A DNA stretch of 64,000 nucleotides from Elainellaceae cyanobacterium (GCA_051117555.1 JBNPEG010000084.1:26933-90932), one strand, 5' to 3'; counted from the stretch's first letter, positions 1 through 64,000 are shown. Numbers and translations: made by a program. Notes: generated by a model not told the origin, from the sequence alone.

Positions 1-2
1 GA

Positions 3-749
3 CACCCCTTATGGATTGAATGCAAAACAGGTCGAGACTATAATGGTTATCTCCAGCGCTACTCAAATCACCGAAAGGCACTCAGCATTGATATTTCCAA
101 AGCATTCCTTGCTATTCTTGATATTCCAGAAGAGCAACGTCAGTCAACGATGAGAATGTGGGATCTCACGGTGGCCGATCAGAACACGTTACTGCCTATG
201 ATTTCGGAAGTACTAAATCTAAATGCGATCGCTTCTACTGAGGTCGATGATCCTAATTCATCGTCAGAGACTTCTTTAGATATTGAGGAGTTGCTAAAAA
301 AGATTCAACCTCTTCCTGAGCAACGAGGTATCGTGATTCGGGAACTCATTCGTACCGTTGAAAATCTCCATGAGCCCATCACCTTTCGAGAGTTGAGAGG
401 TCTCATTTCAGAAGCAATCAATATTTCAAGGACACGAGTTCAGGCTGTGCTTCGAGCTTTATTTTGGTCGGGATATTTGCTCAATGATGCTCAAGAACCC
501 GTTGCCTCTTATAACAGTCCGATTAGTAGCTTACAAGACTCTCGAGAGGAAGTACTCGATCGGAAGTGTATCGAGCGCTATGCTGGCGTTATTCTTGAGG
601 TGTATCCCGACTACTTTGATGACGCAGATAATGTGAGGTTTTTCGAGGAAAGTGTTGGAGGACAAGCACCCGATCGGACAACGATTGAATGGCTCAAAAA
701 TAATCAGGATAATGATTTCGGAGATGAAGAAATTTCCTGCTCAAATTAG
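3..749 (+). CDS. 5'-truncated protein with a PD-(D/E)XK nuclease-like motif
   Basis: The frame is open from base 3 (HPLWIECKTGRDY...) into ORF 150..749; IECKTG resembles the (D/E)xK motif. The gene starts before the window. Confidence 0.55.
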   Translation, partial: HPLWIECKTGRDYNGYLQRYSNHRKALSIDISKAFLAILDIPEEQRQSTMRMWDLTVADQNTLLPMISEVLNLNAIASTEVDDPNSSSETSLDIEELLKKIQPLPEQRGIVIRELIRTVENLHEPITFRELRGLISEAINISRTRVQAVLRALFWSGYLLNDAQEPVASYNSPISSLQDSREEVLDRKCIERYAGVILEVYPDYFDDADNVRFFEESVGGQAPDRTTIEWLKNNQDNDFGDEEISCSN

Positions 750-774
750 TGAGATAGAAAGTTAGGTCGTAGTA

Positions 775-817
775 AAAAGCCAAGAGGATCAAGCATCGCT
801 TAATCCTCTTGGCTTTT
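775..817. terminator. bidirectional intrinsic terminator
   Basis: Perfect 15-bp inverted repeat AAAAGCCAAGAGGAT...ATCCTCTTGGCTTTT between convergent genes. Confidence 0.75.
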
Positions 818-965
818 GCACAGGGCTACTTGTTTAGATTGATTGCGTTAGCTAGATAGCTCAGGCTAGGACGCCTATTTGTGTATTGTCAATTTGAGGA
901 ATGATCCTCAGGGGGAGAAATAGCCCCACAGTCGTGGCTTCGCTAAAGCTCAGCAATGTGTTATT

Positions 966-1001
966 TAGTCCACAGAACGAAGGCGATCGCTCTGTGGACT
1001 A
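966..1001. repeat. hairpin with HIP1 in the loop, possible terminator of the S8 gene
   Basis: TAGTCCACAGA...TCTGTGGACTA enclosing GCGATCGC. Confidence 0.45.
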
Positions 1002-1122
1002 ATCCCTGTTAGCGCATTGGGTTACCAAAGTTCTGAGTCCAATAGTGTCCCCATTGCTGGTCGCCAATAGGAAGGATACAAAACATCCTCTCTTCTTTGA
1101 AATACGTAATGACTCAGCAAGA

Positions 1123-3297
1123 CTAATGTTGAGTCATTCGAACCGCGGCGGCGGCATTGACAAGACCATTGCCAAAGAAATACTGCTGAGCCGAAACAGG
1201 TTCAGGCAGTGGAAAGATACCTGATACTCGATCATCCCTTAAAGTCAGTCCAACATCTTGCTGTAATCGATAATGATTTAGGTCGGCTTGGGATAGGGTG
1301 AGGCCATCATAGTTAGCTGTTTCTTTGAGAATCGAGATAAGGCGATCGCGTCCTAAACCTGAGTTCTCGCCCTTCATTAACGCGATCACTCCTGAAACTG
1401 TCGGGGCTGAGAAGGAGGTGCCTTGAACTTGCACATACTCGCCTCTTGGATCAAGGCTGTATCCCCAGCCAAAATCAGGAACCTCCATCCCTTGCCAGAA
1501 GCTATCAACCCAGGTACCTCCTGTGGTCAAGATGCCACCGCTCAGCGCCGTTGCCGTTTCTCCACCCGGCGCTACTACGTCTAATCGCCCTCCGTAGCTA
1601 CTGTAATATGTGCGTCTACCATCCAGATTGGTTGCACCTACTGATACCACTCCTGGAGTAGCAGCAGGGAATGACACTCCATCAAAGCTTTCGTTACCGG
1701 CAGAAGCCACTATCACTAAATTGGTATGGTTATCTAACAGTTGAAAAATCTGATCGACTACCCCTTGATCGGGCATTACTCCACCTAGGCTCATATTGAT
1801 CACGTCAGCTCCTCGGTCTGCCGCATATCCTAAAGCTTCAATGAGACGAGCAGAGGTAATTTCACCTCCCAAACCAAACACCCGCACTGGCAAAATTTGC
1901 GATCGCGGCGCAACACCAATGGCTCCCGTACCTTCTTCAGGATGGGCAGCAATCACACCTGCTGACCACGTGCCGTGGAATTCAGCCGAAATCTCGCTGC
2001 GAATGATATTGCGAATTATACCTGCAACTTGCGTGCTGGAAATATTGGGATGCGAAGAACGAATTCGATTAGCAAGGCCATCATACTGCTCTAGCAAATC
2101 CGCATCGGAAAGGCGGAAGGCATTCTGAAAATGGGGGCGCAAGATAGCAACTTCATCATCACTGATACGGGTATCTGCATCTCCGGTCAGGCAACGATTC
2201 GCATCAGTCTTACTACAGACTAGAGTGTTACTGGTAAAATCCCAACCTTGTGATTCATAGGGAAATTCAGCCCTTTCTTCATCTAAGGTATAGACAGTAT
2301 TGATCAAGTTGGCATGATCCCACTGGATTAAACTATCAAGAACAGCTACTACCACCCCTTCACCACTATTACTCTGCTGCCATGCTTGAGTTGCACGGAC
2401 GTCCGTACGAGGAAGTAAGCGGCCTCGTTTAGGGGTACTGTTCAAATGCCACGCGAGGGGGAGTAAATTGCTAGAAAATAGTGTTTCAATTTGCGGCAAA
2501 TGAGCAAGCTGTTGCTGAATCACGTCCAGTGCATTGGGAGTAATGGCGAGGCTTGCATCCTGAATATCTTGTTCTTGCACACGATAGACTAATGATTGAA
2601 CAAAGTTAGGCGTTGCCGATTGAATGCCAACTACCCCGTTTAGCCGATTAGCGACATTGAGAACACCCATTCCCGTCTCTGTGCGCGATCGCACCAGATA
2701 GCGATTCTCGGTGAACTGGAGTGGGCGAATGACCTCTAGCCCATAGCGGTTGAAAAGCACCTGAATTTGGCTGTTTGATAAACCAGGTTCTAAACTGATG
2801 AGAATTTCATTGGGCAGCACAACATCTAACTCAGGACTATTCTCATCCCCTGTGTTCAGGGATAGAACGGGTAATGTGCCTTCAACGTAAGGCTGTTCTC
2901 GAATTTGCTGATCGACAGATGCTAGTCCTCGTGTTCCTGAAAGTTCGGTTACCAGAGCATAACGGGTTCCTAACGGTTCAATGTCTACGGATAGTGCCGA
3001 GCGGTAGGGCGAAGTGCGAATGGCTCGCGTCGTGCTGCTCGTGCCCTCTAAATCTTGCTGGAGCTGGAGATAAAGAGGTTGGCTCGATCCACCACGGGTG
3101 CTGCCTGCTTCGCGGAACGATACGGCGACGACATCAGTCCGCAAGGTGAGGGGGATTTGCTGCCCAAAGAAGGTATAGTACAAACCATCAGGTGTTTGGG
3201 CTTGGGCAATGGCAGTTGATTGCTGAATGGGTTGAAATGGCTGGGCGATCGCCAAAATACAGGCGGTTGCAACTAGGGTAGAATACAATCGTTTCAT
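1123..3297 (-). CDS. secreted S8 (subtilisin-like) serine peptidase
   Basis: Signal peptide; triad motifs VAVLDS, HGTWSAG and GTSFSAP; oxyanion motif ASAGN. Confidence 0.93.
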   Translation of the reverse strand: MKRLYSTLVATACILAIAQPFQPIQQSTAIAQAQTPDGLYYTFFGQQIPLTLRTDVVAVSFREAGSTRGGSSQPLYLQLQQDLEGTSSTTRAIRTSPYRSALSVDIEPLGTRYALVTELSGTRGLASVDQQIREQPYVEGTLPVLSLNTGDENSPELDVVLPNEILISLEPGLSNSQIQVLFNRYGLEVIRPLQFTENRYLVRSRTETGMGVLNVANRLNGVVGIQSATPNFVQSLVYRVQEQDIQDASLAITPNALDVIQQQLAHLPQIETLFSSNLLPLAWHLNSTPKRGRLLPRTDVRATQAWQQSNSGEGVVVAVLDSLIQWDHANLINTVYTLDEERAEFPYESQGWDFTSNTLVCSKTDANRCLTGDADTRISDDEVAILRPHFQNAFRLSDADLLEQYDGLANRIRSSHPNISSTQVAGIIRNIIRSEISAEFHGTWSAGVIAAHPEEGTGAIGVAPRSQILPVRVFGLGGEITSARLIEALGYAADRGADVINMSLGGVMPDQGVVDQIFQLLDNHTNLVIVASAGNESFDGVSFPAATPGVVSVGATNLDGRRTYYSSYGGRLDVVAPGGETATALSGGILTTGGTWVDSFWQGMEVPDFGWGYSLDPRGEYVQVQGTSFSAPTVSGVIALMKGENSGLGRDRLISILKETANYDGLTLSQADLNHYRLQQDVGLTLRDDRVSGIFPLPEPVSAQQYFFGNGLVNAAAAVRMTQH

Positions 3298-3332
3298 GGT
3301 TGTTACTCCTCAAGGGGTGAGCTATTTACACT

Positions 3333-3360
3333 TATCTCTGAGGTAAAGAGCGATATGGAA
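3333..3360 (-). promoter_or_regulatory. TTCCATA-N14-AGAGATA motif upstream of the S8 peptidase
   Basis: Reverse complement reads TTCCATA tcgctctttacctc AGAGATA, 36 nt before the ATG. Confidence 0.75.
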
Positions 3361-3399
3361 AATAGCTTGTAGGCGATCGCTCTTAATCAATTCATGCTG

Positions 3400-6300
3400 T
3401 TACAGGCCGTTGCCGATGAGGATGAAGGGTGCCCAGTAGTAAGGGTGGCTGAAACGAGTCTGAGATGATTGAGCTGTCGATTGCCCTTCATCAGTATCGA
3501 GTTCTTCTGGATTGGGTTCTATTGCAATGCCTCGATCATCGGAGCGATCGCCTGTTTCTTCCCCTCTGAGCAGACTCAGTTGAGCATCGCGCAAGGCTTG
3601 AGCAATGGTGCCTGGATTATCAGCGGTATTTTCAGCCAAGTTATGGTAAAAGCTCTGCATCAACTGACTGGTGCTGGCATCGTTCACCTGCCAAAGCGAC
3701 GCAACGACCGTATCCACGCCTGCATCAATAAAAGTCTGGGCAATACCTGAAATTTCTCTGCCGTCTAGTTCGGAAACTGCTGCTTGATTAGATGAGCGAC
3801 CGCCTAGAGCCGTTTCGCATGCTGAGAGCACCACCATGCTCAGAGACCGAAATTCGGCTCCAATATCTTGAATTTGGGAGATGCGCCAGTCTTCTTTGGT
3901 GCCCAGCATCAAGTAGGAGGAGTACAGGTTGGTGGGCATGTAGACGCCGTGGGTGGCGATGTGGAGAATGTTGTGCCCGGCCAAGCTGTAAAACACATTT
4001 TTATCAAACTGACTATTTAGTAACTCTTGACCCGAATAAATCCCGACTTCATCAGTGCGATCGCCACGCTGAACAATCACATCCAGTTCGTCGGGCACAT
4101 AACGCAGCCCCCTAAAACCGAACACATCGTCTGCCGGATCAACATCGGGTACTGCTTCTGACAGCCCCAAGGCCATTACGGAAATCGCGTTGGGGTCTTG
4201 GGGAAGAGGGGTATCTGCATGGCTCAACCAGGCGGCGGTGACGGTAGAAACAGTGTAGTTTTCAATCAGGTATTGGCTGCCGTCAAACAGCGCCGCCATC
4301 GGGATGTAGCGAACGGACCGATCCAGGGCAAAGACCAGGTTTTGAATATCATTTTGCTCTAGCTGCTCGCGCAACTGGGCAGGCATCAGCCAGTCATAAA
4401 GCTGCTGAGAAACCGCTTGAATCTCAGAGACAGGACTACACCGTCCCAATTCACATTGCGCCATCAGTTCATGGAAGCGAAACACCGCCTGGTTGATTTG
4501 CTCTTCACTGACGCCCTCCACATAAATGGGTTCTGCCAACCCTCCCTGAGTTGCCCACATGATTAAAAGCCGATCGTCTAGCACAATGGGATAAATCAAC
4601 ACCGTGCCTGGTTGAGCCTCAACGATTTTCTGCACATCCTCATAAATCAAGTCTTGTGGATCAGGGGCTTGATCATCAGCGGCGCGTCGCTGGCTCATAG
4701 CAGTTTCAAGCGTGCGAACGGCGTCGTTATAAGCAGTATTGCGTTCAGTGCGCTGTTGTTTGAGGCGGGTTAGCTCTTGTTGACCGCACTCTGGATCAGA
4801 TTCACAGGTGAGAATTGCCGAGCCCAACTGAATCAGGTCATAGTAGGCAGCCGCCGTGGTTTCTTCTTCAGGGAACTGATCGACCTCACGGGAGGCAACC
4901 CCACTGCGGGTATAGTCTCGAATTTCTTGAAGCTTTAGCAGCTCAATAACTTGCAGGGCTTCGAGGAGACGCCCTTGGGAAACGAGCAAGTCAGCGAGGC
5001 GGCGATAGGTATGGGAAACTGTATCAGTGTATGACTGCTGAAGTGCTTGGTCGAGCTGTTGAATGCCTCCCCGAATTTGTTCACGCGTATTGACGGACTG
5101 CTTTAAGAACACGATGGCAAGTTCGGGTTGGTCTTGAGTATCAAACAGGTGACCGATATTGTTAAGCGTAATGCCTTTTCCTGATTGATCCCCCACTTCA
5201 GTTCTGATGGCTAAGGCTTGCTGAAGGTACTCCAGCGCTTGCTGATACTGACCCAGATTGCGATACACCAAGCCAGTGTTGTTGAGGGTGGTGCCTTCAC
5301 CCGCGCGATCGCCTATTTCAATTGTGATAGCTAAGGCTTGCTGGTAATAGTCCAGTGCTTGAGAGTACTGACCTAGACTGTCATACACCCCGCCAATGTT
5401 GTTGAGGGTGGCTCCTTCTCCAGCGCGATCGCCAATGTCAGTTTTGATGGCTAAGGCTTGCTGATAGTGGTCCAGTGCTTGAGAGTACTGACCCAGAATG
5501 TCATACACCGAGCCAATATTGTTGAGGGTGACTCCTTCGCCAAATCGATCGCCCACTTCAGTTCTAATGGCTAAGGCTTGCTGGTAATAGTCCAGTGCTT
5601 GAGAGTATCGACCCAGATTGTCGTACACCAAGCCAATATTGTTGAGGGTGACTCCTTCGCCAAATCGATCGCCAATATCAGTTTTGATGGCTAAGGCTTG
5701 CTGATAATAGTCCAGTGCTTGAAAGTACTGACCCAGATTGACGTACACCCCGCCAATGTTGTTGAGGGTGGTTCCTTCTCCACGGCGATCGCCAATGTCA
5801 GTTTTGATGGCTAAGGCTTGCTGGTAATAGTCCAGTGCTTGAGAGTACTGACCCAGATTGGCGTACACCCCGCCAATGTTGTTGAGGGTGGTTCCTTCTC
5901 CAGCGCGATCGCCCACTTCAGTTCTGATGATTAAGGCTTGCTGATAATAGTCCAGTGCTTGAGAGTACTGACCCAGATGGATGTACACCAAGCCAATGTT
6001 GTTAAGGGTAGTTCCTTCGCCACGGCGTTGGCGGAACCTCTCTCCTGGAGAATTACCCCCTTCAGCGTGGATGGCTAAGGCTTGCTGGAAATAGTCAAAG
6101 GCTTGCTCATATTGGCCTAGTTTGAAGTACATTTCACCGATATTGTTGAGGGTGGCTCCTTCTCCAGCGCGATCGCCCACTTCGGTTCTGATGGCTAAGG
6201 CTTGCTGGTAGTAGTCGAGGGCTTGCTGATAGTCGCCCAGATTGCTATACACCAAACCAATGCCAGTGAGAATAGTTACTTCTCTAGATCGATCACCAGT

Positions 6301-6657
6301 TTCAACATTGATTTCTAATGCCTGCTGATAATAGTCCAGTGCTTGAGAGTACTGACCAACACTGTAAGCAATTGCCCCTAGCCCTGTTACGCTTCGTCCT
6401 TCTCCACGGCGATCGCCAATTTCTCGATAAATCTCGAACGCCCTTTGAAGCATCGATAGCGCTTGCTGATAGTCGCCTCGCTGCCAAAACTGAACTGACC
6501 TATCAAACAGTGCATCGGCTTCTGCTTGGCGATCGCCCTCTCCCACATCTTGAGCTAACGCCGTTGATTCCTTAAATGACAGAGAGAAGGGCGATGGAAC
6601 AATGAGCGATAGCAGAACCGTAGACGTCAACAAACCAAGCAAGCGGTGAGAGCGCAT
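3400..6657 (-). CDS. signal peptide + 40-aa TPR array + CHAT protease
   Basis: MRSHRLLG signal; TLNNIG/YQQALAI repeats; HIATHG and LSACET dyad; HPYYWAPFILIGNGL end. Confidence 0.93.
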   Translation of the reverse strand: MRSHRLLGLLTSTVLLSLIVPSPFSLSFKESTALAQDVGEGDRQAEADALFDRSVQFWQRGDYQQALSMLQRAFEIYREIGDRRGEGRSVTGLGAIAYSVGQYSQALDYYQQALEINVETGDRSREVTILTGIGLVYSNLGDYQQALDYYQQALAIRTEVGDRAGEGATLNNIGEMYFKLGQYEQAFDYFQQALAIHAEGGNSPGERFRQRRGEGTTLNNIGLVYIHLGQYSQALDYYQQALIIRTEVGDRAGEGTTLNNIGGVYANLGQYSQALDYYQQALAIKTDIGDRRGEGTTLNNIGGVYVNLGQYFQALDYYQQALAIKTDIGDRFGEGVTLNNIGLVYDNLGRYSQALDYYQQALAIRTEVGDRFGEGVTLNNIGSVYDILGQYSQALDHYQQALAIKTDIGDRAGEGATLNNIGGVYDSLGQYSQALDYYQQALAITIEIGDRAGEGTTLNNTGLVYRNLGQYQQALEYLQQALAIRTEVGDQSGKGITLNNIGHLFDTQDQPELAIVFLKQSVNTREQIRGGIQQLDQALQQSYTDTVSHTYRRLADLLVSQGRLLEALQVIELLKLQEIRDYTRSGVASREVDQFPEEETTAAAYYDLIQLGSAILTCESDPECGQQELTRLKQQRTERNTAYNDAVRTLETAMSQRRAADDQAPDPQDLIYEDVQKIVEAQPGTVLIYPIVLDDRLLIMWATQGGLAEPIYVEGVSEEQINQAVFRFHELMAQCELGRCSPVSEIQAVSQQLYDWLMPAQLREQLEQNDIQNLVFALDRSVRYIPMAALFDGSQYLIENYTVSTVTAAWLSHADTPLPQDPNAISVMALGLSEAVPDVDPADDVFGFRGLRYVPDELDVIVQRGDRTDEVGIYSGQELLNSQFDKNVFYSLAGHNILHIATHGVYMPTNLYSSYLMLGTKEDWRISQIQDIGAEFRSLSMVVLSACETALGGRSSNQAAVSELDGREISGIAQTFIDAGVDTVVASLWQVNDASTSQLMQSFYHNLAENTADNPGTIAQALRDAQLSLLRGEETGDRSDDRGIAIEPNPEELDTDEGQSTAQSSQTRFSHPYYWAPFILIGNGL
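6028..6051 (-). mobile_element. 24-nt in-frame insertion at a degenerate HIP1 position (SDR5-like)
   Basis: SPGERFRQ interrupts the TPR GDR motif; nearly the same insert is at 29050-29073. Confidence 0.65.
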
Positions 6658-6693
6658 AAATTCTCCAGCAGGATAATGACCGACACTACTATA

Positions 6694-6721
6694 TAGCTCT
6701 GAGGCTGGAGAGGGTATGGAA
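6694..6721 (-). promoter_or_regulatory. TTCCATA-N14-AGAGCTA motif upstream of TPR-CHAT 6657
   Basis: Reverse complement reads TTCCATA ccctctccagcctc AGAGCTA, 37 nt before the ATG. Confidence 0.75.
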
Positions 6722-6770
6722 TTTAAGAGAAAATTTTAGGTTGTGAATGAGAAACAACCATAAACCGTCC

Positions 6771-6911
6771 GTAGGAGCGTACGGCATACGCCCAGTGCAA
6801 GGTATTGGTTTTATGCAATGGATTGAGGGGCGATCGCCAGTGGATTCGTTTATTTCAATGGTTGGGTTGATGAAAACGTGTTGCGCTGGGCGAGTTGTAA
6901 TTCGCCCCTAC
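6771..6911. repeat. GTAG-type REP-like palindrome pair
   Basis: GTAGGAGCGTACGGCATACGCCC ... GGGCGAGTTGTAATTCGCCCCTAC; related units near 7707, 14735, 28100, 39290, 39406, 43895, 48299 and 52614. Confidence 0.65.
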
Positions 6912-6954
6912 ACGGATGGTGTTGATGGGTGGGGGCGATCGCCAACGTCTGGAA

Positions 6955-7530
6955 CTACCGCAATTGCAGAACTTGAGCTGGTGACAGATTCAAATCTCCG
7001 AATTGGGGAGAAATAATTGCCCTGTCTTCCCGATGTACCGTTTCTTCGTAAATCCCTTCTACCCACTCCAACACCACTATTTGCTGATCTATCGGGTCAA
7101 CAATCCAGTATTCTGCAATATTCCGTGCTGCATACTCGGTACGCTTGTAGCGATAGTCTCGATTTTGCTGTCCTGGGCTCACAATCTCAACAACCAACAC
7201 AGGAGGAGGCATATCAGACAAGATAGTTGATTGGCTAGCCCCTTCTAAAGCAGTTGCCAATTCCTCTGAGATTACCATCAAATCGGGGCGTCTAACAGTT
7301 GTGCGCGCCCCACTCACAACAATTTCGGTGCCAATCCTCACTCGATATGAAGGGATTCCCTGGTTCAAGAAAAAAGCGAATAGTAAAGACGCAATCCGAA
7401 TATTTAATTCGCTTTCGGGCGGCATTTTGACCAGCGTTCCATTCACTAATTCATGCGGGGTTTCTGTGCCATCGTCATAACTGAGATACTCTTCGAGCGT
7501 CATGGGTTGCGATTTGAGGGCCATGATCAC
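6955..7530 (-). CDS. Uma2 family endonuclease
   Basis: RRPDLMV, LVVEIVSPG, KRTEYA and EYWIVDP motifs. Confidence 0.9.
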   Translation of the reverse strand: MIMALKSQPMTLEEYLSYDDGTETPHELVNGTLVKMPPESELNIRIASLLFAFFLNQGIPSYRVRIGTEIVVSGARTTVRRPDLMVISEELATALEGASQSTILSDMPPPVLVVEIVSPGQQNRDYRYKRTEYAARNIAEYWIVDPIDQQIVVLEWVEGIYEETVHREDRAIISPQFGDLNLSPAQVLQLR

Positions 7531-7773
7531 GCTATCTCCTGCATCAAGGGATGGCTCTATTATTACAGATGGCTAAAGCGCGATCGCCCGCTCGTAGAAC
7601 TGATTCGGGTTGCTTTTTGTACCAGGTCAAGGCAGGACAACCGCTGATATCAATTGATCCCGGTGCGATCGCCCTTTTAACCCATTGCGTGTGAATTTAA
7701 TACGTTGTACGGGTGTACGGCATACGCCTCTCTTCTATGCATCTGAACCAATATTCTAGCCATTATCCAGGGC

Positions 7774-7841
7774 AGATCCCCGGCTTCTTAATCAGGGGTC
7801 TCCAATACCAGTCAGAGACTTACCACAGAAGCCGGGGATCT
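7774..7841. repeat. 68-bp element with 15-bp terminal inverted repeats (core orientation A)
   Basis: AGATCCCCGGCTTCT-N38-AGAAGCCGGGGATCT. Confidence 0.85.
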
Positions 7842-7891
7842 AAACCGCCATATTAGGTCGCTGATGAACAATCCCTAAAGTTTTCTTCAAA

Positions 7892-7919
7892 TTCCATACC
7901 ATCTCCTGTGCCAGAGATA
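7892..7919 (+). promoter_or_regulatory. TTCCATA-N14-AGAGATA motif
   Basis: Exact match, 37 nt before ATG 7956. Confidence 0.75.
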
Positions 7920-7955
7920 TACACTAATGTCGGTCATTATCCTGCTGGAGAATTT

Positions 7956-8443
7956 ATGCGCTCTCACCGCTTGCTTGGCTTGTTGATGTTTACAGTTTTG
8001 CTATTGCTTAATGTGCCGCTGCGGATTATTGGGTTAGTGGGGGAGTTAAGGGCTGTAGCGCAAGATGTGGGCAAGGGCGATCGCCCTTGCCCCCTCTGAC
8101 ACCGATGATGGCCTACTCACCTCTACCAAAATCTTTTGGCTTAGACTTAAACGCTGAATTCGTCATCCTCAGTGCCTATGACACTGGGCGAGGGCCAATT
8201 ACAGGGGATGGCGTGATTGGGCTAGCGCGATCGCTGATTACCGCAGGCGTTCCCAGCGTTATGGTTTCATTGTGGTCGGTTCCCGACGCGCCCACCGACG
8301 AACTGATGACCAAATTCTATCGCCAGTTGCAGCAAAACCCCGACCAATCTCAAGCACTGCGTCAGGCCATGCTGATTACGATTCAAACTCATCCCCATCC
8401 TCGCAATTGGGCAGCATTCACGCTAATTGGGGAATCTGAATAA
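7956..8443 (+). pseudogene. internally deleted TPR-CHAT gene
   Basis: MRSHRLLG...GKGDR is joined at HIP1 (8077-8084) to a CHAT C-terminus (AIALAPSDTDDGLLTS...), with frameshifts and catalytic Cys changed to Tyr (LSAYDTG). Confidence 0.85.
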
Positions 8444-8457
8444 TCTAAACCTTTAAT

Positions 8458-8485
8458 TTCCATAGCATTGCTCCGCATAGAGATA
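8458..8485 (+). promoter_or_regulatory. TTCCATA-N14-AGAGATA motif upstream of the sigma-like gene
   Basis: TTCCATA gcattgctccgcat AGAGATA. Confidence 0.75.
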
Positions 8486-8552
8486 AGCGATTGTAGTGGA
8501 GGATGCCCCTTCCACGCCTATTCGTACCGTTACTAATCCAGAGACTTCCATC

Positions 8553-10004
8553 ATGGATGAACCATCCAAATACTGGACATTCGTTCGACTAACAGCTGCT
8601 GGAAAACCTCAGGTTATTGAAGTTGAGCCTGCAAAAGGCTTTTTCAGGCGAGAGTTCCCTCATTTGGTAGGACAAACTGATATTGCTCATAACATGATTC
8701 AGCTTCGGTTGCATCAGCTTTACGACACTACGCCTATCAGAGGAGATGAAATGTCTGAAAGTTGGTTGGCTGAGTGCTGTCTTCGCTGTTTTATCTCAAA
8801 TAGAATTGAGCAAGTCTGTTCCCAAATCCAAAAACAGTTTGGTAAGCAGCATGGATTCACCCAATATGATCTGTTACCTTACGTGCTCAATGATGGTGAT
8901 TTGACTACTACAGGAAGAAGACGTTCTTCAAATTCTCAAAACTCCTCAGACCATCCGTCATTAGCTACAGAAATTTTACAAACGTTTACCCCGAAGCGAG
9001 GAAATTTAGGCAGTTGGGTAACTCGTTTGGTTCGTCATCATAAAGGTTTGAATAATGTTTTGCTTGAACACGGCGTTTATTTGTTGAGCGATTGGGCAAT
9101 TCTTAACGACACTCGGATTCCTCAGCTAGAGCGTATCTTGACCGAATTTTGCCCGCTTCCCAGACATGAGGTCTTTCAAGCGTCCGTATTGCTAGAGAGC
9201 TACCATGCAATCTATCGCCGAGATCGCATGAAACACCGTCAGGCAAATCGTCGATGCTTACCCCCATCCAACGAGCAGCTTTGCCGAATGAAACAATGGA
9301 TGCAAAACGAATTCTCAATGGAGCGATCGCCCGATCAAATTGTGGCAGGGCTTCAAGATTTGGCTCAGCATCTCCGAGACTACCGGATCTTTGTCCGAAG
9401 TAATTATCTACCTGTTCAATCTATGGATGATCCCGATCACCAGACTGCAATTGAGTCTATCCAAATGACGGATGAAAACGATGAAGAAGACGAGATCAAT
9501 GAGTTTCTTCACTTCTATCGTCAGCAGTTTGATGAGGGCTTAAACCAGGCTATAGCCAAGGTTATTCAACAACGGATTGAGTTCCTGAAGCGTAAGCGAA
9601 ACCCGAAACACCATGTTTATCTCACGGGCTTACAGCTATTTCATTGCCAAGGTCTCTCTATGAGTGCCATCGCCCCTCACATTGGTCTACAACGCCAAGA
9701 TCAAGTAACATACTTGCTCAAACTCAAATCACTCCGAGCAGATGTTCGACATACCTTGCTCACGATTCTGCGCGATCGCATTCTCAAAAAGGCCCAAGAC
9801 TACATTGATCCTGAGCGCCTTCATCATTTAGATCAGCAGATTGACGATGCTTTAGAATCGCATGCTAGTGCTGTAATCGAAGAAGCTCAAGATGAGGCAA
9901 GCACAGCCCGGAATCAACCCCTTCGCAGCGTGTTTGCTCGTCAATTATGTCGCCATCTTGACAAATTGATGATTGATTCCCCACCTTCCCACCCAAACCC
10001 TTAA
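8553..10004 (+). CDS. sigma-70-like / HetZ-related HTH regulator
   Basis: Region-2-like FTPKRGNLGSWVTRLVRH and C-terminal HTH GLSMSAIAPHIGLQRQDQVTYLL. ATG 8553 is preferred over GTG 8496, which lies only 11 nt after the motif. Confidence 0.6.
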   Translation: MDEPSKYWTFVRLTAAGKPQVIEVEPAKGFFRREFPHLVGQTDIAHNMIQLRLHQLYDTTPIRGDEMSESWLAECCLRCFISNRIEQVCSQIQKQFGKQHGFTQYDLLPYVLNDGDLTTTGRRRSSNSQNSSDHPSLATEILQTFTPKRGNLGSWVTRLVRHHKGLNNVLLEHGVYLLSDWAILNDTRIPQLERILTEFCPLPRHEVFQASVLLESYHAIYRRDRMKHRQANRRCLPPSNEQLCRMKQWMQNEFSMERSPDQIVAGLQDLAQHLRDYRIFVRSNYLPVQSMDDPDHQTAIESIQMTDENDEEDEINEFLHFYRQQFDEGLNQAIAKVIQQRIEFLKRKRNPKHHVYLTGLQLFHCQGLSMSAIAPHIGLQRQDQVTYLLKLKSLRADVRHTLLTILRDRILKKAQDYIDPERLHHLDQQIDDALESHASAVIEEAQDEASTARNQPLRSVFARQLCRHLDKLMIDSPPSHPNP

Positions 10005-10040
10005 CCACAATAATGACGATTGCCTCACCGGAGATTTACG

Positions 10041-11354
10041 ATGATGACTAATTCCCTATCTATTACCACTATGTTTGATGCCGATTCAGCCTCGCCCAAT
10101 ACTATTTTTCTATCCAACAGCCAGATTGACCAGGCGATCGCACTGAGTGAACAGGTACGAGAACCCGAGCAGTGGCAAGTCTATCGGCAGGCGATCGCTT
10201 TAACTGCATTCAAACAATGGCTCGACGAAAGAGATTCCCAACTATTCGTTCAAGATGATCGCTCGACCCTTCAGTTTCCAGAATATGCCAGCTTAATTAA
10301 TGCTGTTTGCAATATTCAAATTGGTCACTATCGAATCTGTCTCATTCCAACAGGAAGTGTCGCAGATACTGTAGTATTTTTGCCACGAGCAACCGTTGAA
10401 ATCTCAGACTTCGTTCCTCATCTATACGTGCTCATTGAGGTGTCAGATGAGTATGAACACGTCCAAATTAAAGGGTGTCTGCGTCGCGATTCGCTTTTCT
10501 ATCATCTAAAGTCTGTTCATTTGCCTACCAATGCTGACTGGACCTATTCAATTCCTCTAGACTGGTTTAGTCTTGACCCTGAGCGCATTCTTCTGTATCT
10601 TCGCTGCTTAGAACCCAATGCAATCCAAAGCCAAACAGTCGCTCCTCACGCACACGCTTCAGTTGCTCAGGTGAAAGCCGATCTAACTCTATTGCGTCCT
10701 CGTATTCAATCCAGCGATCGCCCGCTTTGGCGACTTTTAATGTGGGAGCAAGCATCAACTATCCTCTGCAATCCTGAGCTATTGGATCAAGTCTATTCCA
10801 GAACCCAGACAGGTGCGCACGCGTTGCAGGATTTGAAACAACGAGCCATCAACGTAGGATTGTGGCTACAAAATCAAGTAGATGAACTAGCACAGGAATG
10901 GATTTTACTCCCTCCGCCAGTACTTGAAACTGTAACCGCTCAAGCAATGCGATCGCCCGTCGAGCAGTTTGATGATGTCATTTCTGCCTTAACTCAGCAA
11001 GGCATGATGATTCCGTCTCACGCAAGAGGAGCCTATCAAGATCTGAAAGGAGCAAATGCGGCTCTTCGGCTGTATGCCGTCACGTGGAAATTGCCTGAGT
11101 TGTCTCATTCCGATGAATGGACTCTGCTGCTCATGCTAGGGGCACAACCTGGCGCCCAACTACCTGAAGGGGTTCGGCTTCAAGTTCACGACGAACATCA
11201 CGTCCTAGATGAACAAGTTTTGACCACCTCTACTTCAGATGCCCATCTTTTTTCACGGGTGATTGGAGATCTCAACGAGCAGTTTTCGGTCACAATTAAG
11301 TTGGCAAATGGGGAAGTGGTGACTCGTCAGCCCTTTGTATTTCACCTATCTTAA
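10041..11354 (+). CDS. DUF1822-like protein (candidate anti-sigma factor)
   Basis: Typical layout (FKQWLDER, HLYVLIEV, C-terminal LPEGVRLQV Ig-like domain) directly behind the sigma-like gene; start uncertain (10020/10041). Confidence 0.7.
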   Translation: MMTNSLSITTMFDADSASPNTIFLSNSQIDQAIALSEQVREPEQWQVYRQAIALTAFKQWLDERDSQLFVQDDRSTLQFPEYASLINAVCNIQIGHYRICLIPTGSVADTVVFLPRATVEISDFVPHLYVLIEVSDEYEHVQIKGCLRRDSLFYHLKSVHLPTNADWTYSIPLDWFSLDPERILLYLRCLEPNAIQSQTVAPHAHASVAQVKADLTLLRPRIQSSDRPLWRLLMWEQASTILCNPELLDQVYSRTQTGAHALQDLKQRAINVGLWLQNQVDELAQEWILLPPPVLETVTAQAMRSPVEQFDDVISALTQQGMMIPSHARGAYQDLKGANAALRLYAVTWKLPELSHSDEWTLLLMLGAQPGAQLPEGVRLQVHDEHHVLDEQVLTTSTSDAHLFSRVIGDLNEQFSVTIKLANGEVVTRQPFVFHLS

Positions 11355-11362
11355 AAGCCATC

Positions 11363-13822
11363 ATGCCTGAACAGTCTATATTTCAACTCAACGTTCATCA
11401 GGTCGACCAGCAATGTTTGTTTGAGTTGTCCTGGAGCCAGGGACGACGGCTTACAGCTCTGCTTAGTTATCCTCAGTCATTGATAGAACTCTATCAGCAG
11501 TGGCGACAGTTTTATCTCAGTTTCTATCGCACCGTTCAGATCCCGTTGGTTTTATCTCCACACGTGGAAAACGGACTGCGAGGCAGACGTGCAGAAAGCG
11601 GCAGCATTATCTCAACGCCGAAAGACTGGCAGGCTAAACTTGTTGAAGTCGAAGCAAAGTTTTTATACGCATTCCACCATTGGTTGCGCAGCGCCGAACT
11701 CTACGAGATCCGTGCCAAACTCGCTGAGGCAAGTCGTCTAAATAGAGATGGGCAACCCGTTGATCTGTTTCTCACCTGCACGCCTATTCAACTCTCTCGA
11801 CTACCGTGGGAAACGTGGGAAATAGGCACTGAATTTGCCTCAATGGGCGGAATCCGCATTGCCCGTTCTCCTGCCAATATCAGAGTAGAAGCAAATCCTA
11901 GAAATTCACTTCCGCGTCGCCGAACACGAATTCTGGCGATTTTGGGAGACGACACTGGCCTAAATTTCAAAGTCGACCGGGATGCGGTGCAGTCTCTTTC
12001 GCGCTTTGCAGATATAGAGTTTGTTGGCTGGCAACCGGGCAAATCCATTGACGAGCTAAAAACTGAAATCACCCAGGCGATCGCTCATCCGCTGGGTTGG
12101 GATATCCTATTCTTTGCTGGACACAGTAACGAAACTACTATGACCGGCGGAGAACTGGCGATCGCTCCCCAAACCCACATCGCCCTGCGTGACATTGCTC
12201 CCCAACTGGCGATCGCCAAAGAACGGGGTTTGCAGTTTGCTATCTTCAATTCCTGCAACGGCATCAATATTGCCGAAACGCTCATTGACTTGGGACTCAG
12301 TCAAGTGGCTGTGATGCGAGAACCCATTCACAATCGAGTTGCACAGGAGTTCCTAATCCGGTTCTTGCAAAGTCTTGCTGACCACAAAGATGTTCATGAG
12401 TCATTGATTACAGCCAGTCAGTTTCTAAAGACGACTAAGAACCTGACCTATCCGTCTGCGTATTTGGCACCCTCTCTATTTCGCCATCCCGACTCGACGC
12501 TGTTTCGTGTTCAACCGATAGGTTGGAAGCAACAATTCAGGCGACTTATGCCCAAGCGCTATGAGGCGATCGCTCTAGCAGTTTTGATGATTCTGGGTAG
12601 TTATGGTTCTGTTCAATATCGACTGTTAGAAGGCAGAGTTCTGGCTCAGGCTCGCTACCGTCAATGGACACACCGAGTTCAGTCTGATAAACCTTCCCCC
12701 TTACTTCTCGTTCGAGTGGATGGAGAGTCCCTTGATCGAGAAAATATCTTGGAACGGAACCCAATTCCACCTGATTATCTGGCTAGTTTGATAACACAAT
12801 TATCGGCTCGTGACGTAAGTGTAATCGGAATTGATTATTTGATCGACCGCCAACAAGAAGGCAGTGATTTGATGGCGAAGGCTGTAAGGGAGGTAGCAGG
12901 ACAAGGAACGATATTTGTATTTGCAAGTATCCAAGATAATCATGCTCGGTGGATGAAAACCACGCCAGAGATTGCCGATCCAGTCTATAGCATTCATGGG
13001 GATGCAGCCCGTGCTTGGGGAAATGACTATCGGATGCCACTCTTAATTGAAGGACGAGAACATCTCCTCCCGTTTGCACTATTGATGGTGTTGCTCCAGC
13101 AAAATTCTGGAACTTCCTCTATATCAAATGAACCTGTTGGCTTAGCCATTTTTGATAACCCCGGTCAGCTTACAGAATTGTTTTCGCCTCGCCTCTATTG
13201 GCAGTCGATTTCACGCCTGAGTTACCGTTTCAAACAATATTGGTTGCATCCAATTACCGATTTTTCGCTCCCACCTCATCAGGTTTATCAATCAATACCA
13301 GCCTGGAAGCTGCTAGAACAGCCAAACGCGCCTGAATTGAAGCACTTACCCCAGCAAGCGGTGATGATCGCAGCAGGAGGCTATGAGGAAGCAGGATTAA
13401 TTCCGGGTGATGATAATGAAAACTTTGAAGCTCCAGACGCGATGAGCTACTGGTATCGACAGGAGAATCCTCATAACCCTTATCGTGAGATGACTGGGGG
13501 CGAACAGCATGCCTATCTCTTCCATCATTTTTTGAATCGTCGATTTGTTATCCCTGTCCCCAATCTGTGGATGATATTACTTGCAGCGATCGCTGGAAAG
13601 GTCACAGTTTTGCTACTCGCGCGACAGCGTTCAACGAATACCAAGGCATACCAGCGTTATGAAGGGTTGATTGGTTCAGGACTTTTAATTAGCACCGCAA
13701 TATATGCGCTGATGAGCCTTGAGTTATATGTATCGACACTGGCGATCGCATTTCCTATTGTTCTTCCCATCGCAGCCTATTGGGGCTATGTATTGCCATC
13801 GTTATTTCGAAATAAACCATGA
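11363..13822 (+). CDS. CHAT protease - TM - CHASE2 sensor - 3TM membrane protein
   Basis: LPWETW, FFAGHS and FNSCNG dyad; a TM segment; LLLVRVD and VIGIDY CHASE2 motifs; three C-terminal hydrophobic helices. Confidence 0.85.
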   Translation: MPEQSIFQLNVHQVDQQCLFELSWSQGRRLTALLSYPQSLIELYQQWRQFYLSFYRTVQIPLVLSPHVENGLRGRRAESGSIISTPKDWQAKLVEVEAKFLYAFHHWLRSAELYEIRAKLAEASRLNRDGQPVDLFLTCTPIQLSRLPWETWEIGTEFASMGGIRIARSPANIRVEANPRNSLPRRRTRILAILGDDTGLNFKVDRDAVQSLSRFADIEFVGWQPGKSIDELKTEITQAIAHPLGWDILFFAGHSNETTMTGGELAIAPQTHIALRDIAPQLAIAKERGLQFAIFNSCNGINIAETLIDLGLSQVAVMREPIHNRVAQEFLIRFLQSLADHKDVHESLITASQFLKTTKNLTYPSAYLAPSLFRHPDSTLFRVQPIGWKQQFRRLMPKRYEAIALAVLMILGSYGSVQYRLLEGRVLAQARYRQWTHRVQSDKPSPLLLVRVDGESLDRENILERNPIPPDYLASLITQLSARDVSVIGIDYLIDRQQEGSDLMAKAVREVAGQGTIFVFASIQDNHARWMKTTPEIADPVYSIHGDAARAWGNDYRMPLLIEGREHLLPFALLMVLLQQNSGTSSISNEPVGLAIFDNPGQLTELFSPRLYWQSISRLSYRFKQYWLHPITDFSLPPHQVYQSIPAWKLLEQPNAPELKHLPQQAVMIAAGGYEEAGLIPGDDNENFEAPDAMSYWYRQENPHNPYREMTGGEQHAYLFHHFLNRRFVIPVPNLWMILLAAIAGKVTVLLLARQRSTNTKAYQRYEGLIGSGLLISTAIYALMSLELYVSTLAIAFPIVLPIAAYWGYVLPSLFRNKP

Positions 13823-13831
13823 GGAAAAGTC

Positions 13832-14665
13832 ATGTTCGGTATCTACTCAGCAATCCGTATATTTCCAAGACTTTGCTTACTTCTTTGTGCTTCCCTCCCA
13901 TTTGCGATATGGGAAGTTGGAATCCTTAATATACGTGCGGCACATGCAATATTTTTTCAAGCACAAAACTCATCTCCAAATCCATCACCGCCGCCGCCAA
14001 TTCAGGGAATTTCTAGTCTTCGTACTCTTTGGAATACTATATTCAGCAGTCCACCTCCACCTCCCCCCCAACAAGGAATTTCAAGAGGACGTTATTTTTG
14101 CTTGATTGCCCCATATTCATTTGAAGAAGAAGTATGGAGCGATCGCCCAACGTTAGTATGGCAAGGTTCGGCGAGCAGCGTAGAACTCTATCAACAAGGC
14201 GGTTCAGAACCCATTTGGACATATCCCCTATCTGAATCGGATCAAATCCCTGGACTAGATGGTGCCCAGACAGAAGAATTTGATGAACCCGTCTATCAAG
14301 TTACCTATGATGGCGAACCACTTGAACCCGGACAAGCTTATGTATGGAGGGTGATTCAACCGTTCGCTCCTCGTCCGATTTCCTTCCAGATAATGACCAC
14401 TGAAGAGCAAGAGAAAATTACGGATGATTTGACTGCTTTAGAATCTCAGCTTGAAGCCGAAGACACAGATGAAACTCTCGCCATTCAAAAAGCGGACTAC
14501 TTTGCAGATCAACAACTCTGGTCAGACTTTTGGCAACAAATTCTCGCAGTTGAATCTCCATCCGATGAATTAAAAACTGTTTTGGATGAAACCATTGCAG
14601 AATTGTGCCCTCCGCCACCAGACCCTGATGCCAATTCGAGAGAATTCAGGGGTTCTGTGCGTTAA
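13832..14665 (+). CDS. exported DUF928-like protein
   Basis: Signal peptide, Pro-rich linker, ISRG..CLIAP, RPTLVW, LEPGQAYVW, YFADQQLWSD. Confidence 0.75.
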   Translation: MFGIYSAIRIFPRLCLLLCASLPFAIWEVGILNIRAAHAIFFQAQNSSPNPSPPPPIQGISSLRTLWNTIFSSPPPPPPQQGISRGRYFCLIAPYSFEEEVWSDRPTLVWQGSASSVELYQQGGSEPIWTYPLSESDQIPGLDGAQTEEFDEPVYQVTYDGEPLEPGQAYVWRVIQPFAPRPISFQIMTTEEQEKITDDLTALESQLEAEDTDETLAIQKADYFADQQLWSDFWQQILAVESPSDELKTVLDETIAELCPPPPDPDANSREFRGSVR

Positions 14666-14807
14666 GCATATGAGGTGATGTGACAGGAGCGATCGCCCCT
14701 TTTGCCTATTGCATAAAATTCGATACATTGCATTGGTCGTACGCCGTACGCCCCTACGTGCGTTTCATTGGTCGTTTCTCGTTCAAAGCCCAAAATTTTC
14801 TCTTAAG

Positions 14808-14835
14808 TTCCACAGGGTCTCCAGCCTCAGAGCTA
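14808..14835 (+). promoter_or_regulatory. TTCCACA-N14-AGAGCTA motif variant
   Basis: One mismatch; 35 nt before ATG 14870. Confidence 0.7.
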
Positions 14836-14869
14836 TATAGTAATATCACCCCCAAGAGCCAACGAAATC

Positions 14870-17725
14870 ATGCATTACTCAGCAAAGCTGCTCAGTTTAG
14901 TTGCAACCACGGCGTTGATGATTCCCCTTGTCCAAATCCGAGGGTTCTCCCAAGACTCCTCCCATTTTCTGCAAACAGATTTCGTCTTAGCTCAAAGTGA
15001 ACCTGCTGAAGCCCGCTTGAACCGAGCTAATCGTCTTTTGCAGCAGGGCATTCAGCAAGCTCTAGTCAGTCATTTTCGAGAGGCGTTACAGTCGTGGCAG
15101 CAAGCTCTAGAGATTTATCGAGAACCAGAGGTTCAAGCAGCATTTCCTCAGGAGAGTCGCCAAGGTGAAGGAAACGCCCTAGGCAATTTGGGCATTGCTT
15201 ACAGAAATTTGGGAGACTATCAGCAAGCCATCGACTTATATGAGCAATACCTTGCCATTGCCCGCGAGATAGGCGATCGTCGAGGAGAAGGAAACGCTCT
15301 GGGCAATTTGGGCCTTGCTTACTGGAGTCTGGGAGACTATCCGCAAGCCATCGACTTGTATGAGCAACAGCTTGTGATTGCCCGCGAGATAGGCGATCGC
15401 CGTGGAGAAGGAAATGCCCTAGGCAATTTAGGCATTACTTACGATAATTTGGGAGACTATCAGCAAGCCATCGACTTGTATGAGCAACAGCTTGTGATTG
15501 CCCGCGAGATAGGCGATCGCAGTGGGGAAGGAACCGCCCTGGGCAATTTGGGCATTGCTTACGATAATTTGGGAGACTATCAGCAAGCCATCGACTTCTA
15601 TGAGCAACAGCTTGTTATTACCCGCAAGATAGGCGATCGCCAAGGGGAAGGAGCTGCCTTGGGCAATTTGGGCAGTGCTTACCTGAGTCTGGGGGACTAT
15701 CCGCAAGCCATCGACTTTTATGAGCAAGTGCTTGTGATTTTCCGCAAGATAGGCGATCGCAGTGGGGAAGGAACCGCCCTGGGCAATTTGGGCAGTGCTT
15801 ACCTGAGTCTGGGAGACTATCAGCAAGCCATCGACTTGTATGAGCAACGTCTTGCCATTGCCCGCGAGATAGGCGATCGCAGTGGGGAAGGAACCGCCCT
15901 GGGCAATTTGGGCAGTGCTTACCTGAGTCTGGGAGACTATCAGCAAGCCATCGAACGCTATCAGCAGGCGCTGGCAATCGCTCAAGAAATTGGCGATCGA
16001 TCGAGTGAAGGCGTGTGGCTTAGCTATATCGGTTCTCTTCTCGCACAGCAAGAGCAGCCGGAGCTTGCCATTGTCTTCTACAAACAGTCGGTCAATGTCC
16101 GCGAGGCTATTCGAGATGATTTGCGTGAATTGCCCCGGGAGCAGCAGCAGTCCTTCACCGATACCGTCGCTGATGACTACCGAGAACTTGCCGATCTCCT
16201 TCTGCAAGCCGATCGCGTCCTCGAAGCCCAGCGGGTTCTCGACTTGCTCAAAGTCCAGGAGCTGGATGACTACTTGCACGATGTGCGCGGCAATGACCAG
16301 ACAGAAGACGGCGTTGAACTCGTTGACCCTGAAGCTCAAATCAGCAACAAAGCCATTCTTATCGGGCACGAACTGGCAGACCTCCGAGCCATCCCGTATG
16401 CCCAACTTTCTGACGAGCAAAAACAGCGGCTTGCAGATTTAGACGAGGCTCAGCGAGCCATCATTGCCGACTTCCGGGGCTTTATCAACAGTCCTGAAAT
16501 TCAAGCACTGGTGGCCCAACTCAGCGTCGAAGCTCGTGAACAGGACGTGCTGGCCGAATTGGATGAATTCATCAACCTGCAAAACAATCTGAGGGAAATC
16601 GATCAGAATGCCGTTCTGATTTATCCCCTGATTCTCGAAGACCGCCTAGAATTGGTGCTCATCACCCCCTTCAGCGAACCCACTCGCTACCCCGTTGAAG
16701 TAGACCGAGCCGAACTCAACGAAACCATCGTCGCCTTCCGTCAGGCTCTCGACGACCCCACTAGCGCCCCTCAATCGCTCGCCCAACAGCTTTATGACTG
16801 GCTGATTTCTCCGATGGCGAATGACCTAGAGGCGATTGGAGCTGAAACTATCCTCTATGCACCTGACGGGGTGTTGCGCTACATTCCTCTAGCAGCACTC
16901 CATGATGGAGAGCGGTGGCTCGTCGAGCAGTTTCACATCAACCATATTACTGCTGCTAGCCTGCAAGACTTTGATCTGCAACCCCGAATTGACGACCCTC
17001 AAATTTTGGCTGCTGCTTTCAGCGAAGGTTTCCATGAAGTGCAGGCAGGCGATCGCACCTTCCCCTTCGATGGCCTTCCTTTTGCTGGACAAGAGGTGGA
17101 AAACCTAGCTGCCGCTTTTCCCGGCACCACCAAGCTGCTCGACGAAGACTTCAGCCGCACCGCCACCGAACCCATCATGGACAGTCACACCATTGTCCAT
17201 CTCGCCACCCATGCTGCCTTTGTTCAAGGCTCCCCCAGCGACTCGTTTATCCTCTTTGGTAATGGCGATTATGTCACCTTAGAGGAGATCAAAAGCTGGG
17301 AAGGACGCTTCAACCAAGTAGACCTGATTGTGCTGAGTGCCTGCGAAACTGGACTAGGCGGACTCGCTTTCGGTGATTCAGAACTGGGCAACGGTGAAGA
17401 AATTCTCGGCTTTGGTTACTTGATGCAGCAAGCAGGAGCAGCAGCAGCGATCGCTTCTCTTTGGCCAGTCAACGACGGCGGCACTCAGGTGCTGATGGAT
17501 GCGTTCTATGCGGCTCTGCGAAACGGCTATTCTAAAGCAGAAGCACTGCAACGAGCACAGATTGCTCTGATTACTCGTGATGAAACCGTGCTGGAACTAG
17601 AGGGCGATCGCGGTGTGGCGGTAGAAATCATTGACACCCGTAACGGGCAGCCGCTCTCTCAAAGTAATGGTTTGGCGCATCCCTATTACTGGGCACCCTT
17701 CATTCTCATCGGCAACGGTCTTTGA
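14870..17725 (+). CDS. signal peptide + TPR array + CHAT protease
   Basis: ALGNLG-type 40-aa TPRs; HLATHA and LSACETG. Confidence 0.93.
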   Translation: MHYSAKLLSLVATTALMIPLVQIRGFSQDSSHFLQTDFVLAQSEPAEARLNRANRLLQQGIQQALVSHFREALQSWQQALEIYREPEVQAAFPQESRQGEGNALGNLGIAYRNLGDYQQAIDLYEQYLAIAREIGDRRGEGNALGNLGLAYWSLGDYPQAIDLYEQQLVIAREIGDRRGEGNALGNLGITYDNLGDYQQAIDLYEQQLVIAREIGDRSGEGTALGNLGIAYDNLGDYQQAIDFYEQQLVITRKIGDRQGEGAALGNLGSAYLSLGDYPQAIDFYEQVLVIFRKIGDRSGEGTALGNLGSAYLSLGDYQQAIDLYEQRLAIAREIGDRSGEGTALGNLGSAYLSLGDYQQAIERYQQALAIAQEIGDRSSEGVWLSYIGSLLAQQEQPELAIVFYKQSVNVREAIRDDLRELPREQQQSFTDTVADDYRELADLLLQADRVLEAQRVLDLLKVQELDDYLHDVRGNDQTEDGVELVDPEAQISNKAILIGHELADLRAIPYAQLSDEQKQRLADLDEAQRAIIADFRGFINSPEIQALVAQLSVEAREQDVLAELDEFINLQNNLREIDQNAVLIYPLILEDRLELVLITPFSEPTRYPVEVDRAELNETIVAFRQALDDPTSAPQSLAQQLYDWLISPMANDLEAIGAETILYAPDGVLRYIPLAALHDGERWLVEQFHINHITAASLQDFDLQPRIDDPQILAAAFSEGFHEVQAGDRTFPFDGLPFAGQEVENLAAAFPGTTKLLDEDFSRTATEPIMDSHTIVHLATHAAFVQGSPSDSFILFGNGDYVTLEEIKSWEGRFNQVDLIVLSACETGLGGLAFGDSELGNGEEILGFGYLMQQAGAAAAIASLWPVNDGGTQVLMDAFYAALRNGYSKAEALQRAQIALITRDETVLELEGDRGVAVEIIDTRNGQPLSQSNGLAHPYYWAPFILIGNGL

Positions 17726-17764
17726 TTAGAGGACGGGTATCCCTTAAGGCAGGAAGCTTTGCCA

Positions 17765-17837
17765 GGAATGGAATTCAGGAGTCAGGAGCCAGAAGTCAGC
17801 CCTCTCCTGAATTCTGACTCCTAGGTTCTGGCTCCCT
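17765..17837. repeat. inverted heptamer (STRR-like) repeats
   Basis: AGGAGTC/AGAAGTC runs followed by their complements; AAAATCC heptamers also occur near 17925 and 18245. Confidence 0.55.
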
Positions 17838-18034
17838 ATCCAACCAGGATTTCCCGGCACCAATTCCCCCCAATAGAGCTACAGATGACCAACCTGAAAG
17901 CCTGGCAGGGCAAAGGCATTTCAATCCAAAATCTAAAATCCAAAATTGGCAAATCATGCTCCGAGTATCAACGCGGATACCTTCAACATTGCGGCGGATA
18001 TCTTTTGGGCAAGTTGCGACCTGGCTCACCCATT

Positions 18035-18062
18035 TTCCATACCCGCCGTTGTCCCAGATATA
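18035..18062 (+). promoter_or_regulatory. TTCCATA-N14-AGATATA motif variant
   Basis: One mismatch; about 145 nt before ATG 18207. Confidence 0.55.
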
Positions 18063-18206
18063 GATAACCGTGAAGGCTTTATTAGCCTGGTCACGATATA
18101 TTGCAATGGGGCAGCCGCCTTTCTCCGGCGTCTTTGACTCCCTTCCCTGCAAAATCTCATCTCCTTCTCCCAACGAAAAGTACGTAGTCACGAGAGGATT
18201 TAACTG

Positions 18207-21200
18207 ATGACGATCGCTCCCTCCAACTCCAGGTTCCGACCCCTCCAAAATCCAAAATCTAAAATCCAAAATCGCACACTGTTTGCTGTCTTAATCACCG
18301 CAGGCTTACTGATGGGCGTGGCTGAACCTGTGATTGGGCAGATGCGGCTGGCTCAGGCAGAAGAATCGTCGGAGGTGGGGGCGATCGCCCCTTTCACCAT
18401 CGAAGGAACCTTGGACGAGAACAGCGACGTGCTTGAGGATGATGGCAGCTATTACAACGTCCATACCTTTGAGGGGCAGGCAGGCCAGACTGTGGCGATC
18501 GAGTTAGTGAGTGATGACTTTGATACTTACCTGCTGTTCCAGTCACCCGATGGCACTCTCCTAAGCCAGGACGATGATGGAGCTGGGGGAACCAATTCCC
18601 GCATTCTCTTATCCCTCCCCACAACGGGAACTTATACAATCCTTGCCAACACCTACGCAGCCGGAGAAACTGGACGCTACACTCTCAGCCTACAGCCTGC
18701 ATCCAGTCAAGAGGTCACAGCGGCTGAGCAGTTGGCCGAGGCAGAACAACTCGGCCAGCAGGTCACCCAGCTTTATCAGCAAGGCCGCTATGCCGACGCC
18801 ATTCCCCTCGCTCAGCGTGTCCTAGAAATTCTTGAAACCGCCCTGGACGAGAATCATCCCCTTGTCGCCACCAGCCTCAATAATCTGGCAGAGTTGTATC
18901 GTGCTCAGGGCAATTACGCAGCAGCAGAACCCCTCTATCAGCGATCGCTCTCAATTGTTGAAACCGCCCTGGGCGACACTCATCCCTATTTCGCCCTCAG
19001 CCTCAATAACCTTGCGTCAGTGTATCGTGCTCAGGGCAATTATGCAGCAGCAGAACCCCTCTATCGACGATCGCTCTCGATCTATGAAACCGCCCTGGAC
19101 AACACTCATCCCAATGTCGCCCTAAGCCTCAATAATCTGGCATTGTTGTATCAAGAGCAGGGCAATTACGCGGCAGCAGAACCCCTCTACCAGCGATCGC
19201 TCTCCATTCTTGAAACCGCCCTGGGCGAGAACCACCCCGATTTCGCCCTCAGCCTCAATAATCTGGCAGAGTTGTATCGTGCTCAGGGCAATTACGCAGC
19301 AGCAGAACCCCTCTATCAGCGATCGCTCTCGATTTTTGAAACCGTCCTGGGCGACACCCATCCCAACGTCGCCTTAAGCCTCAATAATTTAGCAGAGTTA
19401 TATCGTACTCAGGGCAATTACGCGGCGGCAGAACCCCTCTATCAGCGATCGCTCTCGATTCGTGAAACCGCCCTGGGCGAAAACCATCCCGATGTCGCCA
19501 ATAGCCTCAATAATCTGGCAGGGTTATATCGTGCTCAGGGCAATTATGCAGCGGCAGAACCTCTCTTGCGGCGATCGCTCTCAATTGTTGAAACCGCCCT
19601 GGGCGACACTCATCCCTATTTCGCCCTCAGCCTCAATAATCTGGCAGAGTTGTATCGTGCTCAGGGCAATTATGCAGCAGCAGAACCCCTCTATCGACGA
19701 TCGCTCTCGATCTATGAAACCGCCCTGGACAACACTCATCCCAATGTCGCCCTAAGCCTCAATAATCTGGCATTGTTGTATCAAGAGCAGGGCAATTACG
19801 CGGCAGCAGAACCCCTCTACCAGCGATCGCTCTCCATTCTTGAAACCGCCCTGGGCGAGAACCACCCCGATTTCGCCCTCAGCCTCAATAATCTGGCAGA
19901 GTTGTATCGTGCTCAGGGCAATTACGCAGCAGCAGAACCCCTCTATCAGCGATCGCTCGCCATTAGTGAAACCGCCCTGGGCGAGACTCATCCCGACGTC
20001 GCCTTGAGCCTCAACAATCTGGCATTGTTGTATCAAGCTCAAGGCAATTACGCGGCGGCAGAACCCCTCTATCAGCGATCGCTCGCCATTAGTGAAACCG
20101 CCTTGGGCGAGACTCATCCCCTTGTCGCCACCAGCCTCAATAATCTGGCAGTGTTGTATCGCAATCAAAATGATCTTCCCCAAGCCATTGAATTTTTAAG
20201 GTCAGGACTGACGGTGGAAGAAACCAACTTGGCCTCAACCCTGGCGATTGGCTCAGAAGCACGAAAGCGAGCCTATGTGAGAACCATTGCTGGAACTACC
20301 GATGCGGCAATTTCGCTACATCAGCAGGCTGCCGCCACAGATCCTGATGCAGCTCGCCTTGCCCTCACCACCGCCTTCCGCCGCAAGGGGCGCATCCTCG
20401 ATGCCGTCACCGACTCGTTCCAGCGCCTGCGCCAAAACCTCAGCCCCGATGAACAGTCATTGCTCGATGACTACACCGCAATTCAAACCCAGTTAGCCAC
20501 CCTGCTCTACAGCGGCTTGGGTGACCAAGACCCCGATGCCTACCGTGCTCAAGTTGACACGCTACGTCAGGAAAGTGAGCGGCTGGAAAACGAACTGGCT
20601 CGCCGCAGTGCCGAATTCCGGGTCGAGGCAGCACCGATTGAGATTGAGACCGTGCAAGCTCTGATTCCCGAGGGTGCAGTGTTGGTGGAACTGGTGCGCT
20701 ATCGCCCCGTTGACCCACAGGCATCCCAATCCGAGCGGTTCGGCGACCCCCGCTACGCCGCCTACACCCTCGATGCCTCTGGCACCATCCAGTCCGTCGA
20801 TCTGGGCGACGCCGCCACCATCGACCAGGCCGTTGATGATTTCCTCATCGCTCTGCAAAATCCAGCCCGTCTACAGCGCACTCGCCAAACCGCCCGTCAA
20901 CTTGACCAGCTCGTCATGCAGCCCATCCGCCAGCTCATCGGCGACACCCCCCATCTGCTCCTCTCCCCCGACGGCCAGCTCAACCTCATCCCCTTCGCCG
21001 CCCTCGTCGATGAAACCGACCAATACCTCGTCGAAACCTACCAAATCACCTACCTCACCTCCGGTCGCGACCTGCTCAAGCTCCAGCTCGACGCCCCCAG
21101 CCGTCAAGCTCCTGTCATCGTCGCCAACCCCGACTTCGACGCTGCCGATGGGCAGGCGAGTTTGGCAGCAGCCGGAGTGATCCCCCCTAGCCCCCCTTTA

Positions 21201-22055
21201 CAAGGGGGGAACCGGAGTCTGTTGGCGCAGGCTGAAGGACAAAGTCCCCCTTATCAAGAGGGAAACCGGAACCAAAGTCCCCCTTATCAAGGGGGATTTA
21301 GGGGGATAGAACCTCTCACTGCCTCAGACACTCGCCGCTCCTCCGACCTCACCGACCTCCAATTCGGCCCCCTCCCCGGCACCGAACGCGAGGCCCAAGC
21401 GATCGTCCCTCTCCTCCCCGACGCCACCCTCCTCACCGAGACCCAGGCCACCGAAAACCTCCTCAAACAGCTCGACGCCCCATCCATTCTCCACATCGCC
21501 ACCCACGGCTTCTTCCTCCAGGACGTGCATTTCCTGCTGCCCCTCCTCGAAGGCGATCGCGGCATCGCCCTCGACTACTTCGACAACCCCAACGCCCAGC
21601 GCACAGACCGCCCCGTCAACAACGAAAACCCCCTGCTGCGCTCCGGCCTCGCCCTGGCAGGCTTCAACCCCCGCCAAAGCGGCGACGAAGACGGGGTGCT
21701 CACTGCCCTAGAAGCCTCTAGGTTGAACCTCTACGGTACTGAACTGGTAGTACTCTCCGCCTGTGAGACGGGCGTTGGTTCTGTAGCGAATGGGGAAGGC
21801 GTCTACGGCCTACGTCGTGCCTTTGTTATCGCCGGAGCCGACAGCTTGCTGATGAGCCTGTGGAAAGTCAGCGACCAGGGTACTGCCGACCTAATGACTC
21901 GCTACTACCAGCGTTTACTGGATGGCGAAGGGCGTAGTGACGCCTTGCGAGCGACCCAGCTTGAGATGCTGCAAACCCCCGGCTATGAACATCCTTTCTA
22001 TTGGGCCTCGTTCATCTTTTCGGGAGACTGGCGATCGCTGGAGGACCGGGAGTGA
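18207..22055 (+). CDS. signal peptide + PPC domain + 42-aa kinesin-light-chain-type TPR array + CHAT protease
   Basis: FDTYLLF/DDDGAGGTNSRI PPC motif; SLNNLAELY repeats; HIATHG and LSACETG. Confidence 0.93.
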   Translation: MTIAPSNSRFRPLQNPKSKIQNRTLFAVLITAGLLMGVAEPVIGQMRLAQAEESSEVGAIAPFTIEGTLDENSDVLEDDGSYYNVHTFEGQAGQTVAIELVSDDFDTYLLFQSPDGTLLSQDDDGAGGTNSRILLSLPTTGTYTILANTYAAGETGRYTLSLQPASSQEVTAAEQLAEAEQLGQQVTQLYQQGRYADAIPLAQRVLEILETALDENHPLVATSLNNLAELYRAQGNYAAAEPLYQRSLSIVETALGDTHPYFALSLNNLASVYRAQGNYAAAEPLYRRSLSIYETALDNTHPNVALSLNNLALLYQEQGNYAAAEPLYQRSLSILETALGENHPDFALSLNNLAELYRAQGNYAAAEPLYQRSLSIFETVLGDTHPNVALSLNNLAELYRTQGNYAAAEPLYQRSLSIRETALGENHPDVANSLNNLAGLYRAQGNYAAAEPLLRRSLSIVETALGDTHPYFALSLNNLAELYRAQGNYAAAEPLYRRSLSIYETALDNTHPNVALSLNNLALLYQEQGNYAAAEPLYQRSLSILETALGENHPDFALSLNNLAELYRAQGNYAAAEPLYQRSLAISETALGETHPDVALSLNNLALLYQAQGNYAAAEPLYQRSLAISETALGETHPLVATSLNNLAVLYRNQNDLPQAIEFLRSGLTVEETNLASTLAIGSEARKRAYVRTIAGTTDAAISLHQQAAATDPDAARLALTTAFRRKGRILDAVTDSFQRLRQNLSPDEQSLLDDYTAIQTQLATLLYSGLGDQDPDAYRAQVDTLRQESERLENELARRSAEFRVEAAPIEIETVQALIPEGAVLVELVRYRPVDPQASQSERFGDPRYAAYTLDASGTIQSVDLGDAATIDQAVDDFLIALQNPARLQRTRQTARQLDQLVMQPIRQLIGDTPHLLLSPDGQLNLIPFAALVDETDQYLVETYQITYLTSGRDLLKLQLDAPSRQAPVIVANPDFDAADGQASLAAAGVIPPSPPLQGGNRSLLAQAEGQSPPYQEGNRNQSPPYQGGFRGIEPLTASDTRRSSDLTDLQFGPLPGTEREAQAIVPLLPDATLLTETQATENLLKQLDAPSILHIATHGFFLQDVHFLLPLLEGDRGIALDYFDNPNAQRTDRPVNNENPLLRSGLALAGFNPRQSGDEDGVLTALEASRLNLYGTELVVLSACETGVGSVANGEGVYGLRRAFVIAGADSLLMSLWKVSDQGTADLMTRYYQRLLDGEGRSDALRATQLEMLQTPGYEHPFYWASFIFSGDWRSLEDRE
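21180..21307. repeat. CCCCCTT..AAGGGGG dispersed repeat cluster inserted in frame in a CHAT domain
   Basis: ATCCCCCCTAGCCCCCCTTTACAAGGGGGG ... CCCCCTTATCAAGGGGGATTTAGGGGGAT; a related unit lies at 61751-61818. Confidence 0.75.
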
Positions 22056-22132
22056 AAGAGGATTGTGTAGCTTAACCTGGTAAATAAACCCTGTGTCGTT
22101 CTTTCCACTGATATCTTTCTTACTTGTGAAGT

Positions 22133-22474
22133 ATGACAACATCTCATCTGCCAACCCTCTTGCAATCTCGATTAGCGACCACCCCAGAGCAGGTGAAAGC
22201 CTTTTGCCAGCGGTGGTGTATTTCAGAATTTGCTCTTTTTGGATCTGTTTTGCGACCGGACTTTCAACCTGAAAGTGACGTGGATGTTTTGGTAAGTTTT
22301 AATGAGTCGGGAGACAACCGTTGGAGCATCTTCGATCTAATTCGGATGCAGCAAGAACTAGAATCCCTTTTTCAACGAGAGGTCGATTTAGTAGAAAAAG
22401 CGGGTCTGCAAAATCCATATCGTCGGGCTGAAATCTTGGATACCTGTCGGGTTATCTTTAGCGACAAATGGTAA
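22133..22474 (+). CDS. minimal nucleotidyltransferase (MNT) antitoxin
   Basis: LFGSVLR..F..SDVDVLV and REVDLV motifs. Confidence 0.9.
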   Translation: MTTSHLPTLLQSRLATTPEQVKAFCQRWCISEFALFGSVLRPDFQPESDVDVLVSFNESGDNRWSIFDLIRMQQELESLFQREVDLVEKAGLQNPYRRAEILDTCRVIFSDKW

Positions 22475-22836
22475 GTAACAAACGTGATGCTGCTTCTCTC
22501 TGGGATATGGTGCAGGCTATCCGGGATCTGCAAGCCTTTACGGCGGGTCTTTCCTATGAGAACTATATCAGTAACCTGATGGTGCAGCGGGCCGTAGAGC
22601 GGCAACTAGAAATTCTAGGAGAGGCTGCCCGACGGGTTTCCCAGGATTTCTGCCAATCCCATCCGGAGATAGATTGGACGGGCATCATTGGCCTTCGGAA
22701 CGTATTAGCCCATCGCTATGATCAGATTCGCTGCGATCGCATCTGGGCTATTCTTGACGAGGAACTCCCTCTGTTGCTGACTCGGCTAGAACAATTGCTA
22801 CCGCCTTTACCAGACAATTCAAGCTTTGAAGAATGA
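22468..22836 (+). CDS. HEPN/DUF86 (HepT-like) ribonuclease toxin
   Basis: RNVLAHRY (Rx4HxY) and ERQLEILGEA; overlaps the MNT gene. Confidence 0.9.
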   Translation: MVSNKRDAASLWDMVQAIRDLQAFTAGLSYENYISNLMVQRAVERQLEILGEAARRVSQDFCQSHPEIDWTGIIGLRNVLAHRYDQIRCDRIWAILDEELPLLLTRLEQLLPPLPDNSSFEE

Positions 22837-22874
22837 GGTTATGTCAAAAAGGCAATCGCTGGAGGACCTGTGAA

Positions 22875-23030
22875 ATGCTGACAATTCGCTTGCTAACAGC
22901 CTTTGTCCCTCTGCTCATGATTCCTACTGTTATTCCTGGTTCCCAGCCACTGCTAGCTGAGCCAGTGATGGCTCAAGTAGCCTCAATCGAAGAACGAAAG
23001 GTGGAGGGCGATCGCCGAAACTCTAAATAG
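22875..23030 (+). pseudogene. N-terminal remnant of a TPR-CHAT-type gene ending just after HIP1
   Basis: Signal peptide plus AQVASIEERKVEGDR, which resembles the TPR-CHAT N-cap, then a stop after GCGATCGC at 23008-23015. Confidence 0.55.
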
Positions 23031-23059
23031 CCTTTGTGAACTAGAGGAGTGACGAAAAG

Positions 23060-26000
23060 ATGTCTGATATTAAAACTCGCATTGCCACATTCAAGAGGGT
23101 TATCTCTATGAACAGACTGATGCGTAGATGCTTTGCAATTTCAAGCTGTGTGCTCATCTTTTCTGGTGTAACTCCAGCTTGGTATTTATTGAGTTCTAGC
23201 CAAGCTATTGCACAAGAGTTATCTAATACGGAGAGAAGTGAAGAGGGCGATCGCTTTTTTGAGCGAGGTTTGCAAGAATTTGAGGCTGGTCAATTTTCAA
23301 ATGCAATGGAGTCTCTTGAGCAAGCACTTGCAATCTATCGAGAAATTGGCGATCGTTCTGTGAAAGCAGAAACACTTGATGCTATGGGAGAGATTTATCG
23401 TCAAGTAGGTCAGTATTTTCAAGCGTTAGCATTTCATGAGCAAGCCTTGGAAATCTTCGAAGATTTAGACAATTCTCTTGGACAAGCATCTGCGCTAAGT
23501 AACATCGGGCTTGCACAGTTTAGAGTTAATCAATTTAATGACGCTTTAGAATCCCTAAGGCTAGCTCTAGAAATTCACAGGGAACTTGGAAATTTTTATC
23601 AAGAAGCTGAAACTCTCACGAATATAGGTGTTATACAACGACAATTGAGCCAATACACGCAGGCATTAGAAGCACATGAGCAAGCACTACAGATCTTTAG
23701 GGAAAACAATAATTCACTTGAACAAGCATATTCACTGAACAATATTGGGCTTGTACAGCAGCATATAGGAAATTATGCGATCGCCTTAACATATTTTGAA
23801 CAGTCTTTAGAAATTTTTAGCGAAGTTGATAGTATCGAAGGTCAACAAACTACGCTAAGCAACATCGGAGTTGTTTATCAAAGTTTAGGACAATATACAG
23901 AAGCTCTTTCGTTCCTACAACGGAGTCAAGCTTTTGCTCAGATGTCTGACCCATTCTCTAGTAGGAGTGTGCTTCTAAATATGGGTAGTATATATAGAAG
24001 TATGGGTCAATGTCCTCAGGCATTAGAAGCCTATCAACAGGCACTAACAATTACTACAGAAATAGGCGATCGATCTTCAGAGGGTCGCATATTATCAAAT
24101 ATTGGTGCAATCTATGATTGTTTAGGCGATTATTCAAATGCATTAGATTCGTATGAACAAGCCTTAGCTATTAGCAGCGAAACAGGTGACCGTGTTAGTG
24201 AAGGAGTCATTGCTAATAATATTGGCACTATTTATCTTAATCTCAAAGATTTCTCCATAGCACTAAATTATTTCCGTCAGTCTTTGTCAACTGCAAAAGG
24301 GATTGGAGATCAATATGGTGAAGCTATCATACTCAACAACATTGGAGATGCCTATCTCGGATTAAATGAATATAGTCGAGCACTGAACTATCATAGCCAA
24401 GCATTATCTATTCGAAATCGAATAGGAGATCGATACGGAATCGCGCAGACACTTTACAGCATTGGCTTAAGTTTAGAAGCACAAGAAAATACAGAGCTTG
24501 CAATCATATTTCTTAAACGCTCAGTAAACACCTGGGAATCGATCAGAAAAGACTTAACCTCTTTATCAGTAGAGCAGCAGAAATCTTTTACCGATAGCGT
24601 CGCGGGTGCCTATCGCCGCCTTGCCGATATTCTTCTAGCGACAAATAGAATTTTAGAGGCACAGCAAGTTCTAGATTTGCTTAAAGTTCAAGAGCTTGAT
24701 GACTATCTGCGAGGCGTTCGCGGAAATGCGGTAACTGCTAGCGGCATTGAGTTTTGGCAACCTGAACAAGAAATCTTAGAACGCTTCAACGCTCAACAAC
24801 AGCAAGCCATAGAACTAGGCCAAGAACTCACCGAACTGCGGCAAATCCCAGAAGACGATCGCACACCTACCCAACAACAACGCATCGACGAACTCGTGCG
24901 CATAGAAGAAGACCTCAATCGTCAGTTCAACGACTTCATCGACAGCGACGAAATTCTCGATCTCGTCAGCCAGCTCAACGTCACTACCCAACGACAAACT
25001 CTCAATCTTGAAGATGTCGCCCGCTTGCGAGACGACCTGCGTCAACTCAATGCCGTCCTACTCTATCCCCTCATCCTCGACGATCGCCTCGAACTCGTCA
25101 TCACGACACCCGACTCTCCTCCCCTACGTCGTACCGTCGAAGTCAGCCGTGAAGAGTTCAACCAAACCATCCTCGACTTCCGACAAGCTCTCGAAGATCC
25201 CCGCAGTGATGCGATCGCCCCAGCTCACCAACTCTACCAGTGGCTCATCGAACCCCTGGAAGCCGACCTCGCCAGTGCCGACATCGACACCATCCTCTAC
25301 GCCCCCGATGGCCAGTTGCGCTACATCCCCCTGGCCGCCCTGCACGATGGCGATCGCTACCTCGTCGAGCGCTACGCCATCAACAACATCACTGCGCGAT
25401 CGCTCACCGACCTGGATGCTCAACCCGACGCCACTCCCCGCGTCCTGGCCGGAGCCTTCGCTGACCAAATCCTCAGCTATCCGGTGCAGGTGGGCCAGCG
25501 CAGCGTGGACTTTCGCGGCTTACCCTTTGCCGGTATCGAAGTCGAAACCCTGGTGGCCACCCTGCCCAACGCTACCTCCTTCCTCGACCAGAACTTCAGC
25601 CTGGAAGCGGTGCGATCGCGCCTCAACGAATACGACATCCTCCACTTTGCCACCCACGCGGCCTTTGTCCCCGGTATTCCCGAAGACTCCTTCATCCTGT
25701 TCGGCAATGGCGATCGCCCCACCCTTGCAGATATTCGTGACTGGTCCTTGCAAAACGTAGATTTAGTGGTGCTAAGCGCGTGTGAAACAGGGTTAGGGGG
25801 GTTCGGCAATGGGGAAGAGATTTTAGGATTGGGCTACCAGTTTCAGCGGGCAGGGGCACGAGCGGCGATCGCTTCTCTTTGGCCAGTCAACGACGGCGGC
25901 ACTCAGGTGCTGATGGATGCGTTCTATGCGGCTCTGCGAAACGGCTATTCTAAAGCAGAAGCACTGCAACGAGCACAGATTGCTCTGATTACTCGTGATG

Positions 26001-26143
26001 AAACCGTGCTGGAACTAGAGGGCGATCGCGGCATCGAAGTAGAAATCATGGACACTCATACTGGGCAGCCCCTCTCCCAAAGCAGCAGCCTGACCCATCC
26101 CTACTACTGGGCACCGTTTATTCTCATTGGCAATGGGTTGTAA
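23060..26143 (+). CDS. signal peptide + TPR array + CHAT protease
   Basis: Divergent AT-rich TPRs; HFATHA and LSACETG; the start may be 23108. Confidence 0.93.
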   Translation: MSDIKTRIATFKRVISMNRLMRRCFAISSCVLIFSGVTPAWYLLSSSQAIAQELSNTERSEEGDRFFERGLQEFEAGQFSNAMESLEQALAIYREIGDRSVKAETLDAMGEIYRQVGQYFQALAFHEQALEIFEDLDNSLGQASALSNIGLAQFRVNQFNDALESLRLALEIHRELGNFYQEAETLTNIGVIQRQLSQYTQALEAHEQALQIFRENNNSLEQAYSLNNIGLVQQHIGNYAIALTYFEQSLEIFSEVDSIEGQQTTLSNIGVVYQSLGQYTEALSFLQRSQAFAQMSDPFSSRSVLLNMGSIYRSMGQCPQALEAYQQALTITTEIGDRSSEGRILSNIGAIYDCLGDYSNALDSYEQALAISSETGDRVSEGVIANNIGTIYLNLKDFSIALNYFRQSLSTAKGIGDQYGEAIILNNIGDAYLGLNEYSRALNYHSQALSIRNRIGDRYGIAQTLYSIGLSLEAQENTELAIIFLKRSVNTWESIRKDLTSLSVEQQKSFTDSVAGAYRRLADILLATNRILEAQQVLDLLKVQELDDYLRGVRGNAVTASGIEFWQPEQEILERFNAQQQQAIELGQELTELRQIPEDDRTPTQQQRIDELVRIEEDLNRQFNDFIDSDEILDLVSQLNVTTQRQTLNLEDVARLRDDLRQLNAVLLYPLILDDRLELVITTPDSPPLRRTVEVSREEFNQTILDFRQALEDPRSDAIAPAHQLYQWLIEPLEADLASADIDTILYAPDGQLRYIPLAALHDGDRYLVERYAINNITARSLTDLDAQPDATPRVLAGAFADQILSYPVQVGQRSVDFRGLPFAGIEVETLVATLPNATSFLDQNFSLEAVRSRLNEYDILHFATHAAFVPGIPEDSFILFGNGDRPTLADIRDWSLQNVDLVVLSACETGLGGFGNGEEILGLGYQFQRAGARAAIASLWPVNDGGTQVLMDAFYAALRNGYSKAEALQRAQIALITRDETVLELEGDRGIEVEIMDTHTGQPLSQSSSLTHPYYWAPFILIGNGL

Positions 26144-26509
26144 AGGTCAGAAGAAATCTGACACTAGCAATCACTAACCTAAATTAGAAGTAAGTGGCGA
26201 TCGCCCTTTCTAGCTTCAACGTGTAGAAAGAGCGATCGCTAACATTGCAGTTTTCTACACCATTGATGACCGAATACTGCTATATGCCCTTCTAGTGTTA
26301 GCAGTAGATCTGGCATGAAATACTCATGATCTGATTCGTTGCTTTCTCTATTATTTGGACTATGGTCTTACGCTCTCGCGTTAGGACGCTGAACGTCTAT
26401 TGAACCCGCGCGGGGTCTACACACAAACCTAAGCCCATAGATCTATGTCAGCACTCATGGGGATAAACACTGTATTGAGAGCGACTGCACACAATTGTTA
26501 TGAAGTAAA

Positions 26510-26537
26510 TTCCATATCTGCTTCATGCCTAGAGATA
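26510..26537 (+). promoter_or_regulatory. TTCCATA-N14-AGAGATA motif
   Basis: Exact match, 43 nt before ATG 26580. Confidence 0.75.
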
Positions 26538-26579
26538 AGTCTGGATAGAAGTTCCAATTACTCATAAGGAAAGACCACC

Positions 26580-27116
26580 ATGCAACGTTTTTTAAGTCTT
26601 ACTGCCCTAGCTGCAACCGTTGTCTTTGCTATCTCTTTGAAGCTTCCTTTGACACATGTTTCCTTGGCTCAAGTATCACCCGAACAAGCCACACCCGAAC
26701 AATCCCCTGATCCTCGTATTGGAGAGGCATTGGAAGCATTGAATTTAAGCTACGAAATAGAAGACGATGGCGCCTATCGAGTCGGCCTTCAATTCAATGA
26801 TGGTCGAACTCAAACCGCTTGGATTAGCTCTCGCACTAACGTCATCGGCCCGTTTGAGATTCGGAAAATTATATCTCCAGCATATCGGTCAGACGAGGAA
26901 CTTTCATCCGAAGTTGCCAATATGCTGCTTCAAGATACTGCTCGTAAGAAGTTAGGGGCATGGCAAACATTCAGCAGAGAACAGACTCACGTTGCCGTAT
27001 TTACTGCCCAGATCAATGCAGATAGCAGCGCAGAAGAATTGGGAGTCGCGCTCTCCGTGGTTTTGCAATCTGCTGACCAAATGGAAGAAGAATTGACCAA
27101 TGGCGATCGCTTTTAA
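26580..27116 (+). CDS. exported YbjN/T3SS-chaperone-fold-like protein
   Basis: Signal peptide; YEIEDDGAYRV..GRTQ; KKLGAW; ADQMEEELT.GDRF end. Confidence 0.55.
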   Translation: MQRFLSLTALAATVVFAISLKLPLTHVSLAQVSPEQATPEQSPDPRIGEALEALNLSYEIEDDGAYRVGLQFNDGRTQTAWISSRTNVIGPFEIRKIISPAYRSDEELSSEVANMLLQDTARKKLGAWQTFSREQTHVAVFTAQINADSSAEELGVALSVVLQSADQMEEELTNGDRF

Positions 27117-27199
27117 TCTGGAGAGAATATAATTTCAGTGCGGTTATCGCTGTGCTGACCCCTAGGTGCCGACATGCTAAATCGCTAAATCTGGAAATT

Positions 27200-27227
27200 T
27201 TCCATATCTGTGTATCTACCAGAGATA
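27200..27227 (+). promoter_or_regulatory. TTCCATA-N14-AGAGATA motif
   Basis: Exact match, 41 nt before ATG 27268. Confidence 0.75.
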
Positions 27228-27267
27228 AGCATAATTGACACAAGATCAGGATGAGAGAGGTTGAGCA

Positions 27268-28020
27268 ATGCTACTCCCGATGTTTGCTTTTAAGACAGAT
27301 TCGACTACGTTATTGACTGTTAGCCTCAATTCGACGTCTGCTCAAACTGGAGAATATTTCAGTAGACTTGGGGCTGCCTATCGTCAGGCTGGAAAATTTT
27401 CAGAGGCAATTCAACACTATGAACGTGCATTAAAATTTTTCAGTGCAACAAACAACAATGTCGGGGTTGGGCGAAGTCTGAACAATTTAGGTGTTTTATA
27501 TGGTCAGCTTGGAGAGCCAGACCGTGAACATCATCTTTGTCAAATCGCAATCGGTATTTTAGAGGATTCTCAAGACCAAGAAGGTCGAGCGATCGCCCTC
27601 TACAACGCGGGAGTCGCATCTTGTAAACTCAATCAGCATCAACAGGCAAGGCTTTACTTTGAGAAAGCTTTGCCTGTCTGGGTCGCAACTGGAATATATG
27701 CAAAAGAGGCAGCAACGCTCGGTCGTTTGGCTAAAATCTATGATTGTCTTGGCAACTCGACCAGTGCGCTATGTTGTTATCAGGAAGCGGCGTTCATCTA
27801 TAAGGAATTGGGCGATCGCTATCGTGAAGCCTTTATACTTCGGGCAATGGCGGATATCTATCGAGACAGTAGTCTGCACTATTCTGCGATTGACTGTTAT
27901 GAGCGATCGATCAGGTTGTTTCAGAAGACGGGACATATATCGGAGGCTGGACAGATCGTAAACCAGTTGGAGAAGGTGCGCCAGACGTTGGGAGATGCAT
28001 GTATTGAATTTTCTCATTGA
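27268..28020 (+). CDS. TPR-only protein
   Basis: About five 40-aa TPRs and no CHAT domain. Confidence 0.8.
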   Translation: MLLPMFAFKTDSTTLLTVSLNSTSAQTGEYFSRLGAAYRQAGKFSEAIQHYERALKFFSATNNNVGVGRSLNNLGVLYGQLGEPDREHHLCQIAIGILEDSQDQEGRAIALYNAGVASCKLNQHQQARLYFEKALPVWVATGIYAKEAATLGRLAKIYDCLGNSTSALCCYQEAAFIYKELGDRYREAFILRAMADIYRDSSLHYSAIDCYERSIRLFQKTGHISEAGQIVNQLEKVRQTLGDACIEFSH

Positions 28021-28166
28021 ATCGGCTGGCGATCGCCCTTAAAACAGCGTTCTATGTCTCGTTTGATGGGCGATCGCCACCCAACAATCAACATCCACCG
28101 TAGGGGCAAATCGTGATTTGCCCAGTGCAACAGGTGAGTGTTTCTCTACAATCAAGGGCTCGACAC

Positions 28167-28400
28167 AGAAGCCGGGGATCTAAATCGTCACATAAACCTC
28201 TGATGAGCAATCCCTAAAGTTTTCTTCAAATTCCATACTGTCTTCTTACTCATGGAGATATATTGATGTCGGTCATCATCCCCTCGGAGAATTTATGCGT
28301 CCCCATCGCTTTCTCAGCTCGGTGATATCTACGGTTCTGCTGGCGCTTATTATTCCACCATCTTCTCACGATGTTTACGGCATAGCATCGCATTGGCATG
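28167..28400 (+). pseudogene. decayed promoter/signal-peptide cassette of the MRSHR family
   Basis: Right IR arm, TTCCATA at 28231 with the second box mutated (ATGGAGA), GGAGA RBS, MRPHRFLSSVISTVLLALIIP from 28295; no TPR follows. Confidence 0.75.
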
Positions 28401-28440
28401 ACCTTGCCGTAGGCAAACCGTGCTGAATACTCACATCTTT

Positions 28441-28468
28441 TTCCATACCTCTCTTTGGCTCAGAGATA
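28441..28468 (+). promoter_or_regulatory. TTCCATA-N14-AGAGATA motif
   Basis: Exact match, 42 nt before ATG 28510. Confidence 0.75.
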
Positions 28469-28509
28469 GTTATTGATAGCCCATCCATCGTGAATCTGGA
28501 GATTGCTCC

Positions 28510-31500
28510 ATGCGCCCCTGGTCGAATCGCCCTAAAGCTCCGTATTCGAAACTCTTAACTTTTCCTCTCTTGCCGTTCACTGTTTTACTGATTTGCGCTT
28601 CTCCCCTACTCCCCCTCTCCATAACCCTCCCTCCCGCTGCTGCTCAAGAAGCCCCTCCTGAAGATCGCTTAAATGAAGCCGATCGCCTCTTGCAGCAGGG
28701 CATTCAGCAATATCAAGTCAGCCAGTTTCGCGAAGCGTTGCAATCCTGGCAGCAAGCGCTGGAGATTTATCGAGAACCAGGTATTCAAGCGGCGTTTCCC
28801 CAGCGGAGTCGCCAAGGGGAGGGAGTCATCCTGGGCAATTTGGGTGCCGCATACCTGGGTATAGGTAACTACCAACAAGCCATTGACTTTTTTGAGCAAC
28901 GTCTTGCCATTGCTCGCGAAATTGGCGATCGCGCTGGGGAAGGTAGAGCCATAGGCAATTTGGGTGCTGCATACCTCGAGATAGGTAACTATCAGCGAGC
29001 CATTGACTTCTCTGAGCAACATCTTGCCATTGCTCGCGAGATTGGCGATTCTCCAGAAGAGAGGCTTCGCCAACGCGCCGAGGAAGGTGGAGCTATAGGC
29101 AATTTGGGTGCTGCATACCTCGGTATAGGTAACTACCAACAGGCCATTGACTACTCTGAGCAAAGCCTTATCATTGCTCGCGAGATTGGCGATCGCGCTG
29201 GGGAAGGTCATACTCTAGGCAATTTGGGTGTTGCGTACCTCCGTATAGGTAACTACCAACAAGCCATCGACTACTCTGAGCAACATCTTACCATTGCTCG
29301 CGAGATTGGCGATCGCGCCGAGGAAGGTAGAGCCCTAGGCAATCTGGGTGCTGCATACTGGAGTCTGGGTCAATATCAGCGAGCCATTGACTTCCCTGAG
29401 CAACATCTTACCATTGCTCGCGAAATTGGCGATCGCGCTGGGGAAGGTAGAGCCATAGGCAATTTGGGCATTGCTTACTTTAGTCTGGGTGACTATCAGC
29501 AAGGCATTAACTTCTTTGAGCAACGTCTTGCCATTGCTCAAGAAATTGGCGATCGTGCCGGGGAAGGAAAAGCCCTAGGCAATTTGGGCCTTGCTTACTT
29601 TAGTCTGGGTGACTATCAGCAAGGCATTAACTTCTTTGAGCAAAGCCTTGCCATTGCTCGCGAGATTGGCGATCGTGCTGGGGAAGGAACCTCCCTAGGC
29701 AATTTGGGCCTTGCTTACTTTAGTCTGGGTGACTATCAGCAAGGCATTAACTTCTTTGAGCAACGTCTTGCCATTGCTCAAGAAATTGGCGATCGTGCCG
29801 GGGAAGGAAAAGCCCTAGGCAATTTGGGCCTTGCTTACTTTAGTCTGGGTGACTATCAGCAAGGCATTAACTTCTTTGAGCAAAGCCTTGCCATTGCTCA
29901 AGAGATTGGCGATCGCCAAATGGAAGGAACCGCCCTAGGCAATTTAGGCAATGCTTATCGGGACATGGGAGACTATCAGCAAGCCATTGACTTCTCTGAG
30001 CAAAGCCTTGCCATTGCCCGCGAAATTGGCGATCGCGCTGGCGAGAGGATAGATCTCAACAACATAGGTGTCTTGTGGGAAGAGCAAAATCAGCCAGAAT
30101 TAGCCATTGCCTTTCTCAAACAGTCAGTAAATGTGAGCGAGTCAATTCGCGGTCGCATTCGTAGGCTTGATCAAGACCTCCAGCAATCGTATACCGACAC
30201 TGTCGCTGACACCTATCGTCGTCTTGCTAATCTGCTATTAGCCAGAGGAGATATTCTAGAAGCGCAGCAGGTTCTAGAACTGCTGAAAATTCAAGAACTG
30301 CAAGAATATACGCGGGGGCGTGTGACCAATCTTGAAACCCGCGAGTATGAACTAAGCGAAACCGAAAAAGCAGTTGTGGATACCTATGGCAGTCTTGCAG
30401 AACTGGGGCTAGCCGCTGAGCAATGCAAAGATTCTCCCGACTGTAGTGATGCAGAATGGGCAACTCTCAACAATCAGCTTGATGCTCTCGCTATTGAGTA
30501 TGAGGAAGCTGTTGATGCTCTGGAGGCAGAAGTGCAGGCGCGACGTAATCAAGACCGGGAACGTCTGCATCCTGATAAATTTGTTGGTGCTGCCGCCAAC
30601 ATCATAGAAGCACAACCGGGAACTGTCCTGATTTATCCAGTTGTTCTAGACGACAAACTGTGGATATTGTGGGGTTCCGAAGGAGGAGTTGCAAACTCTA
30701 TTGAAGTACCCATCACGATGCAAGAAATCGGTGACGCTGTGTTGCGATTTCGCCGACTTATGACTCAGTGTGAACATGGTCGCTGTAGCGATGTCGCTGA
30801 TATTCAAGCGGTGTCACAAGAACTCTACAACTATCTGTTTCCTCAACAGCTCGAAGATGAACTGCAAGCAATTCGTGAAACGCTCCCAGATGGGCAGGTT
30901 CCTAATCTGGTCTTTGCTCTCGATCGCGTCACGCGCTACATTCCGATGGCAGCCCTGTTTGACGGCGAGCAGTATTTGATCGAGAACTATACGGTGTCGA
31001 CCATTCTCTCGGCTGAACAGACCCAGTTTGATAATCCTTTACCCCAAAATATCGATCGCACGTCTGTCTTAGCACTAGGGCTTTCCAATCCCGTTCCTGA
31101 ACACGGTTTCCCTTATGCCCTGGTGAATGTTCCAACGGAGTTGGATGCTATTGTCCAGCAAACTGCTACAGAATCACTCGGAATCTATTCGGGAGAGCAA
31201 CTTCTCAATGAAGCATTTGACTCATCTGCATTTCGTCAATTGCGAAATGGTCAGCAAGTTCTCCACATTGCCACCCACGGTGTCTTTGCGCCCAATGTGC
31301 ATGACCTGTCCTATCTGATGCTGGGCACAGGTGAACCAATGTACATCAGTGAGCTAGAAAGCGCTAAACGACATTTCACCGATTTGAGTCTGGTAGTTCT
31401 CTCTGCTTGTCAAACAGCACTGGCAGACACGGATCAAAGCGGATTGGAGATTGCTAGCATTGCAAATACTTTTATTGATGCCCAAGTTGATACGGTTGTC

Positions 31501-31800
31501 GCGTCGCTTTGGCTCGTAAACGATGAGAGCACTAGTCTACTAATGGAAGAGTTCTATCGCAACCTTTCCCAGGGGACAGAAGCTGCACCGATTACCATTT
31601 CTCAAGCCCTTCGAGAAGCGCAACTAAGCTTAATTCGAGGAGCAGCAGAGAGCGATCGCGCTACTAATCGAGGCATTGAATTAGAACCCATTTCAGATGC
31701 TGGCAGTAGTGAAGGGCGATCGCCTTCTCAATCATCCCAAACTCGCTTCGGTCATCCTTACTACTGGTCGCCCTTTATCATCATCGGCAACGGTCTCTGA
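28510..31800 (+). CDS. signal peptide + TPR array + CHAT protease
   Basis: GNLG-type TPRs; HIATHG and LSACQT. Confidence 0.93.
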   Translation: MRPWSNRPKAPYSKLLTFPLLPFTVLLICASPLLPLSITLPPAAAQEAPPEDRLNEADRLLQQGIQQYQVSQFREALQSWQQALEIYREPGIQAAFPQRSRQGEGVILGNLGAAYLGIGNYQQAIDFFEQRLAIAREIGDRAGEGRAIGNLGAAYLEIGNYQRAIDFSEQHLAIAREIGDSPEERLRQRAEEGGAIGNLGAAYLGIGNYQQAIDYSEQSLIIAREIGDRAGEGHTLGNLGVAYLRIGNYQQAIDYSEQHLTIAREIGDRAEEGRALGNLGAAYWSLGQYQRAIDFPEQHLTIAREIGDRAGEGRAIGNLGIAYFSLGDYQQGINFFEQRLAIAQEIGDRAGEGKALGNLGLAYFSLGDYQQGINFFEQSLAIAREIGDRAGEGTSLGNLGLAYFSLGDYQQGINFFEQRLAIAQEIGDRAGEGKALGNLGLAYFSLGDYQQGINFFEQSLAIAQEIGDRQMEGTALGNLGNAYRDMGDYQQAIDFSEQSLAIAREIGDRAGERIDLNNIGVLWEEQNQPELAIAFLKQSVNVSESIRGRIRRLDQDLQQSYTDTVADTYRRLANLLLARGDILEAQQVLELLKIQELQEYTRGRVTNLETREYELSETEKAVVDTYGSLAELGLAAEQCKDSPDCSDAEWATLNNQLDALAIEYEEAVDALEAEVQARRNQDRERLHPDKFVGAAANIIEAQPGTVLIYPVVLDDKLWILWGSEGGVANSIEVPITMQEIGDAVLRFRRLMTQCEHGRCSDVADIQAVSQELYNYLFPQQLEDELQAIRETLPDGQVPNLVFALDRVTRYIPMAALFDGEQYLIENYTVSTILSAEQTQFDNPLPQNIDRTSVLALGLSNPVPEHGFPYALVNVPTELDAIVQQTATESLGIYSGEQLLNEAFDSSAFRQLRNGQQVLHIATHGVFAPNVHDLSYLMLGTGEPMYISELESAKRHFTDLSLVVLSACQTALADTDQSGLEIASIANTFIDAQVDTVVASLWLVNDESTSLLMEEFYRNLSQGTEAAPITISQALREAQLSLIRGAAESDRATNRGIELEPISDAGSSEGRSPSQSSQTRFGHPYYWSPFIIIGNGL
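29050..29073 (+). mobile_element. 24-nt in-frame insertion inside a HIP1 site (SDR5-like)
   Basis: GCGAT[TCTCCAGAAGAGAGGCTTCGCCAA]CGC. Confidence 0.75.
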
Positions 31801-31864
31801 CAAACCACAGTCAATAAGTCGCTGTATAAATCTATATCGTTTATCGAGGATTTGAGAGAGTGCG

Positions 31865-32821
31865 ATGAAAACCAACATCACCAAGAGATTTGTCCTACCA
31901 TTTCTTGCAGGGTTACTCGGCATTTGGATATTCAGTAGTTTCCTTCCAAAGGTTTCAATCGTATCGGCTCAAACAGATCCTAAGACTCGCTCGGAGATTA
32001 TACCCATCACTGTGATTCACGATATTTCAACTGCCGAGCTTGACATCGAGCCTGAATCATTTATTCCGCCAGGCGTAGATCTATCGCTTCAGCCTACTGA
32101 GGGAGGACGCGGCATCATCAGCAATGACGATCGGGTTTTGATGACCAGCGATCAATTTCCCTGGTCAACGGTGGGGCGAGTCGAGGGAATGAAAGCCGAT
32201 GGCGATCGGTTCAATCGCTGCACAGGCACCCTCATTGGTATGAATCTTGTTTTAACGAATGCTCACTGCGTCGTTGATGAATCTACCCACGAAGTCAATT
32301 ATGCAATGTGGTTTCAGCCCAATTTAGTCAATGGTCAGTTACAAGACGCATCTGACGAAGCAGCAGTAGTCACAGTGGCGTATGGAACAGATTTTCGTAA
32401 CTCGGCAACCTCTCACATCAATGATTGGGCATTACTCTGGCTTGATCGACCGCTCGGCGAAACCTATGGAACAATAGGATGGCGATCGCCATCACTCTCC
32501 TTCTTCCAGGAAAACGTGGAGACGCTCATCATGGTTGGATATTCGGGCGATTTCCCGACAGATAACCCTGGCGAAACGGCTGCTGCCCATATCGGATGCA
32601 GCATTTTAGATGAGAGCAACGGTATCTTTTTCCACGACTGCGATAGCACGAATGGTGCCTCTGGCGGTCCCATTTTTGCTGAGGTCGATGGCAGTGTTTA
32701 CTTAGTTGCGCTCCATGCTGGAGCTAGACATCATCCGGATACGAATGAAATCACAGCTAACTATGCTGTCAAAATGGCTTGGCTAGCAGATCAGTTCAAC
32801 ATTATTTCTGAAAGAGAGTAA
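31865..32821 (+). CDS. secreted trypsin-like (V8/S1B-type) serine protease
   Basis: TNAHC, DWAL and GASGGP triad; signal peptide and propeptide. Confidence 0.92.
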   Translation: MKTNITKRFVLPFLAGLLGIWIFSSFLPKVSIVSAQTDPKTRSEIIPITVIHDISTAELDIEPESFIPPGVDLSLQPTEGGRGIISNDDRVLMTSDQFPWSTVGRVEGMKADGDRFNRCTGTLIGMNLVLTNAHCVVDESTHEVNYAMWFQPNLVNGQLQDASDEAAVVTVAYGTDFRNSATSHINDWALLWLDRPLGETYGTIGWRSPSLSFFQENVETLIMVGYSGDFPTDNPGETAAAHIGCSILDESNGIFFHDCDSTNGASGGPIFAEVDGSVYLVALHAGARHHPDTNEITANYAVKMAWLADQFNIISERE

Positions 32822-32869
32822 TTTGGTTTCGGTGCAATCTACTGCTCTTGTTCAAGGGAGCTTTGTCTT

Positions 32870-35548
32870 ATGCGATACTTTTCTCTGTCCCGTGCATCCT
32901 CTTTGATTGTTTTACTTACGACGTTGCCTATCAGCTATTGGTGTGTCAATGTCATCAATGAATCACGTATCAGTGCTCAAATCTCATCTGGTGAGCATTC
33001 TCGAGCAGATGCAGAGCATCTGCTATTACAGGGTTATCAAGAATATAATCAAAACGAATTTTATGCTGCCCTTGAAATTTGGCAGATGGCCTTAGCTATC
33101 TATCAACAAATAGGCGATCGCGATCGTGAAGCAACGACTTTATCGTGTATTGGAATCGCTCATGATCGATTAAGTAATACTCAGGAGGCGATGTTTGCAA
33201 TTGAACAAGCACAATCTATTGAAGATGGTGAGACAGATTGTAAGGCGAGTGTCGTAACTTCCAATGGAGGGAACGCTAGCTTTCACGTGGTGTATTCGTT
33301 TACCTGGGAAAGTGGGATTGAGGCGGCAACTTTTGGGGATTCTGGAGCCTGCATCAATCGCAACCAATACTATTCTTCATTTAGAATTAGCTTCGCTGAA
33401 GGATCAGCGAGCTATTATTCAAATTTAATTCAATCTTTGCAACAGACTCTTAATATAGCTCGGCAGCAGGGTAATCATTATGGCGAAATTAACACACTAA
33501 CGGAGATTGGAAATATCTATTTCAATCTAGAAAACTATCAAGAGGCAAGTGATTACTATCGTCAATCGCTGGCGATCGCTCAACGCATCAGTAGTCTAGA
33601 TCATACTACTTTCCTCCTAGGACAACTAGGAACTATAAGTAGTCTTCGTGGTGAATATACGCGAGCGTTAGATTTGCATCAACAACAGCTTGAACAGGCA
33701 CAAGCACTAGGCAGTCGCTACGATCAGACTCTCGCACTAGAAAATTTTGGCAATGTTTACAGTGCCCGTCAAGACTACCAGCAGGCAATGATGGCCTATC
33801 AACAGGCTCTCTTCATGCAAAATGAAACCGGCGATTGTGAAGCTGACGGACGAATTCTGAGCAAGATTGGATTTGTTTTGGATGCTCAAGATCAGTCTGA
33901 GTTAGCCATTCTCTTCTTCAAACAATCAGTCAATATCCGTGAGGAAATTCGACAAGAGATTCAAACCGCCTCGCCTAGGTTACGTCAACATTATCTCCAA
34001 TCAGTTTCTGATACATATCGTCGTCTTGCTGAGTTACTGCTTCAACAAAACCGGGTGCTTGAAGCACAGCGAGTCCTTGATTTGCTCAAAGTGCAAGAAC
34101 TGGATGACTACTTGCACGATGTGCGCGGTGATGAGGATACCGAAGACGGCGTTGAGTATTGGCAACCAGAGCAGCGAATCCTTGACCTCTATCAAGAACT
34201 GCTGCTGACGGGGGAAGAACTGAACTATTTACGAAACCAGCCCTATGATGACCTCACTTCCGGTGAGCAGGCAAGACTGAGTGAGCTAGTGGCCAAAGAA
34301 GGAGAGCTATTAGATAGCTTTGAGCAGTTCATCGAGTTTCCCGATGTTGCTGCCGCTCTCAATCAACTGCGCCAGTCCAGCCAGGGGCAAAACATCGAGA
34401 TGGCAAACCTCACCGAATTGCAGAACAATCTGGCGAATTTGGGCAATGCCGTCTTGCTGTATCCGCTGATTCTGGACGACCGATTAGAATTGGTGTTGGT
34501 CGCGCCCAACTCGCCACCTATTCGTCGTCCTGTTGAGGTGTCCTCAACCGACCTTAATCGCGCCATTGTTGCCTTTCGCGATGCCCTCCGCAGCCCTCGC
34601 AGTGATGCCGAAGCTCCAGCCCAGCAGCTTTACGAGTGGTTGATTCAACCTCTGGAAGCAGACTTGGCAGCGGCAGGGGCAGAGTTGATTGTCTATGCGC
34701 CTGACGGGGCACTGCGCTATGTGCCCTTGGCAGCTCTGCATAACGGTGACGATTGGCTGGCACAACGGTTTGGCATCACCCATATCACCGCTGCTTCCCT
34801 CACCGACTTTGATACTCAACCCCAAGGCGATTTGAGCGTCCTTGCCGCAGCCTGTGCAGACTGTAGCTTTGAATTTGAGGTGGGCGATCGCCGATTTAGT
34901 TTTCCAGATTTGCCGTTCACTCAGGTTGAAGTCGAAGCCTTAGCCAACAAAATTTCTGATACGGATACTCTAATCAACCAGTCCTTCAGTCCTGATGCCA
35001 CAGTACCGCGTCTGGGCAGCTACAGCGTGATTCACCTGGCAACCCATGCTGCTTTTGTTCAAGGAGAACCAGATGAATCATTTATCGTGTTTGGCAATGG
35101 CGATCGCGTTACCCTGCGAGACATCCGCCGCTGGAATTTGGGAAATGCAGATTTGGTAGTGCTGAGTGCCTGCGAGACGGGGCTAGGTGAGCAAGACCTA
35201 GGCAACGGCACTGAGATTCTTGGCTTTGGTTATCAGATGCAGCGTACGGGCGCCAAAGCAGCGATCGCCTCTCTTTGGCAAGTCAGCGATGGGGGCACTC
35301 AGGCGTTGATGAATGCCTTCTATACAGCTTTAGGAAATGGATACAGCAAAGCTGAAGCGTTGCAACGTGCGCAGATTGCGCTCATTCAGGATGATGCATC
35401 AGTGTTAGAACCCTCAGAACGGGGTATTCAAATTGAATCAACCGAAACAGGAGAACCACTAGAGAGTGTCTCAAGCAGCAATTTACAAGGAAACCTCAAC
35501 CATCCCTACTACTGGGCACCATTCATCCTGATTGGCAACGGACTTTGA
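32870..35548 (+). CDS. signal peptide + interrupted TPR array + CHAT protease
   Basis: HLATHA and LSACETG; a Cys-flanked insert within the TPRs. Confidence 0.92.
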   Translation: MRYFSLSRASSLIVLLTTLPISYWCVNVINESRISAQISSGEHSRADAEHLLLQGYQEYNQNEFYAALEIWQMALAIYQQIGDRDREATTLSCIGIAHDRLSNTQEAMFAIEQAQSIEDGETDCKASVVTSNGGNASFHVVYSFTWESGIEAATFGDSGACINRNQYYSSFRISFAEGSASYYSNLIQSLQQTLNIARQQGNHYGEINTLTEIGNIYFNLENYQEASDYYRQSLAIAQRISSLDHTTFLLGQLGTISSLRGEYTRALDLHQQQLEQAQALGSRYDQTLALENFGNVYSARQDYQQAMMAYQQALFMQNETGDCEADGRILSKIGFVLDAQDQSELAILFFKQSVNIREEIRQEIQTASPRLRQHYLQSVSDTYRRLAELLLQQNRVLEAQRVLDLLKVQELDDYLHDVRGDEDTEDGVEYWQPEQRILDLYQELLLTGEELNYLRNQPYDDLTSGEQARLSELVAKEGELLDSFEQFIEFPDVAAALNQLRQSSQGQNIEMANLTELQNNLANLGNAVLLYPLILDDRLELVLVAPNSPPIRRPVEVSSTDLNRAIVAFRDALRSPRSDAEAPAQQLYEWLIQPLEADLAAAGAELIVYAPDGALRYVPLAALHNGDDWLAQRFGITHITAASLTDFDTQPQGDLSVLAAACADCSFEFEVGDRRFSFPDLPFTQVEVEALANKISDTDTLINQSFSPDATVPRLGSYSVIHLATHAAFVQGEPDESFIVFGNGDRVTLRDIRRWNLGNADLVVLSACETGLGEQDLGNGTEILGFGYQMQRTGAKAAIASLWQVSDGGTQALMNAFYTALGNGYSKAEALQRAQIALIQDDASVLEPSERGIQIESTETGEPLESVSSSNLQGNLNHPYYWAPFILIGNGL

Positions 35549-35597
35549 TGTCTATGCTTTGACTACACTTCAACCGACCACTTTACAAGGAAAAACC

Positions 35598-37139
35598 ATG
35601 CGTTCTAATCATTTCGTCTCAAATTCTTTCGTTTATGGAGCACTACTATCTACTTTTGCCGCCGTTCTGGCCTCCACCATGTTTGGACTGATTTCCACAA
35701 AAGCCAATGCCAACGGAGCGATCGCCCCGACACGCAGTGCAGGTGCTGCTACTGAGGAAGGCGTTCAGCTCAGCCCTATTGAACAAGAGATTTTAGAAGA
35801 ACATGACAGTCTTATCGAAATGGGGCGAGAACTAGCTGAACTACAACGCATCCCAACTGGCGATCGCACCCCAGAGCAAGAGACAAGAATGGCAGAACTG
35901 CTTCAAGCACAACAGCAGATTAGAGAAGCATTTCAGGAATTTCTTGCACGTCCGGATGTAGAAGCCACCATTGCCCAGTTGAGACAGTCTCAGAGACAAC
36001 AAACCCTTGACCTTCGCTCTATTGAGGCATTGCAAGACAACCTGAGACAGCTCGAACAAGAGGCAGTATTGCTGTATCCGCTTATTCTAGAAGATCGGCT
36101 TGAACTGGTTTTACTGACTGCTGATGCTCCTCCAATTCGTCGCTCTATTAATGTGAGTCAAACAGAACTCAATCAAACAGTTTTAGAATTTCGTCAGGCA
36201 CTACAAAATCCACGTAGTAACCCCCAAACTTCAGCCCAGCAGCTTTATAACTGGCTCATTCAACCTTTTGAAAATGAACTAGAAGCAGCCGATGCTGACG
36301 CAATTCTCTATGCTCCAGATGGTGTTTTGCGTTATGTTCCCCTCGCCGCACTTCACACAGGCGAGCAGTGGTTGGTGGAAAATTACATCGTGAATACCAT
36401 TACGGCTGCGTCTCTCACCGATTTTGGTCAATCTCCCCAGCAGCCACCACGGGTTTTAGCGGCTGCACACACTGAAGGGAGCTTTGAAGTTACAGTAGGC
36501 GATCGCTCATTGCAGCTATCAGGCTTCCAATTTGCAGCTCCAGAAGTCGAAGCGATCGCTGAGTTGATGCCCGACACAACCGTACTTCTTAACGACGAAT
36601 TCACTCCTGATAACCTATTCCTTCAAATGAATGATTACACCATTGTTCATATTGCTGCGAATGTTTGGATTGTCCCTAGTGGCCCAGATGATTCATTTAT
36701 TTTGTTCGGTAATGGCGATCGCGTCTCGTTGTCAGACATGCGGAATTGGAATCTCAGCAACGTAGATTTGCTGGTGTTGAGTGCGTGTGAGACTGGAGTG
36801 GGCGAGACATTGGGCAGTGGAGACGAAATCCTTGGCTTTGGTTACACAGTGCAACGAGCAGGGGCACGAGCGGCAATCGCCCCGCTGTGGCAGGTCGATG
36901 ATTTTGGCACCAAAGAGTTGATGGTGGCGTTTTATCGATCGCTTCAGCAAGGGCAAAGTTATGCAGAAGCGCTGCGGCAAGCTCAACTTTCACTCATTAC
37001 ATTTGAATCAATGCCTGCACCTCGACAGCTCAAAGGAATAGAAGTTGGGGCACCTGTTGAGGCACCTGTAGACAGGCAAGGGCGCTTTAGTCATCCCTAC
37101 TACTGGGCACCGTTTATCCTAATTGGAAATGGGTTATAG
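35598..37139 (+). CDS. exported CHAT-only protein lacking the catalytic His
   Basis: No TPR; HIAANV replaces H(L/I/F)ATH(A/G); LSACETG is kept; AGG RBS before ATG 35598. Confidence 0.85.
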   Translation: MRSNHFVSNSFVYGALLSTFAAVLASTMFGLISTKANANGAIAPTRSAGAATEEGVQLSPIEQEILEEHDSLIEMGRELAELQRIPTGDRTPEQETRMAELLQAQQQIREAFQEFLARPDVEATIAQLRQSQRQQTLDLRSIEALQDNLRQLEQEAVLLYPLILEDRLELVLLTADAPPIRRSINVSQTELNQTVLEFRQALQNPRSNPQTSAQQLYNWLIQPFENELEAADADAILYAPDGVLRYVPLAALHTGEQWLVENYIVNTITAASLTDFGQSPQQPPRVLAAAHTEGSFEVTVGDRSLQLSGFQFAAPEVEAIAELMPDTTVLLNDEFTPDNLFLQMNDYTIVHIAANVWIVPSGPDDSFILFGNGDRVSLSDMRNWNLSNVDLLVLSACETGVGETLGSGDEILGFGYTVQRAGARAAIAPLWQVDDFGTKELMVAFYRSLQQGQSYAEALRQAQLSLITFESMPAPRQLKGIEVGAPVEAPVDRQGRFSHPYYWAPFILIGNGL

Positions 37140-37177
37140 AAATAAGTTCTGAGTGTGTCGTTCAAGGCTTAGATTTT

Positions 37178-37205
37178 TTCCATATCTGATTTGTGGTCAG
37201 AGCTA
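37178..37205 (+). promoter_or_regulatory. TTCCATA-N14-AGAGCTA motif
   Basis: TTCCATA tctgatttgtggtc AGAGCTA upstream of the CAP/RTX gene. Confidence 0.7.
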
Positions 37206-37292
37206 TGTATTGGTGAAGGGTGATGAACTCTCCATTATTTGATCACAATCAACTGCAACATTCTAATCAAAGCAAAAGGAACTTCGTGCACA

Positions 37293-38279
37293 ATGACAGT
37301 TAACATTTATGCGCCTTCACCGTTAGATGGTCTAGAGCAAGAGGAAAACGGGCTGTATAAACTGGTCAACCGCTATCGCGCTCGCAATGACTTGCCACCC
37401 ATCCCTGCATCCAGCTCGTTGACGCTGGTGGCGAATCGTCATGTGCTCGATCTCCAGGAAAACATCGGAACCTTAACCCATGGCTGGAGTGATGCACCTT
37501 ATGACAGCAGCGATTCCAGCACTTGGCCGTCAATGTGGACGGCTCCCCAGCGATTCAATACAAGCTATCCGGGCAATGGGTATGAAAATGCCTACTGGAA
37601 TAGCGCTGGAGCAACGGCAACGAGCGCACTCATTGGCTGGCAGGGCAGTACGGGGCACAATAACGTAATTCTCAATCGCAGTATTTGGGTAGACAATCAC
37701 TGGAATGCTTTGGGAGTCGGCATTTATGAAGACTATGCGGTTCTTTGGTTTGGAGAAGAAATAGATCCGACAGGGGCACCCACCAGTCTCGATAGCAGCA
37801 TTTTAACGGGGAATCATCAACGGAATACTGTCCGAGGGTCTGCAAGCAATGACATCATTACAGGATTGGGGCAGAGAGACACGCTCGCGGGGAGACGCGG
37901 CAGCGATGTCATCGGTGGGGGAGCAGGTCGAGATAAATTATTGGGGGGAGGCGGCAATGACTTTCTCTTTGGTGAAGGTGGCAACGATAGACTAGTTGGA
38001 CACCGTGGTCGAGATCGGCTGTTTGGCGGTGGGGGGCGAGATGTTTTAGTCGGTGGTCCAGGACGCGACTTATTCGGGCTGCAAACGGGCAACAATTTCG
38101 ATATCATCAAAGACTTTGGTAACGGTAATGATCAACTGAAGCTGCCTCAAGGTTCGACGTTCAGAGATGTAGAACTAAGCCAACGGGGAAACACGGCTCT
38201 GATTAGCATCGACGATGATCTACTGGCTAAATTAAGAGGCGTGCAAATTAGCCAGCTTTCGTCGGCGGACTTTCAATAA
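37293..38279 (+). CDS. CAP (SCP) domain protein with RTX Ca-binding repeats
   Basis: LVNRYR, GYENA, W..STGHNNVIL, ALGVG; GGGGND nonapeptide repeats. Confidence 0.88.
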   Translation: MTVNIYAPSPLDGLEQEENGLYKLVNRYRARNDLPPIPASSSLTLVANRHVLDLQENIGTLTHGWSDAPYDSSDSSTWPSMWTAPQRFNTSYPGNGYENAYWNSAGATATSALIGWQGSTGHNNVILNRSIWVDNHWNALGVGIYEDYAVLWFGEEIDPTGAPTSLDSSILTGNHQRNTVRGSASNDIITGLGQRDTLAGRRGSDVIGGGAGRDKLLGGGGNDFLFGEGGNDRLVGHRGRDRLFGGGGRDVLVGGPGRDLFGLQTGNNFDIIKDFGNGNDQLKLPQGSTFRDVELSQRGNTALISIDDDLLAKLRGVQISQLSSADFQ

Positions 38280-38534
38280 AGATGTTTAATGCTTATTTGA
38301 AACGCTTCAAGATACGGTTGTGAAATACTATCGAATACGCTACTGTCAGAAACAGTACATATCAAGAAGTGTCCCCTGGAAGTGGTGGCTCACAACCAGA
38401 GGACTAATCCCCAAACTGCACAACCAGCTTGGAGACTATCGTTGATTTTACTCCGTTAGTCATCCCATTGTTTGCTGCGCGTATACGGGATGGCTTTTTG
38501 ATGGGGCAATTTCGTCCTGTTTTGGAGTATTATC

Positions 38535-38777
38535 ATGTGTTCTGACTCATGTTCTAACACCAATCCACAACCGTTTCTCGATCTGCGCGATCGCCCAGAT
38601 CCGAGGATTTTGCGCATCCTTGACATTGGCACTCTCGATGCAGTCAATCACCACATTATGGTGCAATATCAACTGCGCTACGCCGAACCCCGCGAATGGT
38701 CACGAGCTTTGCCCACGATCAATCCCGGTGAGGTGATGCGCATTCTCACGAAACGAATGCCGCCTAGCAATTTGTAA
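38535..38777 (+). CDS. small hypothetical protein
   Basis: YAEPREWSRALPTINPGEVMRILTK resembles, from recall only, a small conserved cyanobacterial family. Confidence 0.45.
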   Translation: MCSDSCSNTNPQPFLDLRDRPDPRILRILDIGTLDAVNHHIMVQYQLRYAEPREWSRALPTINPGEVMRILTKRMPPSNL

Positions 38778-38904
38778 TCGCTATCAGTCGGGGCGCACAC
38801 CTGTGCGTCCTGCATTTCCAGAGTGAGTCAAACTCTCATTGGCACAGAAGTAAGATAGATATATCGTTCAAACCAAAGTCACAATCAACGGTAGAGAGTA
38901 TTCC

Positions 38905-39225
38905 ATGTCCACCAGTGAATTAGAGGTTCAGCTACATAATCTAACCCCGGCGCGACGGGCGATCGCCCTCCAAACGCTGACTCAAACTTTAGGCAGCGGT
39001 GCACGGGGGATTACTAAAACAGACGGAGTATGTAGCGGAGAAGCCTGTATCGCTGGAACGCGCATACCCGTTTGGCTTCTTGTGGAGTCTCGTCGTCAAG
39101 GGGTTCGTGAAGCTCAACTACTCAACGACTATTCCCATATTAGTGCGGCTGATTTGGTCAATGCTTGGGCTTATGCAGAGGCTTATCCTGAAGAAATTGA
39201 AGCCGCAATTCAAAAAAATAAATAA
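38905..39225 (+). CDS. DUF433 family protein (antitoxin-like, orphan)
   Basis: GVCSGEACIAGTRIPV motif. Confidence 0.88.
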   Translation: MSTSELEVQLHNLTPARRAIALQTLTQTLGSGARGITKTDGVCSGEACIAGTRIPVWLLVESRRQGVREAQLLNDYSHISAADLVNAWAYAEAYPEEIEAAIQKNK

Positions 39226-39448
39226 TCAAAGACAATCGCTACAAGTGAGCGATCGCCCCCACCAATCAATACCCCATTCGGTACAAACGGTAGGGGCGAA
39301 TCGCGATTCGCCCAGTGCAAAAGGTTTCTATCAATCCAATCATTGAGATAAACGAATCAAAGGGCGATCGCCCCTTTTGTCCATTGCATGTGAATTTAAT
39401 ACGTTGTACGGGCGCACGGCGTACGCCCATCTCCTATGCAAGGTCAAC

Positions 39449-39615
39449 AACGACGTTTGCATGTGCCGCTTCAACGTATGTAGCTCTCGCAACGGCGTTT
39501 GCATGTGCCACTTTGTCGTTGCAGCGCTCAAAAACGACGTTTGCATGTGCCACTTCGACGTATGTAGCTCTCGCAACGGCGTTTACATGTGCCACTTTGT
39601 CGTTGCAGCGCTGAC
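39449..39615. repeat. 42-bp tandem repeat, order A-B-A-B
   Basis: Units start at 39449, 39491, 39533 and 39575; core AACGRCGTTTGCATGTGCCRCTT. Confidence 0.9.
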
Positions 39616-39726
39616 AACGATGTTGCAACGCTTGAATTGGATGTCAGAGCTTAAACTTCAACGCGGATTGCTCAGTTAAGCAATTTTAGACGTATCGCTG
39701 AGCCAATATTCTAGCCATCCCAGAAC

Positions 39727-39794
39727 AGATCCCCGGCTTCTGTTGTAAGTCTCTGACTGATATTAGAGACACTTGATTAAGAAGCCGGGGATCT
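39727..39794. repeat. 68-bp IR element (core orientation B)
   Basis: Same 15-bp arms as 7774-7841 with the core reverse-complemented. Confidence 0.85.
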
Positions 39795-39845
39795 AAACCG
39801 CCATACTTAGGTCGTTGATGAGCAATCCCTAAAGTTTTCTTCAAA

Positions 39846-39873
39846 TTCCATACCCTCTCCTGCACCAGAGATA
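39846..39873 (+). promoter_or_regulatory. TTCCATA-N14-AGAGATA motif
   Basis: Exact match, 37 nt before ATG 39910. Confidence 0.75.
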
Positions 39874-39909
39874 TACACTAATGTCGGTCATTATCCTTCT
39901 GGAGAATTT

Positions 39910-42705
39910 ATGCGCTCTCACCGCTTGCTTGGTTTAGTAACGTCTACGGTTCTGCTGTCGCTTGTTGTTCCGGTATCCTTATCGCTTTCGTTTAGAGAAT
40001 CAGCGGCATTAGCTCAAGAGGCGGGAGAGGGCGATCGCCAAGCAGAAGCTGATGCACTATATCAAGAAGCTCTCCAAGCTTGGCAGCAAAGCCAATATTC
40101 TCAAGCACTGGAAACACTTCAACAGGCATTGGAGATTTATCGAGAGATTGGCGATCGCGCTGGGGAAGGTCGTGCTCTAGGCAATTTGGGCCTTGCTTAC
40201 TTTAGTCTGGGTGACTATCAGCAAGGCATTAACTTCTTTGAGCAAAGCCTTGCCATTGCTCAAGAGATTGGCGATCGCCAAATGGAAGGAACCGCCCTAG
40301 GCAATTTAGGCAATGCTTATCGGGACCTGGGAGACTATCGGCAAGCCATCGACTTCTATGAGCAAAATCTTGCGATTACCCGCGAGATTGGAAACCGTGC
40401 AGGAGAAAGAAGTGCTTTATTTGCTTTGGGATGGTCTTATAACTTTCAAGCTCAGTATCAACTTGCGTTAGATTTTTTTTCACAAGCGCTCACAATCTCA
40501 CAAGACATAGGTGATTTGACTGCAGAAGCTGGTGCGCTTTACGCCCTTGGTTGGACTCATGATGATTTAGGGCAAAGATATGAAGCGATTGAACTTTACC
40601 AACAGGCTTTGGCTTTAGCTAGAGAGGATCAAAATTTTAGTCAAGAAGCACATATTTTGAATGGTTTTGGTTGGGTTTACACTTCACTTGAAGAATATCA
40701 GACGGCAACTAGTTTCTTTCAAAAACAACTGAGGTTAGCAAGAGATATCGGAGACCGTCGTCACGAGGCTAATGCATTGAATGGATTAGGCTTTGTACAT
40801 TCTCGTATAGGAGATTATGAGCAAGCGATTCAATATTCTTCGGAAGCTTTAACGATTCAACGCGAAATAGGCGACCTCCGTGAGCAAGCTTATTCATTGG
40901 GAGATTTAGGAAATATCTATGCGGCTTTGGAGGATTACCAGAAAGCAAATGAATATCTAGTGCATTGCTTACTTATTCAAAGAGAACTTGGTAATCGTTG
41001 GGGAGAGGCAATAACGCTAAGTGACATCGGAAAAATTATGGGAAATCAGAATGAGTCTGAATTAGCAATTGTCTATTTCAAAGAGTCGGTCAGAAGATGG
41101 GAAGAAATCCGTAGTGACATTCAAGGTTTGCCAATTGACAAGCAGGAGTCTTTCGTTGCAACTGTCTCACAGACCTATCGTCGCCTTGCCGACCTCCTCC
41201 TCCAAGAAAACCGAGTGCTTGAAGCCCAGCAAGTGCTTGATTTGCTTAAAGTCCAAGAACTCGATGAATACTTGCACAACGTTCGTGGCCCAGGGCAAGA
41301 CCTCACCATTCTTCGTCCTGAACAAACCATTCTCGACACTTATGGCGAACTGCAAAAATCGGCTATTGAGATCGGTCAAGAACTTGCCCAGCTTCAACAA
41401 AAAGCATCCCAAGGACAGCTCACTCCTCAAGAGACTGAGCGACGCAGCCAACTGATCGCCGTTCAGCAAGACCTCAATCAGGAATTCAACACCTTTGCCC
41501 GTCGAGAAGATGTTCGTGAATTGGTGAACCAACTCAGCTTTGAAGCCCAAGAGCAAGTCGTCAGCCTGGGGCGGCTCGATGCCCTGCGGGATAAGCTCAG
41601 ACAACTCGATGCGGTTATGCTCTATCCTCTGATTCTCGAAGACCGTCTTGAGCTGATCATTACCACTCCCGACTCGCCTCCCCTCCGCCGCACCGTTGAA
41701 AACCTGAGCCAAGCCGAACTCAATCGCGTCATTGTCGAATTTCGCCAAGCCCTACAAAGCCCTCGTTCAAATGCTGAAGCCCCCGCTCAGCAGCTTTATG
41801 AATGGCTGATTGCTCCCATCGAAGCAGACCTTGCCCAAGCCAATCCGCAAACGATTATCTACGCTCCCGATGGTGCATTACGCTATATCTCGTTGGCAGC
41901 TCTGCATGATGGTAATCAGTGGCTGGCCGAGCGCTATCAGGTCAACAACATTACCGCCGCATCGATTGAAGAACTCGTCACCGAACCCCAAGACGCGCCA
42001 CGGGTGCTGGCTGCGGCATTTGCCGATGTCAGTCAAACCTATTCCGTCGAAGTGGGCGATCGCACTATCCCATTCAGCGGCTTACCCTTTGCTGGAACCG
42101 AAGTCGAACGGCTCACCTCAACGCTGTCAGATATTGTCACCTTCGTTGATGACGGGTTCAGCAAAGCAGCCATTGAGTCAGAACTCGGCAACTACAACAT
42201 CATCCATTTTGCAACTCACGCCGCCTTTGTTCCGGGCGATCCGTCTCAGTCTTTCATTCTCTTTGGTAATGGCGATCGCCCAACATTGCGCGATGTTGAA
42301 ACCTGGTCACTAAACACCGTAGATCTAGTGGTGTTGAGTGCCTGCGAGACCGGCTTAGGCGGCTTTGATAATAACGGTGAGCAAATCTTAGGACTGGGGT
42401 ATGTTTTCCAGAATCGAGGCGCACGGGCCGTACTTGCCTCTCTCTGGCAAGTCAACGACGAAGGCACTCAGGTCCTGATGAACGCGTTCTATGAATACTT
42501 GCAGCAAGGCATGAGCAAAGCCGAGGCTCTACAAGCTGCACAGCAAGCATTAATCAGCAACTCCTCTACGGCACAGGAGAGCGATCGCGGCATTGGAATA
42601 GAACTCATTGAAGGTGAGCAGCGGGGAGAAAGTCAGAAGGGCGATCGCTCCCTCAGTCATCCTCACTATTGGGCACCTTTCATTCTGATTGGGAATGGAC
42701 TGTAG
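39910..42705 (+). CDS. signal peptide + TPR array + CHAT protease
   Basis: MRSHR signal; HFATHA and LSACETG. Confidence 0.93.
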   Translation: MRSHRLLGLVTSTVLLSLVVPVSLSLSFRESAALAQEAGEGDRQAEADALYQEALQAWQQSQYSQALETLQQALEIYREIGDRAGEGRALGNLGLAYFSLGDYQQGINFFEQSLAIAQEIGDRQMEGTALGNLGNAYRDLGDYRQAIDFYEQNLAITREIGNRAGERSALFALGWSYNFQAQYQLALDFFSQALTISQDIGDLTAEAGALYALGWTHDDLGQRYEAIELYQQALALAREDQNFSQEAHILNGFGWVYTSLEEYQTATSFFQKQLRLARDIGDRRHEANALNGLGFVHSRIGDYEQAIQYSSEALTIQREIGDLREQAYSLGDLGNIYAALEDYQKANEYLVHCLLIQRELGNRWGEAITLSDIGKIMGNQNESELAIVYFKESVRRWEEIRSDIQGLPIDKQESFVATVSQTYRRLADLLLQENRVLEAQQVLDLLKVQELDEYLHNVRGPGQDLTILRPEQTILDTYGELQKSAIEIGQELAQLQQKASQGQLTPQETERRSQLIAVQQDLNQEFNTFARREDVRELVNQLSFEAQEQVVSLGRLDALRDKLRQLDAVMLYPLILEDRLELIITTPDSPPLRRTVENLSQAELNRVIVEFRQALQSPRSNAEAPAQQLYEWLIAPIEADLAQANPQTIIYAPDGALRYISLAALHDGNQWLAERYQVNNITAASIEELVTEPQDAPRVLAAAFADVSQTYSVEVGDRTIPFSGLPFAGTEVERLTSTLSDIVTFVDDGFSKAAIESELGNYNIIHFATHAAFVPGDPSQSFILFGNGDRPTLRDVETWSLNTVDLVVLSACETGLGGFDNNGEQILGLGYVFQNRGARAVLASLWQVNDEGTQVLMNAFYEYLQQGMSKAEALQAAQQALISNSSTAQESDRGIGIELIEGEQRGESQKGDRSLSHPHYWAPFILIGNGL

Positions 42706-42871
42706 CACTTGATGGGCGATCGCTTATGGCAGGGAAATTGACACATTTTATGTTACTTCATCACGACAATCGAGCCCCTCCATCTTTGTATTTGTCTCTA
42801 CACTGATTCAGAACTATTCGACCACCCTTGACACATAGAAAACTTGTACTTAAAGCTCCCCCATAAACCAA

Positions 42872-43834
42872 ATGACCAAATTGACTAAATTCCTCCTTCA
42901 ATCTGTCGCTGGATGCATCGGTGTCATCTTATTCAGCACTTTTATTTGGACGTTGAGCATTGCGTCACCACTCTCAGCACAAATTCCACTGGATGATGTA
43001 TCGTTTCCGGCTGATATTCAAGCACCGTCTATCGTTGATTTAACGGTGAATCCAGCGTCTTACGTTCCTCCTAATTTAGACCAATCTGAAAATCCAACAG
43101 AGGGGACGCGAGCCCCAATTGGACTGGAAGATCGGGTACCGATGACGAGTAGTAACTATCCTTGGTCTGCCGTCGGTCGCATCATTGGCATCGGAGCCGA
43201 CCAATCTAGCTACTACTGCACTGGAAGCTTAGTGGCAACGGACATCGTGCTGACCAATTCTCATTGCGTCGTTGACCCAGAAACCCATGAACCTAGCATT
43301 GCAATTCAATTTCAACCCAATTTGGTCAACGGCCTTTTACAAGATGAAAATAATGCAGCAGCGGCGATCGCCGTTGAATACGGCACGGACTTCCGAGATG
43401 ATAATGCTGTTCCAAACCCAAATGACTGGGCGTTTATTCAACTTGATAAGCCTCTCGGTGAAATATACGGGACACTCGGCCTTGCGACTCTTTCCGTTGA
43501 AGAGTTAATCGACATCTACGATGGACAGCTTGTCATGGTGGGATATTCGAGAGATTTTCCATCGGATAACCCTGGTGAAACTGCCGGAGCTCATCGGGGA
43601 TGCAGCGTTTTGGGAGAAGTTCGAGATAGCCTGATTCATGAATGTGATTCGTTTGGCGGTGCGTCGGGCGGGCCAATCTTAGCCGACGTCGATGGTGAGC
43701 CTCGAATTGTCGCCCTTCATACGGGTGGGAGAACTCAAGAGTATCGAGAAGAAGGATCGAACTCAACGATTCGCGTCGGCGTTGTTAATTACGCCGTTAA
43801 AATTTCGCGGATTTTAGATGCTGTGAATCAATGA
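42872..43834 (+). CDS. secreted trypsin-like serine protease
   Basis: TNSHC, DWAF and GASGGP. Confidence 0.92.
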   Translation: MTKLTKFLLQSVAGCIGVILFSTFIWTLSIASPLSAQIPLDDVSFPADIQAPSIVDLTVNPASYVPPNLDQSENPTEGTRAPIGLEDRVPMTSSNYPWSAVGRIIGIGADQSSYYCTGSLVATDIVLTNSHCVVDPETHEPSIAIQFQPNLVNGLLQDENNAAAAIAVEYGTDFRDDNAVPNPNDWAFIQLDKPLGEIYGTLGLATLSVEELIDIYDGQLVMVGYSRDFPSDNPGETAGAHRGCSVLGEVRDSLIHECDSFGGASGGPILADVDGEPRIVALHTGGRTQEYREEGSNSTIRVGVVNYAVKISRILDAVNQ

Positions 43835-43848
43835 TAGGAAACTAGATG

Positions 43849-44041
43849 GCGATCGCCCATTCACCCATTGCGTGAAGATTTAATGCATTGCACTGGGCGT
43901 ACGGCGTCATTGGTGTCAACTTAAGCTGAAAGCTCCTATCATGAAAGGCTTTGCTGCGATCGCCCTCACCCCCAACCGCTCTCCCAATTTTGGGAGAGGA
44001 GAGAAAAATGTACGCCGTACGCCCCTGCATACGTTTCATTG
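43849..44041. repeat. REP-like unit interrupted by a nested repeat insertion
   Basis: Aligns with 14689-14770 but carries about 100 extra bp (43908-44009) flanked by GTACGGCGT and GTACGCCGT. Confidence 0.6.
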
Positions 44042-44059
44042 ATTACTGCTGGAGAAATT

Positions 44060-46831
44060 ATGCGTTCTCACCACTTGCTTGGCCTAGTGACTTCTACCAT
44101 TCTGCTGTCACTCATTGTCCCAGTTCCTGTTTTGCTATCGCTTGGAGAATCAACAGTTCTGGCTCAAGATGTGGGAGAAAGCGATCGCCAAGCTGACGCT
44201 GACGCTTTGTTCCAGCAATCAATTCGGGCCGGGCAGCAAGGTGACTATCAACAAGCGCTAGGAATGCTTCAGCAAGCCTTGGTAATTTACAGAGAGACTG
44301 GTAATCATCGTGGAGAAGGACTGACGTTAAGAGCCTTAGGAGCTATTTCAAACCGAATTCATCAGTATTCTCAGGCACTCGAATACTATCAACAAGCGTT
44401 AGATGTATTTTCTGAACTTGGCGATCGCTTGAGTGAAAGTACTGTTCTTAACAGAATGGGTTTAATTTACGACAATCTAAACCAATATCAGCAGGCTCTA
44501 GCTTCTTATCAGCAGGCGTTAGACATCAGTTCTGAGATTAGTATCCGTGAAGCATTTCCACAGGAAAGTCGTTCCGAACAAAGTAATGCTTTCAATAACA
44601 TTGCTGCCGTCTACTTCGACTTAGGTCAATATCAAGAGGCACTCAACTATTTTCAGCAAGCATTAGTTGTTGATATTGAACTAGGTGATCGACGCGGGGA
44701 AAGCACTATCCTCAACAATATTGGTGCCGTCTATGATAACCTCGGTCAATATCAGCAAGCTCTAGCCTCTTATCAACAGGCTCTGGCAATCGCGTCTGAA
44801 ATTGAATATCCTTCAGGAGAAGGTACTGCCTTAACCAATATTGGATTGGTCTACGCCAACTTGGGCCAATATCAACAGGCCCTCAACTCTCACCAACAGG
44901 CTTTGACTATCTTTACTGAGATTGGCAATCTTCAAGGGGAAGGATCTGCACTGACCAACATAGGTGCAGCATACCGCCACTTAGACCAATATCAGCAAGC
45001 TCTAGATGCCCATCGCTGTGCTTTAACTATTTTCACTGAAATCAACGATCGTCAAGGGCAAGGTTTCGCTTTCAATAATATTGGCTCGCTCTACGATAAC
45101 CTCGGCCAGTATGAGCAAGCTCTAGATTCTTATCATCAGGCGTTGCTCATTCTAGCTGAGCTTGGCAATCGCCGAGGTGAAGGTGTTACGCTTCATGGCA
45201 TTGGATTGGCGCATCAAAACTTAGGTCAGTATGAACAAGCACTGGAGTATTATCAACAATCCATCACGATCAGTATTGAGATTGGCGATCGCCGGGGTGA
45301 AGGCAGTACGCTCCATAATATTGGTGCTGTGTATTTAGAAACAGGACGCTATGCTGATGCAGAACAAACACTGTTTGAAGCATTGGCAGTACTGGAATCT
45401 TTGAGAGATGAGGATTTGGACGATGTCGATAAAGTCGCTTTATTTGAGACCCAACTCAATATCTACGAACTCCTCCAGCAAACCCTAACAACTCAAGGAA
45501 ACAATGAAATTGCTCTAGAGATTGCGGAACGCGGACGGGCACGCATCATGGTCGAGCTTCTGACCGAACAAGCTTCAGATCGCTTGTCACAAGAGATTTT
45601 CAGTGATGTACCTACTGTAGAAGAAATTCAGCACATTGCTCAGCAGCAGAACGCTACCCTCGTCAACTACTCCTTAATCAACTCAGGCGTGGGTGATCCA
45701 GCACTCTACATCTGGGTCGTACAACCAGATGGAACTATTGACTTTGTTGAAGTTCCCCTCAGCGACACTGAAACCCATACTCCATTCCGTAATCCGATCG
45801 CTCAGCTTGATGGTGCCTTCTATCGCGGGATATCTCGACCTGACGTGAGTTCTCCACTCGTCGCCGATCTCCGTTCTGCCCTTGGCACCGATCGCGGCAT
45901 TGAATTGGTTAGAACCGATGATGCCGAAACCACCAACCGCCTCCAAGAATTTCACCATCTTCTTATTGATCCGATCGCCCACCTCCTGCCTACTGACCCT
46001 AACGAGAAAGTCGTTTTTATTCCTCAAGGTAGCTTGTTTCTCATCCCCTTCGCCGCCCTCCAAGACGACAACGGGACCTATTTGATCGAACGTCATACGA
46101 TATTGACTGCACCCTCTATTCAAGTCTTAGGGCTCACTCAAGACATCCAAGCTAGTCTGAGCCGCGATCGTGTTCAATTCAGCGATTTAACAACCGAGGA
46201 AATGTTGATTGTTGGCAACCCCACCATGCCAGAAGCTTGGAACCCCGACAACTCTGAAATGGAGCAGTTGAGTCCTCTTCCGGGTGCCGAACGGGAGGCC
46301 AACGCGATCGCCCGCTTCCTCAACACCCATTCTCTTACTGGAGATGCGGCCACCGAGACCCAAATCCGGCAGCAGATACAAACTGCCCGGTTAATTCATT
46401 TAGCAACCCACGGGTTACTACAATACGGCATTCCTCAGGAGTCAGGAGTGAGAGACATACCCGGCGCAATCGCGTTAGCTCCCGGTAGCAGAGACGATGG
46501 ATTGCTCACGTCTGCCGAAATTCTAACTCTTGATCTTAATGCCGAATTAGTTGTATTAAGTGCCTGTGATACCGGACGAGGGGATATTCGAGGAGATGGA
46601 GTGATCGGTCTGTCGCGATCGCTCATCACAGCGGGAGTACCCAGCATTGTGGTCTCTCTGTGGCAGGTGCCCGATACTCCGACTGCTAATCTAATGACGG
46701 AATTTTATCGTCAGCTTCAGCAATCACCCGATAGAGCCGAAGCGTTACGACAAGCGATGCTGATTACAATGCAGGATCATCCCCATCCGATTAACTGGGC
46801 TGGATTCACGCTAATCGGGCAAGCAAATTAA
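44060..46831 (+). CDS. signal peptide + TPR array + CHAT protease (ERGRAR subtype)
   Basis: MRSHH signal after a GGAGA RBS; HLATHG and LSACDTG. Confidence 0.93.
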   Translation: MRSHHLLGLVTSTILLSLIVPVPVLLSLGESTVLAQDVGESDRQADADALFQQSIRAGQQGDYQQALGMLQQALVIYRETGNHRGEGLTLRALGAISNRIHQYSQALEYYQQALDVFSELGDRLSESTVLNRMGLIYDNLNQYQQALASYQQALDISSEISIREAFPQESRSEQSNAFNNIAAVYFDLGQYQEALNYFQQALVVDIELGDRRGESTILNNIGAVYDNLGQYQQALASYQQALAIASEIEYPSGEGTALTNIGLVYANLGQYQQALNSHQQALTIFTEIGNLQGEGSALTNIGAAYRHLDQYQQALDAHRCALTIFTEINDRQGQGFAFNNIGSLYDNLGQYEQALDSYHQALLILAELGNRRGEGVTLHGIGLAHQNLGQYEQALEYYQQSITISIEIGDRRGEGSTLHNIGAVYLETGRYADAEQTLFEALAVLESLRDEDLDDVDKVALFETQLNIYELLQQTLTTQGNNEIALEIAERGRARIMVELLTEQASDRLSQEIFSDVPTVEEIQHIAQQQNATLVNYSLINSGVGDPALYIWVVQPDGTIDFVEVPLSDTETHTPFRNPIAQLDGAFYRGISRPDVSSPLVADLRSALGTDRGIELVRTDDAETTNRLQEFHHLLIDPIAHLLPTDPNEKVVFIPQGSLFLIPFAALQDDNGTYLIERHTILTAPSIQVLGLTQDIQASLSRDRVQFSDLTTEEMLIVGNPTMPEAWNPDNSEMEQLSPLPGAEREANAIARFLNTHSLTGDAATETQIRQQIQTARLIHLATHGLLQYGIPQESGVRDIPGAIALAPGSRDDGLLTSAEILTLDLNAELVVLSACDTGRGDIRGDGVIGLSRSLITAGVPSIVVSLWQVPDTPTANLMTEFYRQLQQSPDRAEALRQAMLITMQDHPHPINWAGFTLIGQAN

Positions 46832-46833
46832 GC

Positions 46834-47484
46834 TTATACAGACTGGACTGCATCTGAAGTTAGAACGGTAGATTCTCCTGAAATAATGCCAATGAGAATG
46901 CGGAATAGCGGGTCTAGCTCCTCTGGAATGCGATAGAGGGTCGGGTCTTCTATCAAATGTTTGGGCGATCGCTGAAAGATACCAAACTGCCAAATTTGTC
47001 CAGTGCTCACCGCGCCATAGAGAATAGGAGTTTCGCTCTCCGTCCACTGATCAAGGGCGACGAGTTCGGCTCCAAGTTGAGTAAAGCCTGCATACAGGTT
47101 TTCCCGTTTTGCTTCAATAATCAGCAGATTGCTGGCCTGAAAGTAGTAATCCAAGGTGCCCCTCAGCCAATTGCTAATCGTTAGCGGATACTCAACCCGC
47201 ACTTTTTGCTGAGTTTGCCGACACACTTCACTGAGAATTGGCGCAATCAAAAATTCGCGCCGTGCTTGTTCGCTGCTGATTGTTGTAAATTGAAAGGCTG
47301 CATTCAGGCGATCGCACAATTCTTGTAACTGCAACTCTCCACTGTAGTAGGGCAAAGAGAGCCGCTGCATGGCGACTGTGCATCCGAGATCCGCTAGAAT
47401 GTCATCCCGCTCATAGGGCAATTCTGCATAGCGAGCAAAGGTGTAGGTCTCCTCCGGCTTGAGAATTTTGGGCTTGCGAGACAT
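46834..47484 (-). CDS. PD-(D/E)XK-like hypothetical protein
   Basis: GTLDY..LLIIEAK, GFTQL, YGAVSTGQIWQF. Confidence 0.75.
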   Translation of the reverse strand: MSRKPKILKPEETYTFARYAELPYERDDILADLGCTVAMQRLSLPYYSGELQLQELCDRLNAAFQFTTISSEQARREFLIAPILSEVCRQTQQKVRVEYPLTISNWLRGTLDYYFQASNLLIIEAKRENLYAGFTQLGAELVALDQWTESETPILYGAVSTGQIWQFGIFQRSPKHLIEDPTLYRIPEELDPLFRILIGIISGESTVLTSDAVQSV

Positions 47485-47595
47485 GATGACTTCTTTAGCT
47501 GATTGGTTTTCTCCATTCTAAAGCGGTTCTCAAGGGATTCATCCAGGCATAGATTCTCTTGTTAGACTGAAAGCAACTGTTCTGGATGTTGCCTT

Positions 47596-48234
47596 ATGGT
47601 CGCAGGGTCTAGTATTACAGAATCCATTAAAAGCATTCATGATTTGCAGAGCCAGTTTAACCTGCGGCAGACTGAGCACGATGACTTCTTCCATGAATGG
47701 ACGGGTTCTCTGCCTCGTCTAAATGAATTTGAGGAAGCTGGCGTTGAGCGCATCAAGCGTCGATATGACTACCATCGCGTTGATGGATTACTGCTTGAGG
47801 GCACGATTAATGTCGTGGTGGCTGCCCCCCTACTCGAATTAGCAGGATTTCTTGACCCACCGTTTCACATCCAATCTCCCTATGGCATTGCCCTAGAACT
47901 TGATGATCCTGATGAAACAATTCGCGGATTTATTGACGTACTGGTCGTTCAAGAGCAGCTTTGGATTTTAGTCGTCGAGTCAAAGCGCACTAGCATTCCT
48001 GTTCCAGCAGCATTACCTCAACTGCTGGCCTATATGCTGGCGAGTCCTCACTCAGAACGGCCTATATTTGGGATGGCAACGAATGGGGATGAGGTCGTGT
48101 TTCTCAAGCTTCAGCACGGCCAACAGCCAGAGTATGACGCTTCTCGAACGTTTTCCCTGTTTCCACGACGCCATGAATTGGGTGAAGTCTTGCAAATCAT
48201 GAAACGTCTAGGCCATGTTATTTTAAACGATTAG
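47596..48234 (+). CDS. PD-(D/E)XK protein, HsdR-N-like
   Basis: GFIDVLV..LVVESKR, ALPQLLAYM, GMATNG. Confidence 0.78.
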   Translation: MVAGSSITESIKSIHDLQSQFNLRQTEHDDFFHEWTGSLPRLNEFEEAGVERIKRRYDYHRVDGLLLEGTINVVVAAPLLELAGFLDPPFHIQSPYGIALELDDPDETIRGFIDVLVVQEQLWILVVESKRTSIPVPAALPQLLAYMLASPHSERPIFGMATNGDEVVFLKLQHGQQPEYDASRTFSLFPRRHELGEVLQIMKRLGHVILND

Positions 48235-48341
48235 CCGTTCTAGAACGTTGATGTTGGCGATCGCCCCTTTTGTCCATTGCATGTGAATTTAATACGTTGT
48301 ACGGGCGCACGGCGTACGCCCATCTCCTATGCAAGGTCAAC

Positions 48342-48466
48342 AACGACGTTTGCATGTGCCGCTTCAACGTATGTAGCTCTCGCAACGGCGTTTGCATGTG
48401 CCACTTCGTCGTTGCAGCGCTCAAAAACGACGTTTGCATGTGCCACTTTGTCGTTGCAGCGCTGAC
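48342..48466. repeat. 42-bp tandem repeat, order A-B-B
   Basis: Units start at 48342, 48384 and 48426. Confidence 0.88.
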
Positions 48467-48573
48467 AACGATGTTGCAACGCTTGAATTGGATGTCAGAG
48501 ACTAGACTTCGATGCGATCCAGTTAGGCAATTTTAGACGTATCGCTGAACCAATATTCTAGCCATCCCAGAAC

Positions 48574-48641
48574 AGATCCCCGGCTTCTGTTGTAAGTCTC
48601 TGACTGATATTAGAGACACTTGATTAAGAAGCCGGGGATCT
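48574..48641. repeat. 68-bp IR element (core orientation B)
   Basis: Identical by eye to 39727-39794. Confidence 0.85.
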
Positions 48642-48691
48642 AAACCGCCATATCAGGTCGCTGATGAGCAATCCCTAAAGTTTTCTTCAAA

Positions 48692-48719
48692 TTCCATACC
48701 CTCTCCTGCGTCAGAGATA
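48692..48719 (+). promoter_or_regulatory. TTCCATA-N14-AGAGATA motif
   Basis: Exact match, 37 nt before ATG 48756. Confidence 0.75.
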
Positions 48720-48755
48720 TACACTAATGTCGGTCATTATCCTGCTGGAGAATTT

Positions 48756-51700
48756 ATGCGCTCTCACCGCTTGCTTGGTTTAGTGACGTCCACAGTTCTG
48801 CTGTCGTTTGTTGTTCCGGTATCCTTGTCGCCGTCGTTTAGAGAATCAGCGGCATTAGCTCAAGAGGCGGGAGAGGGCGATCGCAAAGCCGAAGCTGATG
48901 CACTCTTTAATGGCTCAATTCAGTTTTGGCAGCGAGGCGACTATCAACAAGCGCTATCGATGCTTCAACAAGCGTTAGAGATTTATCGAGAGATTGGCGA
49001 TCGCCGTGGGGAAGGAGCCACCCTCACTGGCATTGGCGCGGTGTATCGCAATCTGGGTCAGTACTCTCAAGCCCTTGACTATTATCAGCAAGCATTAGAA
49101 ATCAATATTGAAACTGGCGATCGCCAGGGAGAAGGCACCACCCTCAACAACATTGGCGTGGTGTACGACAGTCTGGGTCAATATCAACAAGCGCTGGACT
49201 ATTACCAGCAAGCCTTAGCCATCCGAACTGACATTGGCGATCGCCGTGGAGAAGGAGTCACCCTCAACAACATTGGCGCGGTGTACGACAATCTGGGTCA
49301 GTATCAGCAAGCGCTGGACTACTATCAGCAAGCCTTAGCCATCACAACTGTCATTGGCGATCGATCCGATGAAGGGAATATCCTCGACAACATTGGCCAG
49401 GTGTATCACAATCTGGGTCAGTATCAGCAAGCGCTGGACTACTATCAGCAAGCCTTAGCTATCCGAACTGACATTGGCGATCGCCGTGGAGAAGGCACCA
49501 CCCTCAACAACATTGGCGGGGTGTACGACAGTCTGGGTCAGTATCAGCAAGCGCTGGACTACCTTCAGCGAGCCTTAGCCATCAGCATTGACATTGGCGA
49601 TCGATCTGGAGAAGGCACCACCCTCAACAACATTGGCGGGGTGTACGACAGTCTGGGTCAGTATCAGCAAGCGCTGGACTACTATCAGCAAGCCTTAGCC
49701 ATCCGAACTGACATTGGCGATCGCCGTGGAGAAAGAGTCACCCTCAGCAACATTGGTGAGGTGTATCGCAATCTCGGTCAGTATCAGCAAGCACTGGGCT
49801 ACTTTCAGCGAGCCTTAGCCATCAGCATTGACATTGGCGATCGCGCTGGAAAAGGAATAGCCCTTAATAGTATTGGCGCGGTGAGTGGCAATCTCGGTCA
49901 GTATCAGCAAGCACTGGACTACTTTCAGCGAGCCTTAGCCATCAGCATTGACATTGGCGATCGATCTGGAGAAGGCACCACCCTCAACAACATTGGCGGG
50001 GTGTACGACAGTCTGGGTCAGTATCAGCAAGCGCTGGACTACTATCAGCAAGCCTTAGCCATCCGAACCGAAGTGGGCGATCGCCGTGGAGAAGGACGGA
50101 CCCTCAACAACATTGGCTTGGTGTATCGCAAGCTGGGTGAGTATCAGCAAGCGCTGAACCACTATCAGCAAGCCTTAGCCATCCGAACTGAAGTGGGCGA
50201 TCGTTCTGGTGAAGGAGTCACCCTCAACAACATTGGCGTGGTGTACGACAGTCTGGGTCAATATCAACAAGCGCTGGACTATTACCAGCAAGCCTTAGCC
50301 ATCCGAACTGACATTGGCGATCGCGCGGGTGAAGGAACCACCTTCAACAACATCGGTGCGGTGTATCGCGATCTGGGTCAGTATCAGCAAGCGCTGGACT
50401 ATTATCAGCAAGCCTTAGCCATCACAACTGTCATTGGCGATCGCCGTGGAGAAGGACGGACCCTCAACAACATTGGCTTGGTGTACGACAGTCTGGGTGA
50501 GTATCAGCAAGCGCTGGACTATTACCAGCAAGCCTTAGTCATCATCACTGACATTGGCGATCGCGCGGGTGAAGGAGCCACCCTCAACAACATTGGTTAT
50601 ACGCTAGAGTCGCTTGGTCAGTCTGAATTAGCAATTGTTTTTCTCAAAGAATCCGTCAACCAGTGGGAAGAAATTCGCGGTGACATTCGCGGACTTTCCA
50701 TTGAACAGCAGCAGTCTTTTGCAGACAGCATTTCATCCAGCTATCGTCGTCTCGCCGACCTCCTCCTGCAAGCCGATCGCGTCCTCGAAGCCCAACGAGT
50801 CCTTGACCTGCTCAAAGTCCAAGAGCTTGACGAATACTTGCAAGATGTCCAGCGCAGTGCCCAAACCGAAGACGGAGTTCCACTATCTAATCCTGAAGTA
50901 CAAATTCAAGAGCGTCAGCAAGCTATTACCAATCGAGCCGTTGCCATTGGTGAAGAACTGGCTCAACTCCGTCAAATCGAGCCTGAAAATCGCACGCCAG
51001 AGCAGATGGCTCGCATCACCGAACTAGAAGCAATGCAGGCTGAAGTCATTGCCGAGTTTGAAGACTTTATCTACAGTGATGAAATCCAGGCACTGGTGGC
51101 TCAGCTTACCCGCGAGACTCGTCCCCAAGATTTGGTCAATGAACTCGATGAACTGATCACTATTCAAGACAACCTCCGCGCCCTCGAACAAAACGCAGTG
51201 TTGCTCTATCCGTTGATTCTCGACGATCGCATTGAACTTGTGCTCGTAACGCCTAACAGTCCACCAGCCCGCTATCCCATCAACGTCAGCCGCAGCGAAC
51301 TCAATGCCGCCATCGTCGAGTTTCGACAGGCATTAGAAACACCCACTAGCAATCCAGAAGCGATCGCCCAACAGCTCTACAACTGGCTGATTCAACCCCT
51401 CGCATCAGACCTCGAAGCCATCAACGCCGAAACCATCATCTACGCTCCTGATGGCGTACTGCGCTACGTGCCCCTAGCCGCTCTGCATGATGGCGATCGC
51501 TGGTTAGCCGAACGCTTTCGCGTCAACCACATCACCGCCGCCAGCCTCACCAATCTCAACCTACAGCCAGCCGCTCAGCCTGACATTTTAGCGGCTGCCT
51601 TTAGCGAAGGCTCCGTTGAATTTCAAGTGGGCGATCGCAACTTTGCCTTTGATGGGTTGCCCTATGCAGGTCAAGAAGTCGAAAACTTGGTCGCGGCGTT

Positions 51701-52295
51701 TCCTGGAACCACCAAGCTAATGGACGAAGACTTTAGCCCCACCGCAACCGTGGGCATCATGGATGACCACACCATCGTCCACCTGGCAACCCACGCCGAA
51801 TTTGTGCAAGGCACTCCTGCCGAGTCATTCATCGTGTTTGGCAATGGCGATCGCGTCACCCTCGAAGAAATTAAGCAGTGGCGAGGTCGCTTTCGGCAGA
51901 TTGATTTGATTGTGCTAAGTGCCTGTGAGACAGGTCTAGGAGAAAGCTTGGGTAACGGGGAGGAAATTCTCGGCTTTGGCTACCTAATGCAGCGGGCAGG
52001 CGCACGAGCGGCGATCGCGTCTCTCTGGGCTGTGAGCGACGGAGGCACTCAAAACCTAATGGATGCCTTCTACACTGCTATTCTCAATGGCTACAGCAAA
52101 ACCGAAGCCTTGCAACGAGCGCAAGTGGCTCTAATCCGCAATGACGCATCGGTGTTAGAACCATCCCAGCGAGGCATTCAGCTCGAATCCACCGAAACAG
52201 GTGAACCCTTGGAAATTCAGAGCAGATCCCTGCAAGGACGCCTCGGTCATCCCTACTATTGGGCTCCCTTCATCCTCATCGGTAACGGACTATGA
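48756..52295 (+). CDS. signal peptide + long TPR array + CHAT protease
   Basis: About 14 near-identical 120-bp TPR units; HLATHA and LSACETG. Confidence 0.93.
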   Translation: MRSHRLLGLVTSTVLLSFVVPVSLSPSFRESAALAQEAGEGDRKAEADALFNGSIQFWQRGDYQQALSMLQQALEIYREIGDRRGEGATLTGIGAVYRNLGQYSQALDYYQQALEINIETGDRQGEGTTLNNIGVVYDSLGQYQQALDYYQQALAIRTDIGDRRGEGVTLNNIGAVYDNLGQYQQALDYYQQALAITTVIGDRSDEGNILDNIGQVYHNLGQYQQALDYYQQALAIRTDIGDRRGEGTTLNNIGGVYDSLGQYQQALDYLQRALAISIDIGDRSGEGTTLNNIGGVYDSLGQYQQALDYYQQALAIRTDIGDRRGERVTLSNIGEVYRNLGQYQQALGYFQRALAISIDIGDRAGKGIALNSIGAVSGNLGQYQQALDYFQRALAISIDIGDRSGEGTTLNNIGGVYDSLGQYQQALDYYQQALAIRTEVGDRRGEGRTLNNIGLVYRKLGEYQQALNHYQQALAIRTEVGDRSGEGVTLNNIGVVYDSLGQYQQALDYYQQALAIRTDIGDRAGEGTTFNNIGAVYRDLGQYQQALDYYQQALAITTVIGDRRGEGRTLNNIGLVYDSLGEYQQALDYYQQALVIITDIGDRAGEGATLNNIGYTLESLGQSELAIVFLKESVNQWEEIRGDIRGLSIEQQQSFADSISSSYRRLADLLLQADRVLEAQRVLDLLKVQELDEYLQDVQRSAQTEDGVPLSNPEVQIQERQQAITNRAVAIGEELAQLRQIEPENRTPEQMARITELEAMQAEVIAEFEDFIYSDEIQALVAQLTRETRPQDLVNELDELITIQDNLRALEQNAVLLYPLILDDRIELVLVTPNSPPARYPINVSRSELNAAIVEFRQALETPTSNPEAIAQQLYNWLIQPLASDLEAINAETIIYAPDGVLRYVPLAALHDGDRWLAERFRVNHITAASLTNLNLQPAAQPDILAAAFSEGSVEFQVGDRNFAFDGLPYAGQEVENLVAAFPGTTKLMDEDFSPTATVGIMDDHTIVHLATHAEFVQGTPAESFIVFGNGDRVTLEEIKQWRGRFRQIDLIVLSACETGLGESLGNGEEILGFGYLMQRAGARAAIASLWAVSDGGTQNLMDAFYTAILNGYSKTEALQRAQVALIRNDASVLEPSQRGIQLESTETGEPLEIQSRSLQGRLGHPYYWAPFILIGNGL

Positions 52296-52306
52296 AATCT
52301 AATTTT

Positions 52307-52334
52307 TTCCATACCTGGAATTTCTTTAGAGATA
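52307..52334 (+). promoter_or_regulatory. TTCCATA-N14-AGAGATA motif upstream of the caspase
   Basis: TTCCATA cctggaatttcttt AGAGATA. Confidence 0.7.
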
Positions 52335-52354
52335 AGTCGTGTCAGAGAGACGCA

Positions 52355-52830
52355 GTAGAGGAGTGGAGGGGTAGATGGGTGGAGGGGTAGATGGGTGGAG
52401 GGGTAAAGATGAGAGCATTTAGGTCTCGTGTGAGTGCGACCGTCCTTGGTCGCGTGTGCCCTAACCGTGTGGGGATGTGAGCGAGACGCTATGCTCCGCA
52501 TTGCCAGGGCAAACGCACTTAACTACACAAAATTCGGAACACTCTCTAAAAATATCTGACGTTGCGAAATTGATGAATGATAGAGAAACCATTAGCTCAC
52601 CAACCACCCGTTGTACGGGCATGACAATGTCATGCCCCTCCGAAAATCATTCGCCGATGAGCAATGCCAAATATCTTTACCCATCCACTCTCCCACTCAT
52701 CTACTCATCCACTCTCCCATTCATCTACTCATCCGCCCATCCATTCTCCCACTCATCCATTCTCCCACCCATCCATTCTCCCACCCATCCATTCTCCCAC
52801 CCATCCATTCTCCCACTCATCCACTCTCTC
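52355..52830. repeat. inverted short-tandem-repeat tracts flanking hairpins
   Basis: G-rich tract (GGGTAGAT/GGGTGGAG) at 52355-52405 and complementary C-rich tract (CCCATCCA) at 52678-52830. Confidence 0.75.
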
Positions 52831-52865
52831 GCTCACAGCTAACAAACCTAAACGAACCTCTAACT

Positions 52866-55160
52866 ATGTCTAAAATCAATCGTCGTCAATTTTTACAATT
52901 TACTGGGTCTGCCCTCACCGCCGTTGGTCTGAGTCAATTTGATCTGATTCGGCAGAGCGATCGCTATGCCCGTGTGCTAGCTCAAGATACGCCTCGAAAG
53001 CTGGCTCTCCTAGTTGGGATTAATGACTATTCCAGAGAACGAGCGGGCTGGAACCCTCTCAGGGGATGCGTCAACGACGTGCTCATGCAGGAAGAACTGC
53101 TGGTACATCGCTTTGGCTTTAATCGCAGTGATATTGTCAAATTGACCAATAGCGAAGCAACCCGCGGCAATATCATCACTGCGTTTGAAGAACATTTGAT
53201 TGATCAAGCAAAGCCTGGAGATGTTGTCGTCTTTCACTATTCGGGGCATGGCTCTCGCGTGGTCGATCCAAACCCTTTAAGCACTGACCCACTCAATAGC
53301 ACCTTTGTCCCCATCGATAGTCCTTTACCGGACGGGTACGACAGTAGACGCGTCGAAGTTAACGACATCATGGGCCAGACCTTGTTTTTGCTGATGCTGT
53401 CGCTGCAAACAGAGATGGTGACTGCCGTATTAGATAGCTGCCACTCTGGAGGCGGCAAGCGGGGCGTGCTGACCATGCGAGCACGGGATGGAGCTAATGT
53501 ATTTGCTAATATCCATCCCAGTCAAGCAGAACTCGACACTCAAGAACGGCTGCGATCGCGCTTAGGCTTGTCAGACACAGAGGTGGCAGCGCTTCGAGAA
53601 CAAAATATTGCTAAAGGCGTCGTAATTGCTTCGGCTACAAAAAACCAACTGGCAGCAGATGCATCATTCAGCGGCTTCTATGCAGGTGCCTTTTCCTACT
53701 TGATGACACAATATCTGTGGCAGCAAACTATTAATGAGCCTATAGAAAGTACTGTCGCTAACATCAGCCGGATTACTCGTAATGTTTCCAATGACATTTC
53801 GCGGTTGGTGCAAGAGCCGGAGTTTGAGCAAAATCTTCCGACCGAATTGACCAACTCACCGATCTATTTCATTTCTCGCCAAACGCCAGCAGCTGAGGCT
53901 GTAATTACCAGCGTTGGAGAGGGCGATCGCCTCGGTGTTTGGCTAGGGGGAATCAGTCCCAGTGGTCTTGTGGCTATTGATGATGCCATATTCCTGGCAC
54001 TGGATGAAGCGGGACAAGAACTGGGGCAAGTACAAATCGTATCCAGAGATGGGCTAAGTGCAGAAGCCCAGTTAATTGAGGGGTCACGTTCTATCCCTCG
54101 ATCAGGAGTGTTTTTGCAGGAAGAAATTACTGGTGTTCCTGAAGATCTCAGGCTAAAGGTCGGGCTTGATCCGGCTTTAGGAGATGAGATGGCGATCGCA
54201 GACCAGGCACTATCTGCTATTTCTCGCTTAGACGTGAAGCCTCCCGATGTCGGTGATGTAGACTATCTGTTTGGCCGCATGACATCGGCTTATCAGTCAC
54301 AGCAAAGCCAACTAGTGAATGAAATTCCGCCAGAAGGCAGTCTGGGGCTATTTCTTCCAGGACAAGACGTGCTGAAAGGTTCATTTGGAGAGCCTGGAGA
54401 ATCGGTGAGTGATGCAGTAAATCGACTCCGCTCCAAATTCAGCGTACTGCTGGCTTCTCGGCTGTTAAAAGTGCTAGTCAATCCAGGGTCATCGCGGCTT
54501 AATGTGGTCGCTTCAATGCGCCCCGTAGGAACCGATGGAATTATGGCAACGGCTGAGACGTTGACGGTAAGGGGGCAACGGAGTATCCAAGAAGATGACA
54601 GCGCTACTCCAGTAGTACCACCGACTGATCTTCCTATCGATGCTAGCCGCTTGCCATTGGGAACTGTCGTCGAACTTGAAGTAAAAAACAATGAGGATGA
54701 AGAACTATACGTCAGCATTATCGTGATTGATGCAGAAGGAAACTTGGTTTTGCTGTTTCCCACCAACTGGGATGCACCGATCGCGGCATCTCTCGTTGAT
54801 GCTGGGGAAACGCTTCGGGTCCCTGATCCCAGTCGAGATAATTTTAGATTGCGATTGGTCGAACCTACTGGCATTGTGGAGGTTTTGGTGATTGCCAGCA
54901 AGTTTGAACTCCGGGATACGCTACGTGCCCTAGGAGATATTGCACTGACTAGAGGAGTGTCGCGGGGTAGCGCATTGGCAGGAGGGGAAGAATTTTTGGA
55001 TGTGGCTGATTCACTACTGCGTGATCTCGATAGTGGCACTCGCGGTACCCGTAGCGTCGCTCAAGAATATATTGGGCCAAATACGCGAGGGATCAGCAGC
55101 AACAGTCTAGCCGCATTCTCGATCGCATTTGAGCTGTATGATCCAGCGCAAGAAGCATAA
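52866..55160 (+). CDS. Tat-exported caspase-family (C14, meta/orthocaspase-like) protease with a DUF4384-like C-terminal domain
   Basis: MSKINRRQFLQ twin-Arg signal; KLALLVGINDY, HYSGHG, LDSCHSG; LYVSIIVIDAEG..LLFP. Confidence 0.9.
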   Translation: MSKINRRQFLQFTGSALTAVGLSQFDLIRQSDRYARVLAQDTPRKLALLVGINDYSRERAGWNPLRGCVNDVLMQEELLVHRFGFNRSDIVKLTNSEATRGNIITAFEEHLIDQAKPGDVVVFHYSGHGSRVVDPNPLSTDPLNSTFVPIDSPLPDGYDSRRVEVNDIMGQTLFLLMLSLQTEMVTAVLDSCHSGGGKRGVLTMRARDGANVFANIHPSQAELDTQERLRSRLGLSDTEVAALREQNIAKGVVIASATKNQLAADASFSGFYAGAFSYLMTQYLWQQTINEPIESTVANISRITRNVSNDISRLVQEPEFEQNLPTELTNSPIYFISRQTPAAEAVITSVGEGDRLGVWLGGISPSGLVAIDDAIFLALDEAGQELGQVQIVSRDGLSAEAQLIEGSRSIPRSGVFLQEEITGVPEDLRLKVGLDPALGDEMAIADQALSAISRLDVKPPDVGDVDYLFGRMTSAYQSQQSQLVNEIPPEGSLGLFLPGQDVLKGSFGEPGESVSDAVNRLRSKFSVLLASRLLKVLVNPGSSRLNVVASMRPVGTDGIMATAETLTVRGQRSIQEDDSATPVVPPTDLPIDASRLPLGTVVELEVKNNEDEELYVSIIVIDAEGNLVLLFPTNWDAPIAASLVDAGETLRVPDPSRDNFRLRLVEPTGIVEVLVIASKFELRDTLRALGDIALTRGVSRGSALAGGEEFLDVADSLLRDLDSGTRGTRSVAQEYIGPNTRGISSNSLAAFSIAFELYDPAQEA

Positions 55161-55230
55161 AACATGATAACGGCGATCGCCCTTTTCTGACGGATGTCTT
55201 GATTTTTCACGATTTAGCCCAAATCTCTAT

Positions 55231-56241
55231 GTGTTTGCTATGAACTGGACTTCTAAGCTCTCAAAATTTACCTTATCCCTGATACTAGGAGCGGCAATTT
55301 CCCTCCTCTTAAGCATCAGTGCAAACCTGCTACCCACCCCCGCTTCAGCACAGTTCCAACCCACATCTGTCCCTGACCTGCCTGCTGCCTCAACTGCTCC
55401 CAGCAGTTTGGCAGACTTGAATTTTGCTGTGGAGATTGACGCTTTCGTCCCTCCTGAATTGCCCCAGTCTGACAGTCCGGTGGAAGGAGGGCGGGGTATC
55501 ATTGGCCCAGACAATCGCCTGCCGATGACTAGCAGTGCTTATCCCTGGTCGGCTATTGGTCGCATCTTGAGCCTTACTCCTCTGGGAGATGAGCAGTTTG
55601 CGGTTTCTGCCTGCACTGGAACCCTGATTCAGATTGATATGGTGCTCACTAATGCCCATTGCGTGGTCGATCCGGCAACCCATGAATTTAAGCAGAGCGT
55701 CTACTTCCAGCCCAATCTGGTAAATGGTCAGCTTCAGAACGAGGAGGATTTGGCGATCGCCACCACCGTCTGGGCAGCCACCGATTTTCGAGAGGATAAC
55801 ATACCACCCAATGCTGATGATTGGGCGTTGCTCAAACTCGATAAACCCCTCGGTGATACCTATGGCACGATCGAGTGGAGGCCATTACCTCTGGAAACGC
55901 TGGTCGAAGAATACCAGGAAAAACTTATCTTAGCCGGGTATTCTGGCGATTTCCCTGCTGACAATCCTGGCGAAACAGCGGGTGTCCATGAAGGGTGCAG
56001 TATTTTTGGAGACTATGAAGACAGCGTAATTCACGACTATGACACTACAAGCGGCGCGTCAGGTGGGCCAATTTTGGCAGAGGTAGATAGCAAGATGCGC
56101 ATTTTGGCTGTCAATTCAGCCGAACAAACTGAACTACTCACTCAAGAAGGACATTCTGAACCTCGTCGGGTTGGTGTGGTGAATTATGCTGTTCAAATTT
56201 CTCGTATCGTAGAGACTCTCGTGGCTCAACAAGGACGTTAG
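55231..56241 (+). CDS. secreted trypsin-like serine protease
   Basis: TNAHC, DWAL and GASGGP; Tyr replaces the Cys of HDCD/HECD seen in the paralogs. Confidence 0.9.
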   Translation: MFAMNWTSKLSKFTLSLILGAAISLLLSISANLLPTPASAQFQPTSVPDLPAASTAPSSLADLNFAVEIDAFVPPELPQSDSPVEGGRGIIGPDNRLPMTSSAYPWSAIGRILSLTPLGDEQFAVSACTGTLIQIDMVLTNAHCVVDPATHEFKQSVYFQPNLVNGQLQNEEDLAIATTVWAATDFREDNIPPNADDWALLKLDKPLGDTYGTIEWRPLPLETLVEEYQEKLILAGYSGDFPADNPGETAGVHEGCSIFGDYEDSVIHDYDTTSGASGGPILAEVDSKMRILAVNSAEQTELLTQEGHSEPRRVGVVNYAVQISRIVETLVAQQGR

Positions 56242-56430
56242 TTGTGGGTTTGGCAAAAGCCCACGTTTGTCCTGAGAATGTGTGGAAGCGATCGCCTCTT
56301 TGAAAGCAGACGTGGAAAAATCCTAGTTTTCTTGACTATGGCGATGGCCTTTGATCCCCCGCTGAATGGTGCATGAGCTACCGTTTAATTGTGCTTATGA
56401 AATTTTAAAGTTTATCCTTATCTCAACACC

Positions 56431-56706
56431 ATGACTCGACTCAAACAGCGATTTCAAAGTTTTGAGGAATACCTGTCTTATGAGGATGAGACAGATGACC
56501 TCTATGAGCTATTTAATGGGGAATTGATTGCGGTGCCACCTGAATCTGGCTTGAATGTTGAGATTGCCAATTTTCTATTTGCAACGCTGTTGCCGATTGT
56601 CGGCTACCGCCGCCTCAGAGGCCACAGACTAGAACTCGAAGTTCGAGGAGAACCGAGAAACCGTTATCCTGATCTGACTGTGATTCAGGAAAAACATATT
56701 GAGCAG
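56431..56706 (+). pseudogene. Uma2 endonuclease, 3'-truncated
   Basis: FEEYL, YELFNGELIAVPPES, RYPDLTV, then an abrupt switch to CHAT sequence. Confidence 0.8.
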
Positions 56707-56707
56707 T

Positions 56708-57061
56708 CTCACCGCCCTAGAAGCCTATAACTTGAACCTCTATGGCACTGAACTGGTCGTCCTCTCTGCCTGCGAAACAGGCGTCGGTTCCATCAACATC
56801 GGCGAAGGCGTCTATGGATTACGTCGTGCTTTTGTGATTGCCGGAGCTGAGAGTTTGATGATGAGCCTCTGGCAAGTGAGCGATCACGGCACAGCAGACT
56901 TGATGACCCGCTACTATCAACGGTTACTAGAGGGTGAAGGGCGTAGTACAGCACTGCGTGACACTCAGCTTGAGCTGATGCAAACCCCTAGATATGAGCA
57001 TCCCTACTACTGGGCATCATTCATCTTCTCGGGAGAATGGGCACCGATGGGAGATAGGTAG
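56708..57061 (+). pseudogene. CHAT C-terminal remnant of the 18207 subtype
   Basis: LTALEAYNLNLYGTELVVLSACETG...HPYYWASFIFSGEW. Confidence 0.85.
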
Positions 57062-57064
57062 GAC

Positions 57065-57646
57065 TCAAGTCAATTGCGATGATGAGAAGAACTGGCCAAC
57101 TGGAGCAGCAAATCCATCAAGAACTGGGCTGGTCAGTTCATCATGGATATAAAGCACCATTGCTAACTTCAAGATCCCTTGATCGCGCTGATAAACTTCC
57201 AAAGCCTGCTGTTCACGATTGACGATCCAGTACTCCAAGACTCCATAACTAGAATAAAGCTTTAGCTTCAATTCTCTATCACGTCGCTGATTTCTCTCAC
57301 CTGGAGACAACACCTCCACAACCAGTTCAGGGGCAGCAACTAGATGACCTGCTTCATCCAGCATGGTTGCCAGACGGTCATGGCTAGCCCACACCACATC
57401 TGGAATGACGCTATCTGCTTCGGAGAACACTAAGCCTGGATTAATCGCGGCTTCACCTAGACCACTTTCCATTGACCAACGTTCGAGTGCCATGCCAATT
57501 CGGACTGCAACATTCTGATGCTTCCAGTGGGGAGCCCTCGTCACAAACAACTCTCCATCAATGATTTCATAGCGTCGCCCATCGTCAGGGAGAAGCTCCA
57601 AATCTGAGGTCGTCCATCGAATTGTGTCAGTAGTTTGGCGAGACAT
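57065..57646 (-). CDS. Uma2 family endonuclease
   Basis: RYEIIDGEL, PDVVW, APELVVEVLSPG, EYWIV. Confidence 0.92.
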   Translation of the reverse strand: MSRQTTDTIRWTTSDLELLPDDGRRYEIIDGELFVTRAPHWKHQNVAVRIGMALERWSMESGLGEAAINPGLVFSEADSVIPDVVWASHDRLATMLDEAGHLVAAPELVVEVLSPGERNQRRDRELKLKLYSSYGVLEYWIVNREQQALEVYQRDQGILKLAMVLYIHDELTSPVLDGFAAPVGQFFSSSQLT

Positions 57647-57849
57647 GGGTAACTTCTCACTAGACGTGACTCGAACAGCTCGGCTCTCACAGAATAGGGA
57701 CGCGATCGCTCCTCATTCTTCTTCACTATTAACACAACAAAGCAGAATTCATTATTTATGAATGGCACGATGGTGTTGAGTAAGGAGATAATGCAATCGA
57801 GTAATAGGATCAGAATATCAGGCACCCGCAAGACAAAATGTAATTCAGC

Positions 57850-58130
57850 AACAGCATTTGCATGTGCCAATTTATCGTTGCAACGCTCAATAATGACATT
57901 TGCATGTGCCACTTCGTTTGTTTTAGCCCTTGCGACGATGTTTGCATATGCCACTTCATTTAATGTAGCCCTTGCGTCGTTTAGAGAATTAGCGGCGTTA
58001 GCTCAAGATAGGGGAGAGGGCGATCGCCAAGCAGAAGCCGATGCACTCTTTAATGGCTCAATTCAGTTTTGGCGACAAGGCAACTATCAGGAAGCGTTAG
58101 AGGTGCTTCAGGAAGCCTCGGTTATCTATT
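57850..58130 (+). pseudogene. degenerate 42-bp repeats fused to a TPR-CHAT N-terminal remnant
   Basis: Units at 57850, 57892 and 57934, then SFRELAALAQDRGEGDRQAEADALFNGSIQFW, similar to gene 48756. Confidence 0.8.
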
Positions 58131-58205
58131 TTGCCGTTCCTCAGAGTTTGCAGAGCATACTCATCCCAAAATTTGCCCCTTACCAAAACAGGAAAGTGAG
58201 GCTTA

Positions 58206-59939
58206 TTAAAATGGTTGATAGCGAAGCGAGAAGTAAAGACCGTCTTCTTGCAGTGAGCTTGTGTCATTCTCAACATCGATGAGAGGAATCCCGTAATCTA
58301 AGCGGGCAACTAAGTCAGATCCAATTAGAAGACGCAATCCAAGCCCAACACCGACGATCGTCGACGGGTCAGGATCGGGAGTTCGATTGTTCCAAACAGT
58401 CCCTGCTTCAATAAATGGAGTGAGTTGTAACCGCTGAGGATTTGCAGTAACTGGAATCCGAAATTCAACGCCGCCTAGCACACCGTTATCGGCAACCAAC
58501 TGGTTTTGAGCATATCCCCTGACAGTGTCCACACCGCCAATACTAAACTGTTCAAGAGAAAGCAGTGAGTCTGGCGTGAGCTGAGTGCTGAGGCGAGTGA
58601 TGACCAAATTTCTAGACGAAAGCTGTTGCACCCACTGAAATTGCCCCACCCAGCTAAAGAACCGCGCATCTGTTCCTAAGCCATTCACAGTTGCGTTAAA
58701 TGCATCAATGCCGAAACTAAATTGCGATCGCGCTGCAAGTACTCGCCGAGGCCCTCGATCCACCCAATCCTGAAAAAATCGCACCACTGATGTGTTTGAC
58801 TGTCCCTCTTCGGGACCTTCTGAAAACGAGAAGGGGATATCATCTAAAATAAACGTCGTGCGCCGACGTAAGTCAAAGCCAACGCCAACTGCAAATTCGC
58901 GCTCCGGTTTTCTCAGCACGGGTTGGCGAAAGCTGACCGAATACGTTCGGGTTTCACTTTGAATTTCCAAGTCTTCAAATTCATCGTCGATGATTTCGCT
59001 TTCGCTACTGTTAAATTGAAAATTAAACGTACCTTCCCTCGCATTAAGGGGCACTGATAGCCCCACATCAAAAATATCTAATCCATCCGTTCGTCCATAT
59101 TCAGCGCTAATGCGATCGCCCACGCCAATCAAATTGCTGTATGACGCTTGCACACTTAGTTGACCCGAACCAATACTAGGCGGACGGTAGTTGTCTCCCC
59201 CAATACCGGCACGAAAGGACGATCGCTCATCTAATTCGACCAGTAAAATATTTTGTCCTGGTGTTGTCCCTGCCGTTAGTTCTGCATTGACTCTCGCAAC
59301 ATTCGGATCGATCTGGAGTAGCTGAAGTGCTTCCTCCAAGTCGGCTTGGTTAAGAGGCGGATCAGTTCTCAGTTGGAGGCGATCGCGCACGTAGCTCTCT
59401 TGAAGATGACGTAATCCTCGTACTTCAATACGCTCAATTTCTCCCTCAACAACCTGGATTTCAACCACACCATCATCTAATACCTGATTGGTTGGCAGAA
59501 ATGCGCCTGACGTAACGTAGCCATTCCGAATATAAAGCTGAGTGATTTCAGAGCGCAGGGCTAGTAGTTCACTAAATGTTACTTCCTTGTTTTCATACTG
59601 AGCCACAAGCCTAGCAATGTCCTCATCCAAGACAGTGCTTCCTTGCACGTCAATCCGCTCAACGGGGAAACTGACTTCAGGAAGCGCAGGTTCTTCAGGC
59701 GTTTCGGGTGACGTAGGCAGTTGTAAGCTTGGGAGAGGCTGTTCAGCAGGCTCTTCAGGAACAGAGTCAGGGGGTTCAGATGGGCGATCGGGTACGGATT
59801 GTTCAATGGTTTCCGGCGTATCGGGAGGAAGCTCAACTCCTGGAGGAGGCGTGGATTGGGCGATCGCCTTTGGGAGACTAGTAAACAGCAGCAACAGGCT
59901 TGATCCAGTCAAGTTTATGCAAGCACCTGATAAATTCAC
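58206..59939 (-). CDS. ShlB/FhaC/HecB (TpsB, Omp85) outer-membrane transporter
   Basis: POTRA motif YIRNGYVTSGA, VEGEIE, TVRGY motif, terminal Phe. Confidence 0.92.
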   Translation of the reverse strand: MNLSGACINLTGSSLLLLFTSLPKAIAQSTPPPGVELPPDTPETIEQSVPDRPSEPPDSVPEEPAEQPLPSLQLPTSPETPEEPALPEVSFPVERIDVQGSTVLDEDIARLVAQYENKEVTFSELLALRSEITQLYIRNGYVTSGAFLPTNQVLDDGVVEIQVVEGEIERIEVRGLRHLQESYVRDRLQLRTDPPLNQADLEEALQLLQIDPNVARVNAELTAGTTPGQNILLVELDERSSFRAGIGGDNYRPPSIGSGQLSVQASYSNLIGVGDRISAEYGRTDGLDIFDVGLSVPLNAREGTFNFQFNSSESEIIDDEFEDLEIQSETRTYSVSFRQPVLRKPEREFAVGVGFDLRRRTTFILDDIPFSFSEGPEEGQSNTSVVRFFQDWVDRGPRRVLAARSQFSFGIDAFNATVNGLGTDARFFSWVGQFQWVQQLSSRNLVITRLSTQLTPDSLLSLEQFSIGGVDTVRGYAQNQLVADNGVLGGVEFRIPVTANPQRLQLTPFIEAGTVWNNRTPDPDPSTIVGVGLGLRLLIGSDLVARLDYGIPLIDVENDTSSLQEDGLYFSLRYQPF

Positions 59940-59987
59940 GAGAACACCCTCTATTCTCTATATCAATAAAATTCTACAGCAGAATTT

Positions 59988-60986
59988 TTAATGGCGACGA
60001 AGAACCAACCCCATCACACCAATCAGAGTCAGTAAACCAACTAGCACCGAGGGTTCGGGGACAGACTCTGATACCTCCATCTGTGCGATCGCGGCTTCAT
60101 CGTCTGCTAAGGCAAAGGTTTGATGACTGTCATTCGTAGGGTAGGGCGATCGCGACTGCGAGCGACTAAAGGCTGTCGATTGTCCATTCACAATAGACGA
60201 AATCCAGGGGAAAAATGCAGAGACGCGAGTAAATCCTGAAATGTTGCCATACCGGGATGCCGCCGACGGATAACCAAAGGAGGTAACACCCGCAAGCGCC
60301 CCATTAATGAACAGAGCTCCTCCGCTATCTCCATTAGCGGTTGCCCCTTCTAATGAGAGCGGCACGTACGAACCCAACGAATTTGAGGTTCCCCAGGGAT
60401 TATCAAAATCAGTTAGAAGAATTGTATCTGACCATCCATATATGAGTCCGGTTGCATCAACCACATTGTCAGCAGCTCGCTTTAAGCCGTCATTTGATGT
60501 AGGCCCCGTTACTCCGGTCCCGGTATCACCAAAACCAACTGCAGTGCTAATTTGACCCACTTCATTAAACCCAGTGTTGAGAAGGGAGGGAGCAACAGTG
60601 TGAACCGGAGTGTTGAGCTGTAGAAGTGCGATATCAACCCCTCGAAACAGGTTGCCTCCGTTCTGCAGCCAGTCTGGGTAAGTGTAGTAATAAGCAACTG
60701 GATAGGTAAACTGGCCAATATCAAAGCTTGCAGCGCTTAACCCGTCCGTGCAGTGGGCAGCCGTGAGTACCCAGTGGGCAGCAATCAGCGTGCCTGAACA
60801 GGTGCTGGCATTCGAGAAAGAGTCACTAATCTGCAAGCGTCCTACGCTTGGGAAGAAATATCCTCGATTTTGATAGAACACATCCAGGCTATCGTGGCGA
60901 ATCGTAATAGACTGGGCAACTGACGACACGCCTACCGTGGCAATTAAAGCACTGATGACTGAAATCATTGAGCTGTAGATTTTCAT
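59988..60986 (-). CDS. trypsin-like protease with a PEP-CTERM sorting signal
   Basis: LTAAHC, DIALL, GDSGG; VPEPS + TM + RRH; likely start MKIYSS at 60986. Confidence 0.9.
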   Translation of the reverse strand: MKIYSSMISVISALIATVGVSSVAQSITIRHDSLDVFYQNRGYFFPSVGRLQISDSFSNASTCSGTLIAAHWVLTAAHCTDGLSAASFDIGQFTYPVAYYYTYPDWLQNGGNLFRGVDIALLQLNTPVHTVAPSLLNTGFNEVGQISTAVGFGDTGTGVTGPTSNDGLKRAADNVVDATGLIYGWSDTILLTDFDNPWGTSNSLGSYVPLSLEGATANGDSGGALFINGALAGVTSFGYPSAASRYGNISGFTRVSAFFPWISSIVNGQSTAFSRSQSRSPYPTNDSHQTFALADDEAAIAQMEVSESVPEPSVLVGLLTLIGVMGLVLRRH

Positions 60987-61159
60987 CTTATTCTTCTCCG
61001 AGTGGTTAAGCCACGTCCACAGAGTGAACTCCAATTGATATATAGCTACAGTCCTATCGCTCATGCAATTCTTCAGACGATTAAATTTCGTGATGAAGGA
61101 GGCGATCGCTCATCCTCCTATAGCAAACCCAGATGAGTTGTGAGCGGTGAGCGGGCGCC

Positions 61160-61347
61160 GCCCGCCTGAAATTGCATTAGTGGCTCTGATGGAACGCTAT
61201 CAAGATGGTCATGATTTCGCTGAGGCACAGCGATCGACGTCGTTGGCGTGTTTTCAAGCCACTGCTGAGCAGTTGACGTTGCCAGAGAGGTTCAAACGAT
61301 TGGCAGAAGTCATCGACGCGGACAAAGAGTCCTTCTAAACTAGACAT
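61160..61347 (-). mobile_element. IS982-family transposase N-terminal fragment
   Basis: Minus strand reads [27 protein letters not shown]...[18 protein letters not shown] (absent from the ORF track). Confidence 0.8.
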
Positions 61348-61725
61348 AACGGAGAGTAAGGCTGTTGAGTTTGCACTCTCAGTTTACCTGCTCTCGTTTT
61401 TTCTTTCTCTTCTTAAATCCCGAACTGTCCTTTTTTTTTAGTAATGCTCCGCCCTTGAAATCTTGTTCGATACTTTTTCTTCGTCTTTGATGAACTGGAG
61501 AACTCACAGTATTTGCAAGGAGAGGTTGATCTAACGTACGTCCTTGAAACCTTATTGGAGACTGACAGGGGCGATCGCCATCTTTTGAGAAATTTGTGTC
61601 TAATCCTTTAGCATAAATACCTTTAGACCAAGATATTCTGGTATTCTCAAACGATGGGAGCTGTTTTATCGTTAGCATTGCTCTACTGCCTAATGAATTG
61701 AACGTAAAACTGATTGAGATATAAT

Positions 61726-61833
61726 AGGACTTACGCAAGTCACGATAGGGTGTCCCCCAACCCCCAATCTTGGAGGGTATTAGATTGGAAATCCCCACAT
61801 GTGGGGGATTTAGGGGGCAAACGTGTAAGTCCT
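61726..61833. repeat. MITE-like element with terminal inverted repeats
   Basis: AGGACTTAC...GTAAGTCCT ends enclosing CCCCC/GGGGG hairpins. Confidence 0.6.
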
Positions 61834-61872
61834 GATATATATTAGAAGGATGAAGACGTTTCAAATAACCTC

Positions 61873-62673
61873 TTATGCTACTTTTCTCCAACTTGAATCA
61901 TTAATTTGCACATAAGGAACAATCCTGGCCTCGTATCGCATTTGCCCATTAATATCAGGGCGTAGAACTTGTTTGGGTCGTGTACCAACTTGGATTCCCC
62001 CATTGAAGAAGCTATACACTTGGTTAATCAAGTGCTCGCCATAATAGGTATTGTTGAACCAAAGATGGAATGTTGGCATTGAATTATGGATATCACGCTT
62101 CAGTCCGAGCGTCGCTCCACTAGAGTGCTGAACGACGGTTCCACTAAAAGGTAAATCGTATCGAATTCCACCAGATGAGAACGACTGTGCTATCTGTGCT
62201 TCGGCAGATTCAAAGACAGATGCATCAAATGTTGAATCTGTAATACTGAGATTTTCCTCCCCAAACTCTTGATTTTCAGACTTAGGTAGAGACTCATTCG
62301 AGATACCATTTGACTTAATCAAATCACTCTCATGCCATGAAGCCATCAAGTCAGCATTAACAGCCACCCCATCACCAAGCAAAGTATCAGTGGTAGCTTC
62401 TAATTGCGTTGGGTGAACATCTTTATAAATATTGCTTAAATTTGATGTCGCTCCTTCAACGATGCCCGGAATAAGATTATCAAAACTGGGTAAGGACACC
62501 TCAAGTAAAGCCAAACTTGAGTCAAGGGTAGTCACATCATTTGAGTGCAGCTGACTCGCTTGTTGCGATGACGTATCTGGAATATCAACCGAGGTAAAAT
62601 GAATGCTTGATAGCGATAGTTGTGATACTTGAGACAACTCAGAGATAGCAGTACTAAAATCTTGCGCGTTCAT
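61873..62673 (-). CDS. hypothetical protein
   Basis: 266-aa ORF with a GGAGA RBS, acidic Ser-rich N-terminal half and globular C-terminal half. Confidence 0.55.
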   Translation of the reverse strand: MNAQDFSTAISELSQVSQLSLSSIHFTSVDIPDTSSQQASQLHSNDVTTLDSSLALLEVSLPSFDNLIPGIVEGATSNLSNIYKDVHPTQLEATTDTLLGDGVAVNADLMASWHESDLIKSNGISNESLPKSENQEFGEENLSITDSTFDASVFESAEAQIAQSFSSGGIRYDLPFSGTVVQHSSGATLGLKRDIHNSMPTFHLWFNNTYYGEHLINQVYSFFNGGIQVGTRPKQVLRPDINGQMRYEARIVPYVQINDSSWRKVA

Positions 62674-63061
62674 ATTTAGGTCTCCGGCTAATGGATGAAA
62701 TTACAACCGTTGATGTCTGCAGAAAATCACAGAGTTCAGAACTCAATTTTTTTTTGAACCCTTACACCTCCGTTCATCTAAGATGGTTTAATGTTAGAAA
62801 AGGTACAAGGCATTTGCACGTAATCTTTCCGCACATCTAAGTGTAGAAACTAGAGCATTCGATTGCAGAAATCTGCAATACTATTCCAAACCTTATCGTG
62901 CCAATTATAAAAGGTACCCATTACAGCATCATTACAAACCAACTTAAGCTCGACTTTATCCATTAGGCAGCATAACAAAGTAAATCAGACCAAGTATTCC
63001 AGAGATCACGAGGAACTTTCACCATGTCTGATTCTACAGTAGAGGTCTGAAAAATCTGTAT

Positions 63062-63799
63062 CTACCAAAGCTGTCTCCGAACAAGCGCTAGAGCATCAGC
63101 AAAGGTAGGTCGCGATTTGCGATACCAAGCGGTCTTTGGTAGGAGAATCGAATGTTGGTGGTGCTGCTGCTGCGCAAGGGCGGTCACGATTTAGAACAAG
63201 CCGAGAAAAACAGGGGTCGTACGGGCGATCGCTAGAGACGACCCCTGGCATTGAGTCTCAACCCCTAGATAGGCTTGCACTTCCTCAAAGATGACCTCAA
63301 GCTGCCATCGTTGCCGAAACCAATACAAGATTTGTTCTGGAGTCGCACTCAAGTTCGTGTACAAAAGCACCTGAGTTTCAAAGTTCCCCTTGGGGTCTCG
63401 AATCAGTACCCAGCGAATGGGAACCGCTGGCATCCCCGTTTTGTACCACAGTGCCGTCGCTGAGGTGATCTGCAGCCCATAGTCCCCCCGACTATACCAA
63501 TCGGTCATCGTGACCGACTGCCAAGGCGTGTATGGGGTATTGACCAACGCTTTGAGCGCAGGCAACCGTCGGCCGACCTTGCGAGGACGGCCCATCTGTT
63601 TGGGGCGACGTACGGGTGGGGGGTCATAACGTTCGGTATCCAACCGCAGGCGGGTGACGACATGAACGGGATTGGGCATCTGAGCCAAAGCAGAGAGAAA
63701 TTCGAAGGCCGCAAAGCTGCTATCGCTCACCAAAACAATTGAGCGCTCTGGCACCCAGCGACGAACTTGATAGAGCATTTGTCTCCCCCAATCCGTCAA
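63062..63799 (-). mobile_element. IS701-like DDE transposase pseudogene
   Basis: GRPRKVG and QRWQLEVIFEEV motifs; in-frame TAA at 63191, after which it continues AWYRKSRPTFADAL; 5' part missing. Confidence 0.78.
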
Positions 63800-63950
63800 T
63801 CATTCATCAATTCCATTGGCAGTAAGCTTCTTACGACACTTCTATATCTGCCTGCTGCTTTCCTGATTGCCTCAAATAGACTTAATCGGAAATTAGGGAA
63901 TTCGTTAGAATAAGTATCGAGTCGAAGGAGTAATCGGTGACTTGATGAGA

Positions 63951-64000
63951 ATGCAGTACGCTGAGCTGAAAAATAAGCCTCGCACGCTTCGAAGCTTGAC
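63951..64000 (+). mobile_element. possible start of a transposase running off the window
   Basis: MQYAELKNKPRTLRSL resembles IS5-group transposase N-termini. Confidence 0.3.

Follow-up and report, generated by a model that had tools for sequence, protein, structure and literature searches.

Introduction

Several described systems resemble the locus that we analyze here. In bacterial multigene families, ectopic gene conversion leaves a tract of near-identity in otherwise diverged paralogs, whose closest relatives then differ from segment to segment. A second system involves HIP1, the function of which has been debated for about thirty years. According to the excerpts of the reports cited, a HIP1-flanked 352-bp excision at smtB of Synechococcus PCC 6301 was attributed to illegitimate recombination between HIP1 repeats (PMC13756078), HIP1 promoted excision between cloned sequences (PMC13756078, PMC4390886), there were hints of HIP1-linked site-specific and illegitimate recombination (PMC4390886), and HIP1 gave a Chi-like boost of homologous integration (10.1101/2024.09.10.611283). 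In these excerpts and in that of PMC5861425, the links between HIP1 and recombination concern a selected deletion, plasmid events and transformation assays only. Putative mobile promoters (PMPs), as outlined in the part of the source used here, share at least 80% identity over at least 50 nt upstream of several genes, and the class leaves out paralogous coding pairs (Nijveen, Matus-Garcia, van Passel 2012, PMC3575422). REPIN/MITE-like repeats have conserved inverted arms, a variable spacer and dispersed copies. In integrons, bounded units pair expression signals with varied coding bodies; the gene cassettes are usually promoterless, and an integrase, attC sites and arrays of unrelated cassettes are typical.

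The DNA analyzed is a stretch of 64,000 nucleotides from an Elainellaceae cyanobacterium (GCA_051117555.1 JBNPEG010000084.1:26933-90932), hereafter the window. A first-pass annotation had described in it a portable HIP1-to-HIP1 cassette that carries a promoter, an RBS and a signal peptide and would recruit new TPR-CHAT bodies into a putative regulon and an export pathway. We find that this "cassette" is probably the intergenic region plus the signal-peptide codons of a tandemly clustered TPR-CHAT family that is subject to duplication, decay and ectopic recombination.

Extent of the shared tract

The module, from M1 to the signal-peptide codons, occurs at genes A and B (Table 1). In the alignment of A (39364-40058) with B (48257-48904), 625 of 648 aligned bases are equal (96.5% identity); there are 23 mismatches and 47 gap columns, chiefly one 42-nt unit by which the array in A is longer than that in B. 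The near-identity of 39364-40038 and 48257-48884 proposed by the first-pass annotation was confirmed, and its right limits were moved to 40058 and 48904. No relation is seen between the two loci to the left of the HIP1 (39364/48257). On the right, the similarity had been said to fade about 20 nt after the next HIP1, and a sharp drop is indeed seen there: high identity stops at about 40058, some 20 nt past the HIP1 at 40031-40038, and mismatches rise from 23/648 within the tract to 52/190 in the next 200 nt after 40058/48904 (Fisher p 1e-19). Weak paralog similarity persists beyond this point to 40169. Within the tract, divergence grows from left to right (1/235, 6/218 and 9/149; left versus right, p 0.001), with A/B identities of 99.6% from the HIP1 to the array end, 97.2% over the IR element, promoter and UTR, and 94.0% over the first 50 codons.

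Table 1. Coordinates of the parts of the module and of the family members in the window, counted from its first letter.
Feature	Position	Strand	Description
M0	39249-39363	+	115-nt segment, HIP1 on both sides; REP-like hairpin at 39294-39313
M1	39364-39440	+	starts with HIP1 39364-39371, the left limit of A/B identity
Tandem array	39444-39624	+	21/42/84-nt units (TRF periods 21, 42 and 84)
Divergent patch	39641-39690	+	84.8% A/B identity, inside the near-identical tract
IR element	39727-39794	+	15-nt inverted arms (AGATCCCCGGCTTCT and complement), 38-nt loop
Promoter/5'UTR block	39795-39909	+	common to A, B, C and F; to E from 39828
Signal-peptide-like N-terminus	39910-40058	+	MRSHRLLG...ALAQE; HIP1 40031-40038 encodes GDR
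Gene A	39910-42705	+	TPR-CHAT, 931 aa
Copy B of module	48257-48904	+	order of parts as in A
Gene B	48756-52295	+	TPR-CHAT, 1179 aa
Copy C	7665-8099	+	remnant: M1, IR element with inverted loop, promoter block, 47-codon signal-peptide ORF 7956-8099
Gene D	43849-46831	+	ATG 44060; M1 from HIP1 43849, split by an insert of about 100 nt
Gene E	3400-6657	-	1085 aa, intact; 3400-6942 with upstream parts
Remnant F	28070-28356	+	upstream of gene 28510-31800; M0, right IR arm 28165-28181, promoter block
Remnant G	57845-58116	+	array abuts the end of the signal-peptide region, then B/E-like first TPR
H	14689-14842	+	E-like M1 and promoter block, 81.8% over 154 nt, upstream of gene 14870-17725

Similarity therefore does not extend evenly through the two genes; the mismatch frequency steps from 3.5% to 27% at one point. 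Such a step is left unexplained if the genes are plain whole-gene duplicates whose 5' regions were held alike by purifying selection on regulation or export. It is true that, among A, B, C, E and F, conservation is highest in the promoter/5'UTR block, and that 6 of the 9 codons that differ between A and B in the signal region are synonymous. However, selection does not account for 234/235 identity across the array and spacer, the promoter block of the dead copy C is still 94-96% like those of A and B, and the CHAT tree described below is incongruent with whole-gene duplication, which we consider very improbable.

The near-identity of A and B over about 650-700 bp would instead result from recent copying of the 5' segment of one paralog over that of the other. 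This could have been gene conversion or an equivalent replacement, as a double crossover or a one-sided, homology-anchored replacement would look alike. The direction may have been from a B-like gene to A, as suggested solely by G and E sharing the body type of B. The copied tract would run left to the HIP1 at the start of M1, where shared homology ends, and would stop in the coding region about 20 nt past the GDR-encoding HIP1.

It could be argued that collapsed or chimeric repeat joins in the draft, for example swapped flanks, mimic mosaic genes, since the draft has 256 contigs and exact repeats between A and B reach about 150 nt. Yet A and B differ by 23 substitutions and a 42-nt indel and hence were resolved as separate loci, the mosaic tracts, at 80-93% identity, lie beyond collapse by an assembler, and in sequencing runs of two other studies there are contigs in which related modules have an unchanged order of parts over 39720-40058. 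An assembly artefact is scarcely credible as the source of these patterns.

Parts of the module

The module is a composite: two of its parts, the IR element and the 21/42-nt array, are repeats in their own right that occur across the genus. This is also a warning that "cassettes" of this kind can be assemblies of independent small repeats.

M0 is also found at E (6942-6830, minus strand) and F (28070-28145), whereas B, C, D and H lack it. Its hairpin has a fold z of -3.4 with one compensatory pair in F, and further copies of the hairpin core were found with nhmmer on contigs C15, C160, C171 and C221. M1 has six copies, all in the window (A, B at 48257, C at 7665, D at 43849, H at 14689 and, on the minus strand, E at 6837). 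The "REP hairpin" previously placed in M1 at 39403-39432 did not withstand analysis (z -0.44; 57 of 200 shuffles fold as well), and the M1 consensus fold is weak. M0 and M1 taken together as one large palindrome around HIP1 39364 were rejected too, as only about 22 nt are palindromic.

The reported 42-bp array was borne out by TRF. A degenerate copy is present in G (57845-57975), and the unit family also occurs at G000 C204 and on contig C33 of the congener G002. Two ORFs in these arrays (39377-39679 and 57758-58282) were discarded as genes because they merely read through repeats.

The IR element is real, with a DNA fold z of -7.9. Paired copies number 21 in this genome, with loops of 31-38 nt, and thirty loci were found in other cyanobacterial genomes, including copies with exact arms. 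The two conserved 15-nt inverted arms, the variable spacer and the dispersed copies are reminiscent of REPIN/MITE-like repeats. In contrast to these, the IR loops (31-39 nt) are almost entirely unrelated between copies, and no target duplication is evident at the IR copies. As to the association of REPINs with a RAYT-type Y1 transposase, one of the five Y1_Tnp genes (C152:420-1226) has an adjoining IR copy, 51 nt upstream. In copy C (7774-7841) the loop is reverse-complemented.

Among the expression signals claimed for the cassette, the GGAGA RBS motif is present at 39901-39905 and the MRSHRLLG start at 39910. The promoter motif fared less well: a consensus scan calls no sigma-70-like site inside the cassette, and what is seen is a conserved TATA-like box at 39872-39879. 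The 5'UTR was not considered a structured RNA, given a consensus fold of -10.9 kcal/mol with a double change in 2 of 24 pairs. In Rfam, no family reached its gathering score in the window, and matches in 39200-40100 were at chance level only (E 0.8-3.8). Compared with shuffles, the whole leader has a somewhat better fold (z -3.3), for which the IR element and the array account.

Copies and remnants in the cluster

Every copy of the module lies inside a cluster of about ten TPR-CHAT paralogs in 52 kb, and all genes of the family carry both TPR and CHAT domains. The partial copies that had been listed in the regions of E, F, D and G exist, with refined limits. Upstream of gene E (similarity segments 6942-6777 and 6740-6395, minus strand) are M0 and M1 (6942-6766) and the promoter block (6740-6658), with the array and the IR element absent. 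Remnant F (28070-28145 and 28165-28356) has a decayed 43-codon signal ORF from 28295. Gene D (43849-43916 and 44046-44319) has a promoter region of its own, and family similarity is back at -13 (MRSHHLLG). H is a partial copy additional to those listed earlier; the 5'UTR and signal peptide of the gene behind it (14870-17725, hereafter g14870) differ from the family module.

The third copy, C, had been reported at 7665-8084 with HIP1 ends and without the array, and both ends are indeed at HIP1s, with similarity over 7665-8085. At the HIP1 8077-8084 it is joined to a CHAT C-terminal fragment (8087-8443), which is in a different frame and has Tyr in place of the catalytic Cys. The joint itself forms a perfect palindrome of 24 nt (8069-8092), and no paralog aligns to the joint region. 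Birth and death of copies is visible in remnants C, F and G and in two CHAT fragments, and judged from its sequences the TPR-CHAT family is most likely a lineage-specific family evolving in this way.

The claim that copy ends are non-random holds in part. Every copy has a HIP1 at its outer left end, but the right joints vary: they lie at about -28 in g14870, at about codon 21 in F, at +148 in A and B, and at the HIP1 itself in C. The copies do not have one common pair of ends.

Mosaic structure of the paralogs

The near-identical 5' modules of A and B had been noted to be fused to different TPR-CHAT bodies, and the CHAT ancestries of the two genes do differ. In the CHAT tree, B groups with g14870 (support 95/95), A with g23060 (87/89) and E with g28510 (100/100). 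AU tests, which were run after the tree was seen, reject cassette-bearing clades of A, B, D and E (p 4e-74), of A, B and E (7e-14) and of A and B (1e-7); the tree presumes a single history per domain, yet the CHAT domain contains an exchange tract.

Sliding-window scans show that the nearest relatives change segment by segment along A and along B. Gene A is B-like to 40058 and g28510-like over 40140-40409, and its CHAT domain is nearest to that of g23060. Gene B has an A-like 5' end, E-like TPRs over about 48905-50640 (80-93% identity) and a g14870-like CHAT domain. Over their whole bodies (residues 33-931), the A and B proteins are 47.6% identical. Besides the A/B tract, there are exchange tracts between A 40140-40409 and g28510 29778-30047 (90.7%) and between g14870 17387-17718 and g23060 25805-26136 (87%), which makes three inter-gene tracts, at 87-96.5% identity. 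Other segments were probably exchanged in the same manner, which would leave each gene pieced together from promoter, signal, TPR and CHAT parts.

These observations match ectopic gene conversion in that the paralogy extends beyond the tract, the tract is far more alike than its flanks, and the phylogenies are incongruent. The locus differs from such families in two respects: some 550 nt of the tract are non-coding and contain two unrelated repeats, and its left limit, like the outer limit in every locus, is a HIP1.

HIP1 at the joints

All eight outer left ends are on a HIP1 (8/8, distance 0), and the right joint of copy C is 1 nt from one, while in the window as a whole 3.3% of positions are within 3 nt of a HIP1. 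None of the internal joints is at a HIP1 (distances 11-326 nt), and of the four ends of the A/g28510 tract only one has a HIP1. The HIP1 signal in the family does not consist of independent events: with the homologous M1 ends taken as a single joint, and likewise the M0 ends, HIP1s are found at 3 of 18 joints (p 0.02). Homologous exchange alone fails to explain seven loci with unrelated left flanks that have a HIP1 as their common starting point. In B, C, D and H one HIP1 precedes M1, and their left flanks are unrelated to those of A, E and F.

Segments that were gained or lost have a HIP1 at both ends in two cases, M0 (between the HIP1s at 39249 and 39364) and copy C (between those at 7665 and 8077). 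M0, present or absent between loci, and the deletion joint of C are reminiscent of the smtB excision as described in the cited excerpt (PMC13756078). The footprints found here differ from that selected deletion in being natural duplications and exchanges in a gene family. For M0 a simple HIP1-to-HIP1 excision would be no more than a candidate, as the copies without M0 have other left flanks than those of M0.

The association is also seen genome-wide. At 382 low-copy repeat ends, HIP1 is in the last 10 nt of 18, compared to a mean of 5 per 10-nt bin. Among the end pairs listed, 9 of 14 have a HIP1 in both partners together with unrelated outer flanks, and 7 of these 9 lie outside the window. 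The low-copy subset replaced a test on all HSP ends, which was noisy from periodic repeat families (HIP1 at 7.6% versus 1.2-6.0% at shifted positions, with strong periodicity).

Taken together, this suggests that HIP1 is a preferred joint, possibly through 8-10 bp of microhomology or as a break or initiation site, and that this preference would be layered on ordinary homology-driven exchange. The broader proposal that HIP1 is a preferred joint or initiation site for segmental duplication and exchange throughout the genome, which the TPR-CHAT cluster uses for module shuffling, is more tentative and we would not bet on it. If HIP1 does have a role in recombination, then the repeat boundaries, the presence or absence of M0, the deletion joint of C and the polarity of A/B divergence are its natural footprints. 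The proposal makes a computable prediction, an excess of HIP1 at repeat boundaries across HIP1-rich genomes, which is based on every outer family boundary being a HIP1 and on the seven unrelated repeat pairs in the same genome. Should the HIP1 link fail replication, an ordinary mosaic paralog family remains.

Distribution of the module

In this genome no copy of the module was found outside the cluster, the IR element and the array being all that occurs elsewhere, and in 40 relatives nothing was matched beyond these two repeats. The module N-terminus was found in 0 of 20 relatives and, among 829 candidates from a database of 5.8e9 proteins, only in the A, B and E of the window itself; the best CHAT matches of congeners are 35-41% identical. 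Exact-pattern scans with two module motifs gave 0 hits in metagenome contigs, and the first motif gave 0 in genome contigs. Contigs from the sequencing runs of the two other studies (five DNA rows) are 85-99% alike, none spanning the stretch; each row accounts for 0.05-0.09 of the sampled words, and 40066-40250 is covered by no contig. No RNA run was among the matches listed. In a run labelled as soil metagenome, a 94%-alike copy (X1 record 7) spans 39720-40050 and continues past the module into an LLQQGIQQ-type body (translation of 30 letters), a body type that carries other N-termini in this genome.

Portability of the cassette is not supported. A true HIP1-delimited promoter, RBS and signal unit, which captures new bodies by HIP1-directed movement, either site-specific or nuclease-initiated, would agree with the HIP1s at all outer left ends and at both ends of M0 and of copy C, with the module being on bodies of different CHAT ancestry and with the LLQQGIQQ-type body in X1 record 7. 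However, no copy is outside the cluster or upstream of a gene other than a TPR-CHAT paralog or its remnant, the right joints vary, paralog-level similarity goes on past the supposed right end, the module is a composite with nested insertions of independent repeats, and no recombinase or transposase Pfam domain was found among the 30 window ORFs scanned. We regard such a unit as unlikely. The hallmarks of a mobile element, namely unrelated contexts, the same two ends in each copy and an associated recombinase, were thus not observed in the cluster and the 30 ORFs scanned. Two Uma2 nuclease-like genes are present in the window.

The upstream similarity itself is of the PMP type, since A, B, C and F are 79-97% identical over -115 to -1 and H is comparably close to E. 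Also PMP-like, by the portion of PMC3575422 cited above, is g14870, which combines an E-type promoter block with another 5'UTR and signal peptide. Unlike PMPs as delimited there, all downstream genes are TPR-CHAT paralogs rather than non-paralogous coding sequences, and the shared piece extends into the coding region. In contrast to integron cassettes, there is no integrase, attC-like site or array of unrelated cassettes here, and the shared part is the promoter side.

Export and diversity

Repeated exchange of segments among many paralogs and truncated copies could also be a diversification system, comparable to antigenic-variation cassettes, in which exchange among genes and the silent remnants C, F and G was selected to vary a repertoire of exported proteases. 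The lineage-specific character of the family and its setting, with putatively exported proteases among trypsin-like, caspase-like and ShlB-type genes, agree with this. On the other hand, exchanges are scarce and for the most part old, a single expression site is lacking, and the remnants are decayed and not kept as donors, copy C being out of frame and without its catalytic Cys. We consider selected diversification distinctly unlikely. The favored reading, a clustered family under duplication, decay and ectopic recombination, describes what is most likely a lineage-specific family of putatively exported, caspase-like proteases, built from exchangeable promoter, signal, TPR and CHAT segments.

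The proposed recruitment of new bodies into an export pathway is unnecessary, because all ten paralogs (10/10) have signal-peptide-like N-termini of their own. On a crude hydropathy measure, the N-terminus of each is basic and leads into a hydrophobic stretch of 15 residues (mean hydropathy 1.9-2.6); most carry an A-x-A-Q site. By this measure the signal of the module is of the Sec type, having a 15-mer with a mean hydropathy of 2.4, two Arg residues ahead of it, and ALAQE.

Near-identical 5' segments in two divergent genes

The TPR-CHAT genes A (39910-42705) and B (48756-52295) carry 5' segments, 39364-40058 and 48257-48904, that are 96.5% identical (625 matches, 23 mismatches and 47 gap columns, the last chiefly one additional 42-nt unit in A). 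The observation is real: the two segments were compared in a three-way alignment, counted column by column and then aligned globally. As the first-pass annotation had described, the near-identity starts at a HIP1 and fades after the next HIP1. To the left of the HIP1s at 39364 and 48257 the flanks of A and B are unrelated, and at 40058/48904 there is a sharp step, past which 52 of 190 positions are mismatched (p 1e-19). Similarity at the level of paralogs persists to 40169, and the two proteins align over their whole length with 47.6% identity. Within the tract, which is otherwise 97-99.6% identical, a 50-nt patch (39641-39690 / 48492-48537) shows 84.8% identity and may represent either unconverted sequence or the abutment of two tracts. 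Two elements that had been read into the segment found no support: the stretch labelled "REP hairpin" (39403-39432) is no more stable when folded than its shuffled versions (z -0.44), and a consensus promoter scan calls no promoter inside the segment.

Composition and distribution of the module

The shared 5' module consists of several successive parts, which are distributed unevenly over genes A, B, D and E (minus strand), the remnants C, F and G, and a partial copy, H. The repeats are nested across the copies: there are none in E, the IR element is present in C and F, and the array in A, B and G. This pattern suggests that a simpler ancestral leader was enlarged by one insertion after another.

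Parts and copies of the shared 5' module, with related repeats (window coordinates unless a contig is named)
Feature	Location	Description
M0	39249-39363	HIP1 at both borders; hairpin z -3.4, one compensatory change in copy F
M1	39364-39440	
Tandem array	39444-39624	21/42/84-nt units
Spacer	between array and IR element	contains the divergent patch
IR element	39727-39794	perfect 15-nt arms; z -7.9
Promoter/5'UTR block	39795-39909	conserved; TATA-like box 39872-39879, GGAGA 39901-39905
Signal-peptide-like codons	to HIP1 40031-40038	this HIP1 encodes GDR
Copy B		all parts of A's module except M0
Copy C	7665-8099	M1, IR element, promoter block, signal codons
Copy D		M1 (split), signal codons
Copy E		M0, M1, promoter block, signal codons; no array, no IR element
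Copy F		M0, right IR arm, promoter block, ~21 signal codons
Copy G		array, end of signal region
Copy H	14689-14842, upstream of gene 14870	M1, E-like promoter block, then other 5'UTR and N-terminus
Other IR elements	48574-48641, 7774-7841	
Other arrays	57845-57975; C204 of this genome (L054), 3005-3266; C33 of congener G002 (L002), 1504-1695	
Seven low-copy repeat pairs	C11, C20/C21, C28/C63, C86/C132, C182/C251, C187/C256, C248	start exactly at HIP1 in both copies; unrelated to the cluster, outer flanks unrelated

A BLASTN search of the source genome (6.06 Mb, 48.8% GC, 256 contigs; the window is C13:26933-90932) placed all module copies inside the window, outside which matches were limited to the IR element (contigs C249 and C95) and the array (C204). 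Across 40 related genomes no module match was found beyond the IR element and the array, both in two congeners. The first 55 residues had no counterpart in any of 20 relatives, and the first 60 matched, among 829 candidates from a collection of 5.8 billion proteins, nothing but A, B and E of the window itself. Two congeners and one family member gave CHAT-domain matches that reach, at best, 35-41% identity. Judged by these comparisons, the TPR-CHAT family is a lineage-specific expansion.

Four sequencing runs, which come from two studies and are labelled soil metagenome, also yielded contigs with module pieces that are 85-99% alike; none of these contigs spans the whole stretch. One such contig of 440 nt covers 39720-40050 and then departs from A, continuing as an LLQQGIQQ-type body (in a translation of the letters displayed); the continuation of another is an E/B-type body. 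An assembly artefact is unlikely, although the flanks may conceivably have been assigned wrongly.

Mosaic structure of the TPR-CHAT genes

There are about ten TPR-CHAT genes in the window. All 17 CHAT domains of the genome were placed in a maximum-likelihood tree. There the partner of B is g14870, that of A is g23060 and that of E is g28510 (paralogs named by their window start), and D lies on a long branch; the four cassette-bearing genes are scattered. AU tests, chosen after the tree had been seen, reject joint clades of A, B, D and E (p 4e-74), of A, B and E (p 7e-14) and of A and B (p 1e-7). The tree in turn averages over different segments, since a tract of raised identity between g14870 (17387-17718) and g23060 (25805-26136), 87% over 332 nt, lies at the 3' end of the CHAT domain. 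Plain duplication combined with constraint is contradicted by this tree as well as by the identity step at 40058/48904, which takes the place of the even similarity that a simple duplication would show.

A scan for the best relative in sliding 150-nt windows found B to be A-like from 48257 to ~48905 (94-100% identity), E-like from ~48905 to 50640 (80-93%) and nearest to the g14870 group past 50690 (70-87%). A is B-like to 40058, g28510-like at 40130-40430 (94-98%) and unique thereafter, with a CHAT domain nearest to those of g23060 and g32870. Its raised-identity tract with g28510 (40140-40409 / 29778-30047; 90.7% over 270 nt) lies in the TPR region. The "cassette" is a 5' module of composite make-up that mosaic paralogs have exchanged with one another.

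The window also contains three trypsin-like genes, a caspase-DUF4384 gene, a CHASE2-CHAT gene adjoining DUF1822, a subtilase, an RTX/CAP protein, a ShlB-type transporter and two Uma2 genes. The three trypsin-like paralogs (31865-32821, 42872-43834 and 55231-56241; 43-50% identical, with signal-peptide-like N-termini) each follow a TPR-CHAT or caspase gene, which suggests that the duplicated unit was often a protease pair. In an alignment of the CHAT C-terminal parts, paralog 35532-37139 has HIAANV where others have H-x-A-T-H and may therefore lack the catalytic histidine. The DUF1822 and CHAT-CHASE2 genes, in that order, occupy 10020-13822 within the cluster, and an unannotated 502-residue ORF (8496-10004) lies ahead of them.

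HIP1 at joints and repeat ends

HIP1 (GCGATCGC) occurs at 9156 sites in the genome, one per 662 nt, and at 149 sites in the window, one per 430 nt. At every locus the outer left limit of family homology coincides exactly with a HIP1 (the M1 start in B, C, D and H, the M0 start in A, E and F), with mutually unrelated left flanks. All definable internal joints are 11-326 nt away from a HIP1. Against a window background of 3.3% for a position within 3 nt of a HIP1, 8 of 23 joints fall at HIP1 if each locus is counted (p 4e-7) and 3 of 18 if homologous ends are counted once (p 0.02).

A first genome-wide test on all repeat ends was noisy. Among low-copy repeat ends across the genome, 18 of 382 had a HIP1 in the last 10 nt, compared with a mean of 5 per 10-nt bin (0-11 in the other bins; Poisson p 5e-6, or 2e-4 without the three window ends). 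In 9 of 14 inspected end pairs, 7 of these outside the window, HIP1 was present in both partners and the outer flanks were unrelated. The coincidence of family boundaries with HIP1 needs more than homology, and the recurrent HIP1 boundary is the sole feature deserving follow-up.

There is precedent in the literature: published work describes a 352-bp excision at smtB flanked by HIP1 (PMC13756078), gives indications of HIP1-linked site-specific and illegitimate recombination as well as precise insertion of SDR5 into HIP1 (PMC4390886, PMC5861425), and reports a Chi-like stimulation of homologous integration (10.1101/2024.09.10.611283). Judged by title or abstract opening, none of the papers listed in searches on HIP1 and recombination dealt with HIP1 at the borders of natural duplications or conversion tracts.

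Origin of the shared segments

Ectopic recombination or gene conversion in a tandem birth-and-death family would account most simply for the shared segments. The type of body that follows the signal peptide is common to B, E and G and different in A, from which we infer that a B-like 5' segment overwrote that of A. Because B has no M0, such a tract would have been unable to reach left of the M1 HIP1. The A/B divergence increases from left to right (1/235, 6/218, 9/149); initiation at the left end would suit this trend, which is based on few sites. HIP1 could act as an 8-10 bp microhomology at an illegitimate joint whose opposite side is anchored by homology, an option that resembles homology-facilitated illegitimate recombination. 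Alternatively, breakage or initiation might occur at palindromes centred on HIP1.

The proposal of a mobile, portable HIP1-to-HIP1 cassette is only partly right. The left boundary at HIP1 and the exchange of the module among bodies stand, but no copy was found beyond the cluster, the right ends differ among copies, and none of the 30 ORFs of the window that were scanned had a recombinase domain, which makes a mobile cassette improbable. A diversification system under selection would be possible but has no support.

Export and regulation

The cassette had also been thought to recruit new bodies into an export pathway. However, all ten TPR-CHAT paralogs, and not only those that bear it, already have signal-peptide-like N-termini, with a basic N-terminus and a hydrophobic 15-mer (mean hydropathy 1.9-2.6, a crude measure); most also have an A-x-A-Q motif. 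The module is hence not needed to bring a body into putative export. Since g14870 keeps an E-type promoter block and does not keep the signal, promoter block and signal codons are, on sequence grounds, separable. A, B and E may plausibly be co-regulated.

The IR element and the array as repeats

In this genome the arms of the IR element occur as 21 pairs, around loops of 31-38 nt that are mostly unrelated among copies. Over the family as a whole the inverted 15-nt arms are perfectly conserved and the loops measure 31-39 nt. Exact arms occur at 30 loci in records of Elainellaceae, Oculatellaceae, Thermoleptolyngbya, Stenomitos and other cyanobacteria, again with unrelated loops. The loop of C is the reverse complement of the A/B loop (33 of 38 bases), with flanks unchanged. 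Of the five Y1-transposase genes, one (C152:420-1226) has a copy 51 nt upstream of it, and none adjoins the other four.

The array has a 21-nt unit with the core TTTGCATGTGCCAC, which is repeated in tandem at three other intergenic sites as well. The C204 array (11 copies) lies 485 nt upstream of a gene for a 404-residue membrane protein and that of G002 133 nt upstream of a gene for a TPS-domain secretion substrate; both are oriented relative to the gene as in A/B, each pointing to the downstream gene. The 21-nt arrays could be protein-binding sites or merely satellites. Weak copies of the M0 hairpin core are present on several contigs.

Remnants

The remnants are products of decay within the family. 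The signal ORF of C (7956-8099) has a stop just past HIP1, and the CHAT C-terminal fragment that follows is in another frame with the catalytic Cys changed to Tyr; a second CHAT fragment is found at 56699-57061. The right joint of C, a deletion joint, lies at a HIP1 on which a perfect 24-nt palindrome (8069-8092; z -6.1) is centred, so that the bases 3' of HIP1 mirror those 5' of it. A fold-back or template-switch event would leave such a pattern. CHAT fragment 8087-8443 is near a Uma2 gene (6955-7530), and fragment 56699-57061 is near another (57065-57646); the two Uma2-family proteins, putative restriction endonucleases, are only 31% identical to each other.
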